Source: an uncultured Bacilli bacterium (GTDB lineage Bacteria > Bacillota_I > Bacilli_A > RF39 > UBA660). From it: a stretch of 64,000 nt of DNA. Below, piece by piece: positions 1 through 64,000 of the stretch. Below the pieces are notes generated by a model. That model made no database searches, was not told the origin of the DNA, and saw only the letters and a program-made list of their open reading frames with translations. The stretch is taken from positions 2,051-66,050 of the forward strand of contig CAKOMQ010000004.1 in the NCBI GenBank assembly GCA_934096715.1, read 5' to 3'. Positions within the stretch are counted from its first letter, which is position 1. The number at the start of each line of letters is the position of its first letter. Position numbers and translations under genes: made by a program.

Positions 1-621
1 AATATCAGCATTCTCTTTTTTAGATATTTCAAGACCGTCAAAGATTACACTTGCAGGATCACTATTATCTCTTCCATAAAATAAACAATCTATTTTTTCT
101 GACCACATTTTAAGTTGCTCAACTGCTCCCGCTCTAAAAGTATCAGCGCCAATCATCATAACTTTTTTACCTTCGCTTTTATATTTATAGGCTAGTTTTG
201 CTATAGTAGTAGTTTTACCTACTCCATTAACTCCAACCATTAAAACTACTGTTGGTGGTGTATCTTGAATATTAATTTTATCTGATAGAATATTATTATT
301 AACATAGATTATTAAAAGTTCATCAATTATAACTTCATTTAAATATTTAGTATCAGTTATATTTTCTTCTTTAACTCTTTTTCTTATTCTATCCATAAAA
401 TTCATGACTGTGTTAACACCTATATCAGCCATAATAAGTAAGTTTTCTAACTCTTCAAAATATTCTTCATCTATTTTAGTATATTTTATACCTAGAAGAC
501 TTAATTTGGATACAAATTCTTTTCTAGTTTTTTCTAGTCCTTTATCATATGTTTCAATATCATCATTGTTCTTAATATCTTTTTTTGAAACCATTTCTTT
601 AAATTTATTAAATAAACCCAT
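1..621 (-). CDS. ftsY: Signal recognition particle receptor FtsY (N-terminal part; 3' end runs off the window)
   Basis: Own translation of the minus strand from ATG at 621-619: MGLFNKFKEMVSKK..., then SRP-GTPase G1 loop VVLMVGVNGVGKTTTIAKLA and IGADTFRAGAVEQL. Absent from the ORF track because it is open at the window edge. Confidence 0.85.
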   Translation of the reverse strand, partial: MGLFNKFKEMVSKKDIKNNDDIETYDKGLEKTRKEFVSKLSLLGIKYTKIDEEYFEELENLLIMADIGVNTVMNFMDRIRKRVKEENITDTKYLNEVIIDELLIIYVNNNILSDKINIQDTPPTVVLMVGVNGVGKTTTIAKLAYKYKSEGKKVMMIGADTFRAGAVEQLKMWSEKIDCLFYGRDNSDPASVIFDGLEISKKENADI

Positions 622-733
622 AATTTAAATCACCTATAATTATAATAGCATTTTTCTAGACAAAACGCTATAACTTTGATATAATTAGTCGTAGTTAAAA
701 AACTTTTATAAAAAAAGAAAGAAGGAATTTTTT

Positions 734-2413
734 ATGCAAAATAATAGTGCGACTAGCATAGTTGCTTTAGGTGGTCTTGGTGAAGTTGGTAAAAACATGT
801 ATGTTATTACCCATGAAGATGAAATACTTATTATAGATGCTGGAGTTATGTTTCCAGAAGTTGGACTTCTTGGAGTAGATTATGTTATTCAAGACTATAC
901 ATATTTAAAACAAAATGAAGATAAAATTAAAGGATTAATTATAACTCATGGACATGAAGATCATATTGGTGGTATACCTTTTTTATTAAATCAAGTTAAT
1001 ATACCTGTTATATATACACCTAAGATTGCGGAAGATTTAATTAAGAAGAAACTAGATGATCGAGTTATTAAGTATGATAATTATGTTACTATTACTAAAG
1101 ATTTAAAATTAAACTTTAAACATTTTAATGTAGAGTTTGTAAATACTACTCACTCTATTCCAGATAGTTTTGCTATAGTTGTTCATACACCAAATGGAAC
1201 AATATTTGAAACAGGAGATTTTAAGTTTGACTTGACACCTATTGGCCCTATGGCTGATATTCATAAAATGGCTTATTTGGGTAGTAAGGGTGTAACTCTT
1301 TTATTAAGCGATTCAACTAATGCTTTATCACATGGATTTTCTAATTCTGAAAGTGTTGTAGATGAAACTTTAAATGATCTTATTAGTAGACATCATGGAC
1401 GTGTAATTATAGCAACATTTGCATCTAATATTTATAGAATTAAACATATAGCAGAAACTTGTAAAGAATATAATCGTAAGATAGTTATATTTGGACGTAG
1501 TATGGAAGCTAGTATAGACTTAGCTATAAATAATGGTTTGATAAAAGATAAATCTATATTTATAGATATGGCTAAAGCTAAAAGCTTAAAGAAGAATGAA
1601 ATATGTATACTATGTACTGGATCTCAAGGAGAACCTTTGGCTGCTTTATCAAGAATTGCTAATGGAACACATAAACAAATATCTCTACTACCCGATGATT
1701 TAGTAATATTCTCTTCTTCTCCAATACCAGGTAATGGAGAAAGTATAAATAGAATTATAAACAAGTTATATTTAAAGGGAGTAAGAGTTGTATCTAATAG
1801 TGAATTTAGTGATATACATACATCTGGACATGCTAAAGAAGAAGAACTTAAATGGATGCTTCGTATAATTAAACCTGATTATTTTATGCCAATGCATGGA
1901 GAATTTAGAATGCTTAAGCAACACGCTAATATTGCAGAACTTTGTGGAATACCTAAAGAAAATACATTTATATGTTCTAACGGAGATGAAATATTACTTA
2001 AGGATGGTAAGGTATACCGTGGTGGTAAAATTACAGCTGGAGATGTTTATGTAGATGGATCTCGTGTTGGAGATGTAGGAAGTGTTGTAATTAAAGATCG
2101 TAAATTAATGAGTCAAGATGGTATACTAATTACTATATTAAATATTAATACTTTATCAAGAAGATTATTAATTAAGCCAAATGTTACAGCACGTGGTTTT
2201 GTCTTAGTAAATGATAATCCTGAACTTATGAATAAAATAGAAAGAAAGATTAATGATATTGTTGTTAATTTCTTAAAAAATAATACTTATAATTATAGTG
2301 ATTTAAAGAATCAAATAATACTAGAACTTCTTCCATTTATTAATGATTTAACTGGAAGAAGACCAATTATATTACCAGTAATTATGGAAGTAAATAAAAG
2401 TGGAGAGTTTTAA
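734..2413 (+). CDS. rnj: Ribonuclease J
   Basis: 559 aa. Metallo-beta-lactamase motif ITHGHEDHIGG, beta-CASP region and RNase J-type C-terminal domain; length typical of Firmicute RNase J. Confidence 0.9.
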   Translation: MQNNSATSIVALGGLGEVGKNMYVITHEDEILIIDAGVMFPEVGLLGVDYVIQDYTYLKQNEDKIKGLIITHGHEDHIGGIPFLLNQVNIPVIYTPKIAEDLIKKKLDDRVIKYDNYVTITKDLKLNFKHFNVEFVNTTHSIPDSFAIVVHTPNGTIFETGDFKFDLTPIGPMADIHKMAYLGSKGVTLLLSDSTNALSHGFSNSESVVDETLNDLISRHHGRVIIATFASNIYRIKHIAETCKEYNRKIVIFGRSMEASIDLAINNGLIKDKSIFIDMAKAKSLKKNEICILCTGSQGEPLAALSRIANGTHKQISLLPDDLVIFSSSPIPGNGESINRIINKLYLKGVRVVSNSEFSDIHTSGHAKEEELKWMLRIIKPDYFMPMHGEFRMLKQHANIAELCGIPKENTFICSNGDEILLKDGKVYRGGKITAGDVYVDGSRVGDVGSVVIKDRKLMSQDGILITILNINTLSRRLLIKPNVTARGFVLVNDNPELMNKIERKINDIVVNFLKNNTYNYSDLKNQIILELLPFINDLTGRRPIILPVIMEVNKSGEF

Positions 2414-2443
2414 AAAGGTTAAACAGAAATTTGTTTAACCTTT
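2412..2443. repeat. Direct repeat copy 1 (32 bp): the rnj/rpe terminator hairpin, duplicated by IS insertion
   Basis: aaaaaggttaaacagaaatttgtttaaccttt starts 1 nt after the T of the rnj stop. An identical 32-mer recurs at 3614-3645. It is itself a hairpin (ggttaaac-N-gtttaacc). Confidence 0.85.
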
Positions 2444-3613
2444 CCTAAATTGAAATTTGAACCGCACCACTAGGGTGCGGCTTTTTGATATAATAAAGGA
2501 GCCAATTCCCGGCAAGGAGGCTCCTATATGAATTATAAACAATTAACAGAAAAAAAGAAAGTAGAAATTGATATTTTATTAGCACAAGGATTTTCAATGA
2601 GAGAAGTTGGAAGAAGACTTAATATAAGTCACTCTACTATATCAAGATATAAATCTGGTAAATATAAAAAAAGAAAAATAGATATAAATAAGAAATATGA
2701 AGTATTTATAAAATACTTATTTGACCATTATGACAGAAGAGTGTGTTCTATAGAAATATGTGTAAACAAATTTAAAAAAGGACATTTTTTTGCAAATTGT
2801 CCATCAGTTAAACAAGTATATAATTGGATAAATGACGGTAAAATATTTTTGAGTAAAGATAAATTATGCTATAAAAAAAGAAAAGGTAAAAAAACTGGTA
2901 TGATGGCACATTTTAAATGGAACTTAAATAATAAAACGGTGTTACCAATAAGTTTAAGACCAAAGTATATTGAAGATAGAACAGAAGTAGGACATTTGGA
3001 AATAGACTCTATAATTGGAAAAAGAAACGAATATGACACAATAGTTTCAATAGTAGATAGATGCACAAGAAAATTATGGTTAATAAAATCAGAATATAAA
3101 AACGAATATTATACAAATAAATTAATATATGATTTCATAATAAAAAATGATATAGAAGTAAAATCTATAACAGTAGATAATGGACTAGAATTTAATGCGC
3201 TAGGAATAGCAGCGAAGAAGCTTGGAGTAAAACTATATAAATGTGATCCTTATTGTTCATTTCAAAGGGGGACAAATGAAAGAATGAATGCAATGGTAAG
3301 GAGATTTTTACCAAAAGGTTACTCATTAAAAACAGTAACACAATGTTATTTAGACAACATAGCCTTTGAAATAAATTATATGCCAAAAAAAATATTTGGA
3401 TTTAAAAATGCATTTGAAAAAGAATTAGAATATTAATTTTATTTGTAAGAAAATTATAATATATTCTGTTTTTTAGTCAATGATAAAATAAACACAAAGT
3501 GTCATTGACAAAAAACCAGAATATATAAAAAAAGTAATAACAAATAAAATAATTGACTAATATTTATTATCTGATAAAATTAAATTAAATGGTGCGGTTG
3601 AAATTACAATATA
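2444..3613 (+). mobile_element. IS30-family insertion sequence (~1.17 kb), IS1630-like behaviour
   Basis: Single DDE transposase ORF. Imperfect terminal inverted repeats: attgaaatttgaaccgcacca (2449-2469) versus the reverse complement of tggtgcggttgaaattacaat (3590-3610), 19 of 21 matched by eye. Flanked by a perfect 32-bp direct repeat. An internal hairpin ccgcaccactagggtgcgg plus T-run sits just inside the left end. Confidence 0.85.
2528..3436 (+). CDS. IS30-family DDE transposase
   Basis: 302 aa. N-terminal HTH (GFSMREVGRRLNISHSTISRY). Catalytic regions EIDSIIGK, TVDNGLEFN and QRGTNERMNAMVRRFLPKG match the IS30 D-D-E pattern. Confidence 0.9.
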   Translation: MNYKQLTEKKKVEIDILLAQGFSMREVGRRLNISHSTISRYKSGKYKKRKIDINKKYEVFIKYLFDHYDRRVCSIEICVNKFKKGHFFANCPSVKQVYNWINDGKIFLSKDKLCYKKRKGKKTGMMAHFKWNLNNKTVLPISLRPKYIEDRTEVGHLEIDSIIGKRNEYDTIVSIVDRCTRKLWLIKSEYKNEYYTNKLIYDFIIKNDIEVKSITVDNGLEFNALGIAAKKLGVKLYKCDPYCSFQRGTNERMNAMVRRFLPKGYSLKTVTQCYLDNIAFEINYMPKKIFGFKNAFEKELEY

Positions 3614-3645
3614 AAAAAGGTTAAACAGAAATTTGTTTAACCTTT
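3614..3645. repeat. Direct repeat copy 2 (32 bp); also the functional terminator and last codons of rpe
   Basis: Identical to 2412-2443. The rpe stop codon (3637-3639) lies inside it. Confidence 0.85.
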
Positions 3646-4257
3646 TAATATGCTTATATTTTTATTATAGTTATCACTCATACATATATAAGAGCCACTT
3701 ACAACTATATCTACTTTTTTATTTCTTAAATATTCAATTGATTCTTCGTTTATACCACCATCTATACTTACTGTAATATCTAAATTACTTAGATAGTCTA
3801 ATTTATCTAAGACACTTGGAATAAATTCTTGTCCACCACGACCTGGTACAACGCTCATAATAAGTACAATATCTATATCATTTAAGTAATCATCTATAAT
3901 ATGGATATCTTCATCTGGATTAATAGCAAGTCCGACTAAGAAACCCATACTTTTTATAAGTTCAATAGTTTTCTTAACATTTTTGCTTGCACTGGGGTGA
4001 AATATAATATCATTTATGTTTAACATTCCTATTTTGCTTATATATTTATCAGGATTATTTACCATTAAGTGAACATCTAAGCTTTTCTTGGTAAAACTTA
4101 AATCCTTTATGACTTCACCTATTGTAAAGTTTTTACATTCAACATAATTTCCATCCATCAAATCAACATGAATATAGTCAGCTATACTTTCGTCAATAAG
4201 TTTTATTGTTTCACTTTTTTTATGTTTACTAGTTATATAACTTACTGATACTTTCAT
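3637..4257 (-). CDS. rpe: Ribulose-phosphate 3-epimerase
   Basis: 206 aa. HVDLMDG, HLMV, PGRGGQEF and SIDGGIN motifs; conserved position after rsgA. Confidence 0.85.
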   Translation of the reverse strand: MKVSVSYITSKHKKSETIKLIDESIADYIHVDLMDGNYVECKNFTIGEVIKDLSFTKKSLDVHLMVNNPDKYISKIGMLNINDIIFHPSASKNVKKTIELIKSMGFLVGLAINPDEDIHIIDDYLNDIDIVLIMSVVPGRGGQEFIPSVLDKLDYLSNLDITVSIDGGINEESIEYLRNKKVDIVVSGSYICMSDNYNKNISILKG

Positions 4258-5084
4258 CTTCTATTATCTCCTTTTATAAATCTTATGTAGTTATCATATC
4301 TACTTTTTAATATATCTTTATTACCTATTATAGAACATCCTTTTTCTTTTAAATGTTTACAATCTTTAAATTGACAATTAGAATTTCTAAATTCTTTAAA
4401 TGAATAAGCTATCTTATCTAGATCATCTTTATTAAAATCTATTTGAGAAAAACCTGGAGTATCCATAATATAAATATTATTTATATTAAAAAGTTCAACT
4501 ATTCTAGTAGTATGTTTACCCCTACCTAAACTTTCAGATATTTCATTAGTTTTTAAATTAAGATTCTTATCTAACTTATTTATAAAAGTTGATTTTCCAG
4601 CACCTGTTTGACCACTTACAGTAACAATTTTATTTCTAAGTAGTTTCTTAAGCTTATTAATCTTTTTATTAGTAAAGACATTATATCCAATAGACTTATA
4701 ATACTTCATAAGTTGTTTAAATTCTTTTAATTCACTTCTATTAACTAAATCTAATTTAGTAAAAAGTAAGATCGGTTCAATATTTTTAATTTCACTAATA
4801 GATATAAGTTTATCTAAAAGAGTACTATTAAAATCTGGTTTCTTAAGACTAGTAACTATTATATTATAATCTATATTAGCAACAGGTGGTCTATCTAAAT
4901 AGTTATCTCTTTCAAGAATTTCATTAATAATAAGTTCATCTTTATTAAATAGAACTCTGTCACCTACACACGGAGTAATCTTATCATATCTAAATTTACC
5001 ACGTAAAACACAGTTAAAAGTTTCATTTTCACTCTTAACTGTGTACATAGTACTATTAATTTTTACTATTATTCCCCTAGTCAT
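4254..5084 (-). CDS. rsgA: Ribosome small-subunit-dependent GTPase A
   Basis: 276 aa. Circularly permuted GTPase: SGQTGAGKSTFINKL, DTPGF and a C-terminal Zn knuckle C..C.H..E.GC. Confidence 0.9.
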   Translation of the reverse strand: MTRGIIVKINSTMYTVKSENETFNCVLRGKFRYDKITPCVGDRVLFNKDELIINEILERDNYLDRPPVANIDYNIIVTSLKKPDFNSTLLDKLISISEIKNIEPILLFTKLDLVNRSELKEFKQLMKYYKSIGYNVFTNKKINKLKKLLRNKIVTVSGQTGAGKSTFINKLDKNLNLKTNEISESLGRGKHTTRIVELFNINNIYIMDTPGFSQIDFNKDDLDKIAYSFKEFRNSNCQFKDCKHLKEKGCSIIGNKDILKSRYDNYIRFIKGDNRR

Positions 5085-6849
5085 CTAAATCCGTTTCTAT
5101 ATCTTCTGTGTCATTATCACTTTGATAAACAGTTATTGAGAATGTAGCATTTTCTTTTACCACACTTCCTGCTTTTCTACTTTGACTTATGATATCTCCG
5201 TTTTTATGATTACCTACAGAACTATACTTAATAGTTAACTTAAGCTTATATTGTTCAGCAAAGTTTTCAACGTCTGTAACACTTTTAGTACCATCAGTAA
5301 AGTCTGGATATAATTCACCTATTTGAGCGTAAGTTAAAGTGATTGTGTCACCTGAATGAATTTTTTCTCCTGGCTCAACTGATTGACCAATTATATCTCC
5401 ATCTTTGTATTCAGTTTTAGGATCACTTATTACTTCTGATTTTTCTTCAACACTTATTCCTTTACTATTAAGCATTCCTTTAACTTCTAGATAATTTTTG
5501 CCTTTGTAGTCTTCAACAGTTACAGTACCTTCTCCACTTGAAATATATAGTTTTACTGTAGATCCTTTCTTACGATTATTACCACTTCCAGGACTAGTTT
5601 TAACTACTTTACCTTCATCTATATTTTCACTAACAATATTTTCTTGTTCATCACTAACAACAAAACCTGCTTTTTGTAGTATTTTAGTTGCTTCACTTAT
5701 TGTTTTATTAGATACATCTGGTACTTCAATTGTACTTCCTTTTGTAAATAATGTTATACAGACAAATACCGCAGTTATAGCGACTACTAGTCCTGTAAAT
5801 ACTATTGCTAATTTTATTAATAAACTATTTTGTTTTTTCATATCTTCCTCTTTAATTTGCTTTATTTCGATAGTTTTATCTAAATCTTCATTCTTTTTCT
5901 TCTCTACTTTAGGAGATTTAGCTTCCTTTTTAACTTCAACTTTTTCTTTTTTTACTGGTTGAATAGCACGAGTTTCATCACTAATTTCATTATATTTTAG
6001 AGTAATCTTTGGTTCATTTATTCTTGATGGATCTAAGCAAGTAAGTAAATCTTCATGCATCTCTCTTGCATCAGCATATCTGTTTTTAGGATTCTTAGCT
6101 GTTGCTTTAATTATAATATTTTCAACACTTTGGGGTATTGAAGGATTCTCTTCTCTGACACCAGGGACATTTTCTTTTAAATGCTTTAATGCTATTTCAA
6201 CAGCGTTATCTCCTTTAAATGGAAGTTTTCCTGTTAATAATTCATAGAATAATATACCTATTGAATAGATATCACTTTGAAGTGTTGCTCCTTTTCCACT
6301 AGCTTGTTCTGGTGGTAAGTAATGAACACTACCCATAACTGAGTTAGTTTGAGTTAGTTGAGTAGAATTCATAGCCATGGCAATACCAAAGTCTGTTATT
6401 TTAACTAAACCATTTTCAAGGATCAAAATATTTTGGGGTTTAATATCACGATGTATTATATAAGAATCATGCGCAACACTTAAACCAGCTGTAATTTGAA
6501 GCACTATATCGACAGCTTCACTTACCGTAAGTTTTCCACGTTTTTTAATAAGACTCTTTAAGTGTTTGCCTTCAATATATTCCATTACAATATAGTATTC
6601 ACCATTATCTTCACCAACATCATATACTTCAACAATATTTGGATGAGATAAACTACTTGCTGCCAAGGCTTCACGTTGAAATCTTCTAACAAATTTTTCA
6701 TCATTAGCAAGATCTCCCCTTAATACTTTAACAGCAACATCTCGATCAAGAATGGTATCATAAGCTAAATAAACATTAGCCATTCCACCTTCACCAATAC
6801 TTTTTATTATTTGGTAACGATCGTTTATTTTTTGACCTTTCATTACCAT
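5077..6849 (-). CDS. prkC: Ser/Thr protein kinase with PASTA repeats
   Basis: 590 aa. Hanks kinase motifs (HRDIKPQNIL, DFGIA), a TM segment and three C-terminal PASTA-like repeats. Confidence 0.9.
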   Translation of the reverse strand: MVMKGQKINDRYQIIKSIGEGGMANVYLAYDTILDRDVAVKVLRGDLANDEKFVRRFQREALAASSLSHPNIVEVYDVGEDNGEYYIVMEYIEGKHLKSLIKKRGKLTVSEAVDIVLQITAGLSVAHDSYIIHRDIKPQNILILENGLVKITDFGIAMAMNSTQLTQTNSVMGSVHYLPPEQASGKGATLQSDIYSIGILFYELLTGKLPFKGDNAVEIALKHLKENVPGVREENPSIPQSVENIIIKATAKNPKNRYADAREMHEDLLTCLDPSRINEPKITLKYNEISDETRAIQPVKKEKVEVKKEAKSPKVEKKKNEDLDKTIEIKQIKEEDMKKQNSLLIKLAIVFTGLVVAITAVFVCITLFTKGSTIEVPDVSNKTISEATKILQKAGFVVSDEQENIVSENIDEGKVVKTSPGSGNNRKKGSTVKLYISSGEGTVTVEDYKGKNYLEVKGMLNSKGISVEEKSEVISDPKTEYKDGDIIGQSVEPGEKIHSGDTITLTYAQIGELYPDFTDGTKSVTDVENFAEQYKLKLTIKYSSVGNHKNGDIISQSRKAGSVVKENATFSITVYQSDNDTEDIETDLDD

Positions 6850-7592
6850 TATTCTTCACCACTTTCTTTAACTAAGTAGGCTACTGAAATATTATCATTT
6901 CCACCTCTAGCATTACATTTTCTAATCAACTTTTCAACCTTTTCATTTATATCTAAATCATCTTCATCTAAAACTTTTTCAATTTGACTATCTGTTAACA
7001 TATTTGTTAAACCATCACTACATAAGAATACACCATCATAATCACTTTCAACAGCAAAGATGTCTATTTCCGCTTTTTCACTAGCACCAAGAGCTTTCAT
7101 CAAAACATTCTTTTGGGGATGATTCTTAGCTTCTTCTTCACTTATATTACCTGCTGCCACCAAAAGATTTACTAGTGTATGGTCATTTGTTACTTTATGT
7201 AGTTTTTTATTCTTAATAACATATCCTGATGAATCACCAATGTTACCAAATATTAAGAATGTATCAGTTACTAGTGCACATACGATAGTAGTTCCTAATC
7301 CAACTGAATCTTCATGTTCTAATCCATAAGTAAGTATTTCATTATTTATATCATTAACTGTATCATTTAACCAGTTTATAGCGTCTAGTTTAGTTCCAAC
7401 CGTTGATAGTTGGTTAAATCTTTTACCAAGAGATGTTACTACAATACTACTAGCAACTTCTCCTTTTCGGTGTCCACCCATACCATCTGCCACTATTAGT
7501 AAGTATTCACCACTAGTGTTTTTTAAAATAGTAACACTATCTTCGTTATGGCTTCTTACTCTTCCTGAGTCAGTTAAATAACTTGTTTTCAT
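6849..7592 (-). CDS. stp: PP2C-family Ser/Thr phosphatase
   Basis: 247 aa. ADGMGGH, CSDGL and GGNDNIS motifs; coupled to prkC. Confidence 0.9.
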   Translation of the reverse strand: MKTSYLTDSGRVRSHNEDSVTILKNTSGEYLLIVADGMGGHRKGEVASSIVVTSLGKRFNQLSTVGTKLDAINWLNDTVNDINNEILTYGLEHEDSVGLGTTIVCALVTDTFLIFGNIGDSSGYVIKNKKLHKVTNDHTLVNLLVAAGNISEEEAKNHPQKNVLMKALGASEKAEIDIFAVESDYDGVFLCSDGLTNMLTDSQIEKVLDEDDLDINEKVEKLIRKCNARGGNDNISVAYLVKESGEE

Positions 7593-7593
7593 T

Positions 7594-8604
7594 TTACACC
7601 TCTTTACTTCTTAACTGTCCACATGCAGCCGAAATTTTGCTTCCAAATTCTTTTCTAACAGTGGTATTAATTCCTAGACTTAAAAGTTTATCTTGAAACT
7701 TTTTAACATTATCGCTCTTTTTATATTCAATATTTTTTGTTTCATTATAAGGTATCAAATTAACATAGACATTCATACCCCTTAATAAATTAGCTAACTC
7801 TAAAGCATTATCCATGCTATCATTAACACCTTTTAACATTACATATTCTATTGTAACACGTCTATTAGTTTTTTTGATATAATTTTTTATACTATCTATA
7901 ACCATATCTATTGGATAAACTTTACTTATCGGCATAATCTTATTTCTAATTTGATCAGATGGAGCATGAAGTGAAAGAGCTAGATTAACTTGAAGCGGAA
8001 AGTTACTAAACTCATTTATCTTAGGTACTAGCCCACAAGTTGATACAGTTATATGTCTTGCACCAATACCTAATCCTTTCGGATGATTTATAATACTAAT
8101 AAAATTCATTACATTATCATAGTTATCAAAAGGCTCTCCTATACCCATAATAACAACACTATCTATACGCTTATTTATATCTTCTTCAATTAGAAGTATT
8201 TGTTCAACCATTTCATATGTTTCTAGATTTCTAACTTTCTTAAGCCTTCCACTTTCACAAAACTTACATCCCATATTACAGCCAACTTGACTAGATACAC
8301 AAACACTTAATCCATAGTCGTGCATCATTAAGACGGCTTCAACTTTTTCATTATCAGTTAATTCAAATAAATATTTTTTTACCAAACTGTCTTCTTCTTT
8401 TTTAATTATACTTATTAAAGATGTAGTATATTCAATTTTTAACTTCTCACGCACTTCTTTTTTTATATTAGAAAACTCATCTATATCTTTAACTCTTTTA
8501 ATATACAACCATTCAAAAACTTGGGTAGCTTTATATTTTTTCTCACCCATGTATGTAAATATATTTTCCATATCTTCTATTTTATAATTATATAAATTCT
8601 TCAT
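7594..8604 (-). CDS. rlmN: 23S rRNA/tRNA (adenine-C2)-methyltransferase, radical SAM
   Basis: 336 aa. CNMGCKFCESG radical-SAM cluster and C-terminal ...AACGQL motif. Confidence 0.9.
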   Translation of the reverse strand: MKNLYNYKIEDMENIFTYMGEKKYKATQVFEWLYIKRVKDIDEFSNIKKEVREKLKIEYTTSLISIIKKEEDSLVKKYLFELTDNEKVEAVLMMHDYGLSVCVSSQVGCNMGCKFCESGRLKKVRNLETYEMVEQILLIEEDINKRIDSVVIMGIGEPFDNYDNVMNFISIINHPKGLGIGARHITVSTCGLVPKINEFSNFPLQVNLALSLHAPSDQIRNKIMPISKVYPIDMVIDSIKNYIKKTNRRVTIEYVMLKGVNDSMDNALELANLLRGMNVYVNLIPYNETKNIEYKKSDNVKKFQDKLLSLGINTTVRKEFGSKISAACGQLRSKEV

Positions 8605-8636
8605 ACTCTAATTTTACCAAATATTCTATTATAAGT

Positions 8637-8996
8637 CTACACTACCAGTGGTGCAAAAAAAGGAAATATATTTCTTAATATAGTAAATAAAACTACTAAT
8701 AAAAGAATTAAATATAATATTTTTTTATCTATTTTAATAAGTTTTTTCTTCCATAAGCAAATAACTACATAAATTATAAAAGAAATCATTAGTAGAAATG
8801 CTAGCATATTATATCTAAATGCTTGATAAAATTCTAAATTAATCAAACTTCTTAACATTCTAGTAATTCCGCATCCTGGACAATAAAGACTAAAATTAGT
8901 ATAGATTGGACAAAGTACATTACCAAAGAATATTAAATAAATAGAACTTATTAATATAAAAAAAATAACAATTGAAATTATTATTTTTTCCATCAT
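8637..8996 (-). CDS. DUF2752-like small membrane protein
   Basis: 119 aa, 4 predicted TM segments, CPGCGITR motif characteristic of DUF2752. Confidence 0.5.
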   Translation of the reverse strand: MMEKIIISIVIFFILISSIYLIFFGNVLCPIYTNFSLYCPGCGITRMLRSLINLEFYQAFRYNMLAFLLMISFIIYVVICLWKKKLIKIDKKILYLILLLVVLFTILRNIFPFFAPLVV

Positions 8997-9433
8997 TAAT
9001 CAGTTAATGGCATACCATCAGCATCAACATTAATAGATCCAGTTAAAATAAGTATTCCTTCAACTAATCCCCAAATAGATGAGATTGGAGATAAAATGAA
9101 GCAACTTAATAATGTTATTAATAATTGACCTACTGCTTTACCATTGTATCCTAAATAAAAGTTATGCACACCAAAAGCTCCTAAAAATATACCTAGTATT
9201 CCAGCAGCTATTTTACTTTTGGCACCAGGATTAACAGAACCATTTCCACTTACAGTAGTCTTAAAAACATATCCACATTTTTGACATACTGTAGCACTTG
9301 AGTCCATACTTTCATTACATTCTGGGCATACTTTTTTAGGTCTATTTGGACATCCACAGCTTGGACATTTTTCTGCCAAATCACTCATTTCTTTTCCACA
9401 TTCATTACATTTAATCATTGCCATACTTAACAC
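8996..9433 (-). CDS. Double zinc-ribbon plus TM2-domain membrane protein
   Basis: 145 aa. Two CxxC...CxxC ribbons, then a TM2-like segment GILGIFLGAFGVHNFYLGY. Confidence 0.55.
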   Translation of the reverse strand: MLSMAMIKCNECGKEMSDLAEKCPSCGCPNRPKKVCPECNESMDSSATVCQKCGYVFKTTVSGNGSVNPGAKSKIAAGILGIFLGAFGVHNFYLGYNGKAVGQLLITLLSCFILSPISSIWGLVEGILILTGSINVDADGMPLTD

Positions 9434-9476
9434 TCCTTACTTATATTAATTCTATCAAAATATTATTTGAAAGTCA

Positions 9477-9875
9477 TCATATTTTTTTATAATCATAGTA
9501 TTTTTTTATACTAGGACTTAAGAAGAATACAATAACAATAATATAATCACTACTTAAAACTATTTTATGATAAACTATTAAATAATAAACTATTAATACT
9601 CCTATTGCGTATAACATATTTTTTAATGATTCAACTAATAAATCTTTAATACTCTTATCTTTACTTGCAAGAACAAATCCATATATACTAGCATAGATAA
9701 GTCCTAGTATAAATAGAGTACAAAAAATAAGATAACCTATTAACAAATAAATATTATACTTAGTCATATCATTCATAAATAGAACAAAAAATAAAAGTAT
9801 TATAGTAATTCCTATAAACATATAAAATAATACTTTTAAAGTTTTATATATAAAATCATCTATTTTCTTTTTCAT
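9477..9875 (-). CDS. Hypothetical multi-pass membrane protein
   Basis: 132 aa, hydrophobic throughout, overlaps the upstream gene by 4 nt (operonic). No recognisable motif. Confidence 0.4.
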   Translation of the reverse strand: MKKKIDDFIYKTLKVLFYMFIGITIILLFFVLFMNDMTKYNIYLLIGYLIFCTLFILGLIYASIYGFVLASKDKSIKDLLVESLKNMLYAIGVLIVYYLIVYHKIVLSSDYIIVIVFFLSPSIKKYYDYKKI

Positions 9876-10588
9876 TTAAAACTCCTTTTTTGTTGCAATC
9901 TTAAATCTTTTAAGTTAGTTTCATCTTTATGTTTTTCATAGAATTCAGGACTAAACCAAACATTTTTAGCATAATTAACTCTTTCTTCTTTTGTTAGTTT
10001 AATTCTTTTTGATTTACTACTCTTCTTCATTGATGCTTCAATATTCTTTTTAAAGAAGAATTCTCCTATATAACTAATAAGAGTTAAAAATTCCATGATT
10101 ATACCTGGAGATAATGTTAATAAATACAAAGTATTCTTATTATTTAGATTATCTATATCAGAAACAAAGAATGTAAGTACTATAGAAAGTGCTAAAAACC
10201 ATACTTTAACCTTTCCTATAATATTAGATTTTATATTCATATTAAACTTATATTTCATAAATTGTACTATACATATAAGAAACTCTATTAAAAGAGGTAT
10301 AAGAGCTATATCTCCTACTATTATGTATAGCACTATATAGTTAACTATTGTAAATAATTTATCAGCTGCACCGTCAAAAAGCGCTCCAAAAAATGTTGAT
10401 ACTTTCCAAAATCTTGCAAGTATACCATCTAGTACATCAGATAAGTAAATAAATATTGTCATTATTCCAATCGTAAATCCACTAAAGTGCCTAGACATAA
10501 ACAGAACCAAGAAAGTACCTATTATTCTAATAAAAGTAATTGAATTAACAATAACAAGTTCAGAATTTTTGCTCATTTTTTCACCCAC
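9872..10588 (-). CDS. CDP-alcohol phosphatidyltransferase family protein
   Basis: 238 aa. DVLDGILAR-x8-G-x3-DGAADK fits the D-x2-DG-x2-AR...G-x3-D-x3-D signature. Confidence 0.7.
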   Translation of the reverse strand: MGEKMSKNSELVIVNSITFIRIIGTFLVLFMSRHFSGFTIGIMTIFIYLSDVLDGILARFWKVSTFFGALFDGAADKLFTIVNYIVLYIIVGDIALIPLLIEFLICIVQFMKYKFNMNIKSNIIGKVKVWFLALSIVLTFFVSDIDNLNNKNTLYLLTLSPGIIMEFLTLISYIGEFFFKKNIEASMKKSSKSKRIKLTKEERVNYAKNVWFSPEFYEKHKDETNLKDLRLQQKRSFK

Positions 10589-10742
10589 TTAATAAATAGA
10601 TTATATCAAATTTTAACTATATAAACTAGATATTTTTACTATTATGAATAATATTATTATGAATATTAACCATAGTATTAGTTTGAATAAAGCTGTTTCT
10701 TTATCATTCTTTTTTCTTTTAAATATATTCTTAATATTCATA

Positions 10743-11651
10743 TTATTTCCTATTCTTTAGACCATTTAAATAACTTTTAATATCCATTTCTTTTTTACCA
10801 GCAGGTTTAATTATATCTATATATACATATCCATCTAGACATTCAATATATAATTCTTTATTATTGATAACTACGTTCCCTACTCTAGTATTATCTTTTT
10901 TTATAAAATGTGCTTTCTTTATTTTTATTTCTTCATCATTTATTTTAGTATTAACAAGTGGCGCTGGTGAAAAAGCTTTTATTTTATTTATAATACTTTC
11001 TCCATTATTATTAAAATCTAGTTCTTCCATATCTCTTGTAATCATCGGAGCAAGTGTACTTAAAGAATCATCTTGTTTAATTCTACTTATGTTGCCATTT
11101 ATAATATTTTCAAGATTCTTTTCTAGAATAATACTTCCAAGTTTAGATAACTCTTCATGAACACTTCCATTATCATCAGTATCTTTAATAGTATAGGTAA
11201 CTTTATCAATCATATCTCCTGTATCCATACCAACATCCATATACATTAAAGTAATACCTGTTTCTTTTTCTCCATTCATAATTGCCCATTCAATCGGAGC
11301 ACTTCCCCTATACTTTGGTAGTAATGATGCATGAATATTTATACAACCATACTTAGGATAATCAAGTATTACACTTGGTAATATTTTTCCATAAGCACAA
11401 GTTATAATTAATTCTGGATCATACTTAAGAATATCTTCATACTCTTTTTTTAAGCTATCTGGAGTAAGTACATCAATTCCATACTCCAACGCTCTTTTCT
11501 TAATTGGAGATGGTGTTAATACTTTTTTTCTTCCTATATAAGCATCTTTTTTAGTTACAACTGCCACCACATCACATAGTTTTACTACACTTTCAAATAC
11601 ATTTAAAGAAAATTCAGGTGTTCCCATAAATATTGTTCTAACTTTTTTCAT
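10743..11651 (-). CDS. fmt: Methionyl-tRNA formyltransferase
   Basis: 302 aa. FMGTPEF N-terminus and HASLLPKYRGSAPI motif. Confidence 0.9.
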   Translation of the reverse strand: MKKVRTIFMGTPEFSLNVFESVVKLCDVVAVVTKKDAYIGRKKVLTPSPIKKRALEYGIDVLTPDSLKKEYEDILKYDPELIITCAYGKILPSVILDYPKYGCINIHASLLPKYRGSAPIEWAIMNGEKETGITLMYMDVGMDTGDMIDKVTYTIKDTDDNGSVHEELSKLGSIILEKNLENIINGNISRIKQDDSLSTLAPMITRDMEELDFNNNGESIINKIKAFSPAPLVNTKINDEEIKIKKAHFIKKDNTRVGNVVINNKELYIECLDGYVYIDIIKPAGKKEMDIKSYLNGLKNRK

Positions 11652-11675
11652 AATCTTTCTCCTTCACTATTTAGT

Positions 11676-11697
11676 AAAAAAGCAACCTAAGTTGCTT
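11676..11697 (-). terminator. Intrinsic terminator between the surface-protein gene and fmt
   Basis: Minus strand reads aagcaac-ttag-gttgctt followed by a T-run. Confidence 0.6.
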
Positions 11698-11706
11698 AAC
11701 ACCGGA

Positions 11707-11733
11707 TGCAAAATCGACTGCGTCGATTTTGCA
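11707..11733 (-). other. 12-bp-stem hairpin 16 nt after the stop codon of the 515-aa gene, upstream of its real terminator
   Basis: tgcaaaatcgac-tgc-gtcgattttgca is a perfect inverted repeat and lies inside the GC-elevated tract. Confidence 0.6.
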
Positions 11734-11748
11734 CTATTATCGAACGCC

Positions 11749-13296
11749 CTATTGGATCATGAACGGATCGTCCAAAGAGCCTTCACCGCTTAAAAATGCT
11801 TGATTCGACGTAAGATAGAAGACTGGGCGCACCGCACCAGAAACATTCACGTAGTAGTTGGACACGTAACCATTGTCATTGACACCCCACGCATAGCGGT
11901 AGCCACTACCATTAACTCCAGTACGAGAAAGTGTCCATTCCCATGAATCCTTTGCAGTATCATTATTACTTGGATGCATCCAGCCTGTTTTTAGTGTATC
12001 TTTGTTATCAACAGTACTTCCTGTTATTGCTAAAGCACTTGAACCTAATGATAATGTATAATCACTTACATACATTAAGCCTATTTTTGCACTTGGTGTT
12101 GTCCATTCGCCAACTGTACTTGTTTTCGTACTTCTATTCATTTCATGTAAATATATTTGGCCTGGTGTTAAACTGATGTAATAATTTGGTCCATTACTTC
12201 CATCGGATGTTTTTGTATTTACTGCACTCCATGTCCAATTTTCTATACGATTACTCCATTCTGTATTTTGCAAGTAATCATATTTTGCACTTGTTAAGAA
12301 ATAACTTCCGTTAAGTCTTTTATACATATCACTGTTTTCCCATGATATATCTGTATTATAGTCCGGATGCCATGCATAGTAACCTATTTCATTACCTAAT
12401 TGTTTATATTTAATTAGTTTAACATGGCTATCTCCATTTGCATCTGAGAATACTCCAAGCACTCTATACATATATTTATCTTGATTTGCTGTACAAGTAG
12501 ATTTATCTGTTGTACCAAAACATATAAAGTTATTTGGATTTGTACTAGTTCCTACTGCCCCACTTCCTGTATATCTATAGCCATCGCCTTCTAGTCCACT
12601 TTGCCATAATTTTCCACTTGCTATTAATTTATCTGCTAGTGGTGTTGAGTCAGCATGTAATTTACAAGAAAATGCTTTTTTATCTCCACTTGTATATGGT
12701 TCTATTTTTATTGTGTATGAATTACCTACTAATTTATCTTGAGTAGTTGCTGTATTTGTTATACTACTTGTTAGTGGTATTGATACACTATTTCCTTTTG
12801 TTAAGTTTTTAATTTCTCCACTTACTATAATGCCTGTAGTTCCAGCAGTTGTAAGTTCCTTAAGAGTCATAGTCTTATCTCCTACTACTACTTTTACATC
12901 ATTATCTGAGTTATCAGTGATTGGAGTTGTTACAGTTGCTGTTACTTTATAATTATAAGTACAGTCTAGTGCTTCATCTCCTTCTGGTAAACTTGCTGTT
13001 GCTAATATGTAATTTGGATTAGTAGTTAGTGCTAGTCCATTTTCATTTTCATTAGCATAATAAGTCTTTCCTGCATTTGCTTGACTCATTAAGTTTGCAT
13101 CTAAATTTAAATATAACTTAGATGTTTTAATTTGCATTGTTGGATTTCCTAAGTTGTTGGCTTTACCTGTTACCTTAGCACCTGTTTGATCATTACTTGC
13201 ATTAATACTAAAGTACGCATATGTTCCACCTATTAATAGTAATAGAGCAAAAGTGAATGCTACAACTATAAGTTGCTTTTTGTTCATATTTTTCAT
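11749..13296 (-). CDS. Secreted surface protein, paralog A: SipW-type signal peptide, TasA/camelysin-like region and DUF1566/C-type-lectin-like C-terminal module
   Basis: 515 aa. N-terminus KKQLIVVAFTFALLLLIGGTYAYFS matches the SipW-cognate signal class (GGT.A.F). C-terminal ...EWTLSR...YAWGVNDNGYV...GAVRPVFYL resembles the W..S...AW.V...G.....VR.V ending of DUF1566/DUF6273-type lectin-like domains. Confidence 0.75.
   Translation of the reverse strand: MKNMNKKQLIVVAFTFALLLLIGGTYAYFSINASNDQTGAKVTGKANNLGNPTMQIKTSKLYLNLDANLMSQANAGKTYYANENENGLALTTNPNYILATASLPEGDEALDCTYNYKVTATVTTPITDNSDNDVKVVVGDKTMTLKELTTAGTTGIIVSGEIKNLTKGNSVSIPLTSSITNTATTQDKLVGNSYTIKIEPYTSGDKKAFSCKLHADSTPLADKLIASGKLWQSGLEGDGYRYTGSGAVGTSTNPNNFICFGTTDKSTCTANQDKYMYRVLGVFSDANGDSHVKLIKYKQLGNEIGYYAWHPDYNTDISWENSDMYKRLNGSYFLTSAKYDYLQNTEWSNRIENWTWSAVNTKTSDGSNGPNYYISLTPGQIYLHEMNRSTKTSTVGEWTTPSAKIGLMYVSDYTLSLGSSALAITGSTVDNKDTLKTGWMHPSNNDTAKDSWEWTLSRTGVNGSGYRYAWGVNDNGYVSNYYVNVSGAVRPVFYLTSNQAFLSGEGSLDDPFMIQ
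11821..11930 (-). other. GC-rich, adenine-poor NNY-codon patch in paralog A (DGR variable-region-like)
   Basis: Hand count gives 59 G+C in 11801-11920 (120 nt), against a very AT-rich surrounding. Of the 31 codons between LSR and RPVFYL, only one ends in A. Genome-atypical codons cgc, gcg, ggc, gtc, tac and aac are used. Confidence 0.4.
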
Positions 13297-13444
13297 TATT
13301 TACCTACTCTTTCTAGATTAATTTTATAATATTTTTAAACTGTTTTCAAGTTAAACATTGGTGAAATATGTAATTTAGGATTTTATCCCATAAATACGGC
13401 AAATTTTAGATGTTTATCACAAAATTCCGACCATTTTCAAGTAA

Positions 13445-13492
13445 TTTTACACATTTTTCCGACTATTTTTAACTATTTTTACACATTTTTCC
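13445..13492. promoter_or_regulatory. Two copies of ttttacacatttttcc, 32 bp apart, upstream of paralog A
   Basis: Exact 16-mers at 13445-13460 and 13477-13492, with actattttt also duplicated between them. They lie ~150-195 bp upstream of the start codon at 13296. Confidence 0.25.
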
Positions 13493-13522
13493 AGAAATGT
13501 TATTAAAAAAAGAAATATATTT

Positions 13523-14047
13523 CTATACTTCTTTGTTCTTTAATAAATATAATGATATTGGTTCCATTAATTCTAATATACCATGGATATAGAAGAAGAA
13601 ACCTACTACTAGCATTTGTTCATTTGGTTCATTTAAGTTAATTGCACATATTATACCAGTAGATATAAATAATATCATTGTTATAAATTTAATTAACCAC
13701 TCTTTACTTTTTCTATCATGATAGTAATCACTTTTTTTAAGTTTAATAAGACTCATTACTATTACCCATAACATGATTAATAATGCTAAGTGAAATGGTT
13801 TTTCTAAATCTAGTATGTAGACTAATACAAGTCCTAGAATACAAGCAATAAATGTAAATAATCCGTCGTAGTCTTTAGTCTTATATACTAAGATAAATTT
13901 ATATAAACTAATAAATCCAAATATACTAAACATAAGTATAAATACTAGTTCAATATCATTATTATCAAATAATGGTAACGCTAAAACTATTATTCCGAAT
14001 AATACAAGGACAATTGAGTTTATAAGTTCGATAGTTCTTTTTTTCAT
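13523..14047 (-). CDS. Multi-pass membrane protein (possibly HdeD/DUF308-like)
   Basis: 174 aa, ~6 hydrophobic segments, no catalytic motif. Confidence 0.35.
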   Translation of the reverse strand: MKKRTIELINSIVLVLFGIIVLALPLFDNNDIELVFILMFSIFGFISLYKFILVYKTKDYDGLFTFIACILGLVLVYILDLEKPFHLALLIMLWVIVMSLIKLKKSDYYHDRKSKEWLIKFITMILFISTGIICAINLNEPNEQMLVVGFFFYIHGILELMEPISLYLLKNKEV

Positions 14048-14085
14048 ATATCTTCACTTCCTACTTAAATTATATTTTATTTTAA

Positions 14086-14781
14086 TTATTTTTTCAAGTT
14101 ATTAATAGCACCATAACGACGGTCTTTATTATTAAAATAATCTATTGCATCATCTAATTCTTTACTATTAAAATCTGGAAAATAAGTATTACTAAAATAT
14201 AATTCAGCATAAGATGCTTGGTATAACATAAAGTTGGATAGTCTAACTTCTCCACCTGTCCTTATAAGTAAGTCTATTGGTGGTAAATTATTATATAAAT
14301 ATTTATAGAAATTCTCTCTAGTTAGATTTTCTTTATTAGATATACTTGCATATTTTAAACATGCATCTACTATTTCTTCTTGTCCACCATAATTTAGACA
14401 TATATTAAATATTCCATTTTTATTATCTTTAGTTTTAACTGTAATATTATTAATAGCGTCTAAAACGTCACTTCTTAAGTTTTCTTTTCTACCACTTATA
14501 ACTACTTTAATACCTTTTTTTATTATTTTATTTAATTTCTTATTAAAGTAGTTAACAAGTAGATTCATTAAATTATCTACTTCTTCTTGATCTCTTTTAA
14601 AGTTATCAGTACTAAAAGCATAAACACTTAATACTTTTATCCCTTTATCAAAAGCGTATAAAGATATATCTTCTAAAGTTTTAGCTCCTGCTTTATGTCC
14701 TTCACTTCTTTTTTTATTTCTTTCTGTTGCCCATCTACCATTACCATCCATGATAATAGCAACATGATTAGGTATATTCAT
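14086..14781 (-). CDS. uppS: Isoprenyl transferase (undecaprenyl-diphosphate synthase)
   Basis: 231 aa. HVAIIMDGNGRWA and RTGGEVRLSNF motifs. Confidence 0.9.
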   Translation of the reverse strand: MNIPNHVAIIMDGNGRWATERNKKRSEGHKAGAKTLEDISLYAFDKGIKVLSVYAFSTDNFKRDQEEVDNLMNLLVNYFNKKLNKIIKKGIKVVISGRKENLRSDVLDAINNITVKTKDNKNGIFNICLNYGGQEEIVDACLKYASISNKENLTRENFYKYLYNNLPPIDLLIRTGGEVRLSNFMLYQASYAELYFSNTYFPDFNSKELDDAIDYFNNKDRRYGAINNLKK

Positions 14782-14841
14782 ATATTCATTCCTTCCAAGT
14801 AATAAGTATACATTAAATTATATGGTTAGTGCAACTAAATA

Positions 14842-16377
14842 TTATGGAGTAATCATATATGGATCAGTAAGTGTACCTGTACCAGTTTTTCTTGTTACTT
14901 TACTGTCTAAATAGAATACTGGTCTTATTCCGTAGTCTGTTGTAACATTTGTATTAGTGATATAACCATTTGGATTAATAGTCCAGCTATAATTTGTTGT
15001 TGCACTAGATGTTCCTAAACCATAAGATGCTGTAGTATGTTCTGTATTATAGTTACCTGTAGTGTTTCCATATTTATTATTACCTAGGAATAACCAACTA
15101 GTTTTTAATGTACTTTGATTAGAATAAGTCCCAGTAGTCATACTCTTAGCTGTATCTCCTAGTGATAATACGTAATCACTAACATTCATAGCAACTATTT
15201 TTAATGTGTTATCATGCCATTGTCCAGTTGTTGTTGTTTTTCCAGTTCTATTCATTTCATGTAAATATATTTGACTTGGAGATAAACTATTATAGTAATT
15301 AGGACCACCTTCAAGCGTTAAAGTAACTACATCTCTTTTGCCTTCTTCACTTATGGCTGCTAACCACGCACTAGATTCTCCGAGATAATCGTATGTTTGA
15401 TTACCAATAAATAAATTTGGCATAGATGTTGCACTAGGAGAATTCCCATTTAGTCTATTAGATAATACATTTGGACCGAAAGATAGAATTCCTTGACCAA
15501 ATCTAGTACCTGCTGTAAATGCAGCGTTTGATGATAAACTAGTTAGTTTTATAAGTTTAGTATAGTTATCAAATACGCCAATAATTCGATACATATATTT
15601 ATCAGGATTACTTTTACATGTTTCTTGATCTATTGTACCAAAACAGACAAAGTTAGATGGAGTTGTACTTGTATTGTAGGCTCCTGTTCCAACAAAACGA
15701 TAGCCATCACCTTCTAGTCCACTTTGCCACATATTACCATTCTTGATTAAATAATCTGATAAAGGAATTTCTTTTTCGGTATCTTCTTCAGGTATATCTG
15801 GATCAATATACTTACCAGTATTAAGATTATTTTTACCATAGTAATTTATAATAAAATCATTATAAGTATAGTTATTATCTTTACTTTCTTTCTCTTTTTC
15901 ATAAACAGGAATAACTATTTTTAAATACGTATTACCTTTATTATTATTATCTCCTAGTTTAATAGATATATTTTCTACATCTACTTCTAAGTCTTCGCTT
16001 AATCCCCAGATAGCGTTCTTTCCATAAGCATCATTATAAACTATTTCATATAAATCATTTTCTTCTTTATTAACAAGAATAATAGATTTACCTACTAAAG
16101 TATTTATCGTAATCATTGTTTTATCATCACTTAATATAACTGGTATTGGTTCTTCATCGTTGTAAGCTAGACCAAAGTGAATTAAATTCTCTTGTACATT
16201 ATCAACAAGAAGGTCTCTCATAACATTGTCATCATAGTTTTTATCCATTTCATTAAAAGCTAAATTATTTACTAAGGTATGCAAAAAAATTAATATTACA
16301 GATAATAATACTATACTTACTATAAGTTCTATTAATGTCATCCCTTTATTATTTTTCATATAATTATATTCTATCAT
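14842..16377 (-). CDS. Modular type IV pilin-like protein, paralog B: prepilin N-terminus plus the same DUF1566/lectin-like module
   Basis: 511 aa. Class III signal KNNKG/MTLIELIVSIVLL with Glu at +5. The C-terminal ~300 aa align with paralogs A and C (MWQSGLEGDGYRF...FVCFG...DKYMYRIIGVF...GIRPVFYL). The real start may be the internal Met at 16359. Confidence 0.75.
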   Translation of the reverse strand: MIEYNYMKNNKGMTLIELIVSIVLLSVILIFLHTLVNNLAFNEMDKNYDDNVMRDLLVDNVQENLIHFGLAYNDEEPIPVILSDDKTMITINTLVGKSIILVNKEENDLYEIVYNDAYGKNAIWGLSEDLEVDVENISIKLGDNNNKGNTYLKIVIPVYEKEKESKDNNYTYNDFIINYYGKNNLNTGKYIDPDIPEEDTEKEIPLSDYLIKNGNMWQSGLEGDGYRFVGTGAYNTSTTPSNFVCFGTIDQETCKSNPDKYMYRIIGVFDNYTKLIKLTSLSSNAAFTAGTRFGQGILSFGPNVLSNRLNGNSPSATSMPNLFIGNQTYDYLGESSAWLAAISEEGKRDVVTLTLEGGPNYYNSLSPSQIYLHEMNRTGKTTTTGQWHDNTLKIVAMNVSDYVLSLGDTAKSMTTGTYSNQSTLKTSWLFLGNNKYGNTTGNYNTEHTTASYGLGTSSATTNYSWTINPNGYITNTNVTTDYGIRPVFYLDSKVTRKTGTGTLTDPYMITP

Positions 16378-16437
16378 TATTTTTTCTATTAGACAATCTT
16401 AATATATTTTGTTATTATATATATAAGGATAAAGAAT

Positions 16438-16983
16438 ATGAAGAATAAAAATGGATTTGTATCAATGACAACTATTTTAACATTAGTATTAACTGTAAGT
16501 AGTCTTCTCTTACTTAATTTAACTGTGCTTATAGATGAAAAAGCGCTTACTAATAAAATAAAAGATAATTCTAGAAATAATATTAAGTCTTCTGATGAGC
16601 CTTATTGTTATTGGTCTGATGAAACTACATTAGTTATACCTTATGAAAGTAAAGATAAAAAAGCTAGTGGTACTGTTTCTTTAAATTGTTATCATCCTAA
16701 TACGATATCATTAAAGAATGACTTAACACTTGAAGGATTAGCTAATAAAGAATTATATAAGTCTTCTAGTGATTATTTATCAATAGATGAAATAAATCCT
16801 AGCGAGTTATCTGGTGGTTATGGATATAAAATTATATTCTCTATTAGTAGTACTAAATTAACTAGTGATGATAATTATTACACAATTACTTTAAACGAAG
16901 GTTTATTTTGTTATAACAATATTTGTAATGAAGAAGTTGTTAGTAACAAGATAAAAGTGGCGAAGGAGTATAATCATGAATAA
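16438..16983 (+). CDS. Minor pseudopilin-like protein (non-canonical N-terminus)
   Basis: 181 aa. KNKNGFVSMTTILTLVL has a Gly-Phe cleavage-like site followed by a hydrophobic helix but lacks Glu+5. Overlaps the next pilin gene by 8 nt. Confidence 0.4.
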   Translation: MKNKNGFVSMTTILTLVLTVSSLLLLNLTVLIDEKALTNKIKDNSRNNIKSSDEPYCYWSDETTLVIPYESKDKKASGTVSLNCYHPNTISLKNDLTLEGLANKELYKSSSDYLSIDEINPSELSGGYGYKIIFSISSTKLTSDDNYYTITLNEGLFCYNNICNEEVVSNKIKVAKEYNHE

Positions 16984-18589
16984 TAAGGGATTTACATTAA
17001 TCGAGTTAATTGCTGTTCTTGCAATAATGGGAATACTTTTTACTATAGGTATTGCGACTTTTAATTTTAAGGGTAATACAGAAGAAGATACTAAGAAAGC
17101 TAATATAAATACTGTTGAAAAAGCAATAAATGTTTATTATAAAATATTATCTCAAAAAGGAAAATTAAATTATTCTAAAGATAGCGAAGAAACAGCGTTT
17201 TGTGTATCTTATGAAAATCTTGTAAAGAATGGATATTTAGTGGAAAGTAAAATACCTACTGATGAAAATGGCAATAAATATAAGTATGCTACTGTTACTA
17301 TTAAGAATAATCAATTAGCATATGTTAATACAAATCTTACAGAATCTTGTAAAAAAGAAAAAACTAATATAACACCTATTAAAAATAAAAGTGGTAATCA
17401 AGGAGAAAATCAAGATGATACTGAAACAGTAAACTCTTATGAATTTAATAGTACTATAAATCAAACAAGTGAGAATACTTATAAAGTTGATTCTAAATTT
17501 AGAATGACTATTAGTCAAAATATTGATATAACTGAGTATAGACCTATTTATACATTTATTGTTCTTGATAGGTCTGGATCTATGGGTGGATCTCCTATAG
17601 CAAATGCAGTTGCATCCATTAAAAATCTTACTACTGATTTATATAATGAAAATATGAAAGATGCTCCCAATCCAGATAAACCAAATAATAAACCTATTTA
17701 TTGTACGAGCGTAGTTAAATTTGGTGATTCATCATATGTAGAAACTCCATTTACTCACAATATTATTTCTCCAGGAACTAGTGCTCCTGACGGAACAATT
17801 TATTATATGCCAATGCAATTAATAAATAATACTCTTTTATCAAATATGAGTGCTTATATAGCTGGTGACTCGGATGTTTGCAAAAATGCTTTAAATAATA
17901 ATCCGTTATACTTTATCTTATTTTTAAGTGATGGTGGTCCATTTGATGGATATGGTGAAAGTGGCGACGGTACAACTTTAAAATATAATACTGAGCAATT
18001 GAAGGCAAAAGGTGTTTATATTTTTACAATCAGTTATGGTTATGGAAATAATTCACATCTTAAATGTATGGCATCTAAAGTTCTTGGTGAAAACGAAACA
18101 TACACTGATGCAGATTATAAACTATGTAATACATATTCAGATGCATCTAAATTAATTGGATATAACGCAACTGGTACTGGTACAAAAGTATTCTATTTTG
18201 AATCTAGTCAACAACAATCTTCTCTCTCTGAAATATTTAAAACTTTTAGTACTGTAGCTAGAAAAGAATCTCAAAAAACTGAATATGATAAAATTAATAT
18301 AACATTTACTATTAATAATAAGTATTTTAAATTAGATAATAATAGCAAAGAATTTAAAAGTTCTATGAATATAGATTCTATGGAAACTAAATTTTTAACA
18401 AGTAAAAATGATTTTAATATAACATTAATTAATGATAACTTTGAAGGAACAGAAATAAAACTATTTAAAAGTATTAAACTTGAATTTATAGATTATGATG
18501 GTAAAGTGGATAATAAAACTGTTGAAGTACCAGAAAACCAACTACCTAAAGTTAATGTATATAAGTATAAAGACACCTTAATCAACTAG
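16976..18589 (+). CDS. Modular type IV pilin with von Willebrand factor A module
   Basis: 537 aa. Canonical NNKG/FTLIELIAVLAIMGIL prepilin motif, MIDAS-like VLDRSGSMGG (DxSxS) and LFLSDGGP. Confidence 0.8.
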   Translation: MNNKGFTLIELIAVLAIMGILFTIGIATFNFKGNTEEDTKKANINTVEKAINVYYKILSQKGKLNYSKDSEETAFCVSYENLVKNGYLVESKIPTDENGNKYKYATVTIKNNQLAYVNTNLTESCKKEKTNITPIKNKSGNQGENQDDTETVNSYEFNSTINQTSENTYKVDSKFRMTISQNIDITEYRPIYTFIVLDRSGSMGGSPIANAVASIKNLTTDLYNENMKDAPNPDKPNNKPIYCTSVVKFGDSSYVETPFTHNIISPGTSAPDGTIYYMPMQLINNTLLSNMSAYIAGDSDVCKNALNNNPLYFILFLSDGGPFDGYGESGDGTTLKYNTEQLKAKGVYIFTISYGYGNNSHLKCMASKVLGENETYTDADYKLCNTYSDASKLIGYNATGTGTKVFYFESSQQQSSLSEIFKTFSTVARKESQKTEYDKINITFTINNKYFKLDNNSKEFKSSMNIDSMETKFLTSKNDFNITLINDNFEGTEIKLFKSIKLEFIDYDGKVDNKTVEVPENQLPKVNVYKYKDTLIN

Positions 18590-18596
18590 GTGTCTT

Positions 18597-19163
18597 TTAT
18601 AATTCAAGATATACATATTCATAATGACACATATCAGCATTATTTTTACATATACTTTCTTGATCATCTACTAAAAATTCAAATAGAAGTATGGGCTTAT
18701 CGGATTCTATTTTATTTATGTATTTAATACCAGATAAATTTAAATATATATAATTACATTTAGAATTATTAAAATCTGTTAAACAATTTTCTTTATATTT
18801 AGATATATCACCTATTAAATAGATATTATTTATATCTAAGTTATTTTGATTAATTAGATAATCTTCTTTATAACTTATATCTACGTTACTGGAATTCACT
18901 CCTATATTAGTTATAAGTTTATTATCATTTACTAAGGTACTTAACTTATCAAAATTATCTATATAATCTTCCATTACCCTTTTCATATAAAAAGATTTAT
19001 ATAAACTACTTACATTATCTTCTCTTTTTTGTTCCTTAGCTTTATTATATAGTTTAAAATACATGTTAAAAAGTAATAGTAATGAAGTCATTAATATTAT
19101 TATAGCAATTATTGTTTCAATAAATATAAATCCATTTTTTTCTCTACTCTTTATCATAATCAA
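18597..19163 (-). CDS. Type IV prepilin-like protein
   Basis: 188 aa. REKNG/FIFIETIIAIIIL with Glu at +5. Confidence 0.55.
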   Translation of the reverse strand: MIMIKSREKNGFIFIETIIAIIILMTSLLLLFNMYFKLYNKAKEQKREDNVSSLYKSFYMKRVMEDYIDNFDKLSTLVNDNKLITNIGVNSSNVDISYKEDYLINQNNLDINNIYLIGDISKYKENCLTDFNNSKCNYIYLNLSGIKYINKIESDKPILLFEFLVDDQESICKNNADMCHYEYVYLEL

Positions 19164-19204
19164 ATTATATCATTATTTAAAAAAGAAAAAAAGTGCTTAT
19201 GCAC

Positions 19205-21037
19205 TTAATTACTAGAATTAATATAGATAGTCATTTTAGATACATTGACAACATCTATACCTTCTTTAACGCTTTGATGAGCAACTTTGTTTACTTCAAC
19301 ACTAGAATTATATTTATCACTTGACGAGTTAACATATTCTTTAATAAGTTCTATTTTATTTAGTCTACAGAAACTTTCTACTTCGCTTACACTCTTACCA
19401 GTAAAATCTTTCATTAAAACATTATTATCACTAGTTTTTATATTTTTACCTGCTACACTTTTAACATATTCTGTATTAGCGTCATAGTAGAATGTTTTAA
19501 TTAATTCAGGTTCTTCTAATTCTAGGTTGATCTTCATAGTTTTTACAATATCATCTAAAGATTTTTGATATAAACCTAAAGTTGATAAGTACATACCATT
19601 TGGTAAGTATACCGGATTATCATATACTTCTAGGTAAGTTCTATTTAAAGTAAGCATTTCTGACCCATTTAATGTATTTGAAATCATACCCTTTAAGATA
19701 TTATAACTTGATAATATTTGATTAGTATCCATATTAACACTAATATTTTTACTTACAGCACTTAATATATCTTTGAAATCAGATAAACTATTTAGAGTTA
19801 CTAATTTACGAGCCATTGCTTCAACTAACTTTTGCTGATTTTGAATACGCATTAGATCTCCAGTTGGAAGTGAATGTCTATGACGAGCAAACGCTAGAGC
19901 TTGTTCACCATTTACATGTTGATTACCTACTTCAAGACATAATTGATTTTCAAAATTACGATGACTATCTTGTTCACAAAAAGCATTTTCAACATTTATG
20001 TCTACTCCACCTAAAGCATCCACCAAATCTACTACTCCCCTAAAATTTATCTTAGCATAATAATCTATTTTTAAAGTAGTTAGATTTTCAATGGTATTAA
20101 TAACACACTCTGTTCCACCAGCAGCAGATGAATTAATCTTGTTTATAGCATTTCCCCTACAAGAAATCGGAACATATAAATCTCTTGGAATACTAAATAC
20201 AGTAGCATTTAATGTATTTGGGTTAAATGATACAAGCATTAATGTATCTCCGTTAAATGAAGAATTAGCTTCTACCCCACTTTGACTATCGGTATCTACT
20301 CCCATTAAAAGAATCGTAAATGGTTCATTTAATTTCTTTTTACTATTCTTTAAACTAAGATCTTTATTATTCATAAGTTTACTGTATTTATAAACAACTT
20401 TAGTATTATTTGCTATATCTGGATAAGTACTTTCAAATAAACTTATATAGTTACTACTTACAAATATACCATCTACTTCTTTAGAATATAATTTATCAAT
20501 TAAACCGTCTGTTGTATAGGAATCATACTTAATAACTTCTTGTTTTAATTTATTCTTCTTAATAATATTTTTAGCTAATATATAACCTTCAATATCATTT
20601 TCATCACTAATCATGCCTAACTTACTTGTACTTTTTAAATTAGTATCATTTAAAGTAATCAAATAGCTTGTATAGACTATCTTTTTCTTTTCAGATAAAT
20701 TACTTATATTACCATAGATTACATTAATAAAATAAGAACATACAAACAAGAGAATAGCTATTAAGAATGTTATAATTGTTATAATTATAAACTTAACTTT
20801 CTTTCTTTTTACAACATAGGTATAGTTTCTATTTATTAAAAATAATAATAAAAGTATTAATATAACAATAACTATATATCTAATAGTAGTTTCTATACCA
20901 GATAGTTTTATTATAGATATATCTGCTAATACTAAGGATACTATAAAAGTTATTATACTTATAAGATAGATTGTAAGCATTACTTTATTAGAATTTTTTA
21001 ATTTCTTAATTATTCTTTTCATATTATGCTCCTTCAT
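19205..21037 (-). CDS. LCP (LytR-CpsA-Psr) family cell-wall glycopolymer ligase
   Basis: 610 aa. N-terminal TM segments, then the LCP core FTILLMGVDT...GDTLMLVSFNP...SIPRDLYV. Confidence 0.8.
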   Translation of the reverse strand: MKEHNMKRIIKKLKNSNKVMLTIYLISIITFIVSLVLADISIIKLSGIETTIRYIVIVILILLLLFLINRNYTYVVKRKKVKFIIITIITFLIAILLFVCSYFINVIYGNISNLSEKKKIVYTSYLITLNDTNLKSTSKLGMISDENDIEGYILAKNIIKKNKLKQEVIKYDSYTTDGLIDKLYSKEVDGIFVSSNYISLFESTYPDIANNTKVVYKYSKLMNNKDLSLKNSKKKLNEPFTILLMGVDTDSQSGVEANSSFNGDTLMLVSFNPNTLNATVFSIPRDLYVPISCRGNAINKINSSAAGGTECVINTIENLTTLKIDYYAKINFRGVVDLVDALGGVDINVENAFCEQDSHRNFENQLCLEVGNQHVNGEQALAFARHRHSLPTGDLMRIQNQQKLVEAMARKLVTLNSLSDFKDILSAVSKNISVNMDTNQILSSYNILKGMISNTLNGSEMLTLNRTYLEVYDNPVYLPNGMYLSTLGLYQKSLDDIVKTMKINLELEEPELIKTFYYDANTEYVKSVAGKNIKTSDNNVLMKDFTGKSVSEVESFCRLNKIELIKEYVNSSSDKYNSSVEVNKVAHQSVKEGIDVVNVSKMTIYINSSN

Positions 21038-21644
21038 ATCCTACTATAAATAGTTTATTATCTTTATTTATAACATCTATAATAGCGTTTTTATCATAGC
21101 CATAATCTTTCTTATAAGTCCAAGAAAGAGTTACTTTATATCCATTATAAGTAGTATCTTTATAGGTATAAGTTGATTCTTCTATATTAGTAGTTTTAAT
21201 TGACTCTACTATAGGTAATTCTTGTTCTCTAAAACCATCTGAGTTATCCAACATATATTTATATAAAGTATCAGTTATATTATTAGAAAAGTTTTCTTTA
21301 TTATCCTCTAGAATATATTCTAAAGATGGAGTGTCATATTTATTTATTTTATTATCTATAGTAAATATATCTATTACATATAGTTCTGATAATAGTTTAG
21401 CATATTCTTTATAATCAATATTATCACTTTTAAGAGTAGATTTTAATTTCTTAAAAGTATCTTTCATTAATTTAGTATCTCGATCATCTAAAGTATAACC
21501 ATATTCTTTAATACTGTCTTCTTGCTTATAAGCGTTTTTATCAGTGTCATTGTCATATAATTTATAACCTATAAATAAACTTAAAAAAGCTAGTATCAGT
21601 ACTAAAATAATTATTAGTAAAATCTTAGTCTTTTTCTTCATCAA
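21024..21644 (-). CDS. Membrane-anchored hypothetical protein
   Basis: 206 aa with a single N-terminal TM segment. Operonic with the LtaS and LCP genes (overlapping ends). Confidence 0.4.
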   Translation of the reverse strand: MMKKKTKILLIIILVLILAFLSLFIGYKLYDNDTDKNAYKQEDSIKEYGYTLDDRDTKLMKDTFKKLKSTLKSDNIDYKEYAKLLSELYVIDIFTIDNKINKYDTPSLEYILEDNKENFSNNITDTLYKYMLDNSDGFREQELPIVESIKTTNIEESTYTYKDTTYNGYKVTLSWTYKKDYGYDKNAIIDVINKDNKLFIVGYEGA

Positions 21645-21646
21645 CC

Positions 21647-23665
21647 CTACTCTCCTTTATTAGTATTATTCTTTTCATTCTTTAAATCATACATAATAAT
21701 AGCGTTACCTACATCTAATTCTTTTTCAGCAAGTGCTTTATATGTATTTATATATTTTTCATCTACTTTATTTCCATTTAGTTCTTTATAATCTCCTGTT
21801 GAATTATTATAATAAACTTTATTAGTTAAGAAATTACCATTAGGAAATACTACGTAGTCATCTTCTTTTATATTGAAGATATCATGTCCTAAAGTATATT
21901 TATATTCTATACCTAACATATTTAGAAGTGTTGGCATAGTATCGTACATTCCAACTACATTAGTATATTCACCTTTTAATTTTTTCTTTAACTTAGCATT
22001 CTTAGTCCACATGATTAGTGGAGTCTTTTTATTTAAGTTATGATCTATTGAATCATAAGGTTTATATGTTGGATCTGATTCATCCTTTAATTCTCCTGTT
22101 TTATAATCATAGTTGTATAGGTAATTTAAGTCTTTGTGAGAAAATTTAGCGTCGTGATCTCCATAGAATACAAATAATGTGTTATTAAATTTATCGCTAG
22201 TATTTATATAGTTTATGAAGTCACCTAAAGCTTCATCGGCATAGTGAGCACTTACAATGTAGTCACCTATACTTGTATCACATAAGTAACAAGTTTTTAC
22301 TTCTTCACCTGTTGATTCATCTTTGTATGTTACAGAAATATCATAATCAAATATATCATTATATTTAAACGGAGAATGATTAGATAAAGTAATGATTGTA
22401 CCAAAATAGTTTGGATAAGTATCTTCCATAACAGATAATTTATCAATAGCTTGTTTAAAGAATAATTTATCGTTGATACCTAAACCTACTTTTTCAGTTT
22501 CTTCATCATAAGTAAATTGATCTCTAAATATTAATTCTTCATAACCTAAATTAGGATGTACTTTACTTCTATTCCACATTGATGCGAAGTTACCATGCAT
22601 ACTGAATGTATGGTAGTTTCTTTCTTTTAAAAGAGTTGCAATAGATACAAACTTGTTATCTGGATATGTTACAAATACTGTGCCACTGTTACTTGGAAGT
22701 AATCCAGTCGTCATAATATATTCGGCATCTGATGAAGTACCTGTAGATATTTGAGGATAGAAGTTAGAGAAAAACATACCTTCTTTAGATAATTTCTTTA
22801 AATTTGGAACAACATCTTCATTGTTGAAATTAAAATCCATCAAGAAGTTTTGCATACTCTCCATATGAACATAAACTATATTATATCCTTCTAGAATACC
22901 AGTATATTTATTTTTGCCATTGTATTTTAAATTTTCTTCATTATTAAAATAGTCATCATAAAGTTTTTTTGCTTCTTCATAACCGAATAAACTGCTTATT
23001 TTAGGTTTGATTGTTTGAACGATATCGTTTCCTTGGTAAAGGATTATACCAAATCTTTCTACTATGTAGACCCTATTCCATTGTTTAGAAAGTCGAGAAT
23101 AATCAGTGCCAGTCGCAGTTATGAAGCTGTAACTTAAGAATATTAATGACGCTGTTAAAGTACCAATAACCATTCTTTTACTATTTTCTATTTTTGAAAC
23201 ATAGTTATAGTATGAAGTTTTTTTGATACCTTTGTGAATGTAAGAAAATAAGACAGGAAATAAAATATAAACGAAGTCTACTAATCTTAATTCATTTATG
23301 ATTGAGTCAGTTACTGTTTCGGCTTGTTTTAAAGTTGCTAACTCGCCTAGAGATGCAAAAGATGAATAGAATGTATAGTAAACTGAGTTAACCACTTGAA
23401 TGATTGTAAATATGATTAGCCAAGTAAAAAAATATTTGTATTGATTTTTAGGCTTGATAAAATAACCAAATGAACCGATTAAAAGGATCATACCTATTTC
23501 GGTACAAAGTGGTTTTAATGTTAGTGGTGTATTGATAGTGACATTACGTACTATGATACATCCTGCTAGGGAAAATAATAAGTAAGTTATAAATAATTTA
23601 TTAGTCATTACGTACTTACTTGCTTTCTTTTTTAAATCTTTAATCCATTTTTTCATCTTATTCAT
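21647..23665 (-). CDS. Lipoteichoic acid synthase family (sulfatase-fold) protein
   Basis: 672 aa. Five N-terminal TM segments plus an extracellular sulfatase domain (VHMESMQNF, LSNHSPF, FYGDHD). Confidence 0.8.
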   Translation of the reverse strand: MNKMKKWIKDLKKKASKYVMTNKLFITYLLFSLAGCIIVRNVTINTPLTLKPLCTEIGMILLIGSFGYFIKPKNQYKYFFTWLIIFTIIQVVNSVYYTFYSSFASLGELATLKQAETVTDSIINELRLVDFVYILFPVLFSYIHKGIKKTSYYNYVSKIENSKRMVIGTLTASLIFLSYSFITATGTDYSRLSKQWNRVYIVERFGIILYQGNDIVQTIKPKISSLFGYEEAKKLYDDYFNNEENLKYNGKNKYTGILEGYNIVYVHMESMQNFLMDFNFNNEDVVPNLKKLSKEGMFFSNFYPQISTGTSSDAEYIMTTGLLPSNSGTVFVTYPDNKFVSIATLLKERNYHTFSMHGNFASMWNRSKVHPNLGYEELIFRDQFTYDEETEKVGLGINDKLFFKQAIDKLSVMEDTYPNYFGTIITLSNHSPFKYNDIFDYDISVTYKDESTGEEVKTCYLCDTSIGDYIVSAHYADEALGDFINYINTSDKFNNTLFVFYGDHDAKFSHKDLNYLYNYDYKTGELKDESDPTYKPYDSIDHNLNKKTPLIMWTKNAKLKKKLKGEYTNVVGMYDTMPTLLNMLGIEYKYTLGHDIFNIKEDDYVVFPNGNFLTNKVYYNNSTGDYKELNGNKVDEKYINTYKALAEKELDVGNAIIMYDLKNEKNNTNKGE

Positions 23666-23737
23666 ACTTCATAACCTTCTTCAATTATTAATTTTACCAA
23701 ATTTCATGTATTTAGGCAAGTTGTCACAATTTTATTG

Positions 23738-23766
23738 TTGCATTTTTTTTAATTATTTGGTATTAT
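23738..23766 (+). promoter_or_regulatory. Sigma-A type promoter for tRNA-Gly
   Basis: ttgcat, 17-nt spacer, tattat; ends 15 nt before the tRNA 5' end. Confidence 0.5.
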
Positions 23767-23781
23767 TTAGTTACAGACAAC

Positions 23782-23856
23782 GCAGGTGTAGTATAATGGT
23801 TAATATGCGACCTTGCCAAGGTTGAGATGGGAGTTCGATTCTCCTCACTTGCTCCA
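23782..23856 (+). tRNA. tRNA-Gly (anticodon GCC), CCA encoded
   Basis: Hand-folded cloverleaf. Acceptor gcaggtg/cacttgc; D arm gtat/atat; anticodon stem cgacc/ggttg with loop ttGCCaa; 4-nt variable loop; T arm gggag-ttcgatt-ctcct; discriminator T plus CCA. Confidence 0.85.
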
Positions 23857-23894
23857 TAAGATAAAATCGTCGCACCAAAGCGATGTTAATGATT

Positions 23895-23923
23895 AAATCA
23901 ATCAGAAATGATTGATTTTTTTT
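23895..23923 (+). terminator. Intrinsic terminator after tRNA-Gly
   Basis: aaatcaatca-gaaa-tgattgattt followed by a T-run. Confidence 0.7.
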
Positions 23924-23942
23924 GTAATTTCAACCGCACCAC
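23922..23942. repeat. Orphan terminal inverted repeat of the IS30-family element
   Basis: ttgtaatttcaaccgcaccac matches the IS ends at 2449-2469 and 3590-3610 (reverse complement). It abuts a terminator hairpin, as the intact copy does. No transposase follows. Confidence 0.7.
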
Positions 23943-25002
23943 TATTTATAAGGTATAAACTGAAAATCAAAGTATGTATAATATCCACCTTTTGGACAAT
24001 TTAAATATTCTGTAATTTGATTGGCTGCTGTATCAGATATTTTATTTATTCTAACAGCAGTATCGTCGGTTTGAACTAATGGTACAACATATCTTGTCTT
24101 TGCTTTTATATTAACACAATATTTTTCATCAGCAGGCATTGTACTTTTATAAACTGTATCTGCATCTTGAAATAATTTAAAACAATCTGATAATTATCTT
24201 CACAAGTTAAAATTTTATCAATTACTTCTTGTTCTGAAAGTGTATATAAATCTTCTACTGTTAAATAACCAACATTATTCATTGACTTACACATATCTGC
24301 TAAAAATTGCATTACTGTTCTATCTTTATCGCTTACCCATTCAGGCCATAATTTTGAAATTGTATCTATATATTCTTCACAAACTTCTTTATCTTTGAAA
24401 GCAAGTTCTTGTATACCATCTTCATTTGCTGTTACTACAATGTTGTTATACATTTTTCTAATTTTATCTAATTCCCAAACTCTGAAAAAAGTTAATCCAC
24501 TTGCAAATGTATATTCAAATCTATCAGCAGATAATTTTGGTGTATCATTATCCGCTATAGGATAAATTTTATAGTCATCTACTTCTTCTAACTTTATACC
24601 ATCTCTTTTTAGTAAACTCATTATTTTTGAAGAATTTCTAATAATGTCAGATGTTTTTTCTTCAGTAGACTCTTGAATTTCTGAATCACCATTCATAAAA
24701 TCTATACAATGTTTAAATACAGGTGTAGCAATATCGTGGAATAGACCTGCTAATGTTTGTTTCTTGTCGTGTGTAAAGTGCCAAATAATTAAGGCAACAC
24801 CAACACTATGATCTAAATTAGAATACCAATATCTAACGTTAAAGCATTTAGAATAATCTGTACCACAACTCATACTTATTTTACTAATTCTTTCCATTTC
24901 AGGAGTATCAATATATTCTAATAACCATTCTGGAAACTCTGGTGATAAAATACTAAAATATTCTTTTACTTCATCATTTAAACTATCATAATATTTATTC
25001 AT
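23942..25002 (-). pseudogene. HD-domain phosphohydrolase-like gene, split by a 1-nt frameshift
   Basis: ORFs 24106-25011 (HD motif HSVGVALI...GLFHDIATP) and 23942-24139 overlap in different frames. Shifting frame near gattgttttaaattatttcaa (about 24160-24185) gives a continuous ...EDNY.DCFKLFQDADTVYKSTMPADEKY... The ATG at 25002 is preferred over the GTG at 25011. Confidence 0.55.
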
Positions 25003-25019
25003 TATAATCACTACCTTTC

Positions 25020-25682
25020 TTACTTACAACATACATCAAAAAAATCTTTTTCATACTTTGTTTTCTTTATCATTCCCTTTGTTATATCTAATTTATCTAA
25101 AAACTCGGATTTATATTTCATTATTTCTTTCCCATTTTCAATAGAAGTATATATTTTTTCATCTATATAGTATTGGTCATCATCGATTTCAATCAATTTT
25201 AATCTTTCCAACTTATTTAGACTCTTTATGACTTTATTTTCTGAAATATTAACATAAAAATCACTAGTTAATAAATAATCTAATATGGGTGTAGTACCTT
25301 TTTCCTTGTTTTTTTGTAGCACATAAAGTGGAATTACTATTTTACTATATATTTTTGTAAAAATTTTAAAATCATTTGAATCCATTTGTTTGATAACCTC
25401 TGAAAAACTTGGATGAACATTTTCCTTTTTTGCTATATCCATATCAGAAGCCATTAAATTTAAATATAATTGTTTTATATCTTCTTTGCCCCAATTGTAA
25501 CTAATAGCTTGTGCAGACTGAATAAATATACTTGGATCAGCATCAACTATGTTTTCTGCGTTTTTGATTTCTAGTTTTCTTTGTAATTCTTGTTCAAATT
25601 CTTTAACTATAGACTCTCTGTTAATACACCACATTTCAGCTTTTGCCAATACATTTTTTACAACTCTAGGAACTAATCTCAC
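25020..25682 (-). CDS. Abi-alpha (DUF4393)-like protein
   Basis: 220 aa. The central segment LYLNLMASDMD...VHPSFSEVIKQMDSNDFKIF resembles the Abi-alpha family core as I remember it. No search was possible. Confidence 0.35.
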   Translation of the reverse strand: MRLVPRVVKNVLAKAEMWCINRESIVKEFEQELQRKLEIKNAENIVDADPSIFIQSAQAISYNWGKEDIKQLYLNLMASDMDIAKKENVHPSFSEVIKQMDSNDFKIFTKIYSKIVIPLYVLQKNKEKGTTPILDYLLTSDFYVNISENKVIKSLNKLERLKLIEIDDDQYYIDEKIYTSIENGKEIMKYKSEFLDKLDITKGMIKKTKYEKDFFDVCCK

Positions 25683-25700
25683 TGATAAATTGTAATATAA

Positions 25701-26261
25701 TTAACAATGACCACCGTTATCTTTAAAATATGATTCAATATATTTTACCAAAATTTTAGCTTTGTTAAATTGTTTGTCTTTAACAACATTTATAATATAA
25801 TCACTACCACTTGCATCAATAATATTATCATCTTTATCATATTCTATTAGATAAGTATACTTTTCTTCATTAAGTAGGCAGTTAAGAAGAACAGTTTGAT
25901 TATCTTTTATAGTCATTGAGTCTCTTTTAGAATCAAACATAATATTTATAAAAATGTCAATAGCAAAACAAACAATAAAAATTATTATCAAGATTTTTAA
26001 TATCTTAATTATTATCTCTGTATGTTTTTCAGTATTATTTACTTTTTCTACTAATACTTGTTTAATATCATTATTTAATAATTCATCAATACTAACATTC
26101 AATGCTTTAGATAATAATTTTAACTGTTCAGGATTTGGAGAAGTTTCACCAAGCTCCCAATTTGATATTGTTTGTCTAGTTACGCCAATTTTTTCTGCTA
26201 ATTGTTCTTGTGAAAGTTTGCAATCTTTTCTTAGTTTGAAAATATTATCTCCTAACTTCAT
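25701..26261 (-). CDS. XRE-family HTH protein with TM segment and C-terminal domain
   Basis: Start moved to the Met at 26261 (RBS aaaggag 7 nt upstream). HTH LSQEQLAEKIGVTRQTISNWELGETSP, followed by one TM helix. Confidence 0.75.
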   Translation of the reverse strand: MKLGDNIFKLRKDCKLSQEQLAEKIGVTRQTISNWELGETSPNPEQLKLLSKALNVSIDELLNNDIKQVLVEKVNNTEKHTEIIIKILKILIIIFIVCFAIDIFINIMFDSKRDSMTIKDNQTVLLNCLLNEEKYTYLIEYDKDDNIIDASGSDYIINVVKDKQFNKAKILVKYIESYFKDNGGHC

Positions 26262-26369
26262 TCTTATTTCTCCTTTCACTAACAATAATATATATGTTAG
26301 TCTGGGATTTCTACCAAATGTCTTTGGAAGTTTGTCAAAGACTTTTAACAATTATAATACAAGTAACTA

Positions 26370-26750
26370 TTATTCTACATCACAAGACCAAAGCCCATGC
26401 TTATTACAATATGCATATAATTTTGATCCTTTTATATATTTGAATTTACATTCTGCACTTTGTTCTGGTAATAATTTAACTTTACAAATATCTTTGTCAT
26501 TAACCATTGCAATCCATTCAATAAAATGTTCTTTTTCCATGACGTGATTAACTTTTACAAGTATGCAATCATCAGCATATTCAAAAGTCGGAATATGTTT
26601 TTCAAACGATGCATCAACACTATTTGAAATTAACTTTACCATAGGTTTGCCACAACAAGTTATTCCACACTCATCACAGTTACAGTCATTAATAGCCTCA
26701 ACTAATGCACCACATTTTTGACATTTTTTAATTATTAATTCATTTTTCAT
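26370..26750 (-). CDS. dfx: Desulfoferrodoxin (superoxide reductase)
   Basis: 126 aa. N-terminal desulforedoxin CxxC...CC, then KHIP, HVMEKEHFIEWI and YCNKHGLW, which are the neelaredoxin-centre ligand motifs. Confidence 0.85.
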   Translation of the reverse strand: MKNELIIKKCQKCGALVEAINDCNCDECGITCCGKPMVKLISNSVDASFEKHIPTFEYADDCILVKVNHVMEKEHFIEWIAMVNDKDICKVKLLPEQSAECKFKYIKGSKLYAYCNKHGLWSCDVE

Positions 26751-26878
26751 TTGTTTCCTCCTTATATAACAAGTTATATTAATTATAACTAAATAATTGT
26801 AATTTAGCTAGTATCTAATTGTTCTCTGTGTTTATAAAATGAAGTTTGAAAGCACAATTTCTTAGATTTTATATCTTT

Positions 26879-26920
26879 GGCAAAGTTAATGAAAAAGCAT
26901 AAATTTTCATTAACTTTGTC
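26879..26920. promoter_or_regulatory. 15-17 bp perfect palindrome upstream of dfx
   Basis: caaagttaatgaaaa (26881-26895) and ttttcattaactttg (26904-26918), separated by 8 nt. No flanking T-run, so operator-like rather than terminator-like. Confidence 0.25.
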
Positions 26921-36134: not shown

Positions 36135-39100
36135 TTAGTTGTCTAAAAGTTTTTTAAAATAATTATACCTTTTAATCGCAGCATCTTTTTGTCTTGTTAA
36201 AAGTTCCTTAGCTAAAGTTTCATCCTTAATCTTCAAAGCATTAAATCTAACTTCATTATCTAAGTATTCTTGATACTTATCAAAATCAGGCTCTTTACTA
36301 TCCATATATAGCTTATCTTCTATAGGATTATATCTCATTAGAAGTGTATAACCTACTTCGACAGCTTTCTTTCCTTCATTAATACTGTTAGTCATACCAC
36401 CTTTAATGCCATGTTCAACACAAGGAGAATACGCAATAACAATACTTGGGCCATTATGTTCTTCGGCTTCTTTTAAAGCTTTAATAGTTTGCATAAAATT
36501 AGCACCATAAGATACACTTGCAACATAACAATTAGGATAATTCATTGCTATCTTAAATAAATCTTTTTTAGTAGTTTTCTTTCCTAAGTCAGCAAACTCA
36601 GCAACCTGACCAATTCTTGAAGACTTACTAGCTTGACCACCAGTATTTGAATATACTTCACTATCTAGAACAAGAATATTAATATTCTCTCCACTAGATA
36701 AGACATGATCTATACCACCAAATCCAATATCATAAGCCCATCCATCTCCACCGATAGCCCAAACACTACGAGCTGGTATATATGTAAGTATGTCTTTTAA
36801 ATCTTTAGGTATATCTTTATTATTTAATTTATTCATAACTTCAATTGTTTTATCAAAATCATCAGCATTATTTAAATACTCTTGATATAACTTTTTAGTA
36901 TCACTATCTACACTATCTATAGATTCATTTATAATATTCATTATTCTTTCTCTTTTTAATTTATAAGAATTATAAATACCATAAGCAAATTCAGCATTAT
37001 CTTCAAATAATGAGTTTGCCCAAGGAATACTGTAAGGAGTAGATGGCGCACTACCACCATAGATACTTGAACATCCAGTAGCATTTGCAATAACTAACTT
37101 ATCACCAAATAATTGCGTAAGTAACTTAATATAATTAGTCTCTCCACAACCAGCACAAGCTCCACTAAACTCAAACTTACTATGATTAAATTGACTACCC
37201 TTAACTGTAAATTTATTTAAGTTACAGTTATTTTCATGTGTATCAAAATATTTGTTAACAATATTTAAGTTTTCAACATTCCCTTTTGAGAATTCTAAAG
37301 CATTAGTAGGACAAGTATTAATACATAATCCACAACTAGTACAATCTTTCTCGCTGATTGCTAGATAGAATTTCTTTTCTTTATCAGTAATACTATCTTT
37401 ACCAGATTCATCAATTAATAAAGGCCTTATAACAGCGTGAGGACAGACAAAACTACATTGATTACATTCAATACATTTACTTTTGTTCCATACAGGTACT
37501 AAGTCATTAACACCACGCTTTTCTGTCTTTGATAATCCACCTGGGAACCTTCCACTTGAATATTCTTTTAATTCACTTACAGTTAAATTATTACCCATTC
37601 TTTTATTAATCTTATCTATAACATTTAGATCTTTCTCTTCTATATTTCTGTTAGTAACTTCTAACTTTTCAACAACTTTTAACTCATCTAAAGACTTCTC
37701 TAAAGCAAGAATATTACTATTAATAATATCTTCTCCCTTAGTTATAAATATCTTTCTAATACCACTTTCTAATATATCTTTAGAGTTATCTAAACCAAAT
37801 AATTTAAGAATAATCATTTCTATTATCTTATTAATCTTACCCTTAATATTACATTCATAAGCAATCTTAGTAGCATTTATATAAAATACTTTAATATTTC
37901 TATTCTTTATTATTTCTTTATCATGATTACTTATTAATTCATTAATTTCTTGTTCATTCTTAATAGTGTTAATTAATAAAATACCATTATCTTTTATATT
38001 ATCTAGCATATTAAACTTAGTAAAATATTCATCTTTAGTTACCACTACTAACTTAGGATTAGTTACATAGTATGGAGCATTAATTATGTTATTGCTTATA
38101 CGTAAGTTAGATACAGTTACTCCCCCACTTTTTTTAGAGTCATATTCAAAATATCCTTGAACATATTTATCTTTACCAAATATTTTTAAGATATCTTTGC
38201 TAGCTGATACCATTCCATCACTACCAAAGCCATATATTTTTATTTCATCTGCTCCTAGATCTACATCAACTTGAATATCATCTAAACTAAGACAAGTTAC
38301 ATCATCTTTAATACCAATAGTAAAATTATTCTTTAACTTAGTTTCTAACATATTATATACAGCATTAATTTGACTAGGTGTTGTATCTTTACTAGATAAA
38401 CCATATCTACCCCCAACAACATTTATACCTTGATTATTTAAAATACTTAAAACATCTAAATATAAAGGTTCTCCACTACTACCTGGTTCTTTGGTTCTAT
38501 CTAGTACAGCAATATTCTTAACAGATTTAGGTAAAACATCCATAAAATATTTTTTACTAAAAGGTCTATACAAATGAACGTTTATAACTCCCACTTTCTT
38601 ACCTATCTTATTAAGTTTATCTACAACAAGTTTTATTGTGTCAACAACACTTCCCATTGCAACTATTACATTTTCTGCATCGACCCTACCATAGTAATTA
38701 AATGGTTTATAGTCTTTATTAGTAAATTCATTTATTTTTTTCATATAGTCATTAACTATATCAGGCATTTTATCGTATAAAGTATTACGAGCTTCTACAC
38801 TTTGAAAATAGATGTCTTCATTTTCAGCCATACCGTACTGTACTTTGTTTTCTCCATTTAATACTCTACTTTTGTATTCATTAATCTTATTAAAGTTAAT
38901 TAGTTTTAGAAATTCTGTATCTGGATATTCATTAATAGTGTTTATTTCATGGCTAGTTCTAAATCCATCAAAGAAATGTACAAAAGGAAGAGAACCTTCT
39001 ATACTTGAAAGATGCGCAACAGCTGATAAAAGAGATGCATCTTCTACATTTGTAGAACTAAGCATACAAAAGCCTGTATTTCTAGTAGCATATACATCTT

Positions 39101-39473
39101 GATGATCTCCAAATATAGATAATGCATGAGTAGCAAGAGTTCTACTAGCAACATGAATAACACCTGGTAAACATTCTCCAGCAATCTTATACATATTGGG
39201 AATCATTAATAATAATCCTTGACTAGCTGTAAAGGTACTAGCAAGACTACCAGAAAGAAGGGCTCCATGAAAAGTACCAGCTGCTCCTGCTTCTGATTGC
39301 ATTTCAATTACTTTAGGAATATCATTATATAAGTTTTTAAGTCCTGTACTTCTTAAATTATCTATATTAGATGCCATAGGACTACTTGGAGTTATTGGAT
39401 ATATACTACATAACTCACTAAAAAGATAAGCAGTTCTACTACAAGCATTATTTCCATCTACAATTTTTTTCAT
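36135..39473 (-). CDS. nifJ: Pyruvate:ferredoxin (flavodoxin) oxidoreductase
   Basis: 1112 aa. N-terminus DGNNA...IYPITPSSPM, two 4Fe-4S motifs (CIECNQCSFVCP, CTSCGLCINTCP) and TPP motif GGDGWAYDIGFGG. Confidence 0.9.
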   Translation of the reverse strand: MKKIVDGNNACSRTAYLFSELCSIYPITPSSPMASNIDNLRSTGLKNLYNDIPKVIEMQSEAGAAGTFHGALLSGSLASTFTASQGLLLMIPNMYKIAGECLPGVIHVASRTLATHALSIFGDHQDVYATRNTGFCMLSSTNVEDASLLSAVAHLSSIEGSLPFVHFFDGFRTSHEINTINEYPDTEFLKLINFNKINEYKSRVLNGENKVQYGMAENEDIYFQSVEARNTLYDKMPDIVNDYMKKINEFTNKDYKPFNYYGRVDAENVIVAMGSVVDTIKLVVDKLNKIGKKVGVINVHLYRPFSKKYFMDVLPKSVKNIAVLDRTKEPGSSGEPLYLDVLSILNNQGINVVGGRYGLSSKDTTPSQINAVYNMLETKLKNNFTIGIKDDVTCLSLDDIQVDVDLGADEIKIYGFGSDGMVSASKDILKIFGKDKYVQGYFEYDSKKSGGVTVSNLRISNNIINAPYYVTNPKLVVVTKDEYFTKFNMLDNIKDNGILLINTIKNEQEINELISNHDKEIIKNRNIKVFYINATKIAYECNIKGKINKIIEMIILKLFGLDNSKDILESGIRKIFITKGEDIINSNILALEKSLDELKVVEKLEVTNRNIEEKDLNVIDKINKRMGNNLTVSELKEYSSGRFPGGLSKTEKRGVNDLVPVWNKSKCIECNQCSFVCPHAVIRPLLIDESGKDSITDKEKKFYLAISEKDCTSCGLCINTCPTNALEFSKGNVENLNIVNKYFDTHENNCNLNKFTVKGSQFNHSKFEFSGACAGCGETNYIKLLTQLFGDKLVIANATGCSSIYGGSAPSTPYSIPWANSLFEDNAEFAYGIYNSYKLKRERIMNIINESIDSVDSDTKKLYQEYLNNADDFDKTIEVMNKLNNKDIPKDLKDILTYIPARSVWAIGGDGWAYDIGFGGIDHVLSSGENINILVLDSEVYSNTGGQASKSSRIGQVAEFADLGKKTTKKDLFKIAMNYPNCYVASVSYGANFMQTIKALKEAEEHNGPSIVIAYSPCVEHGIKGGMTNSINEGKKAVEVGYTLLMRYNPIEDKLYMDSKEPDFDKYQEYLDNEVRFNALKIKDETLAKELLTRQKDAAIKRYNYFKKLLDN

Positions 39474-39514
39474 ATAATCACCTATTAAATTATATCATAC
39501 AAAAGGAACTATCT

Positions 39515-40747
39515 CTAGTTCCCATTAAGTTTACTTTCTATTTTCATAAGTCTATTATATTTAGCTATTCTTTCTCCCCTACAAACAGAACCTGTCTTTA
39601 TAAAAGATAATCCAAATCCAACAGCTAAGTCAGCAATAAATGTATCTTCTGTTTCTCCACTACGATGAGAAATAATGGTTTTATAATTATTCTTTTTAGC
39701 AGTCATAATAGTTTTAACCATTTCTGATACTGTACCAATTTGATTAGCTTTCAAAAGTATTGCGTTACCTGCTCCAAACTTTATACCTTCTTCTAGCAGT
39801 TCTGAATTAGTACAGAAATAATCATCTCCAACTATCATTATCTTATTACCAACAAGTTTAGTAAGTACTGCTAAACTTTCTATATCCGACTCATGAAAAG
39901 GATCTTCTATACTAATTATAGGATAATTCTTTATTAATGATAAATAATACTTAATTAAATCATCTGCATTTAACCATTCATTATCTATATGATATACTTT
40001 CTTCTCATTATCAAAGAATTCAGTAGCGGCACAATCAAGGGCGATTAAAACTTCTTTACCAGGTGTATAATTAGCTTTATTTATAGCTTGCATTATTAAA
40101 TCTAGTGCATCAGTAGTCTTATCTAGATTAGGAGCAAATCCACCTTCATCTCCTACATTAGTACTATAACCTTTACTTTTTAAGATATCCTTTAAGGCAT
40201 GATATACTTCACTACCCACTCTTATTCTTTCACTTTCTCCCTTTACAACAGGAACAATCATAAATTCTTGAATTTTTAAATTATTATCGGCATGTACTCC
40301 ACCATTTAAAATATTCATCATTGGAATAGGTAAATTAACTTTACCATAAGTAATGTATTCATATAATTCTTTATTTTGAAGTTTTGCTAAACATTTTAAA
40401 CAACATAATGAGACAGGAAGTGTTGCATTAGCTCCCAAATTACTCTTATTTTTAGTACCATCTAATTTAATTAGAGTTTTATCTATAGTTACTTGATCTA
40501 TTTCCTTACCAATTAAAGCATTTCTTATAACTGTATTAACATTATTAACTGCTTTTAAAACTCCCTTACCATTATATCTAGACATATCTCCATCACGAAG
40601 TTCAACTGCTTCTTTACTACCTGTAGATGCTCCACTTGGTACACTAGCAACTGCACTTACATTATTTGCAAGTGTCATTTCTACTTCTACTGTAGGATTA
40701 CCCCTACTATCTAATATTTCTCTAGCCTTAATTTCCTTAATATTCAT
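39515..40747 (-). CDS. eno: Enolase
   Basis: Start moved to MNIKEIKAREILDSRGNPTVEVE (ATG at 40747, RBS gaggt). SHRSGETED motif. Confidence 0.9.
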   Translation of the reverse strand: MNIKEIKAREILDSRGNPTVEVEMTLANNVSAVASVPSGASTGSKEAVELRDGDMSRYNGKGVLKAVNNVNTVIRNALIGKEIDQVTIDKTLIKLDGTKNKSNLGANATLPVSLCCLKCLAKLQNKELYEYITYGKVNLPIPMMNILNGGVHADNNLKIQEFMIVPVVKGESERIRVGSEVYHALKDILKSKGYSTNVGDEGGFAPNLDKTTDALDLIMQAINKANYTPGKEVLIALDCAATEFFDNEKKVYHIDNEWLNADDLIKYYLSLIKNYPIISIEDPFHESDIESLAVLTKLVGNKIMIVGDDYFCTNSELLEEGIKFGAGNAILLKANQIGTVSEMVKTIMTAKKNNYKTIISHRSGETEDTFIADLAVGFGLSFIKTGSVCRGERIAKYNRLMKIESKLNGN

Positions 40748-40830
40748 ATACACTACCTCTATATATTTAGTATATCCCAAAATAAATTAAATAAGCAATA
40801 TCTAAATCAAAAAAAGAAAACTAGTTTACA

Positions 40831-43650
<2,820 letters not shown>

Positions 43651-43803
43651 GATATCACTCCCAATCAGTTTATTATACACCTGTTTAACTAAAAAGCACA
43701 ACTAATACTTTTGTTGTGCCATGTAGATATCTTTTCTACACTATTATTATGAACAGTTATTTAAATAATATACAAAGTCTGCTATAATTTAATTGGTGAT
43801 AAG

Positions 43804-44034
43804 ATGGAAGTAGAAGTTGGAAAAACTTATAAACATTTTAAAGGAGGTTTATATTTAGTATTAGGTATTGGTAAATATAGCGAAACAGAAGAAGATATGG
43901 TTATATATAAAGCTTTATATGGGGATAACTTAATATGGATTAGACCACTTAATAACTTTATAGAAGTGGTAAATAAAAACGGTCAAAAAAATCGTTTTGA
44001 AAAAATAATTATAGAAAGTAAGAAAGAATCATGA
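43804..44034 (+). CDS. DUF1653-like small protein
   Basis: 76 aa. YKHFKGGLY...VIYKALYGD...WIRPLNNF pattern. Confidence 0.5.
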   Translation: MEVEVGKTYKHFKGGLYLVLGIGKYSETEEDMVIYKALYGDNLIWIRPLNNFIEVVNKNGQKNRFEKIIIESKKES

Positions 44035-44735
44035 AGAAATTTTTAATATCATTATTAATTATATTACTAGGAATATCTGGATACTATGCATATTATAAAA
44101 TAGATAATAAGAAAGTTAATGATCAAACTCCAATTAATACTAGTAAATCAGAAAGAATAGATAATCCCCAAGAAGAAGAAAAAGAAGAAGTCATGGATAA
44201 TAATCCAATTACTTTAAGCTTATATAAAAATTATAAAGGCGAAGGAAGAAAAAAGATGACTACCTTTGAAAGTACTTGGACTTATCATAATGACATATCA
44301 TCTTTTGAAGTGTTTTTTACTAATATAGATAGTATACCTAGTGGTAATTTTAGAGATAGATTTCAAGAATATTATACTACTTACAGTAATATTGAAAACT
44401 ATCGTATAGGTTATATTTTAAAATTTAGTATAGATAACATTGAAAAAGAATATTTAATAAAGAGTCCTAAAGATACTGAAGAATATTTTAACTACTTAGA
44501 AACATATCTTTATGATGATTATCATCGTGAAAAAGGAGCTTGGTATTCTCATACTCTTGAGAGCGAAATGAATGATGAAACTATACTTACTTCAATTAAA
44601 TTAACAAGTGGCAAAGAAGTAGAAAAAATTACTTCTGATATTACTCTTACAGCATTTACTTATGATAAAAATAATAGTAACTTTGATATTAATAAGACTA
44701 ATTCTAAGTATACTATAACTGTTAAGAAAGTATAA
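44031..44735 (+). CDS. Membrane-anchored hypothetical protein
   Basis: 234 aa with an N-terminal TM anchor. ATGA overlap with the preceding gene. Confidence 0.4.
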   Translation: MKKFLISLLIILLGISGYYAYYKIDNKKVNDQTPINTSKSERIDNPQEEEKEEVMDNNPITLSLYKNYKGEGRKKMTTFESTWTYHNDISSFEVFFTNIDSIPSGNFRDRFQEYYTTYSNIENYRIGYILKFSIDNIEKEYLIKSPKDTEEYFNYLETYLYDDYHREKGAWYSHTLESEMNDETILTSIKLTSGKEVEKITSDITLTAFTYDKNNSNFDINKTNSKYTITVKKV

Positions 44736-44748
44736 ATATTAACTAAAT

Positions 44749-44788
44749 AAAACAAGTATTTTAAGTCCAATTTTAAAATACTTGTTTT
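44749..44788. terminator. Bidirectional intrinsic terminator
   Basis: aaaacaagtatttta-N10-taaaatacttgtttt with T-runs on both strands, between convergent genes. Confidence 0.65.
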
Positions 44789-44813
44789 TATATGTTTTTC
44801 TATAGTAGAATAT

Positions 44814-46385
44814 CTATTCTAAAATAAATGGATTTTCTAGAGAGCCATCTCCATCAGCAGTAATTTTAACATCATTAGTTAGATAGAAGACTGGGCGCGA
44901 ACCATACGCACCGACCACAATGTCGCTGTTGAAATAGCCACTACTATCGACAAGCCACGCATGAAAGCGACCACCACCAGCCCCATGACGAGAAAGCGCC
45001 CATTCATAAGTGCTCTTTGTAGTATCATTATTACTTTGATGCATCCAGCCTGTCTTTAATAAAGTATAATTAGTGTCAGTACCTGTTGTTAATGCTAACG
45101 CACTTGACCCCAATGACAATGCATAATCACTTGCATACATTAAGCCTATCTTTCCTGTTGGTGTTGTCCATACACCACCATTACAATTTACTGCAGTTTG
45201 TCCATAGTTCTTACATAATGTTTCTGATGATGTTTTATGCATTTCATTTAAGTATATTCCTTTTGGAGAACTTCTATAATAACTAGTATTATTTGTTTGG
45301 TCTTCATATGTTTTTGTATTTACTGCACTCCATGTCCAATTTTCTATTTTATTTGACCATGTAGTATTTTGTAAATAATCATATGTTGTATTTGTTAAGA
45401 AATAACTTCCGTTAAGTCCTTTATACATATCACTGTTTTCCCATGATATATCATTGTAAAGATCTGAGTTCCATGCAGTTGATACCAATTGTTTATATTT
45501 AATTAGTTTAACATGATTTTCTCCGCTTGCATCTGAGAATACTCCTAATACTCTATACATATATTTATCTTGATTTGCTGTACATGTAGATTTATCTGTT
45601 GTACCAAAGCATATAAAGTTATTTGGATTTGTACTAGTTCCTACTGCACCACTACCTGTATATCTATAACCATCTCCTTCTAGTCCACTTTGCCATAATT
45701 TTCCACTTGCGATTAAATGATCTGCTAGTGGTGTTGAATCAGCATGTAGTTTGCAAGAAAATGCTTTTGTATCCCCGCTTGTATATGGTTCTATATTTAT
45801 TGTGTATGAATTACCCACTAGTTTATCTTGTGTATTTGCAGTATTTGTTACACTACTTGTTAGTGGTATTGATACACTTTGTACTTTTGTTAAGTTTTTG
45901 ATTTCTCCACTTACTATAATGCCTGTAGTTCCTGCAGTTGTAAGTTCCTTAAGAGTCATAGTCTTATCTCCAACTACTACTTTAACATCATTATCTGAGT
46001 TATCAGTGATTGGAGTTGTTACTGTTGCTGTTACTTTATAATTATAAGTACAATCTACTGCTTCATCTCCTTCTGGTAATTGAGCTGTTGCTAATGTATA
46101 ATTTGGATTAGTAGTTAATGCTAGTCCACTTTCGTTTTCATTAGCATAATAAGTCTTGCCTGCATTTGCTTGACTCATTAGATTTGCATCTAAATTTAGA
46201 TATAACTTAGATGTTTTAATTTGCATTGTTGGATTTCCCAAGCTGTTTGCTTTACCTGCTACCTTTGCTCCTGTCTTATCGTTGCTCGCATTTATACTAA
46301 AGTATGCATATGTTCCACCTACTAATAGTAATAGAGCAAAAGTGAATGCAACTACTATTAGTTGCTTTTTTTCTAGTTTTTTCAT
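44814..46385 (-). CDS. Secreted surface protein, paralog C: SipW-type signal, TasA-like region and DUF1566/lectin-like module
   Basis: 523 aa. By my manual count, the first ~296 aa differ from paralog A at about 20 positions with no indels. The distal part is mosaic. The C-terminus is ...EWALSR...HAWLVDSSGYF...GSRPVFYL. Confidence 0.75.
   Translation of the reverse strand: MKKLEKKQLIVVAFTFALLLLVGGTYAYFSINASNDKTGAKVAGKANSLGNPTMQIKTSKLYLNLDANLMSQANAGKTYYANENESGLALTTNPNYTLATAQLPEGDEAVDCTYNYKVTATVTTPITDNSDNDVKVVVGDKTMTLKELTTAGTTGIIVSGEIKNLTKVQSVSIPLTSSVTNTANTQDKLVGNSYTINIEPYTSGDTKAFSCKLHADSTPLADHLIASGKLWQSGLEGDGYRYTGSGAVGTSTNPNNFICFGTTDKSTCTANQDKYMYRVLGVFSDASGENHVKLIKYKQLVSTAWNSDLYNDISWENSDMYKGLNGSYFLTNTTYDYLQNTTWSNKIENWTWSAVNTKTYEDQTNNTSYYRSSPKGIYLNEMHKTSSETLCKNYGQTAVNCNGGVWTTPTGKIGLMYASDYALSLGSSALALTTGTDTNYTLLKTGWMHQSNNDTTKSTYEWALSRHGAGGGRFHAWLVDSSGYFNSDIVVGAYGSRPVFYLTNDVKITADGDGSLENPFILE
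44889..45000 (-). other. GC-rich, adenine-poor NNY-codon patch in paralog C (DGR variable-region-like)
   Basis: Hand count gives 66 G+C in 44881-45000 (120 nt). None of the 30 codons between LSR and RPVFYL ends in A, and 13 of these 90 nt are A. Ends in the same 18-mer gcgcccagtcttctatct as paralog A. Confidence 0.4.
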
Positions 46386-46464
46386 AATACCTATCCTTTT
46401 CTATATACTAAAAAAAGACTATTGCTAGCCTTTAATCATTCTATACACTTCAGTTTGTTTCTTG

Positions 46465-46473
46465 CCCCCCCCC
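46465..46473. repeat. Homopolymeric C9 (G9 on the coding strand) tract ~80 nt upstream of paralog C
   Basis: cttg-ccccccccc-agtacgc. I saw no comparable G/C homopolymer elsewhere in the window. Confidence 0.9.
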
Positions 46474-46611
46474 AGTACGCATTCCAGTGTACCGAGAGAG
46501 AACTTTATAACTCTAAGTTATAAAAATTTCGGGCTAAAATTAATATCAACTATCTTCTTTTACTATCAAAATAATCATATCAAATTTGATATAGAATTAC
46601 AAGTAAATAAT

Positions 46612-47403
46612 CTATTTTTTTAAATTAACATCATAACTATAAGGATATATTTCAATGTTATTATTTTTAAATTCTTCTTGTAATTGTTTATAAATTTCTC
46701 TTCTTACTGAGAAATGAGAGTATGGAGCACACTCTACTTCAAATCTATAAATAAATGTGCATGAATCATTAATTGAGTCAAAGCCTTTTATTACAATATT
46801 CTTTTTTACTTCTTTCATAGTAATAATATTTTTATCTATTTTAGTAACTATCTTATTAAGTAAATTTATATCTACATCTTTACTAACAGGAAGTTTAAAT
46901 ATTAATAAGCTATTATACATACTATGATTTATTACAGTAGTTATTTGACTATTGTTAACAATCATTACTTCTCCAGTATAAGATTGAATTTTAGTGGTTT
47001 GTAATCCCAAATCAATTACTTGTCCTTCAAAACCATTAATTGTAACATAGTCATTTACCATGTAAGCATTATCAAATATTATCTTGATACCACTTAATAG
47101 ATTTTTAACTGTATCTTGCAAGGCAAGACCTAAAACTGCTCCAGCAATTCCTAGAGATGCTAAAATACTTTTAGTATTAACTTCAAATACATTAAGAATA
47201 CTTATAATAGTAATAATAACAATTATATATTTAATTATATTCTTAACTAACATAAGTACAGTCTCTTGTCTTTTCTTTAAAATTGATTTAATCGGTTTGC
47301 TATTAATATTTTTAACAACTCTTTTTATAATAAGAGAGACTATTAAATATATTGCATAAGCAACTACTATGTATATTAATGGTAAATATGCTTTCTCACT
47401 CAT
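46612..47403 (-). CDS. mscS: Small-conductance mechanosensitive channel (MscS family)
   Basis: 263 aa. TM3 and beta-domain signature LGIAGAVLGLALQDTVKNLLSGI...GEVMIVNNSQI. Confidence 0.8.
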   Translation of the reverse strand: MSEKAYLPLIYIVVAYAIYLIVSLIIKRVVKNINSKPIKSILKKRQETVLMLVKNIIKYIIVIITIISILNVFEVNTKSILASLGIAGAVLGLALQDTVKNLLSGIKIIFDNAYMVNDYVTINGFEGQVIDLGLQTTKIQSYTGEVMIVNNSQITTVINHSMYNSLLIFKLPVSKDVDINLLNKIVTKIDKNIITMKEVKKNIVIKGFDSINDSCTFIYRFEVECAPYSHFSVRREIYKQLQEEFKNNNIEIYPYSYDVNLKK

Positions 47404-48059
47404 TATTCACCTTTAGTATCTTTTTTCTTCTTAGATGTAGTTTTCTTAGTAGACTTCTTAGTATCAGTCTTTTTCTCTTCCTTAGGTTCTTCTTTTTCTT
47501 CAACTATTTCTGCTTCAATAACTTCATTAATAATAGATTCTTTAAAATTATCTCTAAACATAATAGATTCAATTATTTCAATAACTGAGTAAATCATTAT
47601 TAATAACCCTATTATATTAAAGATATCTTTATCTAATATAATTACTACTCCTAGAGTCATTACAATAATAGACATTATAAGTAAAGACCAGAATTTACCT
47701 TTAGTATAACTAGAACTTATAGCTTGAATAAATCTATTAATACCTGCAAGTAAAATAAATCCACCTAAGAAAAATCTTGATATAGTTATAAATGCATCTG
47801 ATAATACAATGATTAAGATACCTAATACAACATCTACTAGACCAAATCCAAATTCATCATATGATAAAGCCATATTATTTAATTTCTTAGAATAATAACT
47901 CCATAATTTATATACTCCAAGTGCAATAATAATTGTTCCTAGTACATAGGATATAAAATTAATTACTCCATTAAAATCAATAAATAATACTAAACCTAAT
48001 ATAAATAATAATATAGATACTAGTATTGATGATATTTCAATTTTCTTACTTGTTTTCAT
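47403..48059 (-). CDS. Multi-pass membrane protein with Lys/Glu-rich tail (DUF308-like)
   Basis: 218 aa, ~6 TM segments, C-terminal EEKEEPKEEKKTDTKKSTKK. Confidence 0.35.
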   Translation of the reverse strand: MKTSKKIEISSILVSILLFILGLVLFIDFNGVINFISYVLGTIIIALGVYKLWSYYSKKLNNMALSYDEFGFGLVDVVLGILIIVLSDAFITISRFFLGGFILLAGINRFIQAISSSYTKGKFWSLLIMSIIVMTLGVVIILDKDIFNIIGLLIMIYSVIEIIESIMFRDNFKESIINEVIEAEIVEEKEEPKEEKKTDTKKSTKKTTSKKKKDTKGE

Positions 48060-48133
48060 AATCTATCCTCCTACTAGGATTATACCACAAGATAAATTAT
48101 TTTTGCATATAAAAAGCTTCATTTCTGAAGCTT

Positions 48134-48646
48134 TTATTGATTATATACAGGTACTAAAGTTACATATGCATTTAGTGAGTCTGCTGGTAATACTATATTC
48201 GTAGATATAGCACTAGCTCTTAATGAGATAACATCTCCACTATTTAAATTAAGTATAACACTACCGTCTGTACTTCCAGCAGCTGTTAAAGATATTCTAG
48301 TAGTTGGTACTTCAACACCATTAACATATATACTTACTGCACTACCTGCTGTACTACTAGCATTTATACCATAGTTAAGTAAATATGTTCCACCATTATT
48401 TACTGTCATTCCAGTTGATGTAACAGTTGAATTTTTAAACGCTTGTGGATTACTAAAATTTATTGGAGTATTCACAGCAGTAATTGTTTGAGTTGCAGTA
48501 TTTAATAGTTCTGCAACTGCCATACTGCTAGTTGGAAGTATTCTTGTTACATCTCCTTGACAACAACAACCTACTCCACCACCATTTCTAACTATATTTT
48601 GTGCTCTACTAAGAGAGTTATTTTTGCAACAATTTGCCAATATCAT
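48134..48646 (-). CDS. Cys-rich N-terminus plus BclA-C/ExsF(BxpB)-like TNF-fold domain protein (possible spore-surface protein)
   Basis: 170 aa. N-terminal CC...GCCCQG. The C-terminal GTYLLNYGINAS...GSVILNLNSGDVISLRA...NAYVTLV parallels GIYQISYTLTIS...SGVILINLNPGDLIRIVP...AAALTVAQIS of Bacillus BxpB, as I recall it. Confidence 0.45.
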   Translation of the reverse strand: MILANCCKNNSLSRAQNIVRNGGGVGCCCQGDVTRILPTSSMAVAELLNTATQTITAVNTPINFSNPQAFKNSTVTSTGMTVNNGGTYLLNYGINASSTAGSAVSIYVNGVEVPTTRISLTAAGSTDGSVILNLNSGDVISLRASAISTNIVLPADSLNAYVTLVPVYNQ

Positions 48647-48734
48647 TCACCTCTACTATATAATATGAAATTATAATAATAGTAAATAATTTATATACCC
48701 AAAGAAAAACTTAGCATATAATATTAGCTAAGTT

Positions 48735-49262
48735 TTATTCAAATTCTACAGTATTTGCCCATTTAATAAATGTATCACTGTAATCAGATTTATCTTTCTT
48801 ATTACAAGCAAAGTTTAATAACCAGAAAGCATCATCAGTTTTATATACAACTCCCATATAATAGAAATCTTTACCAGATACTTCTTTTTCATAAGTAAAA
48901 TAAATATACTTATTACTATCACTTGTATATAATTTAGAATCTAATTTATTAGAAGTTAATACTGCTTTAGCATAATCTTCTAGTGAAGATTTACTACTTA
49001 AGTTAGTTCCATCTAATTCTTTAAATCCTTGTTTTAAAGCAGTTACTATAGCTTCTTCAGATTCATAATAGTTTGTTAAACTAGCAATATCTTTTTTATA
49101 AAAATCACTTGGTATAGTAATTTTCATACCGTTATCACTATAAACTTTGTCTTTCTTTTCACTAGCTTTTGGTGTATCACTAGTATCATCACTAAATAAT
49201 GAACAACCTTGAATACCAAATAGTAACATCATACAAGCAAATAAACTTAAAAATTTCTTCAT
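48735..49262 (-). CDS. Lipoprotein
   Basis: Start moved to MKKFLSLFACMMLLFGIQGC (lipobox IQGC), with a strong RBS aggagg upstream of the ATG at 49262. Confidence 0.6.
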   Translation of the reverse strand: MKKFLSLFACMMLLFGIQGCSLFSDDTSDTPKASEKKDKVYSDNGMKITIPSDFYKKDIASLTNYYESEEAIVTALKQGFKELDGTNLSSKSSLEDYAKAVLTSNKLDSKLYTSDSNKYIYFTYEKEVSGKDFYYMGVVYKTDDAFWLLNFACNKKDKSDYSDTFIKWANTVEFE

Positions 49263-49333
49263 AATATTCCTCCTTGAAATCATTATAATTCATTTAAAAA
49301 CTACTTGCAAGTAAATAACCAATAGTTTCTATT

Positions 49334-50905
49334 TTATCTTATAGCATCTACTTTATAAACAAATATTGTTTCACTTGCGTTATTAGAAGCATAACCATTA
49401 TAGTTTTTAGATAATGTAGTTAAACTTTTTACAGTACTTACCTTTTCAGAAATAATATTAGAATATTTTACTAGTTCATTTATACCTTCTTCATTGAATC
49501 TATTAGCGCCTTCTAGTACTTGTTTACTACCATTTTTTAATAGTTTAGAATTTTCACTTAACGCTTTAGTACCTTGATTTATCTTTTTAGTATTACTATT
49601 TATAAGAGTCATATTCTTATCTAAACTATTAGTACCTACATATAGTCTATCTATATTAGTAACAAGTAGATCTAGAGAAGTATTAACTTTTTCTACTAAA
49701 GTTTTAGTACTATTTGATAATGAGTTAATGGCATTAGTATTATTATCTAATAACATAACTAGTTCAACTGTATTTTTAACATTTAATAAATTTACATCTG
49801 TACCAGTATAGTTAGCTAATGAATTAGTTTGATAAATTGTTAATAATTCTTCATAAGTCATATTGGTTTTACTAATTAAAGTATTTCTTGTAGAATTGTT
49901 CTTTGTAAGTAATTCTCTTAAACCTTCTTCATTAGAACTAGCAGTTACCATTCTATTTAATTCATCTTTACTATCAATAATACTTTGTTTTAATAATAAA
50001 ATATTATTACTTAAATCTCCTGTTTTACTATTTATTTGATTAATATATCCACTTATAGCATTCATATTATCACTTAGTTTTTTAGTACTATTTTCTAAAG
50101 TTTTATTACTATCATCTAGAGTTCTAATACCATCTATTAGTTTATTCATGTTATCACTTAGTTTAGTAGCACTAGTAGTTAGAATATCTACTTTATTAAA
50201 CATACTTAAATCTACATCGCTTAGTAATTTAGGACTAGCTACTATATAGAAATCATTTGTACTAAAGTTTTTAGTAGTATAAGATAATGTTATAGTATTT
50301 AATTTACTCATACTATTTATACTTAAACTTTCATATAATCCTGGAGAAGATATCGCAAGTACTGAAGAACGTGTTCCACTATCAACTACTTTACCATTAG
50401 TAACTCTAATATTAGAGTTATCTTCATTATTAAGAATAGTTCCTACACTTACTACGAATGGAGTATATAAAGTCTTACTATTTAAGTATTTTTTACTATT
50501 ATTAGTAAATTCAAATTTAATTTTAATATTTCCACTTTTACCAACAATATCTTGTGCTTTCTTTTCCTTGCCATCTAAGTAGTAAGTTATTTTAGTACTT
50601 ATAGGTAATTTATTTTCACTAGTACCTTGATAATAAATATCTTTATTAAGATTATTAAAGATTAGTTTATTACCATTTTGAGTAAACGATTCATCACCAT
50701 TTATATTCATAATATCTTTAAGTTCAGTTTCATCTTCAATACTTGTTTTACCATTTAAATATAAATGATTAGTAACAACACTTTTATTTATACTACCATC
50801 ACTATTTAAGTTAGTATAAACAGATTCACTTTTAGTTAAGGCTCCAACATTTAATGGAGTAACTATTAATAAAAGTAATAATAAATAATTTTTAATTTTA
50901 TTCAT
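49334..50905 (-). CDS. Secreted coiled-coil protein, YhgE/Pip-like repeats
   Basis: 523 aa with a signal peptide. Repeated LSDNMNKL/IDG...L.. heptad-like segments. Translationally coupled to the MMPL gene. Confidence 0.35.
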   Translation of the reverse strand: MNKIKNYLLLLLLIVTPLNVGALTKSESVYTNLNSDGSINKSVVTNHLYLNGKTSIEDETELKDIMNINGDESFTQNGNKLIFNNLNKDIYYQGTSENKLPISTKITYYLDGKEKKAQDIVGKSGNIKIKFEFTNNSKKYLNSKTLYTPFVVSVGTILNNEDNSNIRVTNGKVVDSGTRSSVLAISSPGLYESLSINSMSKLNTITLSYTTKNFSTNDFYIVASPKLLSDVDLSMFNKVDILTTSATKLSDNMNKLIDGIRTLDDSNKTLENSTKKLSDNMNAISGYINQINSKTGDLSNNILLLKQSIIDSKDELNRMVTASSNEEGLRELLTKNNSTRNTLISKTNMTYEELLTIYQTNSLANYTGTDVNLLNVKNTVELVMLLDNNTNAINSLSNSTKTLVEKVNTSLDLLVTNIDRLYVGTNSLDKNMTLINSNTKKINQGTKALSENSKLLKNGSKQVLEGANRFNEEGINELVKYSNIISEKVSTVKSLTTLSKNYNGYASNNASETIFVYKVDAIR

Positions 50906-52985
50906 GTATAAGACTTCCTTTCATACCTTTTGTGGTTTTCATAATTAAATTATCAAATATTAATAGAAGTGATGGTAAAACAAATACTACCACTAACATA
51001 CTAATAATTGCACCTCTTGATATTAATAAGCATATAGATCCAATCATATCAATATCAGAGTAAATATAGACACCAAATGTTGCACAGAAGAAACATAAGG
51101 CACTTGTAATAATTGAAACACTAGATAAATCTAAAGTTTCTTTCATACATTCGTATTTATCTTTATTTTTCTTTCTAAGTTCTAAGTATTTAGTACTCAT
51201 TAAAATAGCATAGTCGATAGTGGCTCCTAGTTGAATTGTACCTACGACAATTGATGCGATAAACGGAAGTGATGTATTAGTAAAGTAAGATAAAGATAAA
51301 TTCATAAATATTGCCATTTCAATTGCAAATACTAAGATAACTGGTAAACTAATTGATTTAAGTACAATTAACATTATTACAAATATTACAGCTATTGATA
51401 TATAGTTAACTACTTTAAAATCATGATCTGCTATTGTAACTAAATCTTTAGTTAGAGCACCTTCTCCTGCTACTATACCATTTTTATCATACTTCTTAAC
51501 TAGTTTCTCTACATTATCTACTTGACTATTTAATTCTTTACTAGCAACTTCATATGTAGAATTAATTATTATAATTTGATATAAATCATTCTTATATATA
51601 TTAGTTAAATCTTCTGGTAAGATATCTGTAGATATACCACTTTTTTCAAGTAAAGATGGTGCTAGAACTAAATCAATACCATCCATACTTTTTAAGTCAT
51701 TAACTAACTCTTCTATTTCATTAGCTTTTATACTTTTATCTAGAATAATTATTTGTGGTGATATTATATTATATCTTTTAGCAAGTTCACTATTTGCAAC
51801 ACTACTAGGTAGATCATCTGGTAAAGACTTATCTAGTTTATAATATACATCATAATTACTATTACCGTAGATAGCTGGTATTAATAAGATTAAGAATACT
51901 ATAACAATATATTTGTAGTATTTTGTTGAGAAGTTGTTAATAAACTTAAATTTTGGAAAGTGTATTTTATGTTTAGTCTTCTCTATTAAACTATCAAATG
52001 TAAGTAATAAAGCTGGGAATACAGTTAAGACACAAATTAGTCCCCATAATACACCTTTAGCCATTACTATACCAATATCTTTTCCAAGAGTTAAATCCAT
52101 AAAACATAATGCGAGAAAGCCAGCAATTGTTGTAAGTGATGAACCAATTACAGATTTAAATGTTTCACATATTGCTTCATTCATAGCTTCTTTTTTATCA
52201 TGTTTTTTACTCTTCTCTTTTGCTTGTTCATACTTATGATATAAGAATATTGAGAAGTCTGTTGTAACTCCTAATTGAAGCACAGCAGTTATTGCTTTAG
52301 TAATATAAGATACATTTCCTAATAAGATATTACTTCCTAAATTATAAATAATTGCAAAACCTATATTACCTAGAAGTAGAACTGGGATAATATAAGAGTC
52401 TGTAGCAAATCCTAATACTATTAAACATAGAATAACAGCAATTGTTACATAAATAATGACTTCACTATTAGATAAGTTCATTGTATCTATAACCATTGAT
52501 GTCATACCAGATACACTAGAAGCATTATCAACTGTATCTCTTATTTCATTAACCGCATTCATTGTTCTTTCATTACTTGTACCATCTTCCATAGTTACTA
52601 TAATAACAGTACCATCTTTATTAGTTATTTTATCTGTTATGTTACTAGGTAGCATATTAATTGGAATAGTTGAGTCTGTTACGTCAGCAACGCTAACAAC
52701 TCCATTAACACCATCTATGTCTTTAATCTTATCTTCTAATGTTAAGATATCATGATTAGACATATTATCAACCATAACAAATGAAAATGCTCCAATATTA
52801 AATTCATCTGTTAATATTTCTTGACCTTTCATTGTGTCAATATCACTCGGTAAGTAAACTAGGATATCATAATTAACTTTTGTATTAACATAGCCAATTA
52901 CAGCTGGTATCAAAAGTATAATAGATAAAAATACAATAAGTTTACTATGCTCCGTTATAAATTTAGATATCTTTTTCATATTCAT
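50898..52985 (-). CDS. MMPL/RND-superfamily membrane transporter
   Basis: 695 aa. Two blocks of ~6 TM helices, each preceded by an extracytoplasmic loop. A divergent TetR regulator is adjacent. Confidence 0.6.
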   Translation of the reverse strand: MNMKKISKFITEHSKLIVFLSIILLIPAVIGYVNTKVNYDILVYLPSDIDTMKGQEILTDEFNIGAFSFVMVDNMSNHDILTLEDKIKDIDGVNGVVSVADVTDSTIPINMLPSNITDKITNKDGTVIIVTMEDGTSNERTMNAVNEIRDTVDNASSVSGMTSMVIDTMNLSNSEVIIYVTIAVILCLIVLGFATDSYIIPVLLLGNIGFAIIYNLGSNILLGNVSYITKAITAVLQLGVTTDFSIFLYHKYEQAKEKSKKHDKKEAMNEAICETFKSVIGSSLTTIAGFLALCFMDLTLGKDIGIVMAKGVLWGLICVLTVFPALLLTFDSLIEKTKHKIHFPKFKFINNFSTKYYKYIVIVFLILLIPAIYGNSNYDVYYKLDKSLPDDLPSSVANSELAKRYNIISPQIIILDKSIKANEIEELVNDLKSMDGIDLVLAPSLLEKSGISTDILPEDLTNIYKNDLYQIIIINSTYEVASKELNSQVDNVEKLVKKYDKNGIVAGEGALTKDLVTIADHDFKVVNYISIAVIFVIMLIVLKSISLPVILVFAIEMAIFMNLSLSYFTNTSLPFIASIVVGTIQLGATIDYAILMSTKYLELRKKNKDKYECMKETLDLSSVSIITSALCFFCATFGVYIYSDIDMIGSICLLISRGAIISMLVVVFVLPSLLLIFDNLIMKTTKGMKGSLIHE

Positions 52986-53157
52986 TCCTCCAACACGTTA
53001 TAGTTTATTCTATTTAAATTAATTATTCACTTACAATAAACGTATAAATGTATTTTAATAAACAATTGTCTACTAATTGTATGATATTTACTATACTTTT
53101 GTTGCTTATTTTTGTATTTGTATGATAAAAGTGCTATAATGATTTTGGTGACTTGAT

Positions 53158-53718
53158 ATGAATAAAACTGATTTACGTGTTATAAAAACAAAGAAATGTT
53201 TATATAATGCTTTATTGATATTAATGAAAGATAATACTTTTGAAAATATTAAAGTATCAGATATATGTGATAAAGCATTAGTAAATAGATCAACATTCTA
53301 TTCTCATTTTGATGATAAATACGATTTATTATATGATTTTATAACTGATTTAAAAAACGAACTAGCAAATGAATTAGAAAATAATAATGAAATAGCGTCT
53401 ACACGTCTATATTACTTAAAGATGATTGAATTATTTATAAATCATATTGAAGATAAGAAAGATATATATTCAATGGTTATGAAAAATAATCGAAATGGTA
53501 TTACGACTGATATGGTTTATCAAACTTTAAATCAAGATGTATTAAAAAGATTAGAGAAGGAAAAGGATTCACAAGCAAACAAAGTACCTAGAGAAATTAT
53601 TGCTAAATTTTATTTGGGTGCTATTATCAATGTTGGTATGGAACTTTTAGAAAATAACAAATACACTAAAGAAGAAATATTGACATATTTTGACGAATTA
53701 ATACCAGAAAATTTGTAA
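53158..53718 (+). CDS. TetR/AcrR-family transcriptional regulator
   Basis: 186 aa. N-terminal HTH FENIKVSDICDKALVNRSTFYSHF. Confidence 0.8.
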   Translation: MNKTDLRVIKTKKCLYNALLILMKDNTFENIKVSDICDKALVNRSTFYSHFDDKYDLLYDFITDLKNELANELENNNEIASTRLYYLKMIELFINHIEDKKDIYSMVMKNNRNGITTDMVYQTLNQDVLKRLEKEKDSQANKVPREIIAKFYLGAIINVGMELLENNKYTKEEILTYFDELIPENL

Positions 53719-53760
53719 ATAATATAAATAGTTTGGTATAATTTTTACAAGGAGGCTAAT

Positions 53761-54507
53761 ATGAGATTAGAAAATAAAGTTGCTATTATAACTGGTAGCT
53801 CATCAGGTATTGGTTATGCAGTGGCAGATAAATATTTAAGTGAAGGAGCAAAAGTTGTTGTTTGTGGACTTAATCCTGAAGATATCAAGAAGTCTATAGA
53901 TAAGTTATCTCTTAAATATGATGCAAATAATATTTTGGGAGTTACTGTTAATGTAAAAAATACAAATGAAATAGAAAATTTATTTAATGAAACAATAAAA
54001 AAATTTGGTAAATTAGATATTCTAGTTAATAATGCTGGTATTGCTCCTGCTAAACCACTTGATTTAATGACTGACGAAGAATGGGATAATACAATTAGTA
54101 TTAATTTAACTGGTGCATTTAAGTGTACTCGTGAAGCTTTCAAATATATGAAAGAAACGGGTGGAAGTATTATAAATACTAGTTCTTTTGTTAGCTTATA
54201 TGGTTCACCTACTCAAGCTAGTTATTCAGCTAGTAAAGCAGGCCTTAATGGACTTACTAAATCTAATGCTAAAGAATTAGGTAAATTTGGAATACGTGTT
54301 AATGCCGTAGCGCCAGGCGTAGTAATGACTGACATGGTTAAAGAAACTACTAATGATCAAGTAATTGAAAGATTAAATATGATGACACCTGTTGGTAGAG
54401 CTAGTCAAGTTAGTGATTTAGTTGGTATCTATGTTTATCTAGCTAGCGATGAATCATTAACTACTACTGGTACTATTATAAATATTGATGGTGGATTAGT
54501 AATGTAA
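53761..54507 (+). CDS. Short-chain dehydrogenase/reductase (FabG-like)
   Basis: 248 aa. TGSSSGIG, NNAG and YSASKAG motifs. Confidence 0.8.
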   Translation: MRLENKVAIITGSSSGIGYAVADKYLSEGAKVVVCGLNPEDIKKSIDKLSLKYDANNILGVTVNVKNTNEIENLFNETIKKFGKLDILVNNAGIAPAKPLDLMTDEEWDNTISINLTGAFKCTREAFKYMKETGGSIINTSSFVSLYGSPTQASYSASKAGLNGLTKSNAKELGKFGIRVNAVAPGVVMTDMVKETTNDQVIERLNMMTPVGRASQVSDLVGIYVYLASDESLTTTGTIINIDGGLVM

Positions 54508-54764
54508 AAAAATGTTCCTAACAAGTGAACATTTTTTATTTGCATAAAACAATTTTTTATGTAAATAAAATATAAAAATTGGAAATACGCAAAATATAAT
54601 TAGCTTTGCTAAAACACATTTCTTAAAGTTTGATGTTCGTCAAATAAAAAGCAAACTATTATAGTCATAACACTTAACATAAATAGTGGTACAAATATTA
54701 GGGTAAATATTCTTCTAAATTTTTCCCATCACATCTTCTTGTAAAGACCTTCATAAGCATCATC

Positions 54765-55379
54765 CTACTCTAAACTATCTTTAAACATATTATTTATATT
54801 CTCTATAACTATATATGTCATTATATCATAATTCATATTACTATGTTTATGATATATTTTTTCATGACATAAATTATCTATCATCCCAATCATTATATGA
54901 ACTTTCTCACTTAAATGATTATCTTTAACTCCAGTGTTAACTAGAAGATTTTTTAGATAATTGGTCATTTCTATTTCTCTATTATAGTAGTATTCAGCTA
55001 CTCTTTTATCAGAATGAACCATAGCCATTATTTCTTCATGAGCAATTTCACTAACTATATGATTATTAATATATTTATCTATCATATTTTTTAATATTTT
55101 ATCAAAGTTCTTAACATCAAAATCTTTGCTTTTTATTTTGAGCATTGGAAAGAATATATCACTTCCATATTTTTCTAAAGCATTCATAAATATGTCATAT
55201 TTATCTTGAAAGTACTGGTAGACAATTCCTGTAGACACTCCTGCTTTCTTAGCTATAAGTGCGGTATTGGTGTTATAGTAACCTTGTTCACATATTAGTT
55301 TAAATCCACTTTCAATTATTTTTTCTTTTTTCTCTATTGCTCTATTTTGTTTAGGATCTCTTTTCTCCAATTTACTCAC
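54765..55379 (-). CDS. TetR/AcrR-family transcriptional regulator
   Basis: 204 aa. HTH YNTNTALIAKKAGVSTGIVYQYF. Confidence 0.8.
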   Translation of the reverse strand: MSKLEKRDPKQNRAIEKKEKIIESGFKLICEQGYYNTNTALIAKKAGVSTGIVYQYFQDKYDIFMNALEKYGSDIFFPMLKIKSKDFDVKNFDKILKNMIDKYINNHIVSEIAHEEIMAMVHSDKRVAEYYYNREIEMTNYLKNLLVNTGVKDNHLSEKVHIMIGMIDNLCHEKIYHKHSNMNYDIMTYIVIENINNMFKDSLE

Positions 55380-55495
55380 CTTCTAACTAATTATAACACA
55401 TATATGAATAATTTTTCATATTACATTGACTATTATTATTTATTAGAATATAATTAATATGAAATATGTTTCATGTTTCAAAAAGGAGTTATTTT

Positions 55496-56200
55496 ATGAA
55501 AGAAAGTTTTATTAAATTAAAGAATGTTAAGAAAACATATATTGTTGGAGAACAAGAATTTAATGCCCTAAATGGCGTTGATGCAGAAATTAATAAGGGA
55601 GAATTTGTTGTAATTTTAGGACCTAGTGGTGCTGGTAAATCTACCCTACTAAATTTACTTGGGGGAATGGATAAACCCACTAGTGGATCAATAATTATTG
55701 ATTCGGAAGATATTAGTAAATATAATGATAAAGAATTAACTAAGTATCGAGCTAATAGTGTTGGCTTTATATTCCAATTCTATAATATTATGCCTACCCT
55801 AACTGTACGTGAGAATGTTGAATTAATCAAAGATATTACTAAAACTAGTTTAAGTAGTAAAGATGTCTTAAAAAGTGTTGGTCTATATAAACATAAAGAT
55901 AAATTTCCGCAAGAATTATCTGGTGGCGAACAACAAAGAGTATCTATAGCAAGAGCTATTATGAAAGAACCAAAGTTACTGTTATGTGATGAACCTACTG
56001 GAGCGTTGGATTCTAAAACTGGTGTTGAAGTATTAAAACTATTAAAAGAAGAAGTTAATAAAGGTACTACTGTAATAATTGTTACTCATAACTCATTAAT
56101 TGCAGATATCGCTGACAGAGTTATCAATATTAAGAATGGTAAAATAGAAAAAAATAAATTAAATAAGAATCCTAAAAATATTGATGAGGTTAAGTGGTAA
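55496..56200 (+). CDS. ABC transporter ATP-binding protein (MacB/FtsE-type)
   Basis: Start moved to the ATG at 55496 (RBS aaaggag). GPSGAGKST, LSGGEQQR, LLCDEPTGALD. Confidence 0.85.
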   Translation: MKESFIKLKNVKKTYIVGEQEFNALNGVDAEINKGEFVVILGPSGAGKSTLLNLLGGMDKPTSGSIIIDSEDISKYNDKELTKYRANSVGFIFQFYNIMPTLTVRENVELIKDITKTSLSSKDVLKSVGLYKHKDKFPQELSGGEQQRVSIARAIMKEPKLLLCDEPTGALDSKTGVEVLKLLKEEVNKGTTVIIVTHNSLIADIADRVINIKNGKIEKNKLNKNPKNIDEVKW

Positions 56201-56201
56201 T

Positions 56202-58493
56202 ATGTTACATAAAAAGATGATTAGGGATATTAAAAATAATTTATCCCAATTTATTACAATATTCTTAATGATTATGATAGGTGTTATGGCCTATTCTGGT
56301 ATTAAAGCATACATGGATGGAATGAGTTATACTAAAGATACTTTCTATAAAGAAAATAATATTCAAGATTTAAATATAATTGGAACTAATTTTACTAATG
56401 ATGACTTAAATGAAATTAAAAACATTAATGGAGTTAATGATGCAGAAAGAAAGCTATCTATTACAGGTACTACTGATAATAATAAAACTTTATTAATTAA
56501 TTTTATTGAATCTAATAATATATCTAAATTTTATGTTGTAAGTGGAAAAGGATTTAATAAAGATACACATGGTGTATGGTTAGATGAATACTATGCTAAT
56601 GAAAATAATATAAAAGTTGGAGATTATATAAAAGTTAAATATGATAATATTTCTTTAAAAGAAAAAGTAATTGGACTTGTTAATGTACCAGATCACTTAT
56701 ATGATGTTCAAGATGAAAGTGAGTTGTTTCCTAATAGAAAAGAATTTGGCTTTGCTTATCTTTCTATAAATGAGTTAACTAAAGATTATAGTAATTATAT
56801 TATATTTAATAATATTATGGTAGATCTTAAAGATAATGCTAATTTGAATCAAGTAAGAAATGAAATAGAAAATAAATTTAGTAGTAATTTAGCAATTATT
56901 AAAACTAGTGATACTACTTCTGATAGTACATATCAAGGAGAAATAGATGAAGGTAAAACTTATGTAGGGGTATTTTCAGGATTATTCATTTTTATAGCGA
57001 TGCTTTCAGTTATTGCAACAATGACAAGAGTTATTAAAAAAGAAAGAACTCAAATAGGAACATTAAAAGCTTTAGGATTTAAGAATTCAAGAATACTAAT
57101 GCATTATATTGGTTATGGACTATATATATCAATTCTTGCTAGTATAGTAGGTTTAATACTAGGATATTTCTTTATAGGTAATACTTTTATGAATCTTGAA
57201 ACAAGTGTATTTGAAATACCTAATGGACATCCTGTCATAAATTCATCTAGTTATTTAGTGGCAATTTTAGTAGTACTATTAATAACATTTATAACTTACA
57301 TTACTGGTAGAACTATACTAAAAGAAAATCCTAGTGAAACACTAAGAAATAAAATACCTAGTGTTAAAGGTAGAAGTCTTAATATTACTAAGAAAGGTAT
57401 ATTTAAAAAATTAAATTTTTCTAGTAAATGGAATTTAAGAGATATAATTAGAAATAAAGCAAGAACTATTATGGGTATAGTTGGACTTTCTGGATCTACT
57501 ATGTTAATAGTGTGTGCTTTAGGTATGTTAAATAGTATGAATTATTTTGTAGATTTACAATTTAATAAATTATATAACTTTGATTATAAACTTAATTTAA
57601 TGAGTAATATAAGTGAGAATGATTTAAATAATTTAGAAAATATTTATGGCAATCATACTTCTAGAACTTATGGTATAGAAATTAAAGATAATAATAAATT
57701 AGAGTCTAATAATATATTTGTAGATGATAGTGATGGCTATGTAAAGTTTATTGATAATAAAGATAACTATACTAAAGTAGATAATAATAAAGGAATATAT
57801 GTTACTTATAAATTAGCAAGCAATAATAATTATAAAATTGGAGATAAAATTACATGGCATATTTATGGAGATAATCATTATTATACAAGTGAAATTGTTG
57901 GATTTAATAAAGATTTCCAAAATCAAAATATTACGATGACTAGAGAATATTTAGAAAGTTTAGGTATTACATATAAACCAGATTCATTATATACTAATAA
58001 AGATTTAAAGGATGTTAAAAGTATTAAGAATGTAGAAAACATACAAGATAAAGATTCATTAAAGAATGGTATGAATAATATGTTATCTATGATGAAAACT
58101 ATGTTAACATTGATTATAAGTATTGCTATTATACTAGGAAGTATTATTATATATAATTTAGGTATACTTTCTTATACTGAGAAACAATATCAATTTGCTA
58201 CTTTGAAAGTTCTTGGTTTTGATGATAGTAAAATTAAAAATATATTTACTAAACAAAATAACTGGATTTCCATAATATCTATATTAATTGGATTACCTTG
58301 TGGTTATATTTTAACTAGTTGGTTATTTAAAACTGCTATTGATGAAAATTATGACTTTGGCGCTCATATATTACCTATAACTTATATATTGGCGGCTATT
58401 GGGACATTTGTTATCTCTTATTTAGTATCTAGATTACTTGCTAAAAGAATTAAAAATATAGATATGGTTACTAGTTTAAAAGGCAATGAATAA
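56202..58493 (+). CDS. FtsX-family ABC transporter permease (two FtsX modules)
   Basis: ~764 aa. Large extracytoplasmic loops and two 4-TM FtsX-like modules. The start is uncertain (56184 or 56202). Confidence 0.75.
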   Translation: MLHKKMIRDIKNNLSQFITIFLMIMIGVMAYSGIKAYMDGMSYTKDTFYKENNIQDLNIIGTNFTNDDLNEIKNINGVNDAERKLSITGTTDNNKTLLINFIESNNISKFYVVSGKGFNKDTHGVWLDEYYANENNIKVGDYIKVKYDNISLKEKVIGLVNVPDHLYDVQDESELFPNRKEFGFAYLSINELTKDYSNYIIFNNIMVDLKDNANLNQVRNEIENKFSSNLAIIKTSDTTSDSTYQGEIDEGKTYVGVFSGLFIFIAMLSVIATMTRVIKKERTQIGTLKALGFKNSRILMHYIGYGLYISILASIVGLILGYFFIGNTFMNLETSVFEIPNGHPVINSSSYLVAILVVLLITFITYITGRTILKENPSETLRNKIPSVKGRSLNITKKGIFKKLNFSSKWNLRDIIRNKARTIMGIVGLSGSTMLIVCALGMLNSMNYFVDLQFNKLYNFDYKLNLMSNISENDLNNLENIYGNHTSRTYGIEIKDNNKLESNNIFVDDSDGYVKFIDNKDNYTKVDNNKGIYVTYKLASNNNYKIGDKITWHIYGDNHYYTSEIVGFNKDFQNQNITMTREYLESLGITYKPDSLYTNKDLKDVKSIKNVENIQDKDSLKNGMNNMLSMMKTMLTLIISIAIILGSIIIYNLGILSYTEKQYQFATLKVLGFDDSKIKNIFTKQNNWISIISILIGLPCGYILTSWLFKTAIDENYDFGAHILPITYILAAIGTFVISYLVSRLLAKRIKNIDMVTSLKGNE

Positions 58494-58597
58494 TTTAGTT
58501 CATTGCCTTGAATCCATATCTATCTGCAATAAAATATTGATATTTTATAAATTTTTGTGTATACTTAATTTAGGTAAAGCAAGCAGGTATGTTTCGC

Positions 58598-58786
58598 TTA
58601 TATCATTAAGGATAGTAAGCTATCGACATAGTCGATGGCTTTTTTGATTAGACCAAGATGAATATACAAAATGGCTAACCAAAAGGCTACTTTTAATAAC
58701 TTATACTTAAGTCTTAATTTCATCGTACCACGTAGTTCAGAATCAAAACCATTGTTCCAAAAACCCCTGATAGTTTGATGGTACAA
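58598..58786 (-). pseudogene. C-terminal remnant of an IS1182/IS5-type transposase
   Basis: The 62-aa ORF ...IRGFWNNGFDSELRGTMKLRLKYKLLKVAFWLAILYIHLGLIKK resembles the conserved ...G..RF.LRG..KV..E..L.A.A.N..K tail of these transposases. No upstream catalytic part is present. Confidence 0.35.
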
Positions 58787-58799
58787 GCCACAACACCTG

Positions 58800-59568
58800 C
58801 TCGCTTGGTTAGTTATTTTTTTATTTGTAATCTTATTTACTGTATCTATTGCATTATTAAATCTACATTTTATATAATGAGTCGTTACTAATTCTATATT
58901 ATTATAATCTTCTAAATTAAATATAAAATTATTTTATTTATAAAATACATATATCATATATCCTGTTATAAATTCTATAAAACCTATTATAAAATATGTT
59001 ATAGATAATATGTTAGTTGGAAATATTATAAATTGAATAGTAATCCATAGCATTAATGTTATACCAAAAGTCATTCCTAATATACTACTTAAAAGTTTAT
59101 CTCTCTATAAATAGTAAACTGCTAGTAAATTAGTTAATCCATTTGCTATAATTAATGATATACCAGAGAATATATAATCTTTAAATAAATATTTACTAAA
59201 TGGTAAAACTTCAAAATAAGGTAGTAACTTATCCATTTGTAACAGTTTACCACTAGGACCTATAATCATACATATTCCACCATAAAGATTTACGATAACT
59301 TTCTAGTTTATAAGGCCAATAAATAACATCATGACTACACTCTACTAATTCTAAATCTTTATTATAAGTACCTAGAGCATTTACTTCTTCGTTTATAGTA
59401 GTTGGGAGAATAACAAATATAATATTGTGATAATAGATGCCATCATTTATTCCCGTCTAACTAGGGCTATTTAAGATTATTTGTTTTAATCCAACTGAAT
59501 CTATTACTACTATAGGAATATCTAAGTTAAATTTACTTTTTAACATATTTTTTATATTAGTAGTAACT
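58800..59568 (-). pseudogene. Degraded coding region (multiple stops and frameshifts), probably a membrane-protein gene
   Basis: No ORF of 60 aa or more in ~770 bp of a densely coded genome. Minus-strand translation from the ATG near 59556 gives MLKSKFNLDIPIVVIDSVG... and then breaks. Further hydrophobic fragments lie in other frames. Confidence 0.3.
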
Positions 59569-60720
59569 TCATTTTATAATCTGTCTTTTCTTACTTATAT
59601 AGTTAGTTATTATAATAAATATAATACTAAATATAAAGATAACTACAGAATTAATAATAAGTGGTTTAATATTGCTTAGAGTAAATGTTTCTAAACCTTT
59701 GATTATTTCATTATTCAAAATATAATAATAACTTGGAAGAATATGAGCAATATTTAATACATTATTAGACATATATTCCATTGGTACAAATGCTCCGCAT
59801 AAGAAGGATGCTCCTACTGCAACTACATTCACTATACCACCTAATGCATTTTTATTACTAGTGATATTGCCTATTAAGAAACCTATAGTTAAACTACATA
59901 TACTAAATATAAAAGAATTAATTATAAATAATAACCCATTCTTAGTTAATAATAAGTCTTTAAAGATAATTAAACTTAATAACATATATAGAATCCATAA
60001 TATAAATATAACTAAAGCATTAGATAAGAGTACTATTCTATTATATTTCCTATAATTATAACTACTTACAATAGTTCTTTTAAGTACATGTTCTTCTTTT
60101 AAACTAGCTAAGGTCATACTTATAATATATACACATCCTGCTAGAAAAGCATAGTTTAAGAAATTAAAATAAGTAGTCATTCTATTTAAATTATTACTAT
60201 CTAATGTAGAATTAACTTCTACTTTAACTTCTTTATCTAAAGTATTTTTAACTATATTAGATAAATCTTCTTGTTTATAGTAATCTTTATAGATATCAAT
60301 AGTTTTTAGATACTTTTCTACTAACATAATACTATACGTACTATCTTCATTATTACTTGCTTTATAGTCTATTTTAGGACTATTACCTATAATTATATCA
60401 TCACCAAAATTACTTGGTATATATAATACTAAATCTATATCACGATAGAATATAGCGTCATCTATATCATCTTTAGTATATTTATCTATATCTTTTATAT
60501 TAGTATGATTATCTAAGTAATTAATAAAATCTTTAGTAATAGAAGTATTATCTTTATTAACTATTAATATATTTGGTTTAGTTTCTTCATACGTTTTAAT
60601 ATTAGTAGATGATTGATTAAAGGCTGTTATAGATATTAACATAATTGTATAAATAATAAGCATACCTTTTAATTTATTTAATATTTTTAATACTGTCTTA
60701 AATACTATCATACTTTTCAC
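59569..60720 (-). CDS. ABC-2 type transporter permease
   Basis: 383 aa. N-terminal TM, large loop, then a 5-TM C-terminal bundle. Follows a paralogous permease and an ATPase. Confidence 0.7.
   Translation of the reverse strand: MKSMIVFKTVLKILNKLKGMLIIYTIMLISITAFNQSSTNIKTYEETKPNILIVNKDNTSITKDFINYLDNHTNIKDIDKYTKDDIDDAIFYRDIDLVLYIPSNFGDDIIIGNSPKIDYKASNNEDSTYSIMLVEKYLKTIDIYKDYYKQEDLSNIVKNTLDKEVKVEVNSTLDSNNLNRMTTYFNFLNYAFLAGCVYIISMTLASLKEEHVLKRTIVSSYNYRKYNRIVLLSNALVIFILWILYMLLSLIIFKDLLLTKNGLLFIINSFIFSICSLTIGFLIGNITSNKNALGGIVNVVAVGASFLCGAFVPMEYMSNNVLNIAHILPSYYYILNNEIIKGLETFTLSNIKPLIINSVVIFIFSIIFIIITNYISKKRQIIK

Positions 60721-64000: not shown

Follow-up and report, generated by a model that had tools for sequence, protein, structure and literature searches.

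A candidate DGR-derived variable region at the 3' end of a secreted DUF6273-type protein gene in an uncultured Bacilli bacterium, probably a fixed copy in a dispersed paralog

Composition and elements at the 3' end of gene A

Gene A and its two paralogs, B and C, lie on the minus strand of the window, that is, the whole 64-kb stretch of DNA that was analyzed (Table 1). The interval 11801-11920 contained 59 G+C in 120 nt, exactly the count given in an earlier reading made from the letters alone (the sequence-only reading), against a mean of 31.6 (sd 6.6) per 120 nt over the window. Values of at least 55 G+C per 120 nt were found in just two regions of the 64 kb, with starts at approximately 11691-11870 (gene A 3' end) and at 44837-44941 (paralog C 3' end). 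Among the 31 codons of gene A between LSR and RPVFYL (codons 459-489), 24 were NNY, 6 ended in G, and 1 ended in A, and these 93 nt contained 19 A and 46 G+C. The earlier description of these codons as almost all NNT or NNC with one ending in A was correct for the single A-ending codon, whereas the NNY share was just 77%. The composition background consisted of 17,387 windows of 31 codons from 45 ORFs, with means per window of 16.4 NNY codons, 12.3 A-ending codons, 37.2 A, and 24.9 G+C. At most one A-ending codon combined with at least 45 G+C occurred in genes A and C only, and a GC content of about 50% with nearly zero A-ending codons was unique in the 64 kb to the 3' ends of these two genes. 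The composition patch of gene A is confirmed as real. The GC-rich stretch runs beyond RPVFYL up to the stop codon in A, but not in C. Paralog C has the same signature as A, a point missing from the earlier entry on gene A.

Table 1. Positions of the genes and sequence elements discussed (window coordinates)
Feature	Position	Strand	Description
Terminator-like hairpin and T run	11680..11697	-	From a consensus scan
Inverted repeat	11707..11733	.	Perfect 12 bp, loop 3 nt, TGCAAAATCGAC GCA GTCGATTTTGCA; 15 nt past the gene A stop codon
GC-rich 3' module	11737..11832	-	IMH-like element, 'type 1' tail (TSNQAFLSGEGSLDDPFMIQ), stop codon, and 12 nt past the stop
IMH-like element GCGCCCAGTCTTCTATCT	11813..11830	-	3' border of the VR; exact in paralog C and live targets
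VR-homologous stretch	11824..11931	-	108 nt, CTTTCTCGT...CGCCCA; residues 456-491; core of the GC-rich, A-poor NNY patch
Gene A	11749..13296	-	ORF, 515 aa; predicted secreted; N-terminal hydrophobic signal, C-terminal DUF6273-type domain
Paralog B	14842..16377	-	511 aa; prepilin-type N-terminus; DUF6273 C-terminus without VR signature; internal control
Paralog C	44814-46385	-	523 aa
Paralog C VR-homologous patch	44892..44996	-	105 nt; same composition signature; followed by IMH-like block 44881-44898, then AT-rich 'type 2' tail

The loop encoded by the patch is rich in Gly, Tyr, Ser, and Asn, which favors some GC-containing codons, and the composition might accordingly be attributed to ordinary amino-acid selection or to chance. 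However, paralog B has a similar loop and uses ordinary, AT-rich codons for it, as had been pointed out before (GC 0.29-0.33 and A3 0.33-0.50 in the stretch homologous to the patch). In gene A, synonymous third positions shun A (1 of 31 codons versus 12 expected), and the anomaly was found elsewhere in none of the 17,387 windows. We give this explanation next to no probability.

The VR-homologous stretch of gene A aligned over its full 108 nt with both the template repeat (TR) and the variable region (VR) of a diversity-generating retroelement (DGR) in two sister strains, L017 and L018, and its end lies 73 nt from the stop codon. The 18-nt block shared by A and C, also noticed in the sequence-only reading, was present in exactly two copies in the window, both on the minus strand, where the chance expectation is none. 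In L017 and L018, the VR passes from ...GCGCCCAG into TCTTCTATCTTAC and the TR from the same ...GCGCCCAG into CTCTCTATAGAGC; this split directly after a common GC-rich run reads as IMH/IMH*-type divergence. The GC-rich tail as part of a longer TR was ruled out, because TR and VR part right after GCGCCCAG in both sister strains. The 96-nt 3' module of gene A was 99% identical to that of the live target beside the cassette in L018, which is of the same species (1 mismatch, GTGCGCCCAG to GGGCGTTCGATAA), and this homology stopped abruptly, exactly where the hairpin begins. The 12-bp hairpin itself, reported previously, folded as DNA with -12.9 kcal/mol (z = -3.0). Live targets have a GC-rich hairpin at the same position, unrelated in sequence (-15.4 kcal/mol in L018 and -14.2 kcal/mol in L017), and the hairpin of gene A may act as a DGR target-site cruciform. 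The terminator-like hairpin and T run is likely the transcription end of gene A. Rfam search of both gene regions and leaders gave no match. The DGR features seen for gene A were a VR at the 3' end, a GC-rich IMH-like border, and then a hairpin of putative function.

The DGR cassette of near-clonal strains

The sequence-only reading had reported no reverse transcriptase (RT), Avd, or TR in the window, and our searches agreed. In the 64-kb window, tblastn with family queries for RT, Avd, and a MutS_I-like ORF gave no E value below 0.3, TR plus spacer as a blastn query matched the two VR patches only, blastn of 15 TR cassettes gave noise apart from the VR, and a repeat search for a TR returned paralog-to-paralog repeats only. 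The RT, Avd, and template repeat that had been predicted to lie elsewhere were present in near-clonal strains, and a related assembly also carried the cassette. Its locus, which is absent from the window, is chromosomal, between two ABC-transporter genes and argS, and the order is MutS_I-like ORF, bAvd, RT, target gene, and TR plus spacer. Contig CDRRAO010000003.1 of GCA_977040245.1 contains the MutS_I-like ORF, bAvd, RT, a 508-aa target, and the TR, and its DGR-clade RT shares the contig with two family members. The contig of GCA_964327805.1 ends within the target gene, and consequently no TR could be read there. The RT matched RVT_1 and has IGNMTSQ and YMDD motifs. A bAvd gene was located immediately upstream of the RT in L010, L003, L017, L018, and L045. 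The Avd of L017 scored below the curated cut-offs (33.9 versus 40 bits for PF22296, E = 4.7e-8; 47.4 versus 80 bits for NF033474, E = 1.8e-12), and that of L003, with 54.6 bits, was the only one above the PF22296 cut-off. Acquisition of the entire cassette by horizontal transfer from a GC-rich source was ruled out because the RT and Avd genes have 20% GC.

At the cassette, TR-to-VR changes affected 16 of 34 adenines versus 0 of 74 other sites in GCA_977040245.1, and 13 of 31 versus 0 of 74 in a second case. Comparison of cassette-adjacent VRs with their own TR revealed 0/74, 1/74, and 0/74 non-adenine mismatches. L018 and L045 have identical TRs, and approximately 5,960 nt of the two loci are the same except for the poly-G length, 1 SNP, and 17 VR substitutions, 16 of which are at TR adenines. 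At the protein level, P0258 and P0260 differed at 1 of 456 N-terminal residues, 11 of 36 VR residues, and 0 of 26 tail residues.

Searching public genomes with a TR-guess pattern turned up 15 AAY-rich templates, one of which adjoined bAvd and RT. TR-plus-spacer cassettes have the motif AAGATAGAGAACAAAG downstream of ...CGCCCAGCTCTCTATAGAGC; related rabbit-gut genomes contain several such cassettes apiece, and TR alleles differ between strains. A JGI metagenome scan with the IMH*-like sequence of the TR gave 0 matches in a collection from which the organism is apparently missing, and an IMG/VR scan with the VR scaffold also gave 0 matches. RT P0242 was found together with window-identical flanks in ERZ28615127, ERZ28614807, ERZ4561498, ERZ4567788, and ERZ27287344. 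Because of this co-occurrence in five samples, with flanks 99.3-100% identical to the window, the genome of the window itself appears to carry the cassette.

Template differences and strain comparison at A and C

VR A differed from the TR of L017 at 17 of 34 template adenines and 13 of 74 other sites (Fisher p = 7e-4). Compared with the TR allele of its own species (L018), VR A is 3 nt longer and differs at 14 of 74 non-adenine sites; across the TRs, the concentration of its differences at adenines had p = 7e-4 to 3e-3. VR C differed from the TR of L018 at 19 of 31 adenines and 17 of 74 other sites (p = 2e-4), and from the known TRs at 13-17 of 74 non-adenine sites. The sequence-only reading had expected differences at template adenines only, and the 13-14 of 74 non-adenine sites that differ in VR A run counter to this. 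A live VR set against the TR allele of another strain has 9-12 non-adenine mismatches of 73-74, similar to A and C, and the mismatches alone are therefore no proof of inactivity. None of the 17 recovered TRs was cognate to VR A or VR C. A degenerate cognate-TR pattern of VR A had VR A as its sole match across all fetched loci and 0 matches in the JGI metagenomes, where the organism is apparently absent. A second TR allele could exist. At many third positions that are C, G, or T in the known TRs, A and C disagree with each other; therefore, one TR of known type cannot be the source of both.

VR A was identical in every other assembly reaching the locus (L029, L031, and L032 with full coverage and L030 in part), a comparison that samples a short timescale because the assemblies are near-clonal, with flanks 99.3-100% identical, and that uses metagenome consensus contigs, which hide low-frequency variants. 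Contigs encoding an Fmt protein identical to that of the window had 0 mismatches over the gene A VR, tail, and hairpin, and L029 differed from gene A of the window only at 12271-12460. VR C had 0 mismatches in nine other assemblies despite differing gene bodies, and these nine included both samples with differing live VRs. As a positive control, the cassette-adjacent VR had 17 differences between two otherwise identical loci. Variation among isolates confined to the patch, which the sequence-only reading had suggested looking for, was not what the strains revealed: hypervariability restricted to the VR among close strains was absent at loci A and C. VR A was invariant wherever it was reached, and between strains just as similar the copy beside the cassette varies at template adenines; by the refuting condition given in the sequence-only reading, copy A is therefore not an active VR, and gene A in the window is not being diversified at present. 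The earlier description of the patch as DGR-VR-like was correct as to type, since the patch is homologous to a bona fide VR located at the 3' end of a DUF6273-type (C-type-lectin-like) domain and has an IMH-like, GC-rich end, but activity is unsupported.

Gene A might instead be an active remote target, in which the DGR or a second template-plus-spacer cassette rewrites 11824-11931 in trans, too slowly for consensus assemblies. The live target has virtually the same IMH-like element and 96-nt 3' module, with a hairpin at the same position, other DGRs have remote targets (PMC7517822, PMC4891356), related Bacilli MAGs have several TR-plus-spacer cassettes per genome, and TR alleles vary by strain. 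However, VR variation was zero in the four other assemblies for A and the nine for C, as opposed to 17 sites at the cassette-adjacent VR of equally similar strains. The extra 3 nt and the 14 non-adenine differences of VR A relative to the TR allele of the species, the impossibility of deriving A and C from a single TR of known type, and the match of the cognate-TR pattern to VR A alone also oppose active rewriting, which we consider unlikely. The intact IMH-like element and hairpin that gene A retains are an observation against a fixed state.

The paralog family and the proposed origin of the patches

By homology, gene A belongs to a large paralog family that also holds the DGR target. Gene A had 561 homologs; the best 120 of the 561 were 62-100% identical across the aligned part, often with several per contig, and one related assembly contained at least six family paralogs. 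In an alignment of 104 homologs, entropy was highest at residues 459-489, where an invariant scaffold, EWTLSR.G....F.AW.V...G.V....V.....RPVFYL, is interspersed with variable positions that are nearly all NNY-codon residues. Gene A scored 12.5 bits for Pfam DUF6273, below the cut-off of 23.5, whereas paralog B (24.6 bits) and the related L006 target (28.0 bits) were above it. In the AF2 model of the gene A product, residues 240-515 had pLDDT mostly of 75-90, and the best BFVD structural matches were DUF6273 phage proteins (E = 3.6e-5, TM 0.65 on target). Foldseek of the full-length model against the PDB gave no C-lec match, the top match being the Thomasclavelia ramosa IgA peptidase with low TM, and a profile search of PDB sequences found nothing; the C-lec nature of DUF6273 was taken from PMC10743442. 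A SipW-type signal peptide model matched paralog C only, and weakly.

The paralogs have visibly mosaic gene bodies. P0002 and P0121 have the VR in common and different tails, and in 9 of 10 other 90%-identity family clusters the VRs were identical while the N-terminal parts varied. P0121, the closest homolog, is at another locus, adjoining def and ftsW; it is therefore not an ortholog of locus A and is uninformative on VR turnover there. Such mosaicism, the abrupt composition switch, and the sharp end of homology at the hairpin would agree with a segment recombined in from a GC-richer foreign genome, unrelated to retroelement mutagenesis, which was the alternative offered by the sequence-only reading. 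However, the nearest DNA relatives of the patch are the DGR VR, tail, and TR of near-clonal strains of the same very AT-rich organism, the differences of VR A to the TRs are concentrated at template adenines, and the residue spectrum across the family is the NNY set. We regard a foreign source as highly improbable. The recombination component of that alternative is in keeping with the 99% identity of the 96-nt module to the live target and with the mosaic gene bodies; its donor would be the DGR locus of the same species.

We consider it probable that the patch of gene A is a DGR target VR that now persists as a fixed copy within a dispersed paralog. The RT would copy an AAY-rich template RNA with misincorporation opposite adenines, and the cDNA would replace the last ~105-108 nt ahead of the IMH-like element in the adjacent target gene. 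Such rewriting would produce NNY codons, fewer adenines, and higher GC, which would account for the composition of the patch. The binding loops of A and C may have been written in this manner from older or different template alleles; the adenine bias of their differences and the NNY residue spectrum suggest that both were originally DGR-written. They would then have been retained as stable paralogs, and we infer dispersal from the gene beside the cassette, through either duplication or gene conversion. The tract copied into gene A would include the GC-rich tail and end at the hairpin. A more tentative proposal, which we think possible but doubtful, is a two-tier repertoire. One DGR-linked generator copy would be continually rewritten, and successful loop variants would be kept in a germline archive with VRs fixed across strains, made by gene conversion of VR plus tail and reshuffled by recombination just after RPVFYL; copies would perhaps be switched by a variable poly-G tract in the leader (phase variation).

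The DGR of Bordetella phage BPP-1 comprises bRT, bAvd, a TR, the VR of Mtd, IMH and IMH*, and a downstream hairpin. The sister strains share with BPP-1 a cassette whose TR-to-VR differences are adenine-specific and whose VR occupies the very 3' end of a target predicted to be C-type-lectin-like; a GC-rich, IMH-like sequence bordering the VR and its diverged, IMH*-like counterpart behind the TR; and a predicted Avd-type accessory protein alongside an RT containing (I/L)GxxxSQ. Unlike that of BPP-1, the cassette here is chromosomal rather than phage-borne, has the order accessory, Avd, RT, target, TR with an additional MutS_I-like ORF, and has its hairpin ~95 nt past the IMH-like element instead of directly after it; the copy in the window has no nearby TR or RT and is not variable. 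In cyanobacteria, remote variable-protein paralogs with remnant TR-VR homology are known, e.g., Nostoc all3226, and duplication and dispersal, with diversification lost after selection of a variant, have been proposed (PMC7517822). Genes A and C resemble these in being dispersed target paralogs whose C-lec 3' end is still TR-like with no RT nearby, and differ in phylum, N-terminal domains, and C-lec subfamily (DUF6273 here). Beyond the cyanobacterial case, live and frozen states were separated here by near-clonal strain comparison, which is direct evidence for their separation. DUF6273 and C-lec DGR targets have been described in gut phages, namely tentaclins and Mtd-like target2 proteins (PMC10743442), and in Faecalibacterium prophages (PMC11792537). 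The hypermutated module appears to be of the same domain family, C-type-lectin-like with the VR as a surface hairpin, but those targets are phage receptor-binding proteins in phage cassettes, whereas the carriers here are chromosomal, predicted secreted, and present in many copies. The TvpA DGR of Treponema denticola has several remote targets (PMC4891356). It likewise involves a surface-protein paralog family around the chromosome, served in Treponema by one RT and TR; its remote VRs count as live targets for that TR, whereas the remote copies tested here were invariant and TR-mismatched.

These findings indicate that, where the genome is very AT-rich, composition is enough to recognize a DGR footprint even with the retroelement far off. 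Hypermutation need not be ongoing where a DGR-like patch is present: one species contains both a live copy and frozen copies of the module, which strain comparison tells apart. For genes A and C, the appropriate annotation is secreted protein of DUF6273 type from the DGR-target family rather than pilin. The family lends itself to the question of how, in nature, DGR-made variants get fixed and multiply as stable paralogs, a process proposed for cyanobacteria and little documented in gut Firmicutes.

Composition of the gene A 3' end and variable residues of its family

Base composition shifted abruptly across the final ~65 codons of gene A. The interval 11801-11920 contained 59 G+C in 120 nt, compared with a window mean of 31.6 per 120 nt (sd 6.6), and elsewhere in the 64 kb only the 3' end of paralog C reached at least 55. 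Among the 31 codons from LSR to RPVFYL, 24 were NNY, six ended in G and one ended in A, although about 12 A-ending codons were expected. This combination was unique to genes A and C among 17,387 31-codon windows of 45 ORFs; paralog B encoded the homologous loop in ordinary codons. The analysis confirmed the GC-rich patch poor in A-ending codons that the sequence-only reading had described, together with the 18-nt block common to A and C and the 12-bp hairpin after gene A. As that reading had also stated, a search of the 64-kb window found no reverse transcriptase (RT), Avd or template repeat (TR).

Gene A had 561 homologs, the best 120 of which were 62-100% identical over the aligned part, often with several per contig. 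In an alignment of 104 homologs, entropy was low over most of the protein and maximal at residues 459-489, and the invariant scaffold was EWTLSR.G....F.AW.V...G.V....V.....RPVFYL. Positions between the scaffold residues were restricted almost entirely to Y, N, S, D, G, F, I, L, R, A, T, H, C, V and P, the set obtainable from AAY codons via adenine changes. The C-terminal domain of gene A resembled DUF6273, which has been described as C-type-lectin-like and as a target of diversity-generating retroelements (DGRs) in gut phages (PMC10743442).

Paralog B combined a prepilin N-terminus with a DUF6273 C-terminus and carried no variable-region (VR) signature. Its neighbours were further prepilin-type genes, one with a VWA domain, so that this region resembles a gene cluster for a pilus or pseudopilus. 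At a locus of another Bacilli MAG (L014), a TR-like sequence lay ~280 nt 3' of the stop codon of a pilin-like protein, and no RT was found in that 8-kb locus. The window also carried an IS30-like transposase ORF flanked by 77-nt inverted repeats (77% complementary).

Coordinates of features in the window and at related loci
Feature	Location	Coordinates	Remark
Gene A	window	11749-13296	minus strand, 515 aa
VR A	window	11824-11931	
Tract differing in L029	window	12271-12460	in gene A
Paralog C	window	44814-46385	
VR C	window	44892-44996	
Poly-G tract	window	46465-46473	C9 on + strand
Paralog B cluster	window	14842-19163	
VWA-domain gene	window	16976-18589	
IS30-like transposase ORF	window	2528-3436	within 2393-3666
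Inverted repeats	window	2393-2469, 3590-3666	
MutS_I-like ORF	L017	9315-9701	
MutS_I-like ORF	L003	2734-3156	
TR	L017	13418-13525	
TR	L018	7442-7546	

The DGR cassette and its live target

A template was guessed by placing AAN at the hypervariable codons of the scaffold, and one genome per species was scanned. The scan yielded 15 template-like sequences rich in AAY; rabbit-gut MAGs labelled 'uncultured Bacilli' contributed six, whose 3' ends were similar to the VR border of the window, and one of the 15 adjoined bAvd and RT. A search with this RT revealed a 57%-identical RT (motifs IGNMTSQ and YMDD) on CDRRAO010000003.1 (112,807 bp; assembly GCA_977040245.1), which also carried two family members. 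The order was MutS_I-like ORF, bAvd, RT, 508-aa family member and 108-nt TR, the TR starting 446 nt downstream of the VR start. Of the 34 template adenines, 16 were changed in the VR, against 0 of the 74 other positions. After the common GCGCCCAG, the VR went on as TCTTCTATCTTAC and the TR as CTCTCTATAGAGC, an arrangement of the IMH/IMH* type.

GC content was 20% in the RT and Avd genes and 47% in the TR; the GC richness of the patch therefore stems from the template and not from a foreign GC-rich donor. Non-DGR explanations, taken jointly, are very improbable.

The small ORF 5' of bAvd (128-140 aa, MutS domain I-like fold) was found in cassettes L017 and L003 and, at the corresponding position, in L018-L028 and L045. 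Its Pfam MutS_I score was 30 bits in L003 and 17 bits in L017; its role is presumably accessory.

The copy next to the cassette is live. Cassette loci L018 and L045, from two separate samples, had identical TRs and over ~5,960 nt differed only in poly-G length, one SNP and 17 substitutions within the VR, 16 of them at template adenines. The target proteins differed at 1 of 456 N-terminal residues, 11 of 36 in the VR and 0 of 26 in the tail.

P0242, the RT of sister strains (at least 90% identical to that of CDRRAO010000003.1), was present as an identical protein on 13 contigs, in all 13 at one locus, with two ABC-transporter genes on one side and argS on the other. Because five P0242 samples also had contigs with locus A or C flanks 99.3-100% identical to the window, and because a 96-nt segment of gene A that starts at GTGCGCCCAG, spans the stop codon and finishes at GGGCGTTCGATAA matched the L018 cassette-adjacent target at all but 1 base, we infer that the window's species has a P0242-type DGR elsewhere in its genome.

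Invariance and origin of copies A and C

The patch is probably a DGR-written VR, in kind as the sequence-only reading had proposed, and has an IMH-like border; the window copy was nevertheless invariant, and known TRs mismatched it at non-adenines. Contigs encoding an Fmt protein identical to that of the window showed 0 mismatches to gene A across its VR, tail and hairpin (VR A fully covered in L029, L031 and L032 and partially in L030; tail only in L033), and the differences of L029 were confined to one clustered tract. VR C had 0 mismatches in nine assemblies, including both samples with differing live VRs, while the paralog C gene bodies showed clustered, gene-conversion-like differences; the invariance of A and C refers to consensus contigs of near-clonal strains. 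Of ten further family clusters at 90% identity, nine had identical VRs with N-terminal parts that varied.

Against the two known TR alleles, VR A showed differences at 15-17 of the 31-34 adenine sites and 13-14 of the 74 other sites; its length exceeded that of the TR allele of its own species by 3 nt. VR C differed from known TRs at 13-17 of 73-74 non-adenine sites. Among the loci examined, the pattern obligatory for any TR cognate to VR A matched only VR A itself, and it had no match in JGI metagenomes. Copies A and C are thus probably frozen, being stable dispersed paralogs and not active targets. Gene A could be an active remote target if the genome held a second TR cassette, as related rabbit-gut MAGs hold several, but this is unlikely given that VR A was identical in all assemblies reaching it and that none of the 17 recovered TRs was cognate to the window VRs.

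The adenine bias of their differences to the TR (p = 7e-4 in A and 2e-4 in C), together with their NNY repertoire, suggests that copies A and C were originally written by a DGR from other template alleles; strains did differ in their TR alleles. Copying from the cassette locus via recombination is suggested by the 3' module of gene A, which is nearly identical to the live target and ends at the hairpin, and equally by the mosaic gene bodies and the P0002/P0121 pair. The family proteins P0002 and P0121 (L044) had identical VRs and different C-terminal tails (GC-rich type 1 versus AT-rich type 2), which indicates a recombination breakpoint directly after RPVFYL. In paralog C a DGR-type patch was likewise followed by the IMH-like block, unchanged in sequence, whereas the tail was of ordinary AT-rich composition and the terminator was plain.

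Template turnover, poly-G leaders and implications

Several TR-plus-spacer cassettes occurred per genome (L004, L006 and L010 in one rabbit-gut MAG, L008 and L015 in another; also L002); the 5' flank they had in common was promoter-like, and the spacer on their 3' side (…TATATACTAGGGAAGATAGAAGACAAAGATTATCT…) was conserved. A DUF6273 target gene lay immediately 5' of L006, L015 and L002, no DUF6273 gene adjoined L004 or L008, and bAvd and RT adjoined L010 only. This suggests that several dispersed templates are served by one RT. The TRs of L017 and L018 differed by a codon indel and roughly ten non-adenine differences despite RTs at least 90% identical; therefore, the template itself changes fast.

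The paralog C leader contained a coding-strand G9 ~80 nt 5' of the start codon, the sole G/C homopolymer of at least 7 in the 64 kb. The tract lies in a conserved leader common to most family members, also present in L017-L028 and L045, for which no Rfam match was found; the leader of paralog A was different and had no poly-G. Upstream of the live target the tract ranged from G9 to G13 among samples (G10 in L018 versus G11 in L045, otherwise identical as far as the tract). The tract may be a site of slipped-strand phase variation controlling expression.

Earlier work already covers DGRs, DUF6273/C-lec targets, remote targets and remnant paralogs, and A and C fit a scheme put forward for variable-protein paralogs of cyanobacteria, in which copies duplicate, disperse and cease to diversify (PMC7517822). 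The host, recovered from human-gut metagenomes, is an uncultured organism of very high AT content, with DGR relatives labelled Bacilli. For specialists, the interest lies in the clean split between one live copy and many frozen copies, together with the poly-G tracts.

Follow-up and report, generated by a model that had tools for sequence, protein, structure and literature searches.

We find that three proteins of an uncultured Bacilli bacterium share a lectin-like DUF6273 cassette which, with reasonable probability, is displayed on a type IV pilin, on carriers with a SipW-type signal and, in related strains, on membrane-anchored proteins, and which in two of the three would carry a loop diversified by a retroelement. 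The proteins are encoded in the window, that is, the whole 64,000-nucleotide stretch analysed (contig CAKOMQ010000004.1, positions 2,051 to 66,050), as follows:

11749–13296, minus strand: gene A, 515 residues; SipW-type signal, beta-sandwich carrier and DUF6273-like module (open reading frame, AlphaFold2 model)
14842–16377, minus strand: gene B, 511 residues; modular minor type IV pilin with a DUF6273-like module
44814–46385, minus strand: gene C, 523 residues; paralogue of A with the same architecture, module at 44817–45740

The open reading frames are present at these positions, and the C-terminal module of about 300 residues that a sequence-only reading had ascribed to all three was recovered by a module HMM, which found exactly three copies in a six-frame translation of the window. 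The motifs listed in that reading were also found, namely LWQSGLEGDGYRY/F, IYLHEMNR and RPVFYL, together with GGTYAYFS in A and C and G↓MTLIE in B (arrows mark predicted cleavage sites). A and B match only in their C-terminal parts (A 219–514, B 205–509), at 43% identity over 312 residues (E 3e-74); their N-termini are unrelated in sequence comparison. A and C are 76% identical along their full length.

The shared module is an enlarged DUF6273 domain

11752–12651, minus strand: module of A, residues 216–515; module HMM, homologous to the B module
14848–15774, minus strand: module of B, residues 202–510; DUF6273 above cutoff, predicted structure, Foldseek

The shared unit is an enlarged C-type-lectin-like DUF6273 domain. 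Pfam DUF6273 scores 24.6 bits in B (cutoff 23.5) and a sub-threshold 12.5 bits in A. The blocks of the B module are modelled mostly at pLDDT 80–96, and a Foldseek search of the PDB with the B model returned 9qa6 as its sole significant match (E 1.3e-5, probability 1.00, 329 aligned columns), presumably falling on the N-terminal domain of that structure. 9qa6 is the IgA peptidase of Thomasclavelia ramosa, whose N-terminal domain is a double-sized C-type-lectin-like DUF6273 (PMC12237041, PMC12402451). Like the module, this domain comprises about 290–300 residues built on a C-type-lectin-like core that bears large decorations, and T. ramosa is, like the host here, a low-GC gut member of the Bacillota. 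The two are only 13% identical in sequence, however, and the T. ramosa domain lies N-terminal to a metallopeptidase in a sortase-anchored protein, whereas the module is C-terminal in A, B and C. The T. ramosa domain is also dispensable for IgA cleavage, and the likeness gives no clue to the ligand of the module. The Pfam and Foldseek matches agree with the proposal of a putative ligand-binding head, in that the module is lectin-like and probably binds a ligand. The host lineage itself consists of uncultured spore-forming gut Bacilli of low GC content (26%).

Gene B is a minor pilin in a conserved cluster

16285–16359, minus strand: class III signal and start of alpha-1 of B, residues 7–31, MKNNKG↓MTLIELIV..., Glu at +5
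16438–16983, plus strand: pilin-like gene, 181 residues, MKNKNG↓FVSMT..., without Glu5
16976–18589, plus strand: von Willebrand A (vWA) pilin, 537 residues; PF07963 at 29.2 bits and PF00092 (VWA) at 28.7 bits, both above cutoff
18597–19163, minus strand: small pilin, 188 residues, ...EKNG↓FIFIE...; NF041013 at E 2.3e-6, N_methyl at 13.2 bits

B is a modular minor type IV pilin, as seen from its prepilin signal and its gene cluster. The class III signal, anticipated from the sequence, was confirmed by matches to PF07963 (28.9 bits, cutoff 21.2) and TIGR02532 (21.4 bits, cutoff 16.3), and three more pilin genes adjoin B. The model contains a helix at residues 11–42 within a pilin moiety predicted at low confidence (pLDDT 55–65). 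The 181-residue protein has no family match in Pfam or NCBIfam and its gene adjoins B in every contig seen, while the ComGE/ComGF-type matches of the small pilin are weak. The whole four-gene minor-pilin cluster, including the vWA pilin, is kept in every contig seen and is intact and syntenic across several species, with 65% identity in the pilin moiety; B is at least 90% conserved in 13 sequences, the full-length ones of which are free of disruptions.

This arrangement resembles the tip complex of Streptococcus sanguinis, composed of PilA (no Glu5), PilB (vWA) and PilC (lectin) (PMC8179133, PMC9934059). In PilB and PilC, as in B, a bulky functional module is attached to a short pilin moiety that has a class III signal and Glu5, and PilABC, like the cluster here, combines vWA, lectin-type and Glu5-less pilins in adjoining genes of a monoderm host. 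By analogy, the 181-residue protein may be the counterpart of the Glu5-less PilA or K-type subunit (PMC9934059). The systems differ in the head, which is an enlarged C-type-lectin-like DUF6273 in B and a concanavalin-A-like lectin in PilC, and in the cluster, which here has genes on both strands and no pilus machinery alongside. Module replacement between near-identical pilin backbones is likewise a feature of the B-type pilins here and not of S. sanguinis.

All open reading frames of the window of at least 90 residues were scanned with Pfam, and none encodes an S26 or A24 peptidase, T2SSE/T2SSF or a reverse transcriptase, in line with the earlier remark that the window holds neither SipW nor a prepilin peptidase. 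Across the 64 kb there is no SipW-type peptidase, prepilin peptidase, pilus ATPase, platform protein or major pilin, and the same machinery and reverse transcriptase are absent from the 10 kb upstream of the window (two other assemblies).

Genes A and C combine a SipW-type signal with a new carrier family

13216–13296, minus strand: signal peptide of A, residues 1–27, ending ...LLLLIGGTYA↓YF
12658–13140, minus strand: carrier domain of A, residues ~53–213; beta-sandwich with conserved C112 and C211

Judged by their sequences, A and C bear a SipW-type signal. The A model (AlphaFold2) has a helix at residues 6–23 of the signal, and we infer the cleavage site GGTYA↓YF from alignment with GGGTWA↓AF of TasA. 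TIGR04088 (19-bit cutoff) scores 9.7 bits in A and 16.7 bits in C, below cutoff in both, yet it matches 17 of 38 close relatives of A and C (best E 2.1e-5), so that the earlier assignment of this signal held. In alignment, the family motif GATYAYF falls on the TasA cleavage site and matches it also in the aromatic residue at P2', which SipW accepts and which makes a poor substrate for LepB (PMC10269814). Additionally, the first 45–56 residues of the carrier family align with proteins encoded beside SipW-type peptidases in other metagenomic loci (hhalign probability 98.5–98.9%). SipW-type peptidase genes lie 1.4–6 kb from such subunits in 10 of the 42 loci with enough flanking DNA; one of them (L067:15422-16204) scores 94 bits on TIGR02228 (cutoff 51.85). 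These subunits share the signal and N-terminal extension with the A/C carrier family, but not the mature domain.

The proposal of a TasA/camelysin-like N-terminal region in A and C found no support. PF12389 (TasA/camelysin) matches neither protein, and when the carrier family was compared profile to profile with real TasA proteins, alignment was confined to the signal peptide (32 residues), at 24% probability; by this comparison the mature N-terminal region has no detectable sequence homology to TasA. The region is instead a beta-sandwich modelled at pLDDT about 90 (AlphaFold2), downstream of a disordered stretch at residues 24–52. The carrier domain has no matching model in Pfam or NCBIfam, and a structure search gave weak jelly-roll matches only, all weaker than E 1e-3.

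The carrier represents a large, previously unannotated family of 571 representative clusters. In nearly all of the best 150 of the 571 the domain is N-terminal and GATYAYF is near-universal; 51 of these 150 stand alone, 34 carry the lectin-like module and 56 have other C-terminal regions. In the 107 of them scanned with Pfam, these other regions include DUF285, BspA-type LRR, Flg_new, Laminin_G_3 and Ig domains. Carrier genes also occur in tandem arrays of up to 8 genes (L100), and A, C and their relatives are lone genes amid housekeeping genes with no sipW neighbour.

Similar signals ending in GGT-aromatic-A↓x-F are found in the TasA/TapA/SipW system of B. subtilis and in archaeal AbpA, and TasA and AbpA, like A and C, have a post-cleavage extension followed by a beta-rich sandwich domain (PMC9674648, PMC10151520, PMC9245690). 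The occurrence of SipW-type peptidase genes beside related signals in other loci is a further likeness to the TasA system. The resemblance does not extend to the sequence of the mature domain or to a nearby sipW or tapA, and the retrieved TasA-family sequences (mostly 230–375 residues) leave no room for a 300-residue C-terminal head.

The module is exchanged between carriers

The module also occurs, in one or two copies, on membrane-anchored proteins of related strains. Of the suggestion that the head is displayed either on a TasA-like scaffold or on a pilus, the pilin B and the SipW-type signal of A and C were upheld; the TasA-likeness was not, and the carriers number more than two. The module is swapped between them as a cassette, because near-identical pilin backbones bear different modules. 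Between B and the pilin P0003, protein identity is 96% in the pilin moiety and 46% in the module; at the DNA level they share 97–100% identity to about nucleotide 660 and at most 65% through most of the module. Module 2 of the membrane-anchored P0004 and P0005 has 71% identity to the B module. The module of P0003 shares 80% identity with module 2 of P0038 and 75% with that of the SipW-type P0069.

A hypervariable stretch in the A and C modules

11833–11925, minus strand: hypervariable stretch of A, residues 458–488; GC-rich, NNY codons, resembling a DGR variable region
44898–44987, minus strand: hypervariable stretch of C, residues ~467–496; GC-rich, codon pattern

The hypervariable loop before RPVFYL in A and C is, from its composition and codons, most likely diversified by a diversity-generating retroelement (DGR) located elsewhere in the genome. 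We observe the signature directly in the DNA and infer the retroelement activity from it. Column entropy in the A stretch is 2.3–3.2 bits. GC content in the C stretch is 0.54 vs 0.30 in the rest of the gene, and the top GC peak of the window is the C stretch (44891–45013, at 0.553), the second being the A stretch. The residues that no NNY codon specifies (K, E, Q, M and W) drop from 19% to 2%, and invariant codons of the stretch avoid adenine and use G or C (CGC, GCG, GTG, GTC) in a genome of 26% GC. Several third codon positions also differ between the A stretch and its L112 allele. The corresponding region of B is rich in AT and shows no variation among 10 strain variants. Searches of the window, of 1.2 Mb of related loci and of viral contigs gave no template repeat.

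Retroelements are known to target DUF6273, with the variable region at the same end of the domain (PMC10743442, PMC11792537). The DGR tentaclins of gut phages and the Faecalibacterium prophage targets share with A and C the DUF6273 domain and its C-type-lectin-like fold (PMC10743442, PMC11792537, bioRxiv 10.1101/2024.10.15.618418), a variable region at the C-terminal end of the domain and an NNY-type codon pattern. In contrast to these phage targets, the proteins here are cellular (pilin, SipW-type and membrane-anchored carriers), A and C lack a nearby template repeat or reverse transcriptase, and about 25 extra residues follow their variable stretch. A search of viral contigs gave no copy of the module.

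Proposed model and alternatives

The shared module acts as a movable cassette placed on several surface-display carriers in the lineage. With its pilin moiety (class III signal, Glu5, alpha-1), B would be built into a type IV filament, probably at the tip together with the vWA, Glu5-less and small pilins, where it could present its lectin-like head for adhesion. A and C, with a SipW-type signal, an N-terminal extension of about 25 residues and a beta-sandwich carrier, would most likely be cut by a SipW-type peptidase whose gene lies elsewhere in the genome and then be shown outside the cell, possibly joining a fibre via the extension. Related strains have the same cassette, single or doubled, on membrane-anchored proteins, and carriers would trade cassettes by recombination at the conserved 5' module motif LWQSGLEGDGYR.

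Parts of this model can be read otherwise. B and its three neighbours might be Com or type II-like pseudopilins, or relics without machinery, which would take the head of B off a filament; we regard this as improbable. The weak family matches are indeed to ComGE, ComGF and GspG models, no assembly genes lie within 64 kb, and two of the four genes run in the opposite direction, which rules out a single operon. However, every ComG-type and GspG match is far below cutoff, bulky vWA and lectin-like modules fit the adhesive tip complex of S. sanguinis (PMC8179133, PMC9934059), and the synteny of the cluster and the undisrupted conservation of B also weigh against this reading. It is also rather unlikely, if less remote, that A and C are ordinary Sec-exported surface proteins whose helix either remains in the membrane as an anchor or is cleaved by the general signal peptidase, the sandwich serving as a stalk with neither SipW nor a fibre involved. 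This would suit the absence of sipW from the window and from beside any A/C-type gene, the sub-cutoff TIGR04088 scores, the non-TasA mature sequence and the existence of membrane-anchored proteins with the same head. Against it, the conservation of GATYAYF after the hydrophobic helix in nearly all of the best 150 of 571 clusters points to a recognition site more than to a plain anchor; the motif has the P2' aromatic that SipW accepts (PMC10269814), the signal and extension are common to SipW-adjacent subunits, and tandem arrays of stand-alone carriers make little sense as stalks without cargo.

For the hypervariable stretch, diversifying selection with gene conversion among paralogous cassettes, and no retroelement, is a possible explanation that we hold as the weaker one. 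Recombination among paralogous cassettes is directly observed, Tyr, Ser, Asn and Gly are often abundant in binding loops, third codon positions vary between alleles, and neither a template repeat nor, in the window, a reverse transcriptase was found. Selection alone nonetheless leaves unaccounted for the adenine-avoiding invariant codons, the two stretches as the top two GC peaks of 64 kb and the loss of K, E, Q, M and W, features for which we favour a retroelement; DUF6273, moreover, is a known target of such elements at this very end of the domain (PMC10743442, PMC11792537).

A lectin-like module shared by three proteins

A, B and C are encoded by intact open reading frames in the window, which covers most of a 68,316-nt contig and has a GC content of 26.3%. 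No database names exist for any of the three.

11749-13296, minus strand: A, intact ORF, 515 aa
14842-16377, minus strand: B, intact ORF, 511 aa
44814-46385, minus strand: C, intact ORF, 523 aa

A and C are 76% identical over their whole length. A and B align over 312 residues at 43% identity (E 3e-74), but only in their C-terminal 60%, and their N-terminal parts are unrelated by sequence comparison. An HMM of the shared module finds three copies in the window, located exactly in A, B and C. The C-terminal module that the sequence-only reading had described as common to all three is therefore borne out far beyond chance, and the pattern is real and non-trivial.

B matches DUF6273 (PF19789) over residues 401-492 with 24.6 bits (gathering score 23.5). 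A scores a sub-threshold 12.5 bits and C has no match; both are clearly homologous to B. In an AlphaFold2 model of B the blocks of the module are mostly predicted at pLDDT 80-96, and a Foldseek search of this model against the PDB returned one significant match (E 1.3e-5, probability 1.00, 329 columns, 13% identity) to 9qa6, a cryoEM structure of the Thomasclavelia ramosa IgA peptidase (PMC12237041, PMC12402451). [quoted passage not shown] This domain is a DUF6273 with a C-type-lectin-like core and large decorations, is twice the usual size, is dispensable for IgA cleavage and has no known function (PMC12237041, PMC12402451). Taken together, the DUF6273 score of B and the fold match identify the 'adhesin-like head' as a lectin-like domain from a known but functionally uncharacterised Pfam family.

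A homologue search with B returned 424 proteins. With the module HMM, single modules are seen in four pilins, about 60 SipW-type proteins and membrane-anchored proteins some 415 aa long, while membrane-anchored proteins of 700-860 aa carry two modules in tandem. A scan of a genome collection with the module gave only 10 loci, from three MAGs ('uncultured Mycoplasma sp.', 'Bacilli bacterium') that do not include the window's own species; A, B and C proteins are also present in human gut metagenome assemblies, including Hadza samples. The A/C-type genes are solitary among housekeeping genes. In the window organism gene A sits between a gene for a 174-aa membrane protein and fmt; it is missing from that site in a related species (L029), its presence varies between related genomes, and in other strains (L116 and L112 were compared) an AAA_14/DUF4143 gene either flanks or replaces it.

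B is a modular pilin within a conserved cluster

B begins with MKNNKG|MTLIELIVSIVLLSVILIFL, in which MKNNKG|MTLIE forms a canonical class III signal with Glu5 at position +5, and it scores above the cutoffs of both PF07963 (28.9 bits, cutoff 21.2) and TIGR02532 (21.4 bits, cutoff 16.3). These matches bear out the proposal that B is a prepilin-type protein. The protein consists of a pilin moiety (residues 13-160), a disordered linker modelled with low confidence (163-200) and the module (202-510). The pilin moiety is modelled as a helix (11-42) followed by strands (64-160) at pLDDT of only 55-65, and no pilin appeared in the fold search. B is thus a pilin moiety linked to a domain that is not specific to pilus biology, i.e. 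a modular pilin in the sense of Raynaud et al. 2021. Three further pilin-type genes lie next to it:

16438-16983: pilin-like protein with the signal G|FVSMT, lacking Glu5
16976-18589: pilin with a von Willebrand A (vWA) domain, PF07963 and PF00092 both above cutoff
18597-19163: small pilin with the signal G|FIFIE

These four pilin genes, flanked by an LCP-family gene and uppS, occur in every contig seen, and the cluster is kept even in a species in which the pilin moiety is 65% identical. The combination of a pilin without Glu5, a vWA pilin and a lectin-like pilin is also the layout of PilA (no Glu5), PilB (vWA module) and PilC (lectin module) of Streptococcus sanguinis, which form an adhesive complex at the pilus tip. 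Over 1,200 modular pilins, in 264 architectures, are now on record (PMC8179133, PMC9934059). As a new member, B joins a kind that has already been described. The window encodes no prepilin peptidase, assembly ATPase, platform protein or major pilin. A location of the two plus-strand pilin genes on an invertible segment was also considered and was rejected, since the only inverted repeats there are weak and AT-rich.

Replacement of the cassette on a conserved pilin backbone

The modules borne by pilins are not monophyletic. That of B is 71% identical to module 2 of two membrane-anchored homologues, P0004 and P0005, compared with 44-46% to the other pilin-borne modules. P0003, the orthologous pilin of B in another strain (L116 3003-4520, against 14842-16377 in the window), has a module that is 80% identical to module 2 of the homologue P0038, 75% to the module of the SipW-type protein P0069 and 71% to that of C. 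At the protein level the pilin moieties of B and P0003 are 96% identical, their modules only 46%. At the DNA level the two genes are 97-100% identical up to about nt 660, a point inside the conserved LWQSGLEGDGYR motif, then at most 65% identical over most of the module, returning to 80% in the last ~30 nt. Since backbone DNA that is essentially the same carries an A/C-type module in P0003, the cassette has been replaced at the conserved LWQSGLEGDGYR motif. Relative to the literature found, it is new that a single lectin-like cassette is exchanged between the backbones of pilins, carriers and membrane anchors.

A large family of SipW-signal carriers

A and C start with a hydrophobic helix ending in GGTYA|YF, which aligns with the TasA cleavage site GGGTWA|AF, where an aromatic residue occupies P2' (PMC10269814). 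The signal model TIGR04088 (cutoff 19 bits) scores C at 16.7 and A at 9.7, both below cutoff, and matches 17 of 38 close relatives (best E 2.1e-5). The assignment of a SipW-type signal to A and C is supported by this alignment and by the matches in relatives.

The earlier suggestion that the mature domain behind this signal is TasA-like is not supported by sequence, although a resemblance of fold is possible. In the model of A a helix (residues 6-23) and a disordered segment (24-52) precede a beta-sandwich (53-213) predicted at pLDDT of about 90. Its fold search gave weak jelly-roll matches to TNF-family and capsid proteins, none better than E 1e-3, with the TasA-like archaeal pilin 7ueg at rank 5 (probability 0.60). 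PF12389 is absent from A and C at E values up to 1; it matches 12 of 107 relatives weakly (best E 2.5e-4), which probably reflects the signal region. Profile searches of the PDB, with the full A/C family or with stand-alone carriers, yielded only chance-level matches and no TasA. When 47 stand-alone members were compared with 28 TasA-family proteins by hhalign, only the 32-residue signal aligned (probability 24%). By these sequence criteria, the carrier domain is not detectably TasA.

When 1.84 billion representative proteins were searched with a profile of residues 1-215, 571 clusters matched at E <=1e-3 and 357 of them at <=1e-10; no Pfam or NCBIfam model matches the domain. In nearly all of the best 150 of the 571 matches the domain is N-terminal, and among these 150 a GATYAYF motif is near-universal and accompanied by two conserved cysteines. 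Stand-alone carriers account for 51 of the best 150 (195-265 aa, ending just past the second cysteine), the lectin-like module is present in 34, and 56 have other C-terminal regions. In the 107 proteins scanned with Pfam, these other regions include DUF285, BspA-type LRR, Listeria-Bacteroides repeats, and concanavalin-A-like, glycine-rich and Ig domains. Relative to the literature found, this large unannotated family of SipW-signal carriers with modular architectures is new, and with its 571 clusters it extends the modular pilin idea to a second secreted group.

Stand-alone carrier genes (~200-290 aa) are often found in tandem, with two in L018 (6851-8104), eight in a row in L100 (2986-9181) and further examples in L078 and L076; 39 of the 79 loci recovered in the metagenome scan described below have at least two. 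Such arrays are as expected for major and minor subunits or for sets of variants. In L018 a gene for a collagen-like GxT-repeat protein (4940-5548) adjoins the carrier genes.

Gene context of the SipW-type signal

A metagenome scan with the alignment of one carrier subfamily gave 79 loci. Of these, 42 extend 6 kb or more downstream, and 10 of the 42 have a SipW-type peptidase gene at a distance of 1.4-6 kb from the matching gene; the peptidase encoded at L067:15422-16204 reaches 94 bits with TIGR02228 (cutoff 51.85) and 79 bits with the Bacillus SipW model. The window lacks a gene for a SipW-type (archaeal/ER-type S26B) peptidase, as do the surroundings of A/C-type genes in other contigs, and the 10 kb upstream of the window, as seen in other assemblies, contain housekeeping genes and no sipW or pil genes. 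The proximity of SipW-type genes to matching signals thus supports the SipW dependence of this signal type through gene context in other organisms; for the genome of the window we infer it.

These gene groups (L044, L045, L048, L049, L057, L062, L067, L069, L071 and L110; e.g. L067 10001-16204) start with one or two small subunits having the same signal and N-terminal extension as the carriers, usually followed by a calcium-repeat membrane protein (up to ~40 DxDGDGxPD repeats and a cadherin-like domain) and then by the SipW-type peptidase, a layout that resembles tapA-sipW-tasA. The SipW-adjacent subunits share with the carrier family only their first 45-56 residues, i.e. the signal and N-terminal extension (hhalign 98.5-98.9%), and coverage analysis shows that their mature parts differ from the A/C carriers. 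In a comparison of such a subunit with TasA, likewise, the signal peptide alone aligned. The presence of one signal and extension in front of different mature domains suggests that this segment may be the unit of export and assembly.

Large proteins with DxDGDG- or dockerin-like repeats are also encoded in related contigs (L113 1-323, L017 1-1031, L024 1192-2133). In another assembly, the first of these, a weak Dockerin_1 match at a contig edge, precedes the start of the window by ~10 kb. One calcium-repeat gene immediately follows a stand-alone carrier gene (P0127). The contigs with calcium-repeat proteins end before any peptidase gene could appear.

A hypervariable loop with a retroelement-type signature

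The most variable columns of the module correspond to residues 458-488 of A (entropy 2.3-3.2 bits). They are bounded by the conserved motifs EWTLSR and RPVFYL and fall at the C-terminal end of the DUF6273 match.

11833-11925, minus strand: hypervariable stretch of A, GC-rich, NNY codons
44898-44987, minus strand: hypervariable stretch of C, GC-rich, NNY codons
L112 19850-21379, L008 and L116 3003-4520: genes with the same stretch in other assemblies

In A, C, the A allele of L112, a MAG gene (L008) and the pilin P0003, a stretch of ~120 nt has a GC content of 0.48-0.62, compared with ~0.30 in the rest of the gene. In the entire 64 kb no GC peak is higher than those of C (0.553) and A (0.512); the mean is 0.263 (sd 0.055), and a tRNA-Gly gene ranks third. 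Within the stretch the invariant codons contain no adenine (CGC, GCG, GTG, GTC, TGG, GGT), and the variable codons, of the form NNC or NNT, differ at both leading positions. Between two A alleles, mismatches at codon positions 1 and 2 versus position 3 number 31:8 in the stretch and 68:72 elsewhere (Fisher p 5e-4). Lys, Glu, Gln, Met and Trp, the residues that adenine mutagenesis of AAY codons cannot yield, make up 2.1% of the variable columns of SipW-type modules, against 19.2% in other variable columns. The module therefore has features of diversity-generating retroelement (DGR) targets, namely a C-terminal variable region in a lectin-like fold, NNY variable codons and adenine-free invariant codons. 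DUF6273 is itself a documented DGR target with a C-terminal variable region (PMC10743442, PMC11792537, bioRxiv 10.1101/2024.10.15.618418). Against a DGR reading, the corresponding part of B is AT-rich (GC 0.32) and shows no variation among ten strain variants; its module thus appears fixed, while those of A, C and P0003 look diversified.

The template repeat of such an element would be ~120 nt long, would match TGG-AAY-GTC-AAY... and would end in CGCCCAGTCTTCTATCT. Also against the reading, no template repeat was detected by ordinary repeat finding, or by scanning the window and 1.2 Mb of related loci with mismatches allowed at template adenines only. Viral contigs had no match to a DNA pattern built on the conserved 3' end of this region, and they do not encode the module either. 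No ORF of the window has an RVT domain, and no reverse transcriptase motif was seen in the fetched loci. SipW, the pilus machinery and the retroelement are all absent from the 64 kb, and so all would have to lie outside the window. Relative to the literature found, a retroelement-type signature in this cassette, including on a type IV pilin, is new; a literature search gave no paper containing both 'diversity-generating retroelement' and 'type IV pilin'.

These observations could be joined in a single reading, which as a whole we regard as rather improbable: one retroelement elsewhere in the genome would rewrite the loop of a cassette that has been recombined onto three display machines. These would be the type IV pilus tip, modular SipW-dependent fibre subunits and membrane anchors, the fibre subunits forming a new class that would assemble through the shared N-terminal extension. 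If this were true, SipW-type carriers would relate to TasA-like fibres as modular pilins do to type IV pili, and in P0003-type proteins a retroelement-diversified head would be seen on type IV pilins for the first time.

The findings themselves show a gut bacterium that uses one binding domain as an interchangeable, probably self-diversifying, warhead on several unrelated surface-display systems. They also point to cellular, non-phage DGR targets on pilus and fibre subunits. The A/B/C-type proteins are obvious adhesion candidates in uncultured low-GC gut Bacilli, and could act as strain-level markers.

Other features of the window

Several further features were noted in the window:

2528-3436, plus strand: HTH_38 protein of 302 aa and possible transposase, encoded between RNase J and rpe
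24106-28922, minus strand: apparent small defence island
31476-36011, minus strand: 1511-aa ORF with zero Pfam matches
48134-48646, minus strand: protein with a BclA C-terminal domain (exosporium type)

A 90-nt segment is present three times in the 1511-aa ORF, in diverged copies (63-70% identical) spaced ~420 nt apart. The apparent defence island encodes an HD-domain protein, Abi_alpha, an HTH regulator and an OLD-family nuclease (AAA_15 and TOPRIM) together with a desulfoferrodoxin, and its content differs between strains. With SpoVA and CotJB encoded in neighbouring loci, the hosts seem to form spores. The HTH_38 gene is missing at the same site in GCA_977040245.1 (L112) and is thus likely to be an insertion.

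Follow-up and report, generated by a model that had tools for sequence, protein, structure and literature searches.

A GC-rich patch in a DUF6273-like protein of an uncultured gut Bacilli bacterium as the probable variable region of a remote DGR target

Described diversifying systems and the locus compared with them

In the BPP-1 DGR (mtd-avd-TR-brt), the variable region (VR) lies at the 3' end of the gene for a ligand-binding protein, and the template repeat (TR) is located between avd and brt, beside the target. Adenine mutagenesis leaves an AAY-codon signature in the VR, a GC-rich element common to the VR and the TR closes the VR before the two sequences part as IMH and IMH*, a structured RNA lies 3' of the TR, and an inverted repeat follows the target. 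Published DGR hairpins have GC-rich stems of 7-10 bp with a GRNA loop and are placed 4-34 bp away (PMC3240598). Non-adjacent targets were counted for 45 of 372 DGRs in the survey of Wu et al. 2018 (PMC5758913), and Treponema denticola diversifies in trans several surface-protein paralogues whose VRs are distant from the core cassette (PMC4891356). In these remote-target systems a single TR beside the reverse transcriptase (RT) is matched by every VR, and none of the architectures quoted from the DGR survey places the TR apart from the RT. Phage targets of the DUF6273 family (tentaclins of phages nd4 and nd12; Faecalibacterium prophages Lelie, CP11, Roos and Pioen) are tail or receptor-binding proteins in canonical cassettes with an RT, and their VRs map to the C-terminal end of the domain, on surface beta-hairpins described as C-type-lectin-like (PMC10743442, PMC11792537). 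Neisseria pilE/pilS and Borrelia vlsE are multi-copy surface proteins with a hypervariable segment between conserved sequence.

We analyzed a 64-kb stretch of DNA from an uncultured Bacilli bacterium (the window), in which a sequence-only reading had singled out a GC-rich, adenine-depleted patch in a gene called here paralog C. We consider it quite probable that this patch is the VR of a remote DGR target, a secreted or surface protein in which it forms the C-terminal tip of a lectin-type domain resembling DUF6273. The locus resembles BPP-1 in the position of the VR at the 3' end of a gene for a lectin-type (CLec/DUF6273/DUF1566) ligand-binding domain, in the AAY-codon signature of adenine mutagenesis, in the GC-rich 3' element common to the VR and the TR followed by IMH- and IMH*-like sequence, in a structured RNA 3' of the TR (here in relatives) and in an inverted repeat downstream of the target (here paralog A). 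It differs from BPP-1 in that neither a TR nor an avd or RT gene was found across the 64 kb, and the TRs of relatives are separate small transcription units with no RT within 4-10 kb; the lineage is one whose templates are unusually detached from the RT. Several chromosomal surface-protein paralogues carry distant VRs, as in T. denticola and the targets surveyed by Wu et al., but here the VRs fall into at least five length classes (120-132 nt) in one genome, and relatives hold several TRs of varied length, none of them beside an RT. The domain family is that of the phage DUF6273 targets, whereas here it forms a large chromosomal family with SipW- or prepilin-type N-termini in one uncultured, spore-forming gut bacterium of the Bacilli. 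Unlike pilE/pilS and vlsE, the locus was accompanied by no silent partial cassettes in the window, where repeat searches returned three full-length paralogues only, and its codon-position and adenine signature is not a gene-conversion product.

By the mechanism that we infer, an RNA with an Asn-codon-rich TR would be reverse-transcribed with random misincorporation opposite adenines, and the cDNA would replace the VR. The 3' junction of the VR would be fixed by a conserved GC-rich IMH-like element, CGCCCAGTCTTCTATCT, and the 5' junction would be set by homology. There would be many targets per genome, with at least three family members in the window (the patch of paralog B being undiversified) and 14 or more in a sister strain, and by analogy with related genomes their templates would come from several free-standing TR RNA genes that are not all equally long.

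The paralog C gene (44814..46385, minus strand; 523 aa), identified from the list of open reading frames and its translation, encodes a protein that begins with a membrane or signal segment, has a conserved N-terminal half and ends in a DUF6273-like domain. A match of its N-terminus to the SipW-type signal peptide was weak (E 0.006, under the curated cut-off). There were 459 homologues, one of which (P0001) was 100% identical. The globular domain (residues 215-523; 44817..45743, minus strand) was modeled by AlphaFold2 with a mean pLDDT of 96.6, while an earlier model built from close homologues alone had a pLDDT of 40 and was unusable. Foldseek matched the model best to DUF6273 proteins and receptor-binding proteins of phages (E 2e-7). 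Its matches among solved C-type lectins were not significant (E>=0.5), so that the assignment of a lectin fold depends on published work; a profile search of PDB sequences gave no match. Pfam PF19789 is precomputed on many family members. The model predicts that the domain displays the variable patch on C-terminal beta-hairpins.

Paralog A (11749..13296, minus strand; 515 aa) belongs to the same family and is a second target; P0102 is identical to it. Paralog B (14842..16377, minus strand; 511 aa) joins a prepilin-type N-terminus to the same C-terminal domain. Pfam assigned N_methyl and DUF6273 to it, the latter at 24.6 bits (cut-off 23.5) with a match that covers the C-terminal half of the Pfam model and stops at RPVFYL, and an NCBIfam prepilin domain was matched as well. 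Paralogs B and C are 38% identical over the domain.

Composition and boundaries of the patch

A recount of 44881-45000 gave 66 G+C in 120 nt, the figure claimed by the sequence-only reading and about 5 sd above the window mean (31.6 per 120 nt, sd 6.6). At least 58 G+C per 120 nt was reached in only two regions of the 64-kb window, 11715-11951 and 44863-45056. The 30 codons between LSR and RPVFYL occupy 44898-44987 on the minus strand, and, as had been claimed, none of them ends in A (third bases: T16, C8, G6). Since 48% of the codons in the remainder of the gene end in A, the chance of finding 0/30 is about 3e-9. Adenine made up 12 of the 90 nt, one fewer than the 13 given earlier, compared with 41% in the remainder of the gene. 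The sharp 3' edge described for paralog C was also evident, GC falling to 32% 3' of RPVFYL, and in paralog A the GC-rich stretch continues past the stop codon into a hairpin. Paralog B was, as reported, AT-rich at the site (AGA CCA GTA TTC TAT TTA) and has no GC-rich patch.

A segment imported from a GC-rich donor, or one shaped by selection on its encoded amino acids and otherwise stable, would fit the sharp edge in paralog C and the presence of Gly, Ala and Arg codons. However, no part of the protein varies more between strains than the patch, and this comparison already contradicts stability. Every homologue has a different GC-rich patch within identical flanks, paralog B builds the same fold from AT-rich codons, and searches of the phage collection and of viral contigs gave nothing similar. 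We therefore regard import or compositional selection as extremely improbable. Under the DGR interpretation, conversion of template adenines to any base in a 26% GC genome would yield a VR that is GC-rich and adenine-poor while the C or T third bases of AAY codons are kept.

The VR of paralog C (44899..44999, minus strand) extends from codon GCG, after Glu-Trp, to TCG and is adenine-depleted with 55% GC. At its 3' end lies the IMH-like 18-mer GCGCCCAGTCTTCTATCT (44881..44898, minus strand), which encodes (S)RPVFYL. The VR of paralog A together with its 18-mer (11813-11830) spans 11813..11934 on the minus strand and is one codon longer than that of paralog C. The identical 18-nt boundary claimed for the two paralogs was borne out, since GCGCCCAGTCTTCTATCT occurs exactly twice in the window, at 11813-11830 and 44881-44898 and both times on the minus strand; every other site differs at more than 3 positions, and the chance expectation is 0.01 matches. 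The TRs of relatives align to the VRs as far as ...GTTCGCCCAG and then part, the VR continuing as ...TCTTCTATCT and the TR as ...CCTTCTATAACTTGA. At this junction the VR has CGCCCAGTCTTCTATCT where the TRs of relatives have CGCC(C/TTA/AGA)AGCCTTCTATAAC, and in their longer context the VR 3' ends read ...GC(G/C)GT(G/T)CGCCCAGTCTTCTATCT and the TRs ...GCGGTTCGCC(C/TTA/AGA/A)AGCCTTCTATAACTTGA. Since TR/VR homology stops there, the 18-mer spans the 3' limit in the manner of an IMH/IMH* pair, and the VR would thus end, judged by sequence, in a GC-rich IMH followed by sequence unlike the TR. The earlier suggestion of a cDNA-templated segment ending at a fixed IMH-like sequence agrees with this end of homology inside the 18-mer and with the AAY signature in the patch. 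The same reading had argued that A and C could not share one template. The templates of relatives are 94, 97, 100 and 103 nt long, in line with that argument, and several template lengths would account for VRs of A and C that differ by a whole codon.

A 12-bp inverted repeat (11707..11733, minus strand; DNA fold z-score -3.0), able to form a hairpin or cruciform, lies just past the stop codon of paralog A. It is kept in strain L003 with a change in the loop only, and comparable GC-rich hairpins follow target genes in two other loci (L035 and L046). Relative to BPP-1 and the published hairpins, this one has a longer stem and a 3-nt loop, without a GRNA loop, and stands about 80 nt from the IMH-like element. 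No stable hairpin was detected in the 120 nt downstream of paralog C (z +0.5).

Variation among homologues and strains

Column entropy along the family reached about 2 bits, peaking exactly at the patch, and was at most 0.3 across most of the N-terminal half. Among ~100 homologues the variation was confined to the patch and had the signature of AAY codons. The 14 hypervariable columns (104 distinct tips) held N, D, S, Y, G, H, F, R, I, A, V, T, L, C and P, and K/E/Q/M/W accounted for just 42 of 1456 residues (2.9%). In seven VR DNAs of equal length, the hypervariable codons had entropies of 1.39, 1.21 and 0.64 bits at their first, second and third positions, and the third base was C or T in 122 of 140 hypervariable codons. 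Variation at codon positions 1 and 2 with a third position that stays C or T is the footprint of adenine-specific mutagenic retrohoming. A bias of substitutions to adenines with an AAY spectrum is seen indirectly in this species and directly in relatives.

The sequence-only reading had proposed a comparison between isolates, and the patch proved not to be fixed across strains. At the paralog A locus of another strain the flanks were 97-98% identical while the VR was ~65% identical (39-44 of 60 identical in each VR segment), and nearly every 90%-identity cluster had a VR of its own. On the other side, the VR of paralog C was found unchanged in one other sample (P0007), so that C may no longer be active, and at least one paralogue (19412 of L041) has a decayed VR with A-ending, Lys and Gln codons. 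These two observations would suit a fossil VR, one that was diversified by a DGR in the past and is now slowly drifting as ordinary sequence, the templates and RT having since been lost; the same can be said of the missing hairpin downstream of paralog C and of the failure to find either a TR or an RT in ~170 kb of the species. Loss of the system does not sit well with the divergence of the A-locus VRs between strains despite their nearly identical flanks, or with the separate VRs of nearly all clusters. Moreover, the absence of A-ending codons from the patch persists, although decay at 26% GC should quickly restore A and T. The ~170 kb is also a small part of the genome, whose size we guess at 1.5-2 Mb from the complete chromosome of a related Bacilli (CP091726.1, 1.46 Mb). 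A fossil VR in paralog C is therefore unlikely in our judgement.

The large number of paralogues (at least 14 per genome) could also permit the patch to be swapped among paralogues or strains by homologous recombination or gene conversion, with crossovers in the EWTLSR... and ...RPVFYL flanks and with no reverse transcription, as in the antigenic variation of pilin or VlsE. The conserved flanking DNA, 18-mer included, would favor such exchange. The tails SNQAYLGG... and SDVKITADG... occur with any VR, in a mosaic fashion, and VR subtypes carry linked non-adenine differences (TLSRxGA..SDG versus TLARxGD..DDG). Metagenome contigs break inside the paralog C gene, and the sole complete one (L047) is a C/A chimera that links the C-locus flank to the A-locus flank. 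Shuffling, however, redistributes diversity and creates none. It leaves unexplained the variation at codon positions 1 and 2 with a fixed C or T third base, the scarcity of K/E/Q/M/W, a GC-rich and A-poor patch in a 26% GC genome, and the Asn-codon-rich non-coding templates of relatives. Silent promoterless donors of the pilE/pilS type were not found in the window, and what relatives carry in addition are not coding cassettes but non-coding templates, rich in adenine and equipped with a promoter and terminator of their own. As a substitute for retrohoming we hold shuffling to be quite unlikely, and recombination probably acts on top of retrohoming, not in its place.

Searches for templates and a reverse transcriptase in the window and in relatives

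No TR was detected in the window by an ungapped scan with both VRs that tolerated mismatches at window A, which returned self and paralogue matches only, and runs of AAY codons in the window included nothing template-like. Paralog B was considered as a template and rejected since the positions at which it differs from A and C show no specificity for adenine. The flanks of 12 same-species paralogs (~110 kb; ~170 kb of the species in all) held no TR either. Pfam searches of window ORFs of at least 150 aa gave no RVT_1 match, and with BPP-1 Brt as phmmer query no RT was detected at E<=10 among the six-frame ORFs of the window or of the fetched loci other than the last five (L054-L059); for L054-L059 the precomputed Pfam lists, the sole check there, contained none. 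RVT_1 was absent from the precomputed neighbour lists of targets and TR cassettes, and no RT was found within +-10 kb of a three-TR array. Families of the Avd/HRDC type were absent from the general Pfam results for window ORFs and for ORFs beside three TR cassettes, and from the neighbour lists.

Wider collections were searched as well. A genome contig collection queried with N-terminal peptides gave no relative, which indicates that the species is not among its species representatives, and the exact paralog C protein had no record in the gene-neighbourhood index. A 17-mer IMH pattern matched viral contigs 11 times (chance level). Neither the IMH* motif nor that of the conserved 3' domain had a match there, and a 5' pattern agnostic to VR or TR had none in viral contigs and one chance match in the metagenome collection. 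The paralog C tip had no tblastn match in 50,697 phage records, and IMG/VR yielded one relative (L046), in whose sequence no RT was detected.

A lack of templates was among the conditions that the sequence-only reading had named as speaking against its proposal, and templates do exist in related genomes of the lineage. Four related genomes of uncultured gut Bacilli yielded nine free-standing TR cassettes, each with a promoter, an Asn-codon-rich template, a structured 3' RNA and a terminator. They are non-coding, contain 26-37 A per 94-103 nt (pattern type GCGTGGAAYNTNAAY...AAYAAYAAYAAYGTN) and have no Rfam family; the TR sequence runs ...GCGTGG AAT GTG AAT ... GGC AAC TTG AAC AAC AAC AAT GTG AAC AAT ACG AAT GCG GTT CGCC. 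The third bases of these TRs match the third bases that are fixed in the VRs of the species studied here. When VRs of relatives were compared with the best TR of equal length, 19-24 mismatches fell at TR adenines and 5-9 elsewhere, with A making up ~37% of sites, so that the mismatches are adenine-biased (~75-81%) and not adenine-exclusive. The TRs of relatives are usually each beside their own target and none is beside an RT. Adjacent TR/VR pairs are often one codon apart in length. The species studied here would have TRs and be served by an RT, and paralog C may still be undergoing diversification.

We tentatively raise the possibility, to which we give somewhat less than even chances, of a distributed DGR in which a dozen or more chromosomal surface-protein genes would each draw on one of many free-standing TR RNA genes of unequal length, and all would depend on one RT that is encoded at a distance or provided by a mobile element. 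Each template gene would then comprise a promoter and a TR, followed by a structured, conserved 3' domain and a terminator, and adenine sites of the templates may be subject to rewriting too. If this holds, DGR templates are separable from the RT and can be multiplied as independent small RNA genes, a layout outside the cassette architectures quoted in the published survey and invisible to RT-centred discovery pipelines. Surveys that start from the RT and inspect its vicinity state that remote targets are undetectable for them (PMC8144416), and here such surveys would miss both targets and templates. A gut bacterium with a small genome would be devoting a large family (at least 14 per genome, some with pilin-type anchors) to hypervariable lectin-like surface proteins, which would point to intense selective pressure on the partners that the cell binds or that bind to it, such as phage, host glycans or antibody. 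A free-standing TR cassette with an invariant 3' domain would also be a compact, portable template module that could serve DGR reprogramming and directed evolution. The region 3' of the TR in relatives has a conserved structure with 10 compensatory pairs.

Composition and 3' boundary of the patches

The window is part of a bacterial chromosome of 26% GC, with genes including RNase J, Fmt, UppS, UvrA, enolase, PFOR and RecG, and its minus strand carries three paralogous genes of a surface-protein family: A at 11749-13296, B at 14842-16377 and C at 44814-46385. The sequence-only reading had described a GC-rich, adenine-poor patch in paralog C, and this compositional observation was confirmed. 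We counted 66 G+C in the 120 nt at 44881-45000. Adenine was indeed depleted in the 30 codons from LSR to RPVFYL (44898-44987), though we found 12 adenines and not the 13 reported, and none of these codons ended in A as compared to 48% of the gene's remaining codons. Within the window, at least 58 G+C per 120 nt (mean 31.6, sd 6.6) occurred only in this patch and in its counterpart in paralog A. The 18-mer GCGCCCAGTCTTCTATCT common to A and C was present in exactly two window copies, each at the 3' edge of a patch (chance expectation 0.01); paralog B had AT-rich codons for the same motif, as also described earlier, and it had no GC-rich patch.

In related genomes, homology between template repeats (TRs) and target genes stopped inside the 18-mer, where the targets went on TCTTCTATCT and the templates CCTTCTATAAC. 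The 18-mer thus behaves as an IMH, the element closing the 3' end of the variable region (VR) of a diversity-generating retroelement (DGR), in line with the proposal that the patch would end at a fixed IMH-like element. The claim that A and C do not derive from a single template also held and has a natural explanation: TRs of 94, 97, 100 and 103 nt were present within one genome, and VRs of 120, 123, 126, 129 and 132 nt in a single sister strain of this species. Linked non-adenine differences (TLSRxGA...SDG versus TLARxGD...DDG) were common to VR subsets across strains, which is the pattern that the coexistence of several template variants would give.

Variation among strains and paralogues

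A patch fixed across strains would have counted against the earlier reading, and the patch was not fixed: comparison with the orthologous A locus in a second strain gave 97-98% identity in the flanks and only ~65% in the VR. Import of the patch from a GC-rich donor was contradicted by the strain comparison. Paralog C had 459 detectable homologues, and the 90%-identity clusters were nearly all single-member. Column entropy in a 47-sequence alignment was at most 0.3 bits across most of the N-terminal half, with a ~2-bit peak exactly in the patch. The scaffold EW-T-L-S-R-x-G-...-F-x-A-W-x-V-...-G-x-V-xxxx-V-...-R-P-V-F-Y-L was fixed across 104 distinct tips, and the residues in the 14 hypervariable columns (N, D, S, Y, G, H, F, R, I, A, V, T, L, C, P) were those reachable from an AAY codon (Asn; Y = C/T) when adenines change. 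K, E, Q, M and W accounted for 42 of 1456 residues in these columns (2.9%), though the genome is rich in Lys and Glu. Among seven VR DNAs of equal length, the hypervariable codons had entropies of 1.39, 1.21 and 0.64 bits at their first, second and third positions, and 122 of 140 third bases were C or T. Judged from these sequences, the pattern is the opposite of ordinary divergence and matches the known adenine-mutagenesis footprint of DGRs.

Recombination among the paralogues surely occurs, as seen from the mosaic tails and from one contig that is a C/A hybrid, but it is unable to create the codon-position and adenine signature. The hybrid (L047, a Nepal gut contig) joins the C-locus upstream flank to the A-locus downstream flank via a hybrid paralogue, and either reflects genuine A/C recombination or arose by chimeric assembly; in most metagenome contigs the sequence breaks off within the C orthologue. 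For C specifically, the VR is possibly a fossil: an identical copy was present in one other sample (homologous protein P0007), and a downstream hairpin was absent. Paralog A had a 12-bp inverted repeat or hairpin at 11707-11733, immediately after the stop codon, of which only the loop was altered in another strain (L003); the hairpins downstream of DGR targets (PMC3240598) are the comparison case. Analogous GC-rich hairpins were seen downstream of related target genes (L035, L046). Not all copies are maintained, since a sister-strain paralogue (L041 19412-19543) had a VR with A-ending, Lys and Gln codons that looks decayed, and another strain had a frameshift within the VR (protein P0047). We consider it highly probable that the patch arose as a DGR-type VR; it has an IMH-like 3' boundary and lies on a DUF6273 domain within a multi-copy family of surface proteins.

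Free-standing template repeats in related genomes

No template copy was found in the 64-kb window. A TR/target-agnostic scan of a collection with one genome per species, using a pattern from the invariant positions of six VRs only, identified 20 loci, mostly in gut genomes from humans (Hadza) and rabbits that are labelled "uncultured Bacilli bacterium". Of the relevant matches, half were targets (EWTM(S/T)RYG...AVRPVFYL); the rest, rich in adenine and preceded by stop codons, were non-coding. Nine TR copies had one common layout: a TATAAT box, a conserved leader, the template, a short variable linker, CCTTCTATAACTTGA, a 35-nt block and a terminator. The TR was 94-103 nt long with 26-37 adenines (AGGTATGGC...GCGTGG AAT GTG AAT ... 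GGC AAC TTG AAC AAC AAC AAT GTG AAC AAT ACG AAT GCG GTT CGCC), and its third bases (AAT, AAT, AAC, AAC AAC AAC AAT, AAC AAT ACG AAT) were the fixed or dominant third bases of the VRs of the window's species. Between VRs and equal-length TRs, 19-24 mismatches fell at TR adenines (~37% of sites) and 5-9 elsewhere. The 35-nt block was invariant across eight rabbit-gut copies from three genomes. The RNA 3' of the TR had a conserved fold, with CUUCUAU..CUU paired with AAG-AUAGAAG around a hairpin and 10 compensatory pairs; Rfam contained no model for this region. The TR copies differed mutually mainly at adenine sites that vary in targets, as if TRs were sometimes rewritten themselves, or decaying.

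A target gene usually lay 270-330 nt upstream of the free-standing cassettes (L023, L024 with three copies, L034, L035, L036, L038 and L020, all in related Bacilli genomes), and none of the cassettes adjoined a reverse transcriptase (RT). No RT turned up anywhere in the window, nor within ±10 kb of 12 same-species paralogues, within ±4 kb of the nine TR cassettes, within ±10 kb of the locus with three TR cassettes interleaved with DUF3800 genes, or beside a viral-contig relative. That locus (L024/L057, GCA_947589435.1) has cassettes and DUF3800 genes in alternation, and in a sister strain another DUF3800 gene (L003 6302-7027) is found ~3 kb upstream of the position at which the window starts. 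In the consulted parts of a survey of 372 DGRs (PMC5758913), the TR is a core component beside the RT. DGRs with remote targets have been published, and as a target the patch is of a known type; we came across no account, in the DGR literature consulted, of templates that are detached and multiplied. The many free-standing TRs of the lineage, with no RT found nearby, set this variant apart and make it worth following up. The host of this multi-copy target family is an uncultured gut member of the Bacilli.

Protein family, fold and neighbouring genes

Paralog B had a prepilin N-terminal methylation motif, and its C-terminus matched the second half of Pfam DUF6273 as far as RPVFYL; the N-termini of A and C had a hydrophobic segment with a weak SipW-type signal motif. 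A profile search with the C-terminal domain retrieved 1,119 proteins, many pre-labelled PF19789 (DUF6273). With a diverse alignment as input, AlphaFold2 modelled residues 215-523 of paralog C at a pLDDT of 96.6 and placed the patch in C-terminal beta-hairpins. The top structural neighbours of the model were phage DUF6273 and receptor-binding proteins (E 2e-7), and solved C-type lectin structures, the DUF1566 domain of Legionella Lcl among them, gave no significant match. Phage DGR variable regions have been reported to lie at the DUF6273 C-terminus (PMC10743442, PMC11792537), and one of these two papers calls the domain C-type-lectin-like. A divergent ORF at 16976-18589 with a prepilin motif and a von Willebrand A domain neighbours the prepilin-type paralog B (region 14842-18589). 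Given both prepilin motifs, some family members may be presented on a fibre resembling a type IV pilus.

Elsewhere in the window, an HD-domain ORF, Abi_alpha, an HTH regulator and an OLD-family AAA_15 and TOPRIM protein at 24106-28922 likely form a small defence island. A 1511-aa ORF at 31476-36011 had no Pfam match and contained three ~90-nt repeats at ~420-nt spacing. The gene at 48134-48646, near paralog C, codes for a protein that has an exosporium-type (BclA C-terminal) domain. SpoVA and spore-coat genes were present in sister contigs and indicate, from gene content, that the organism forms spores.
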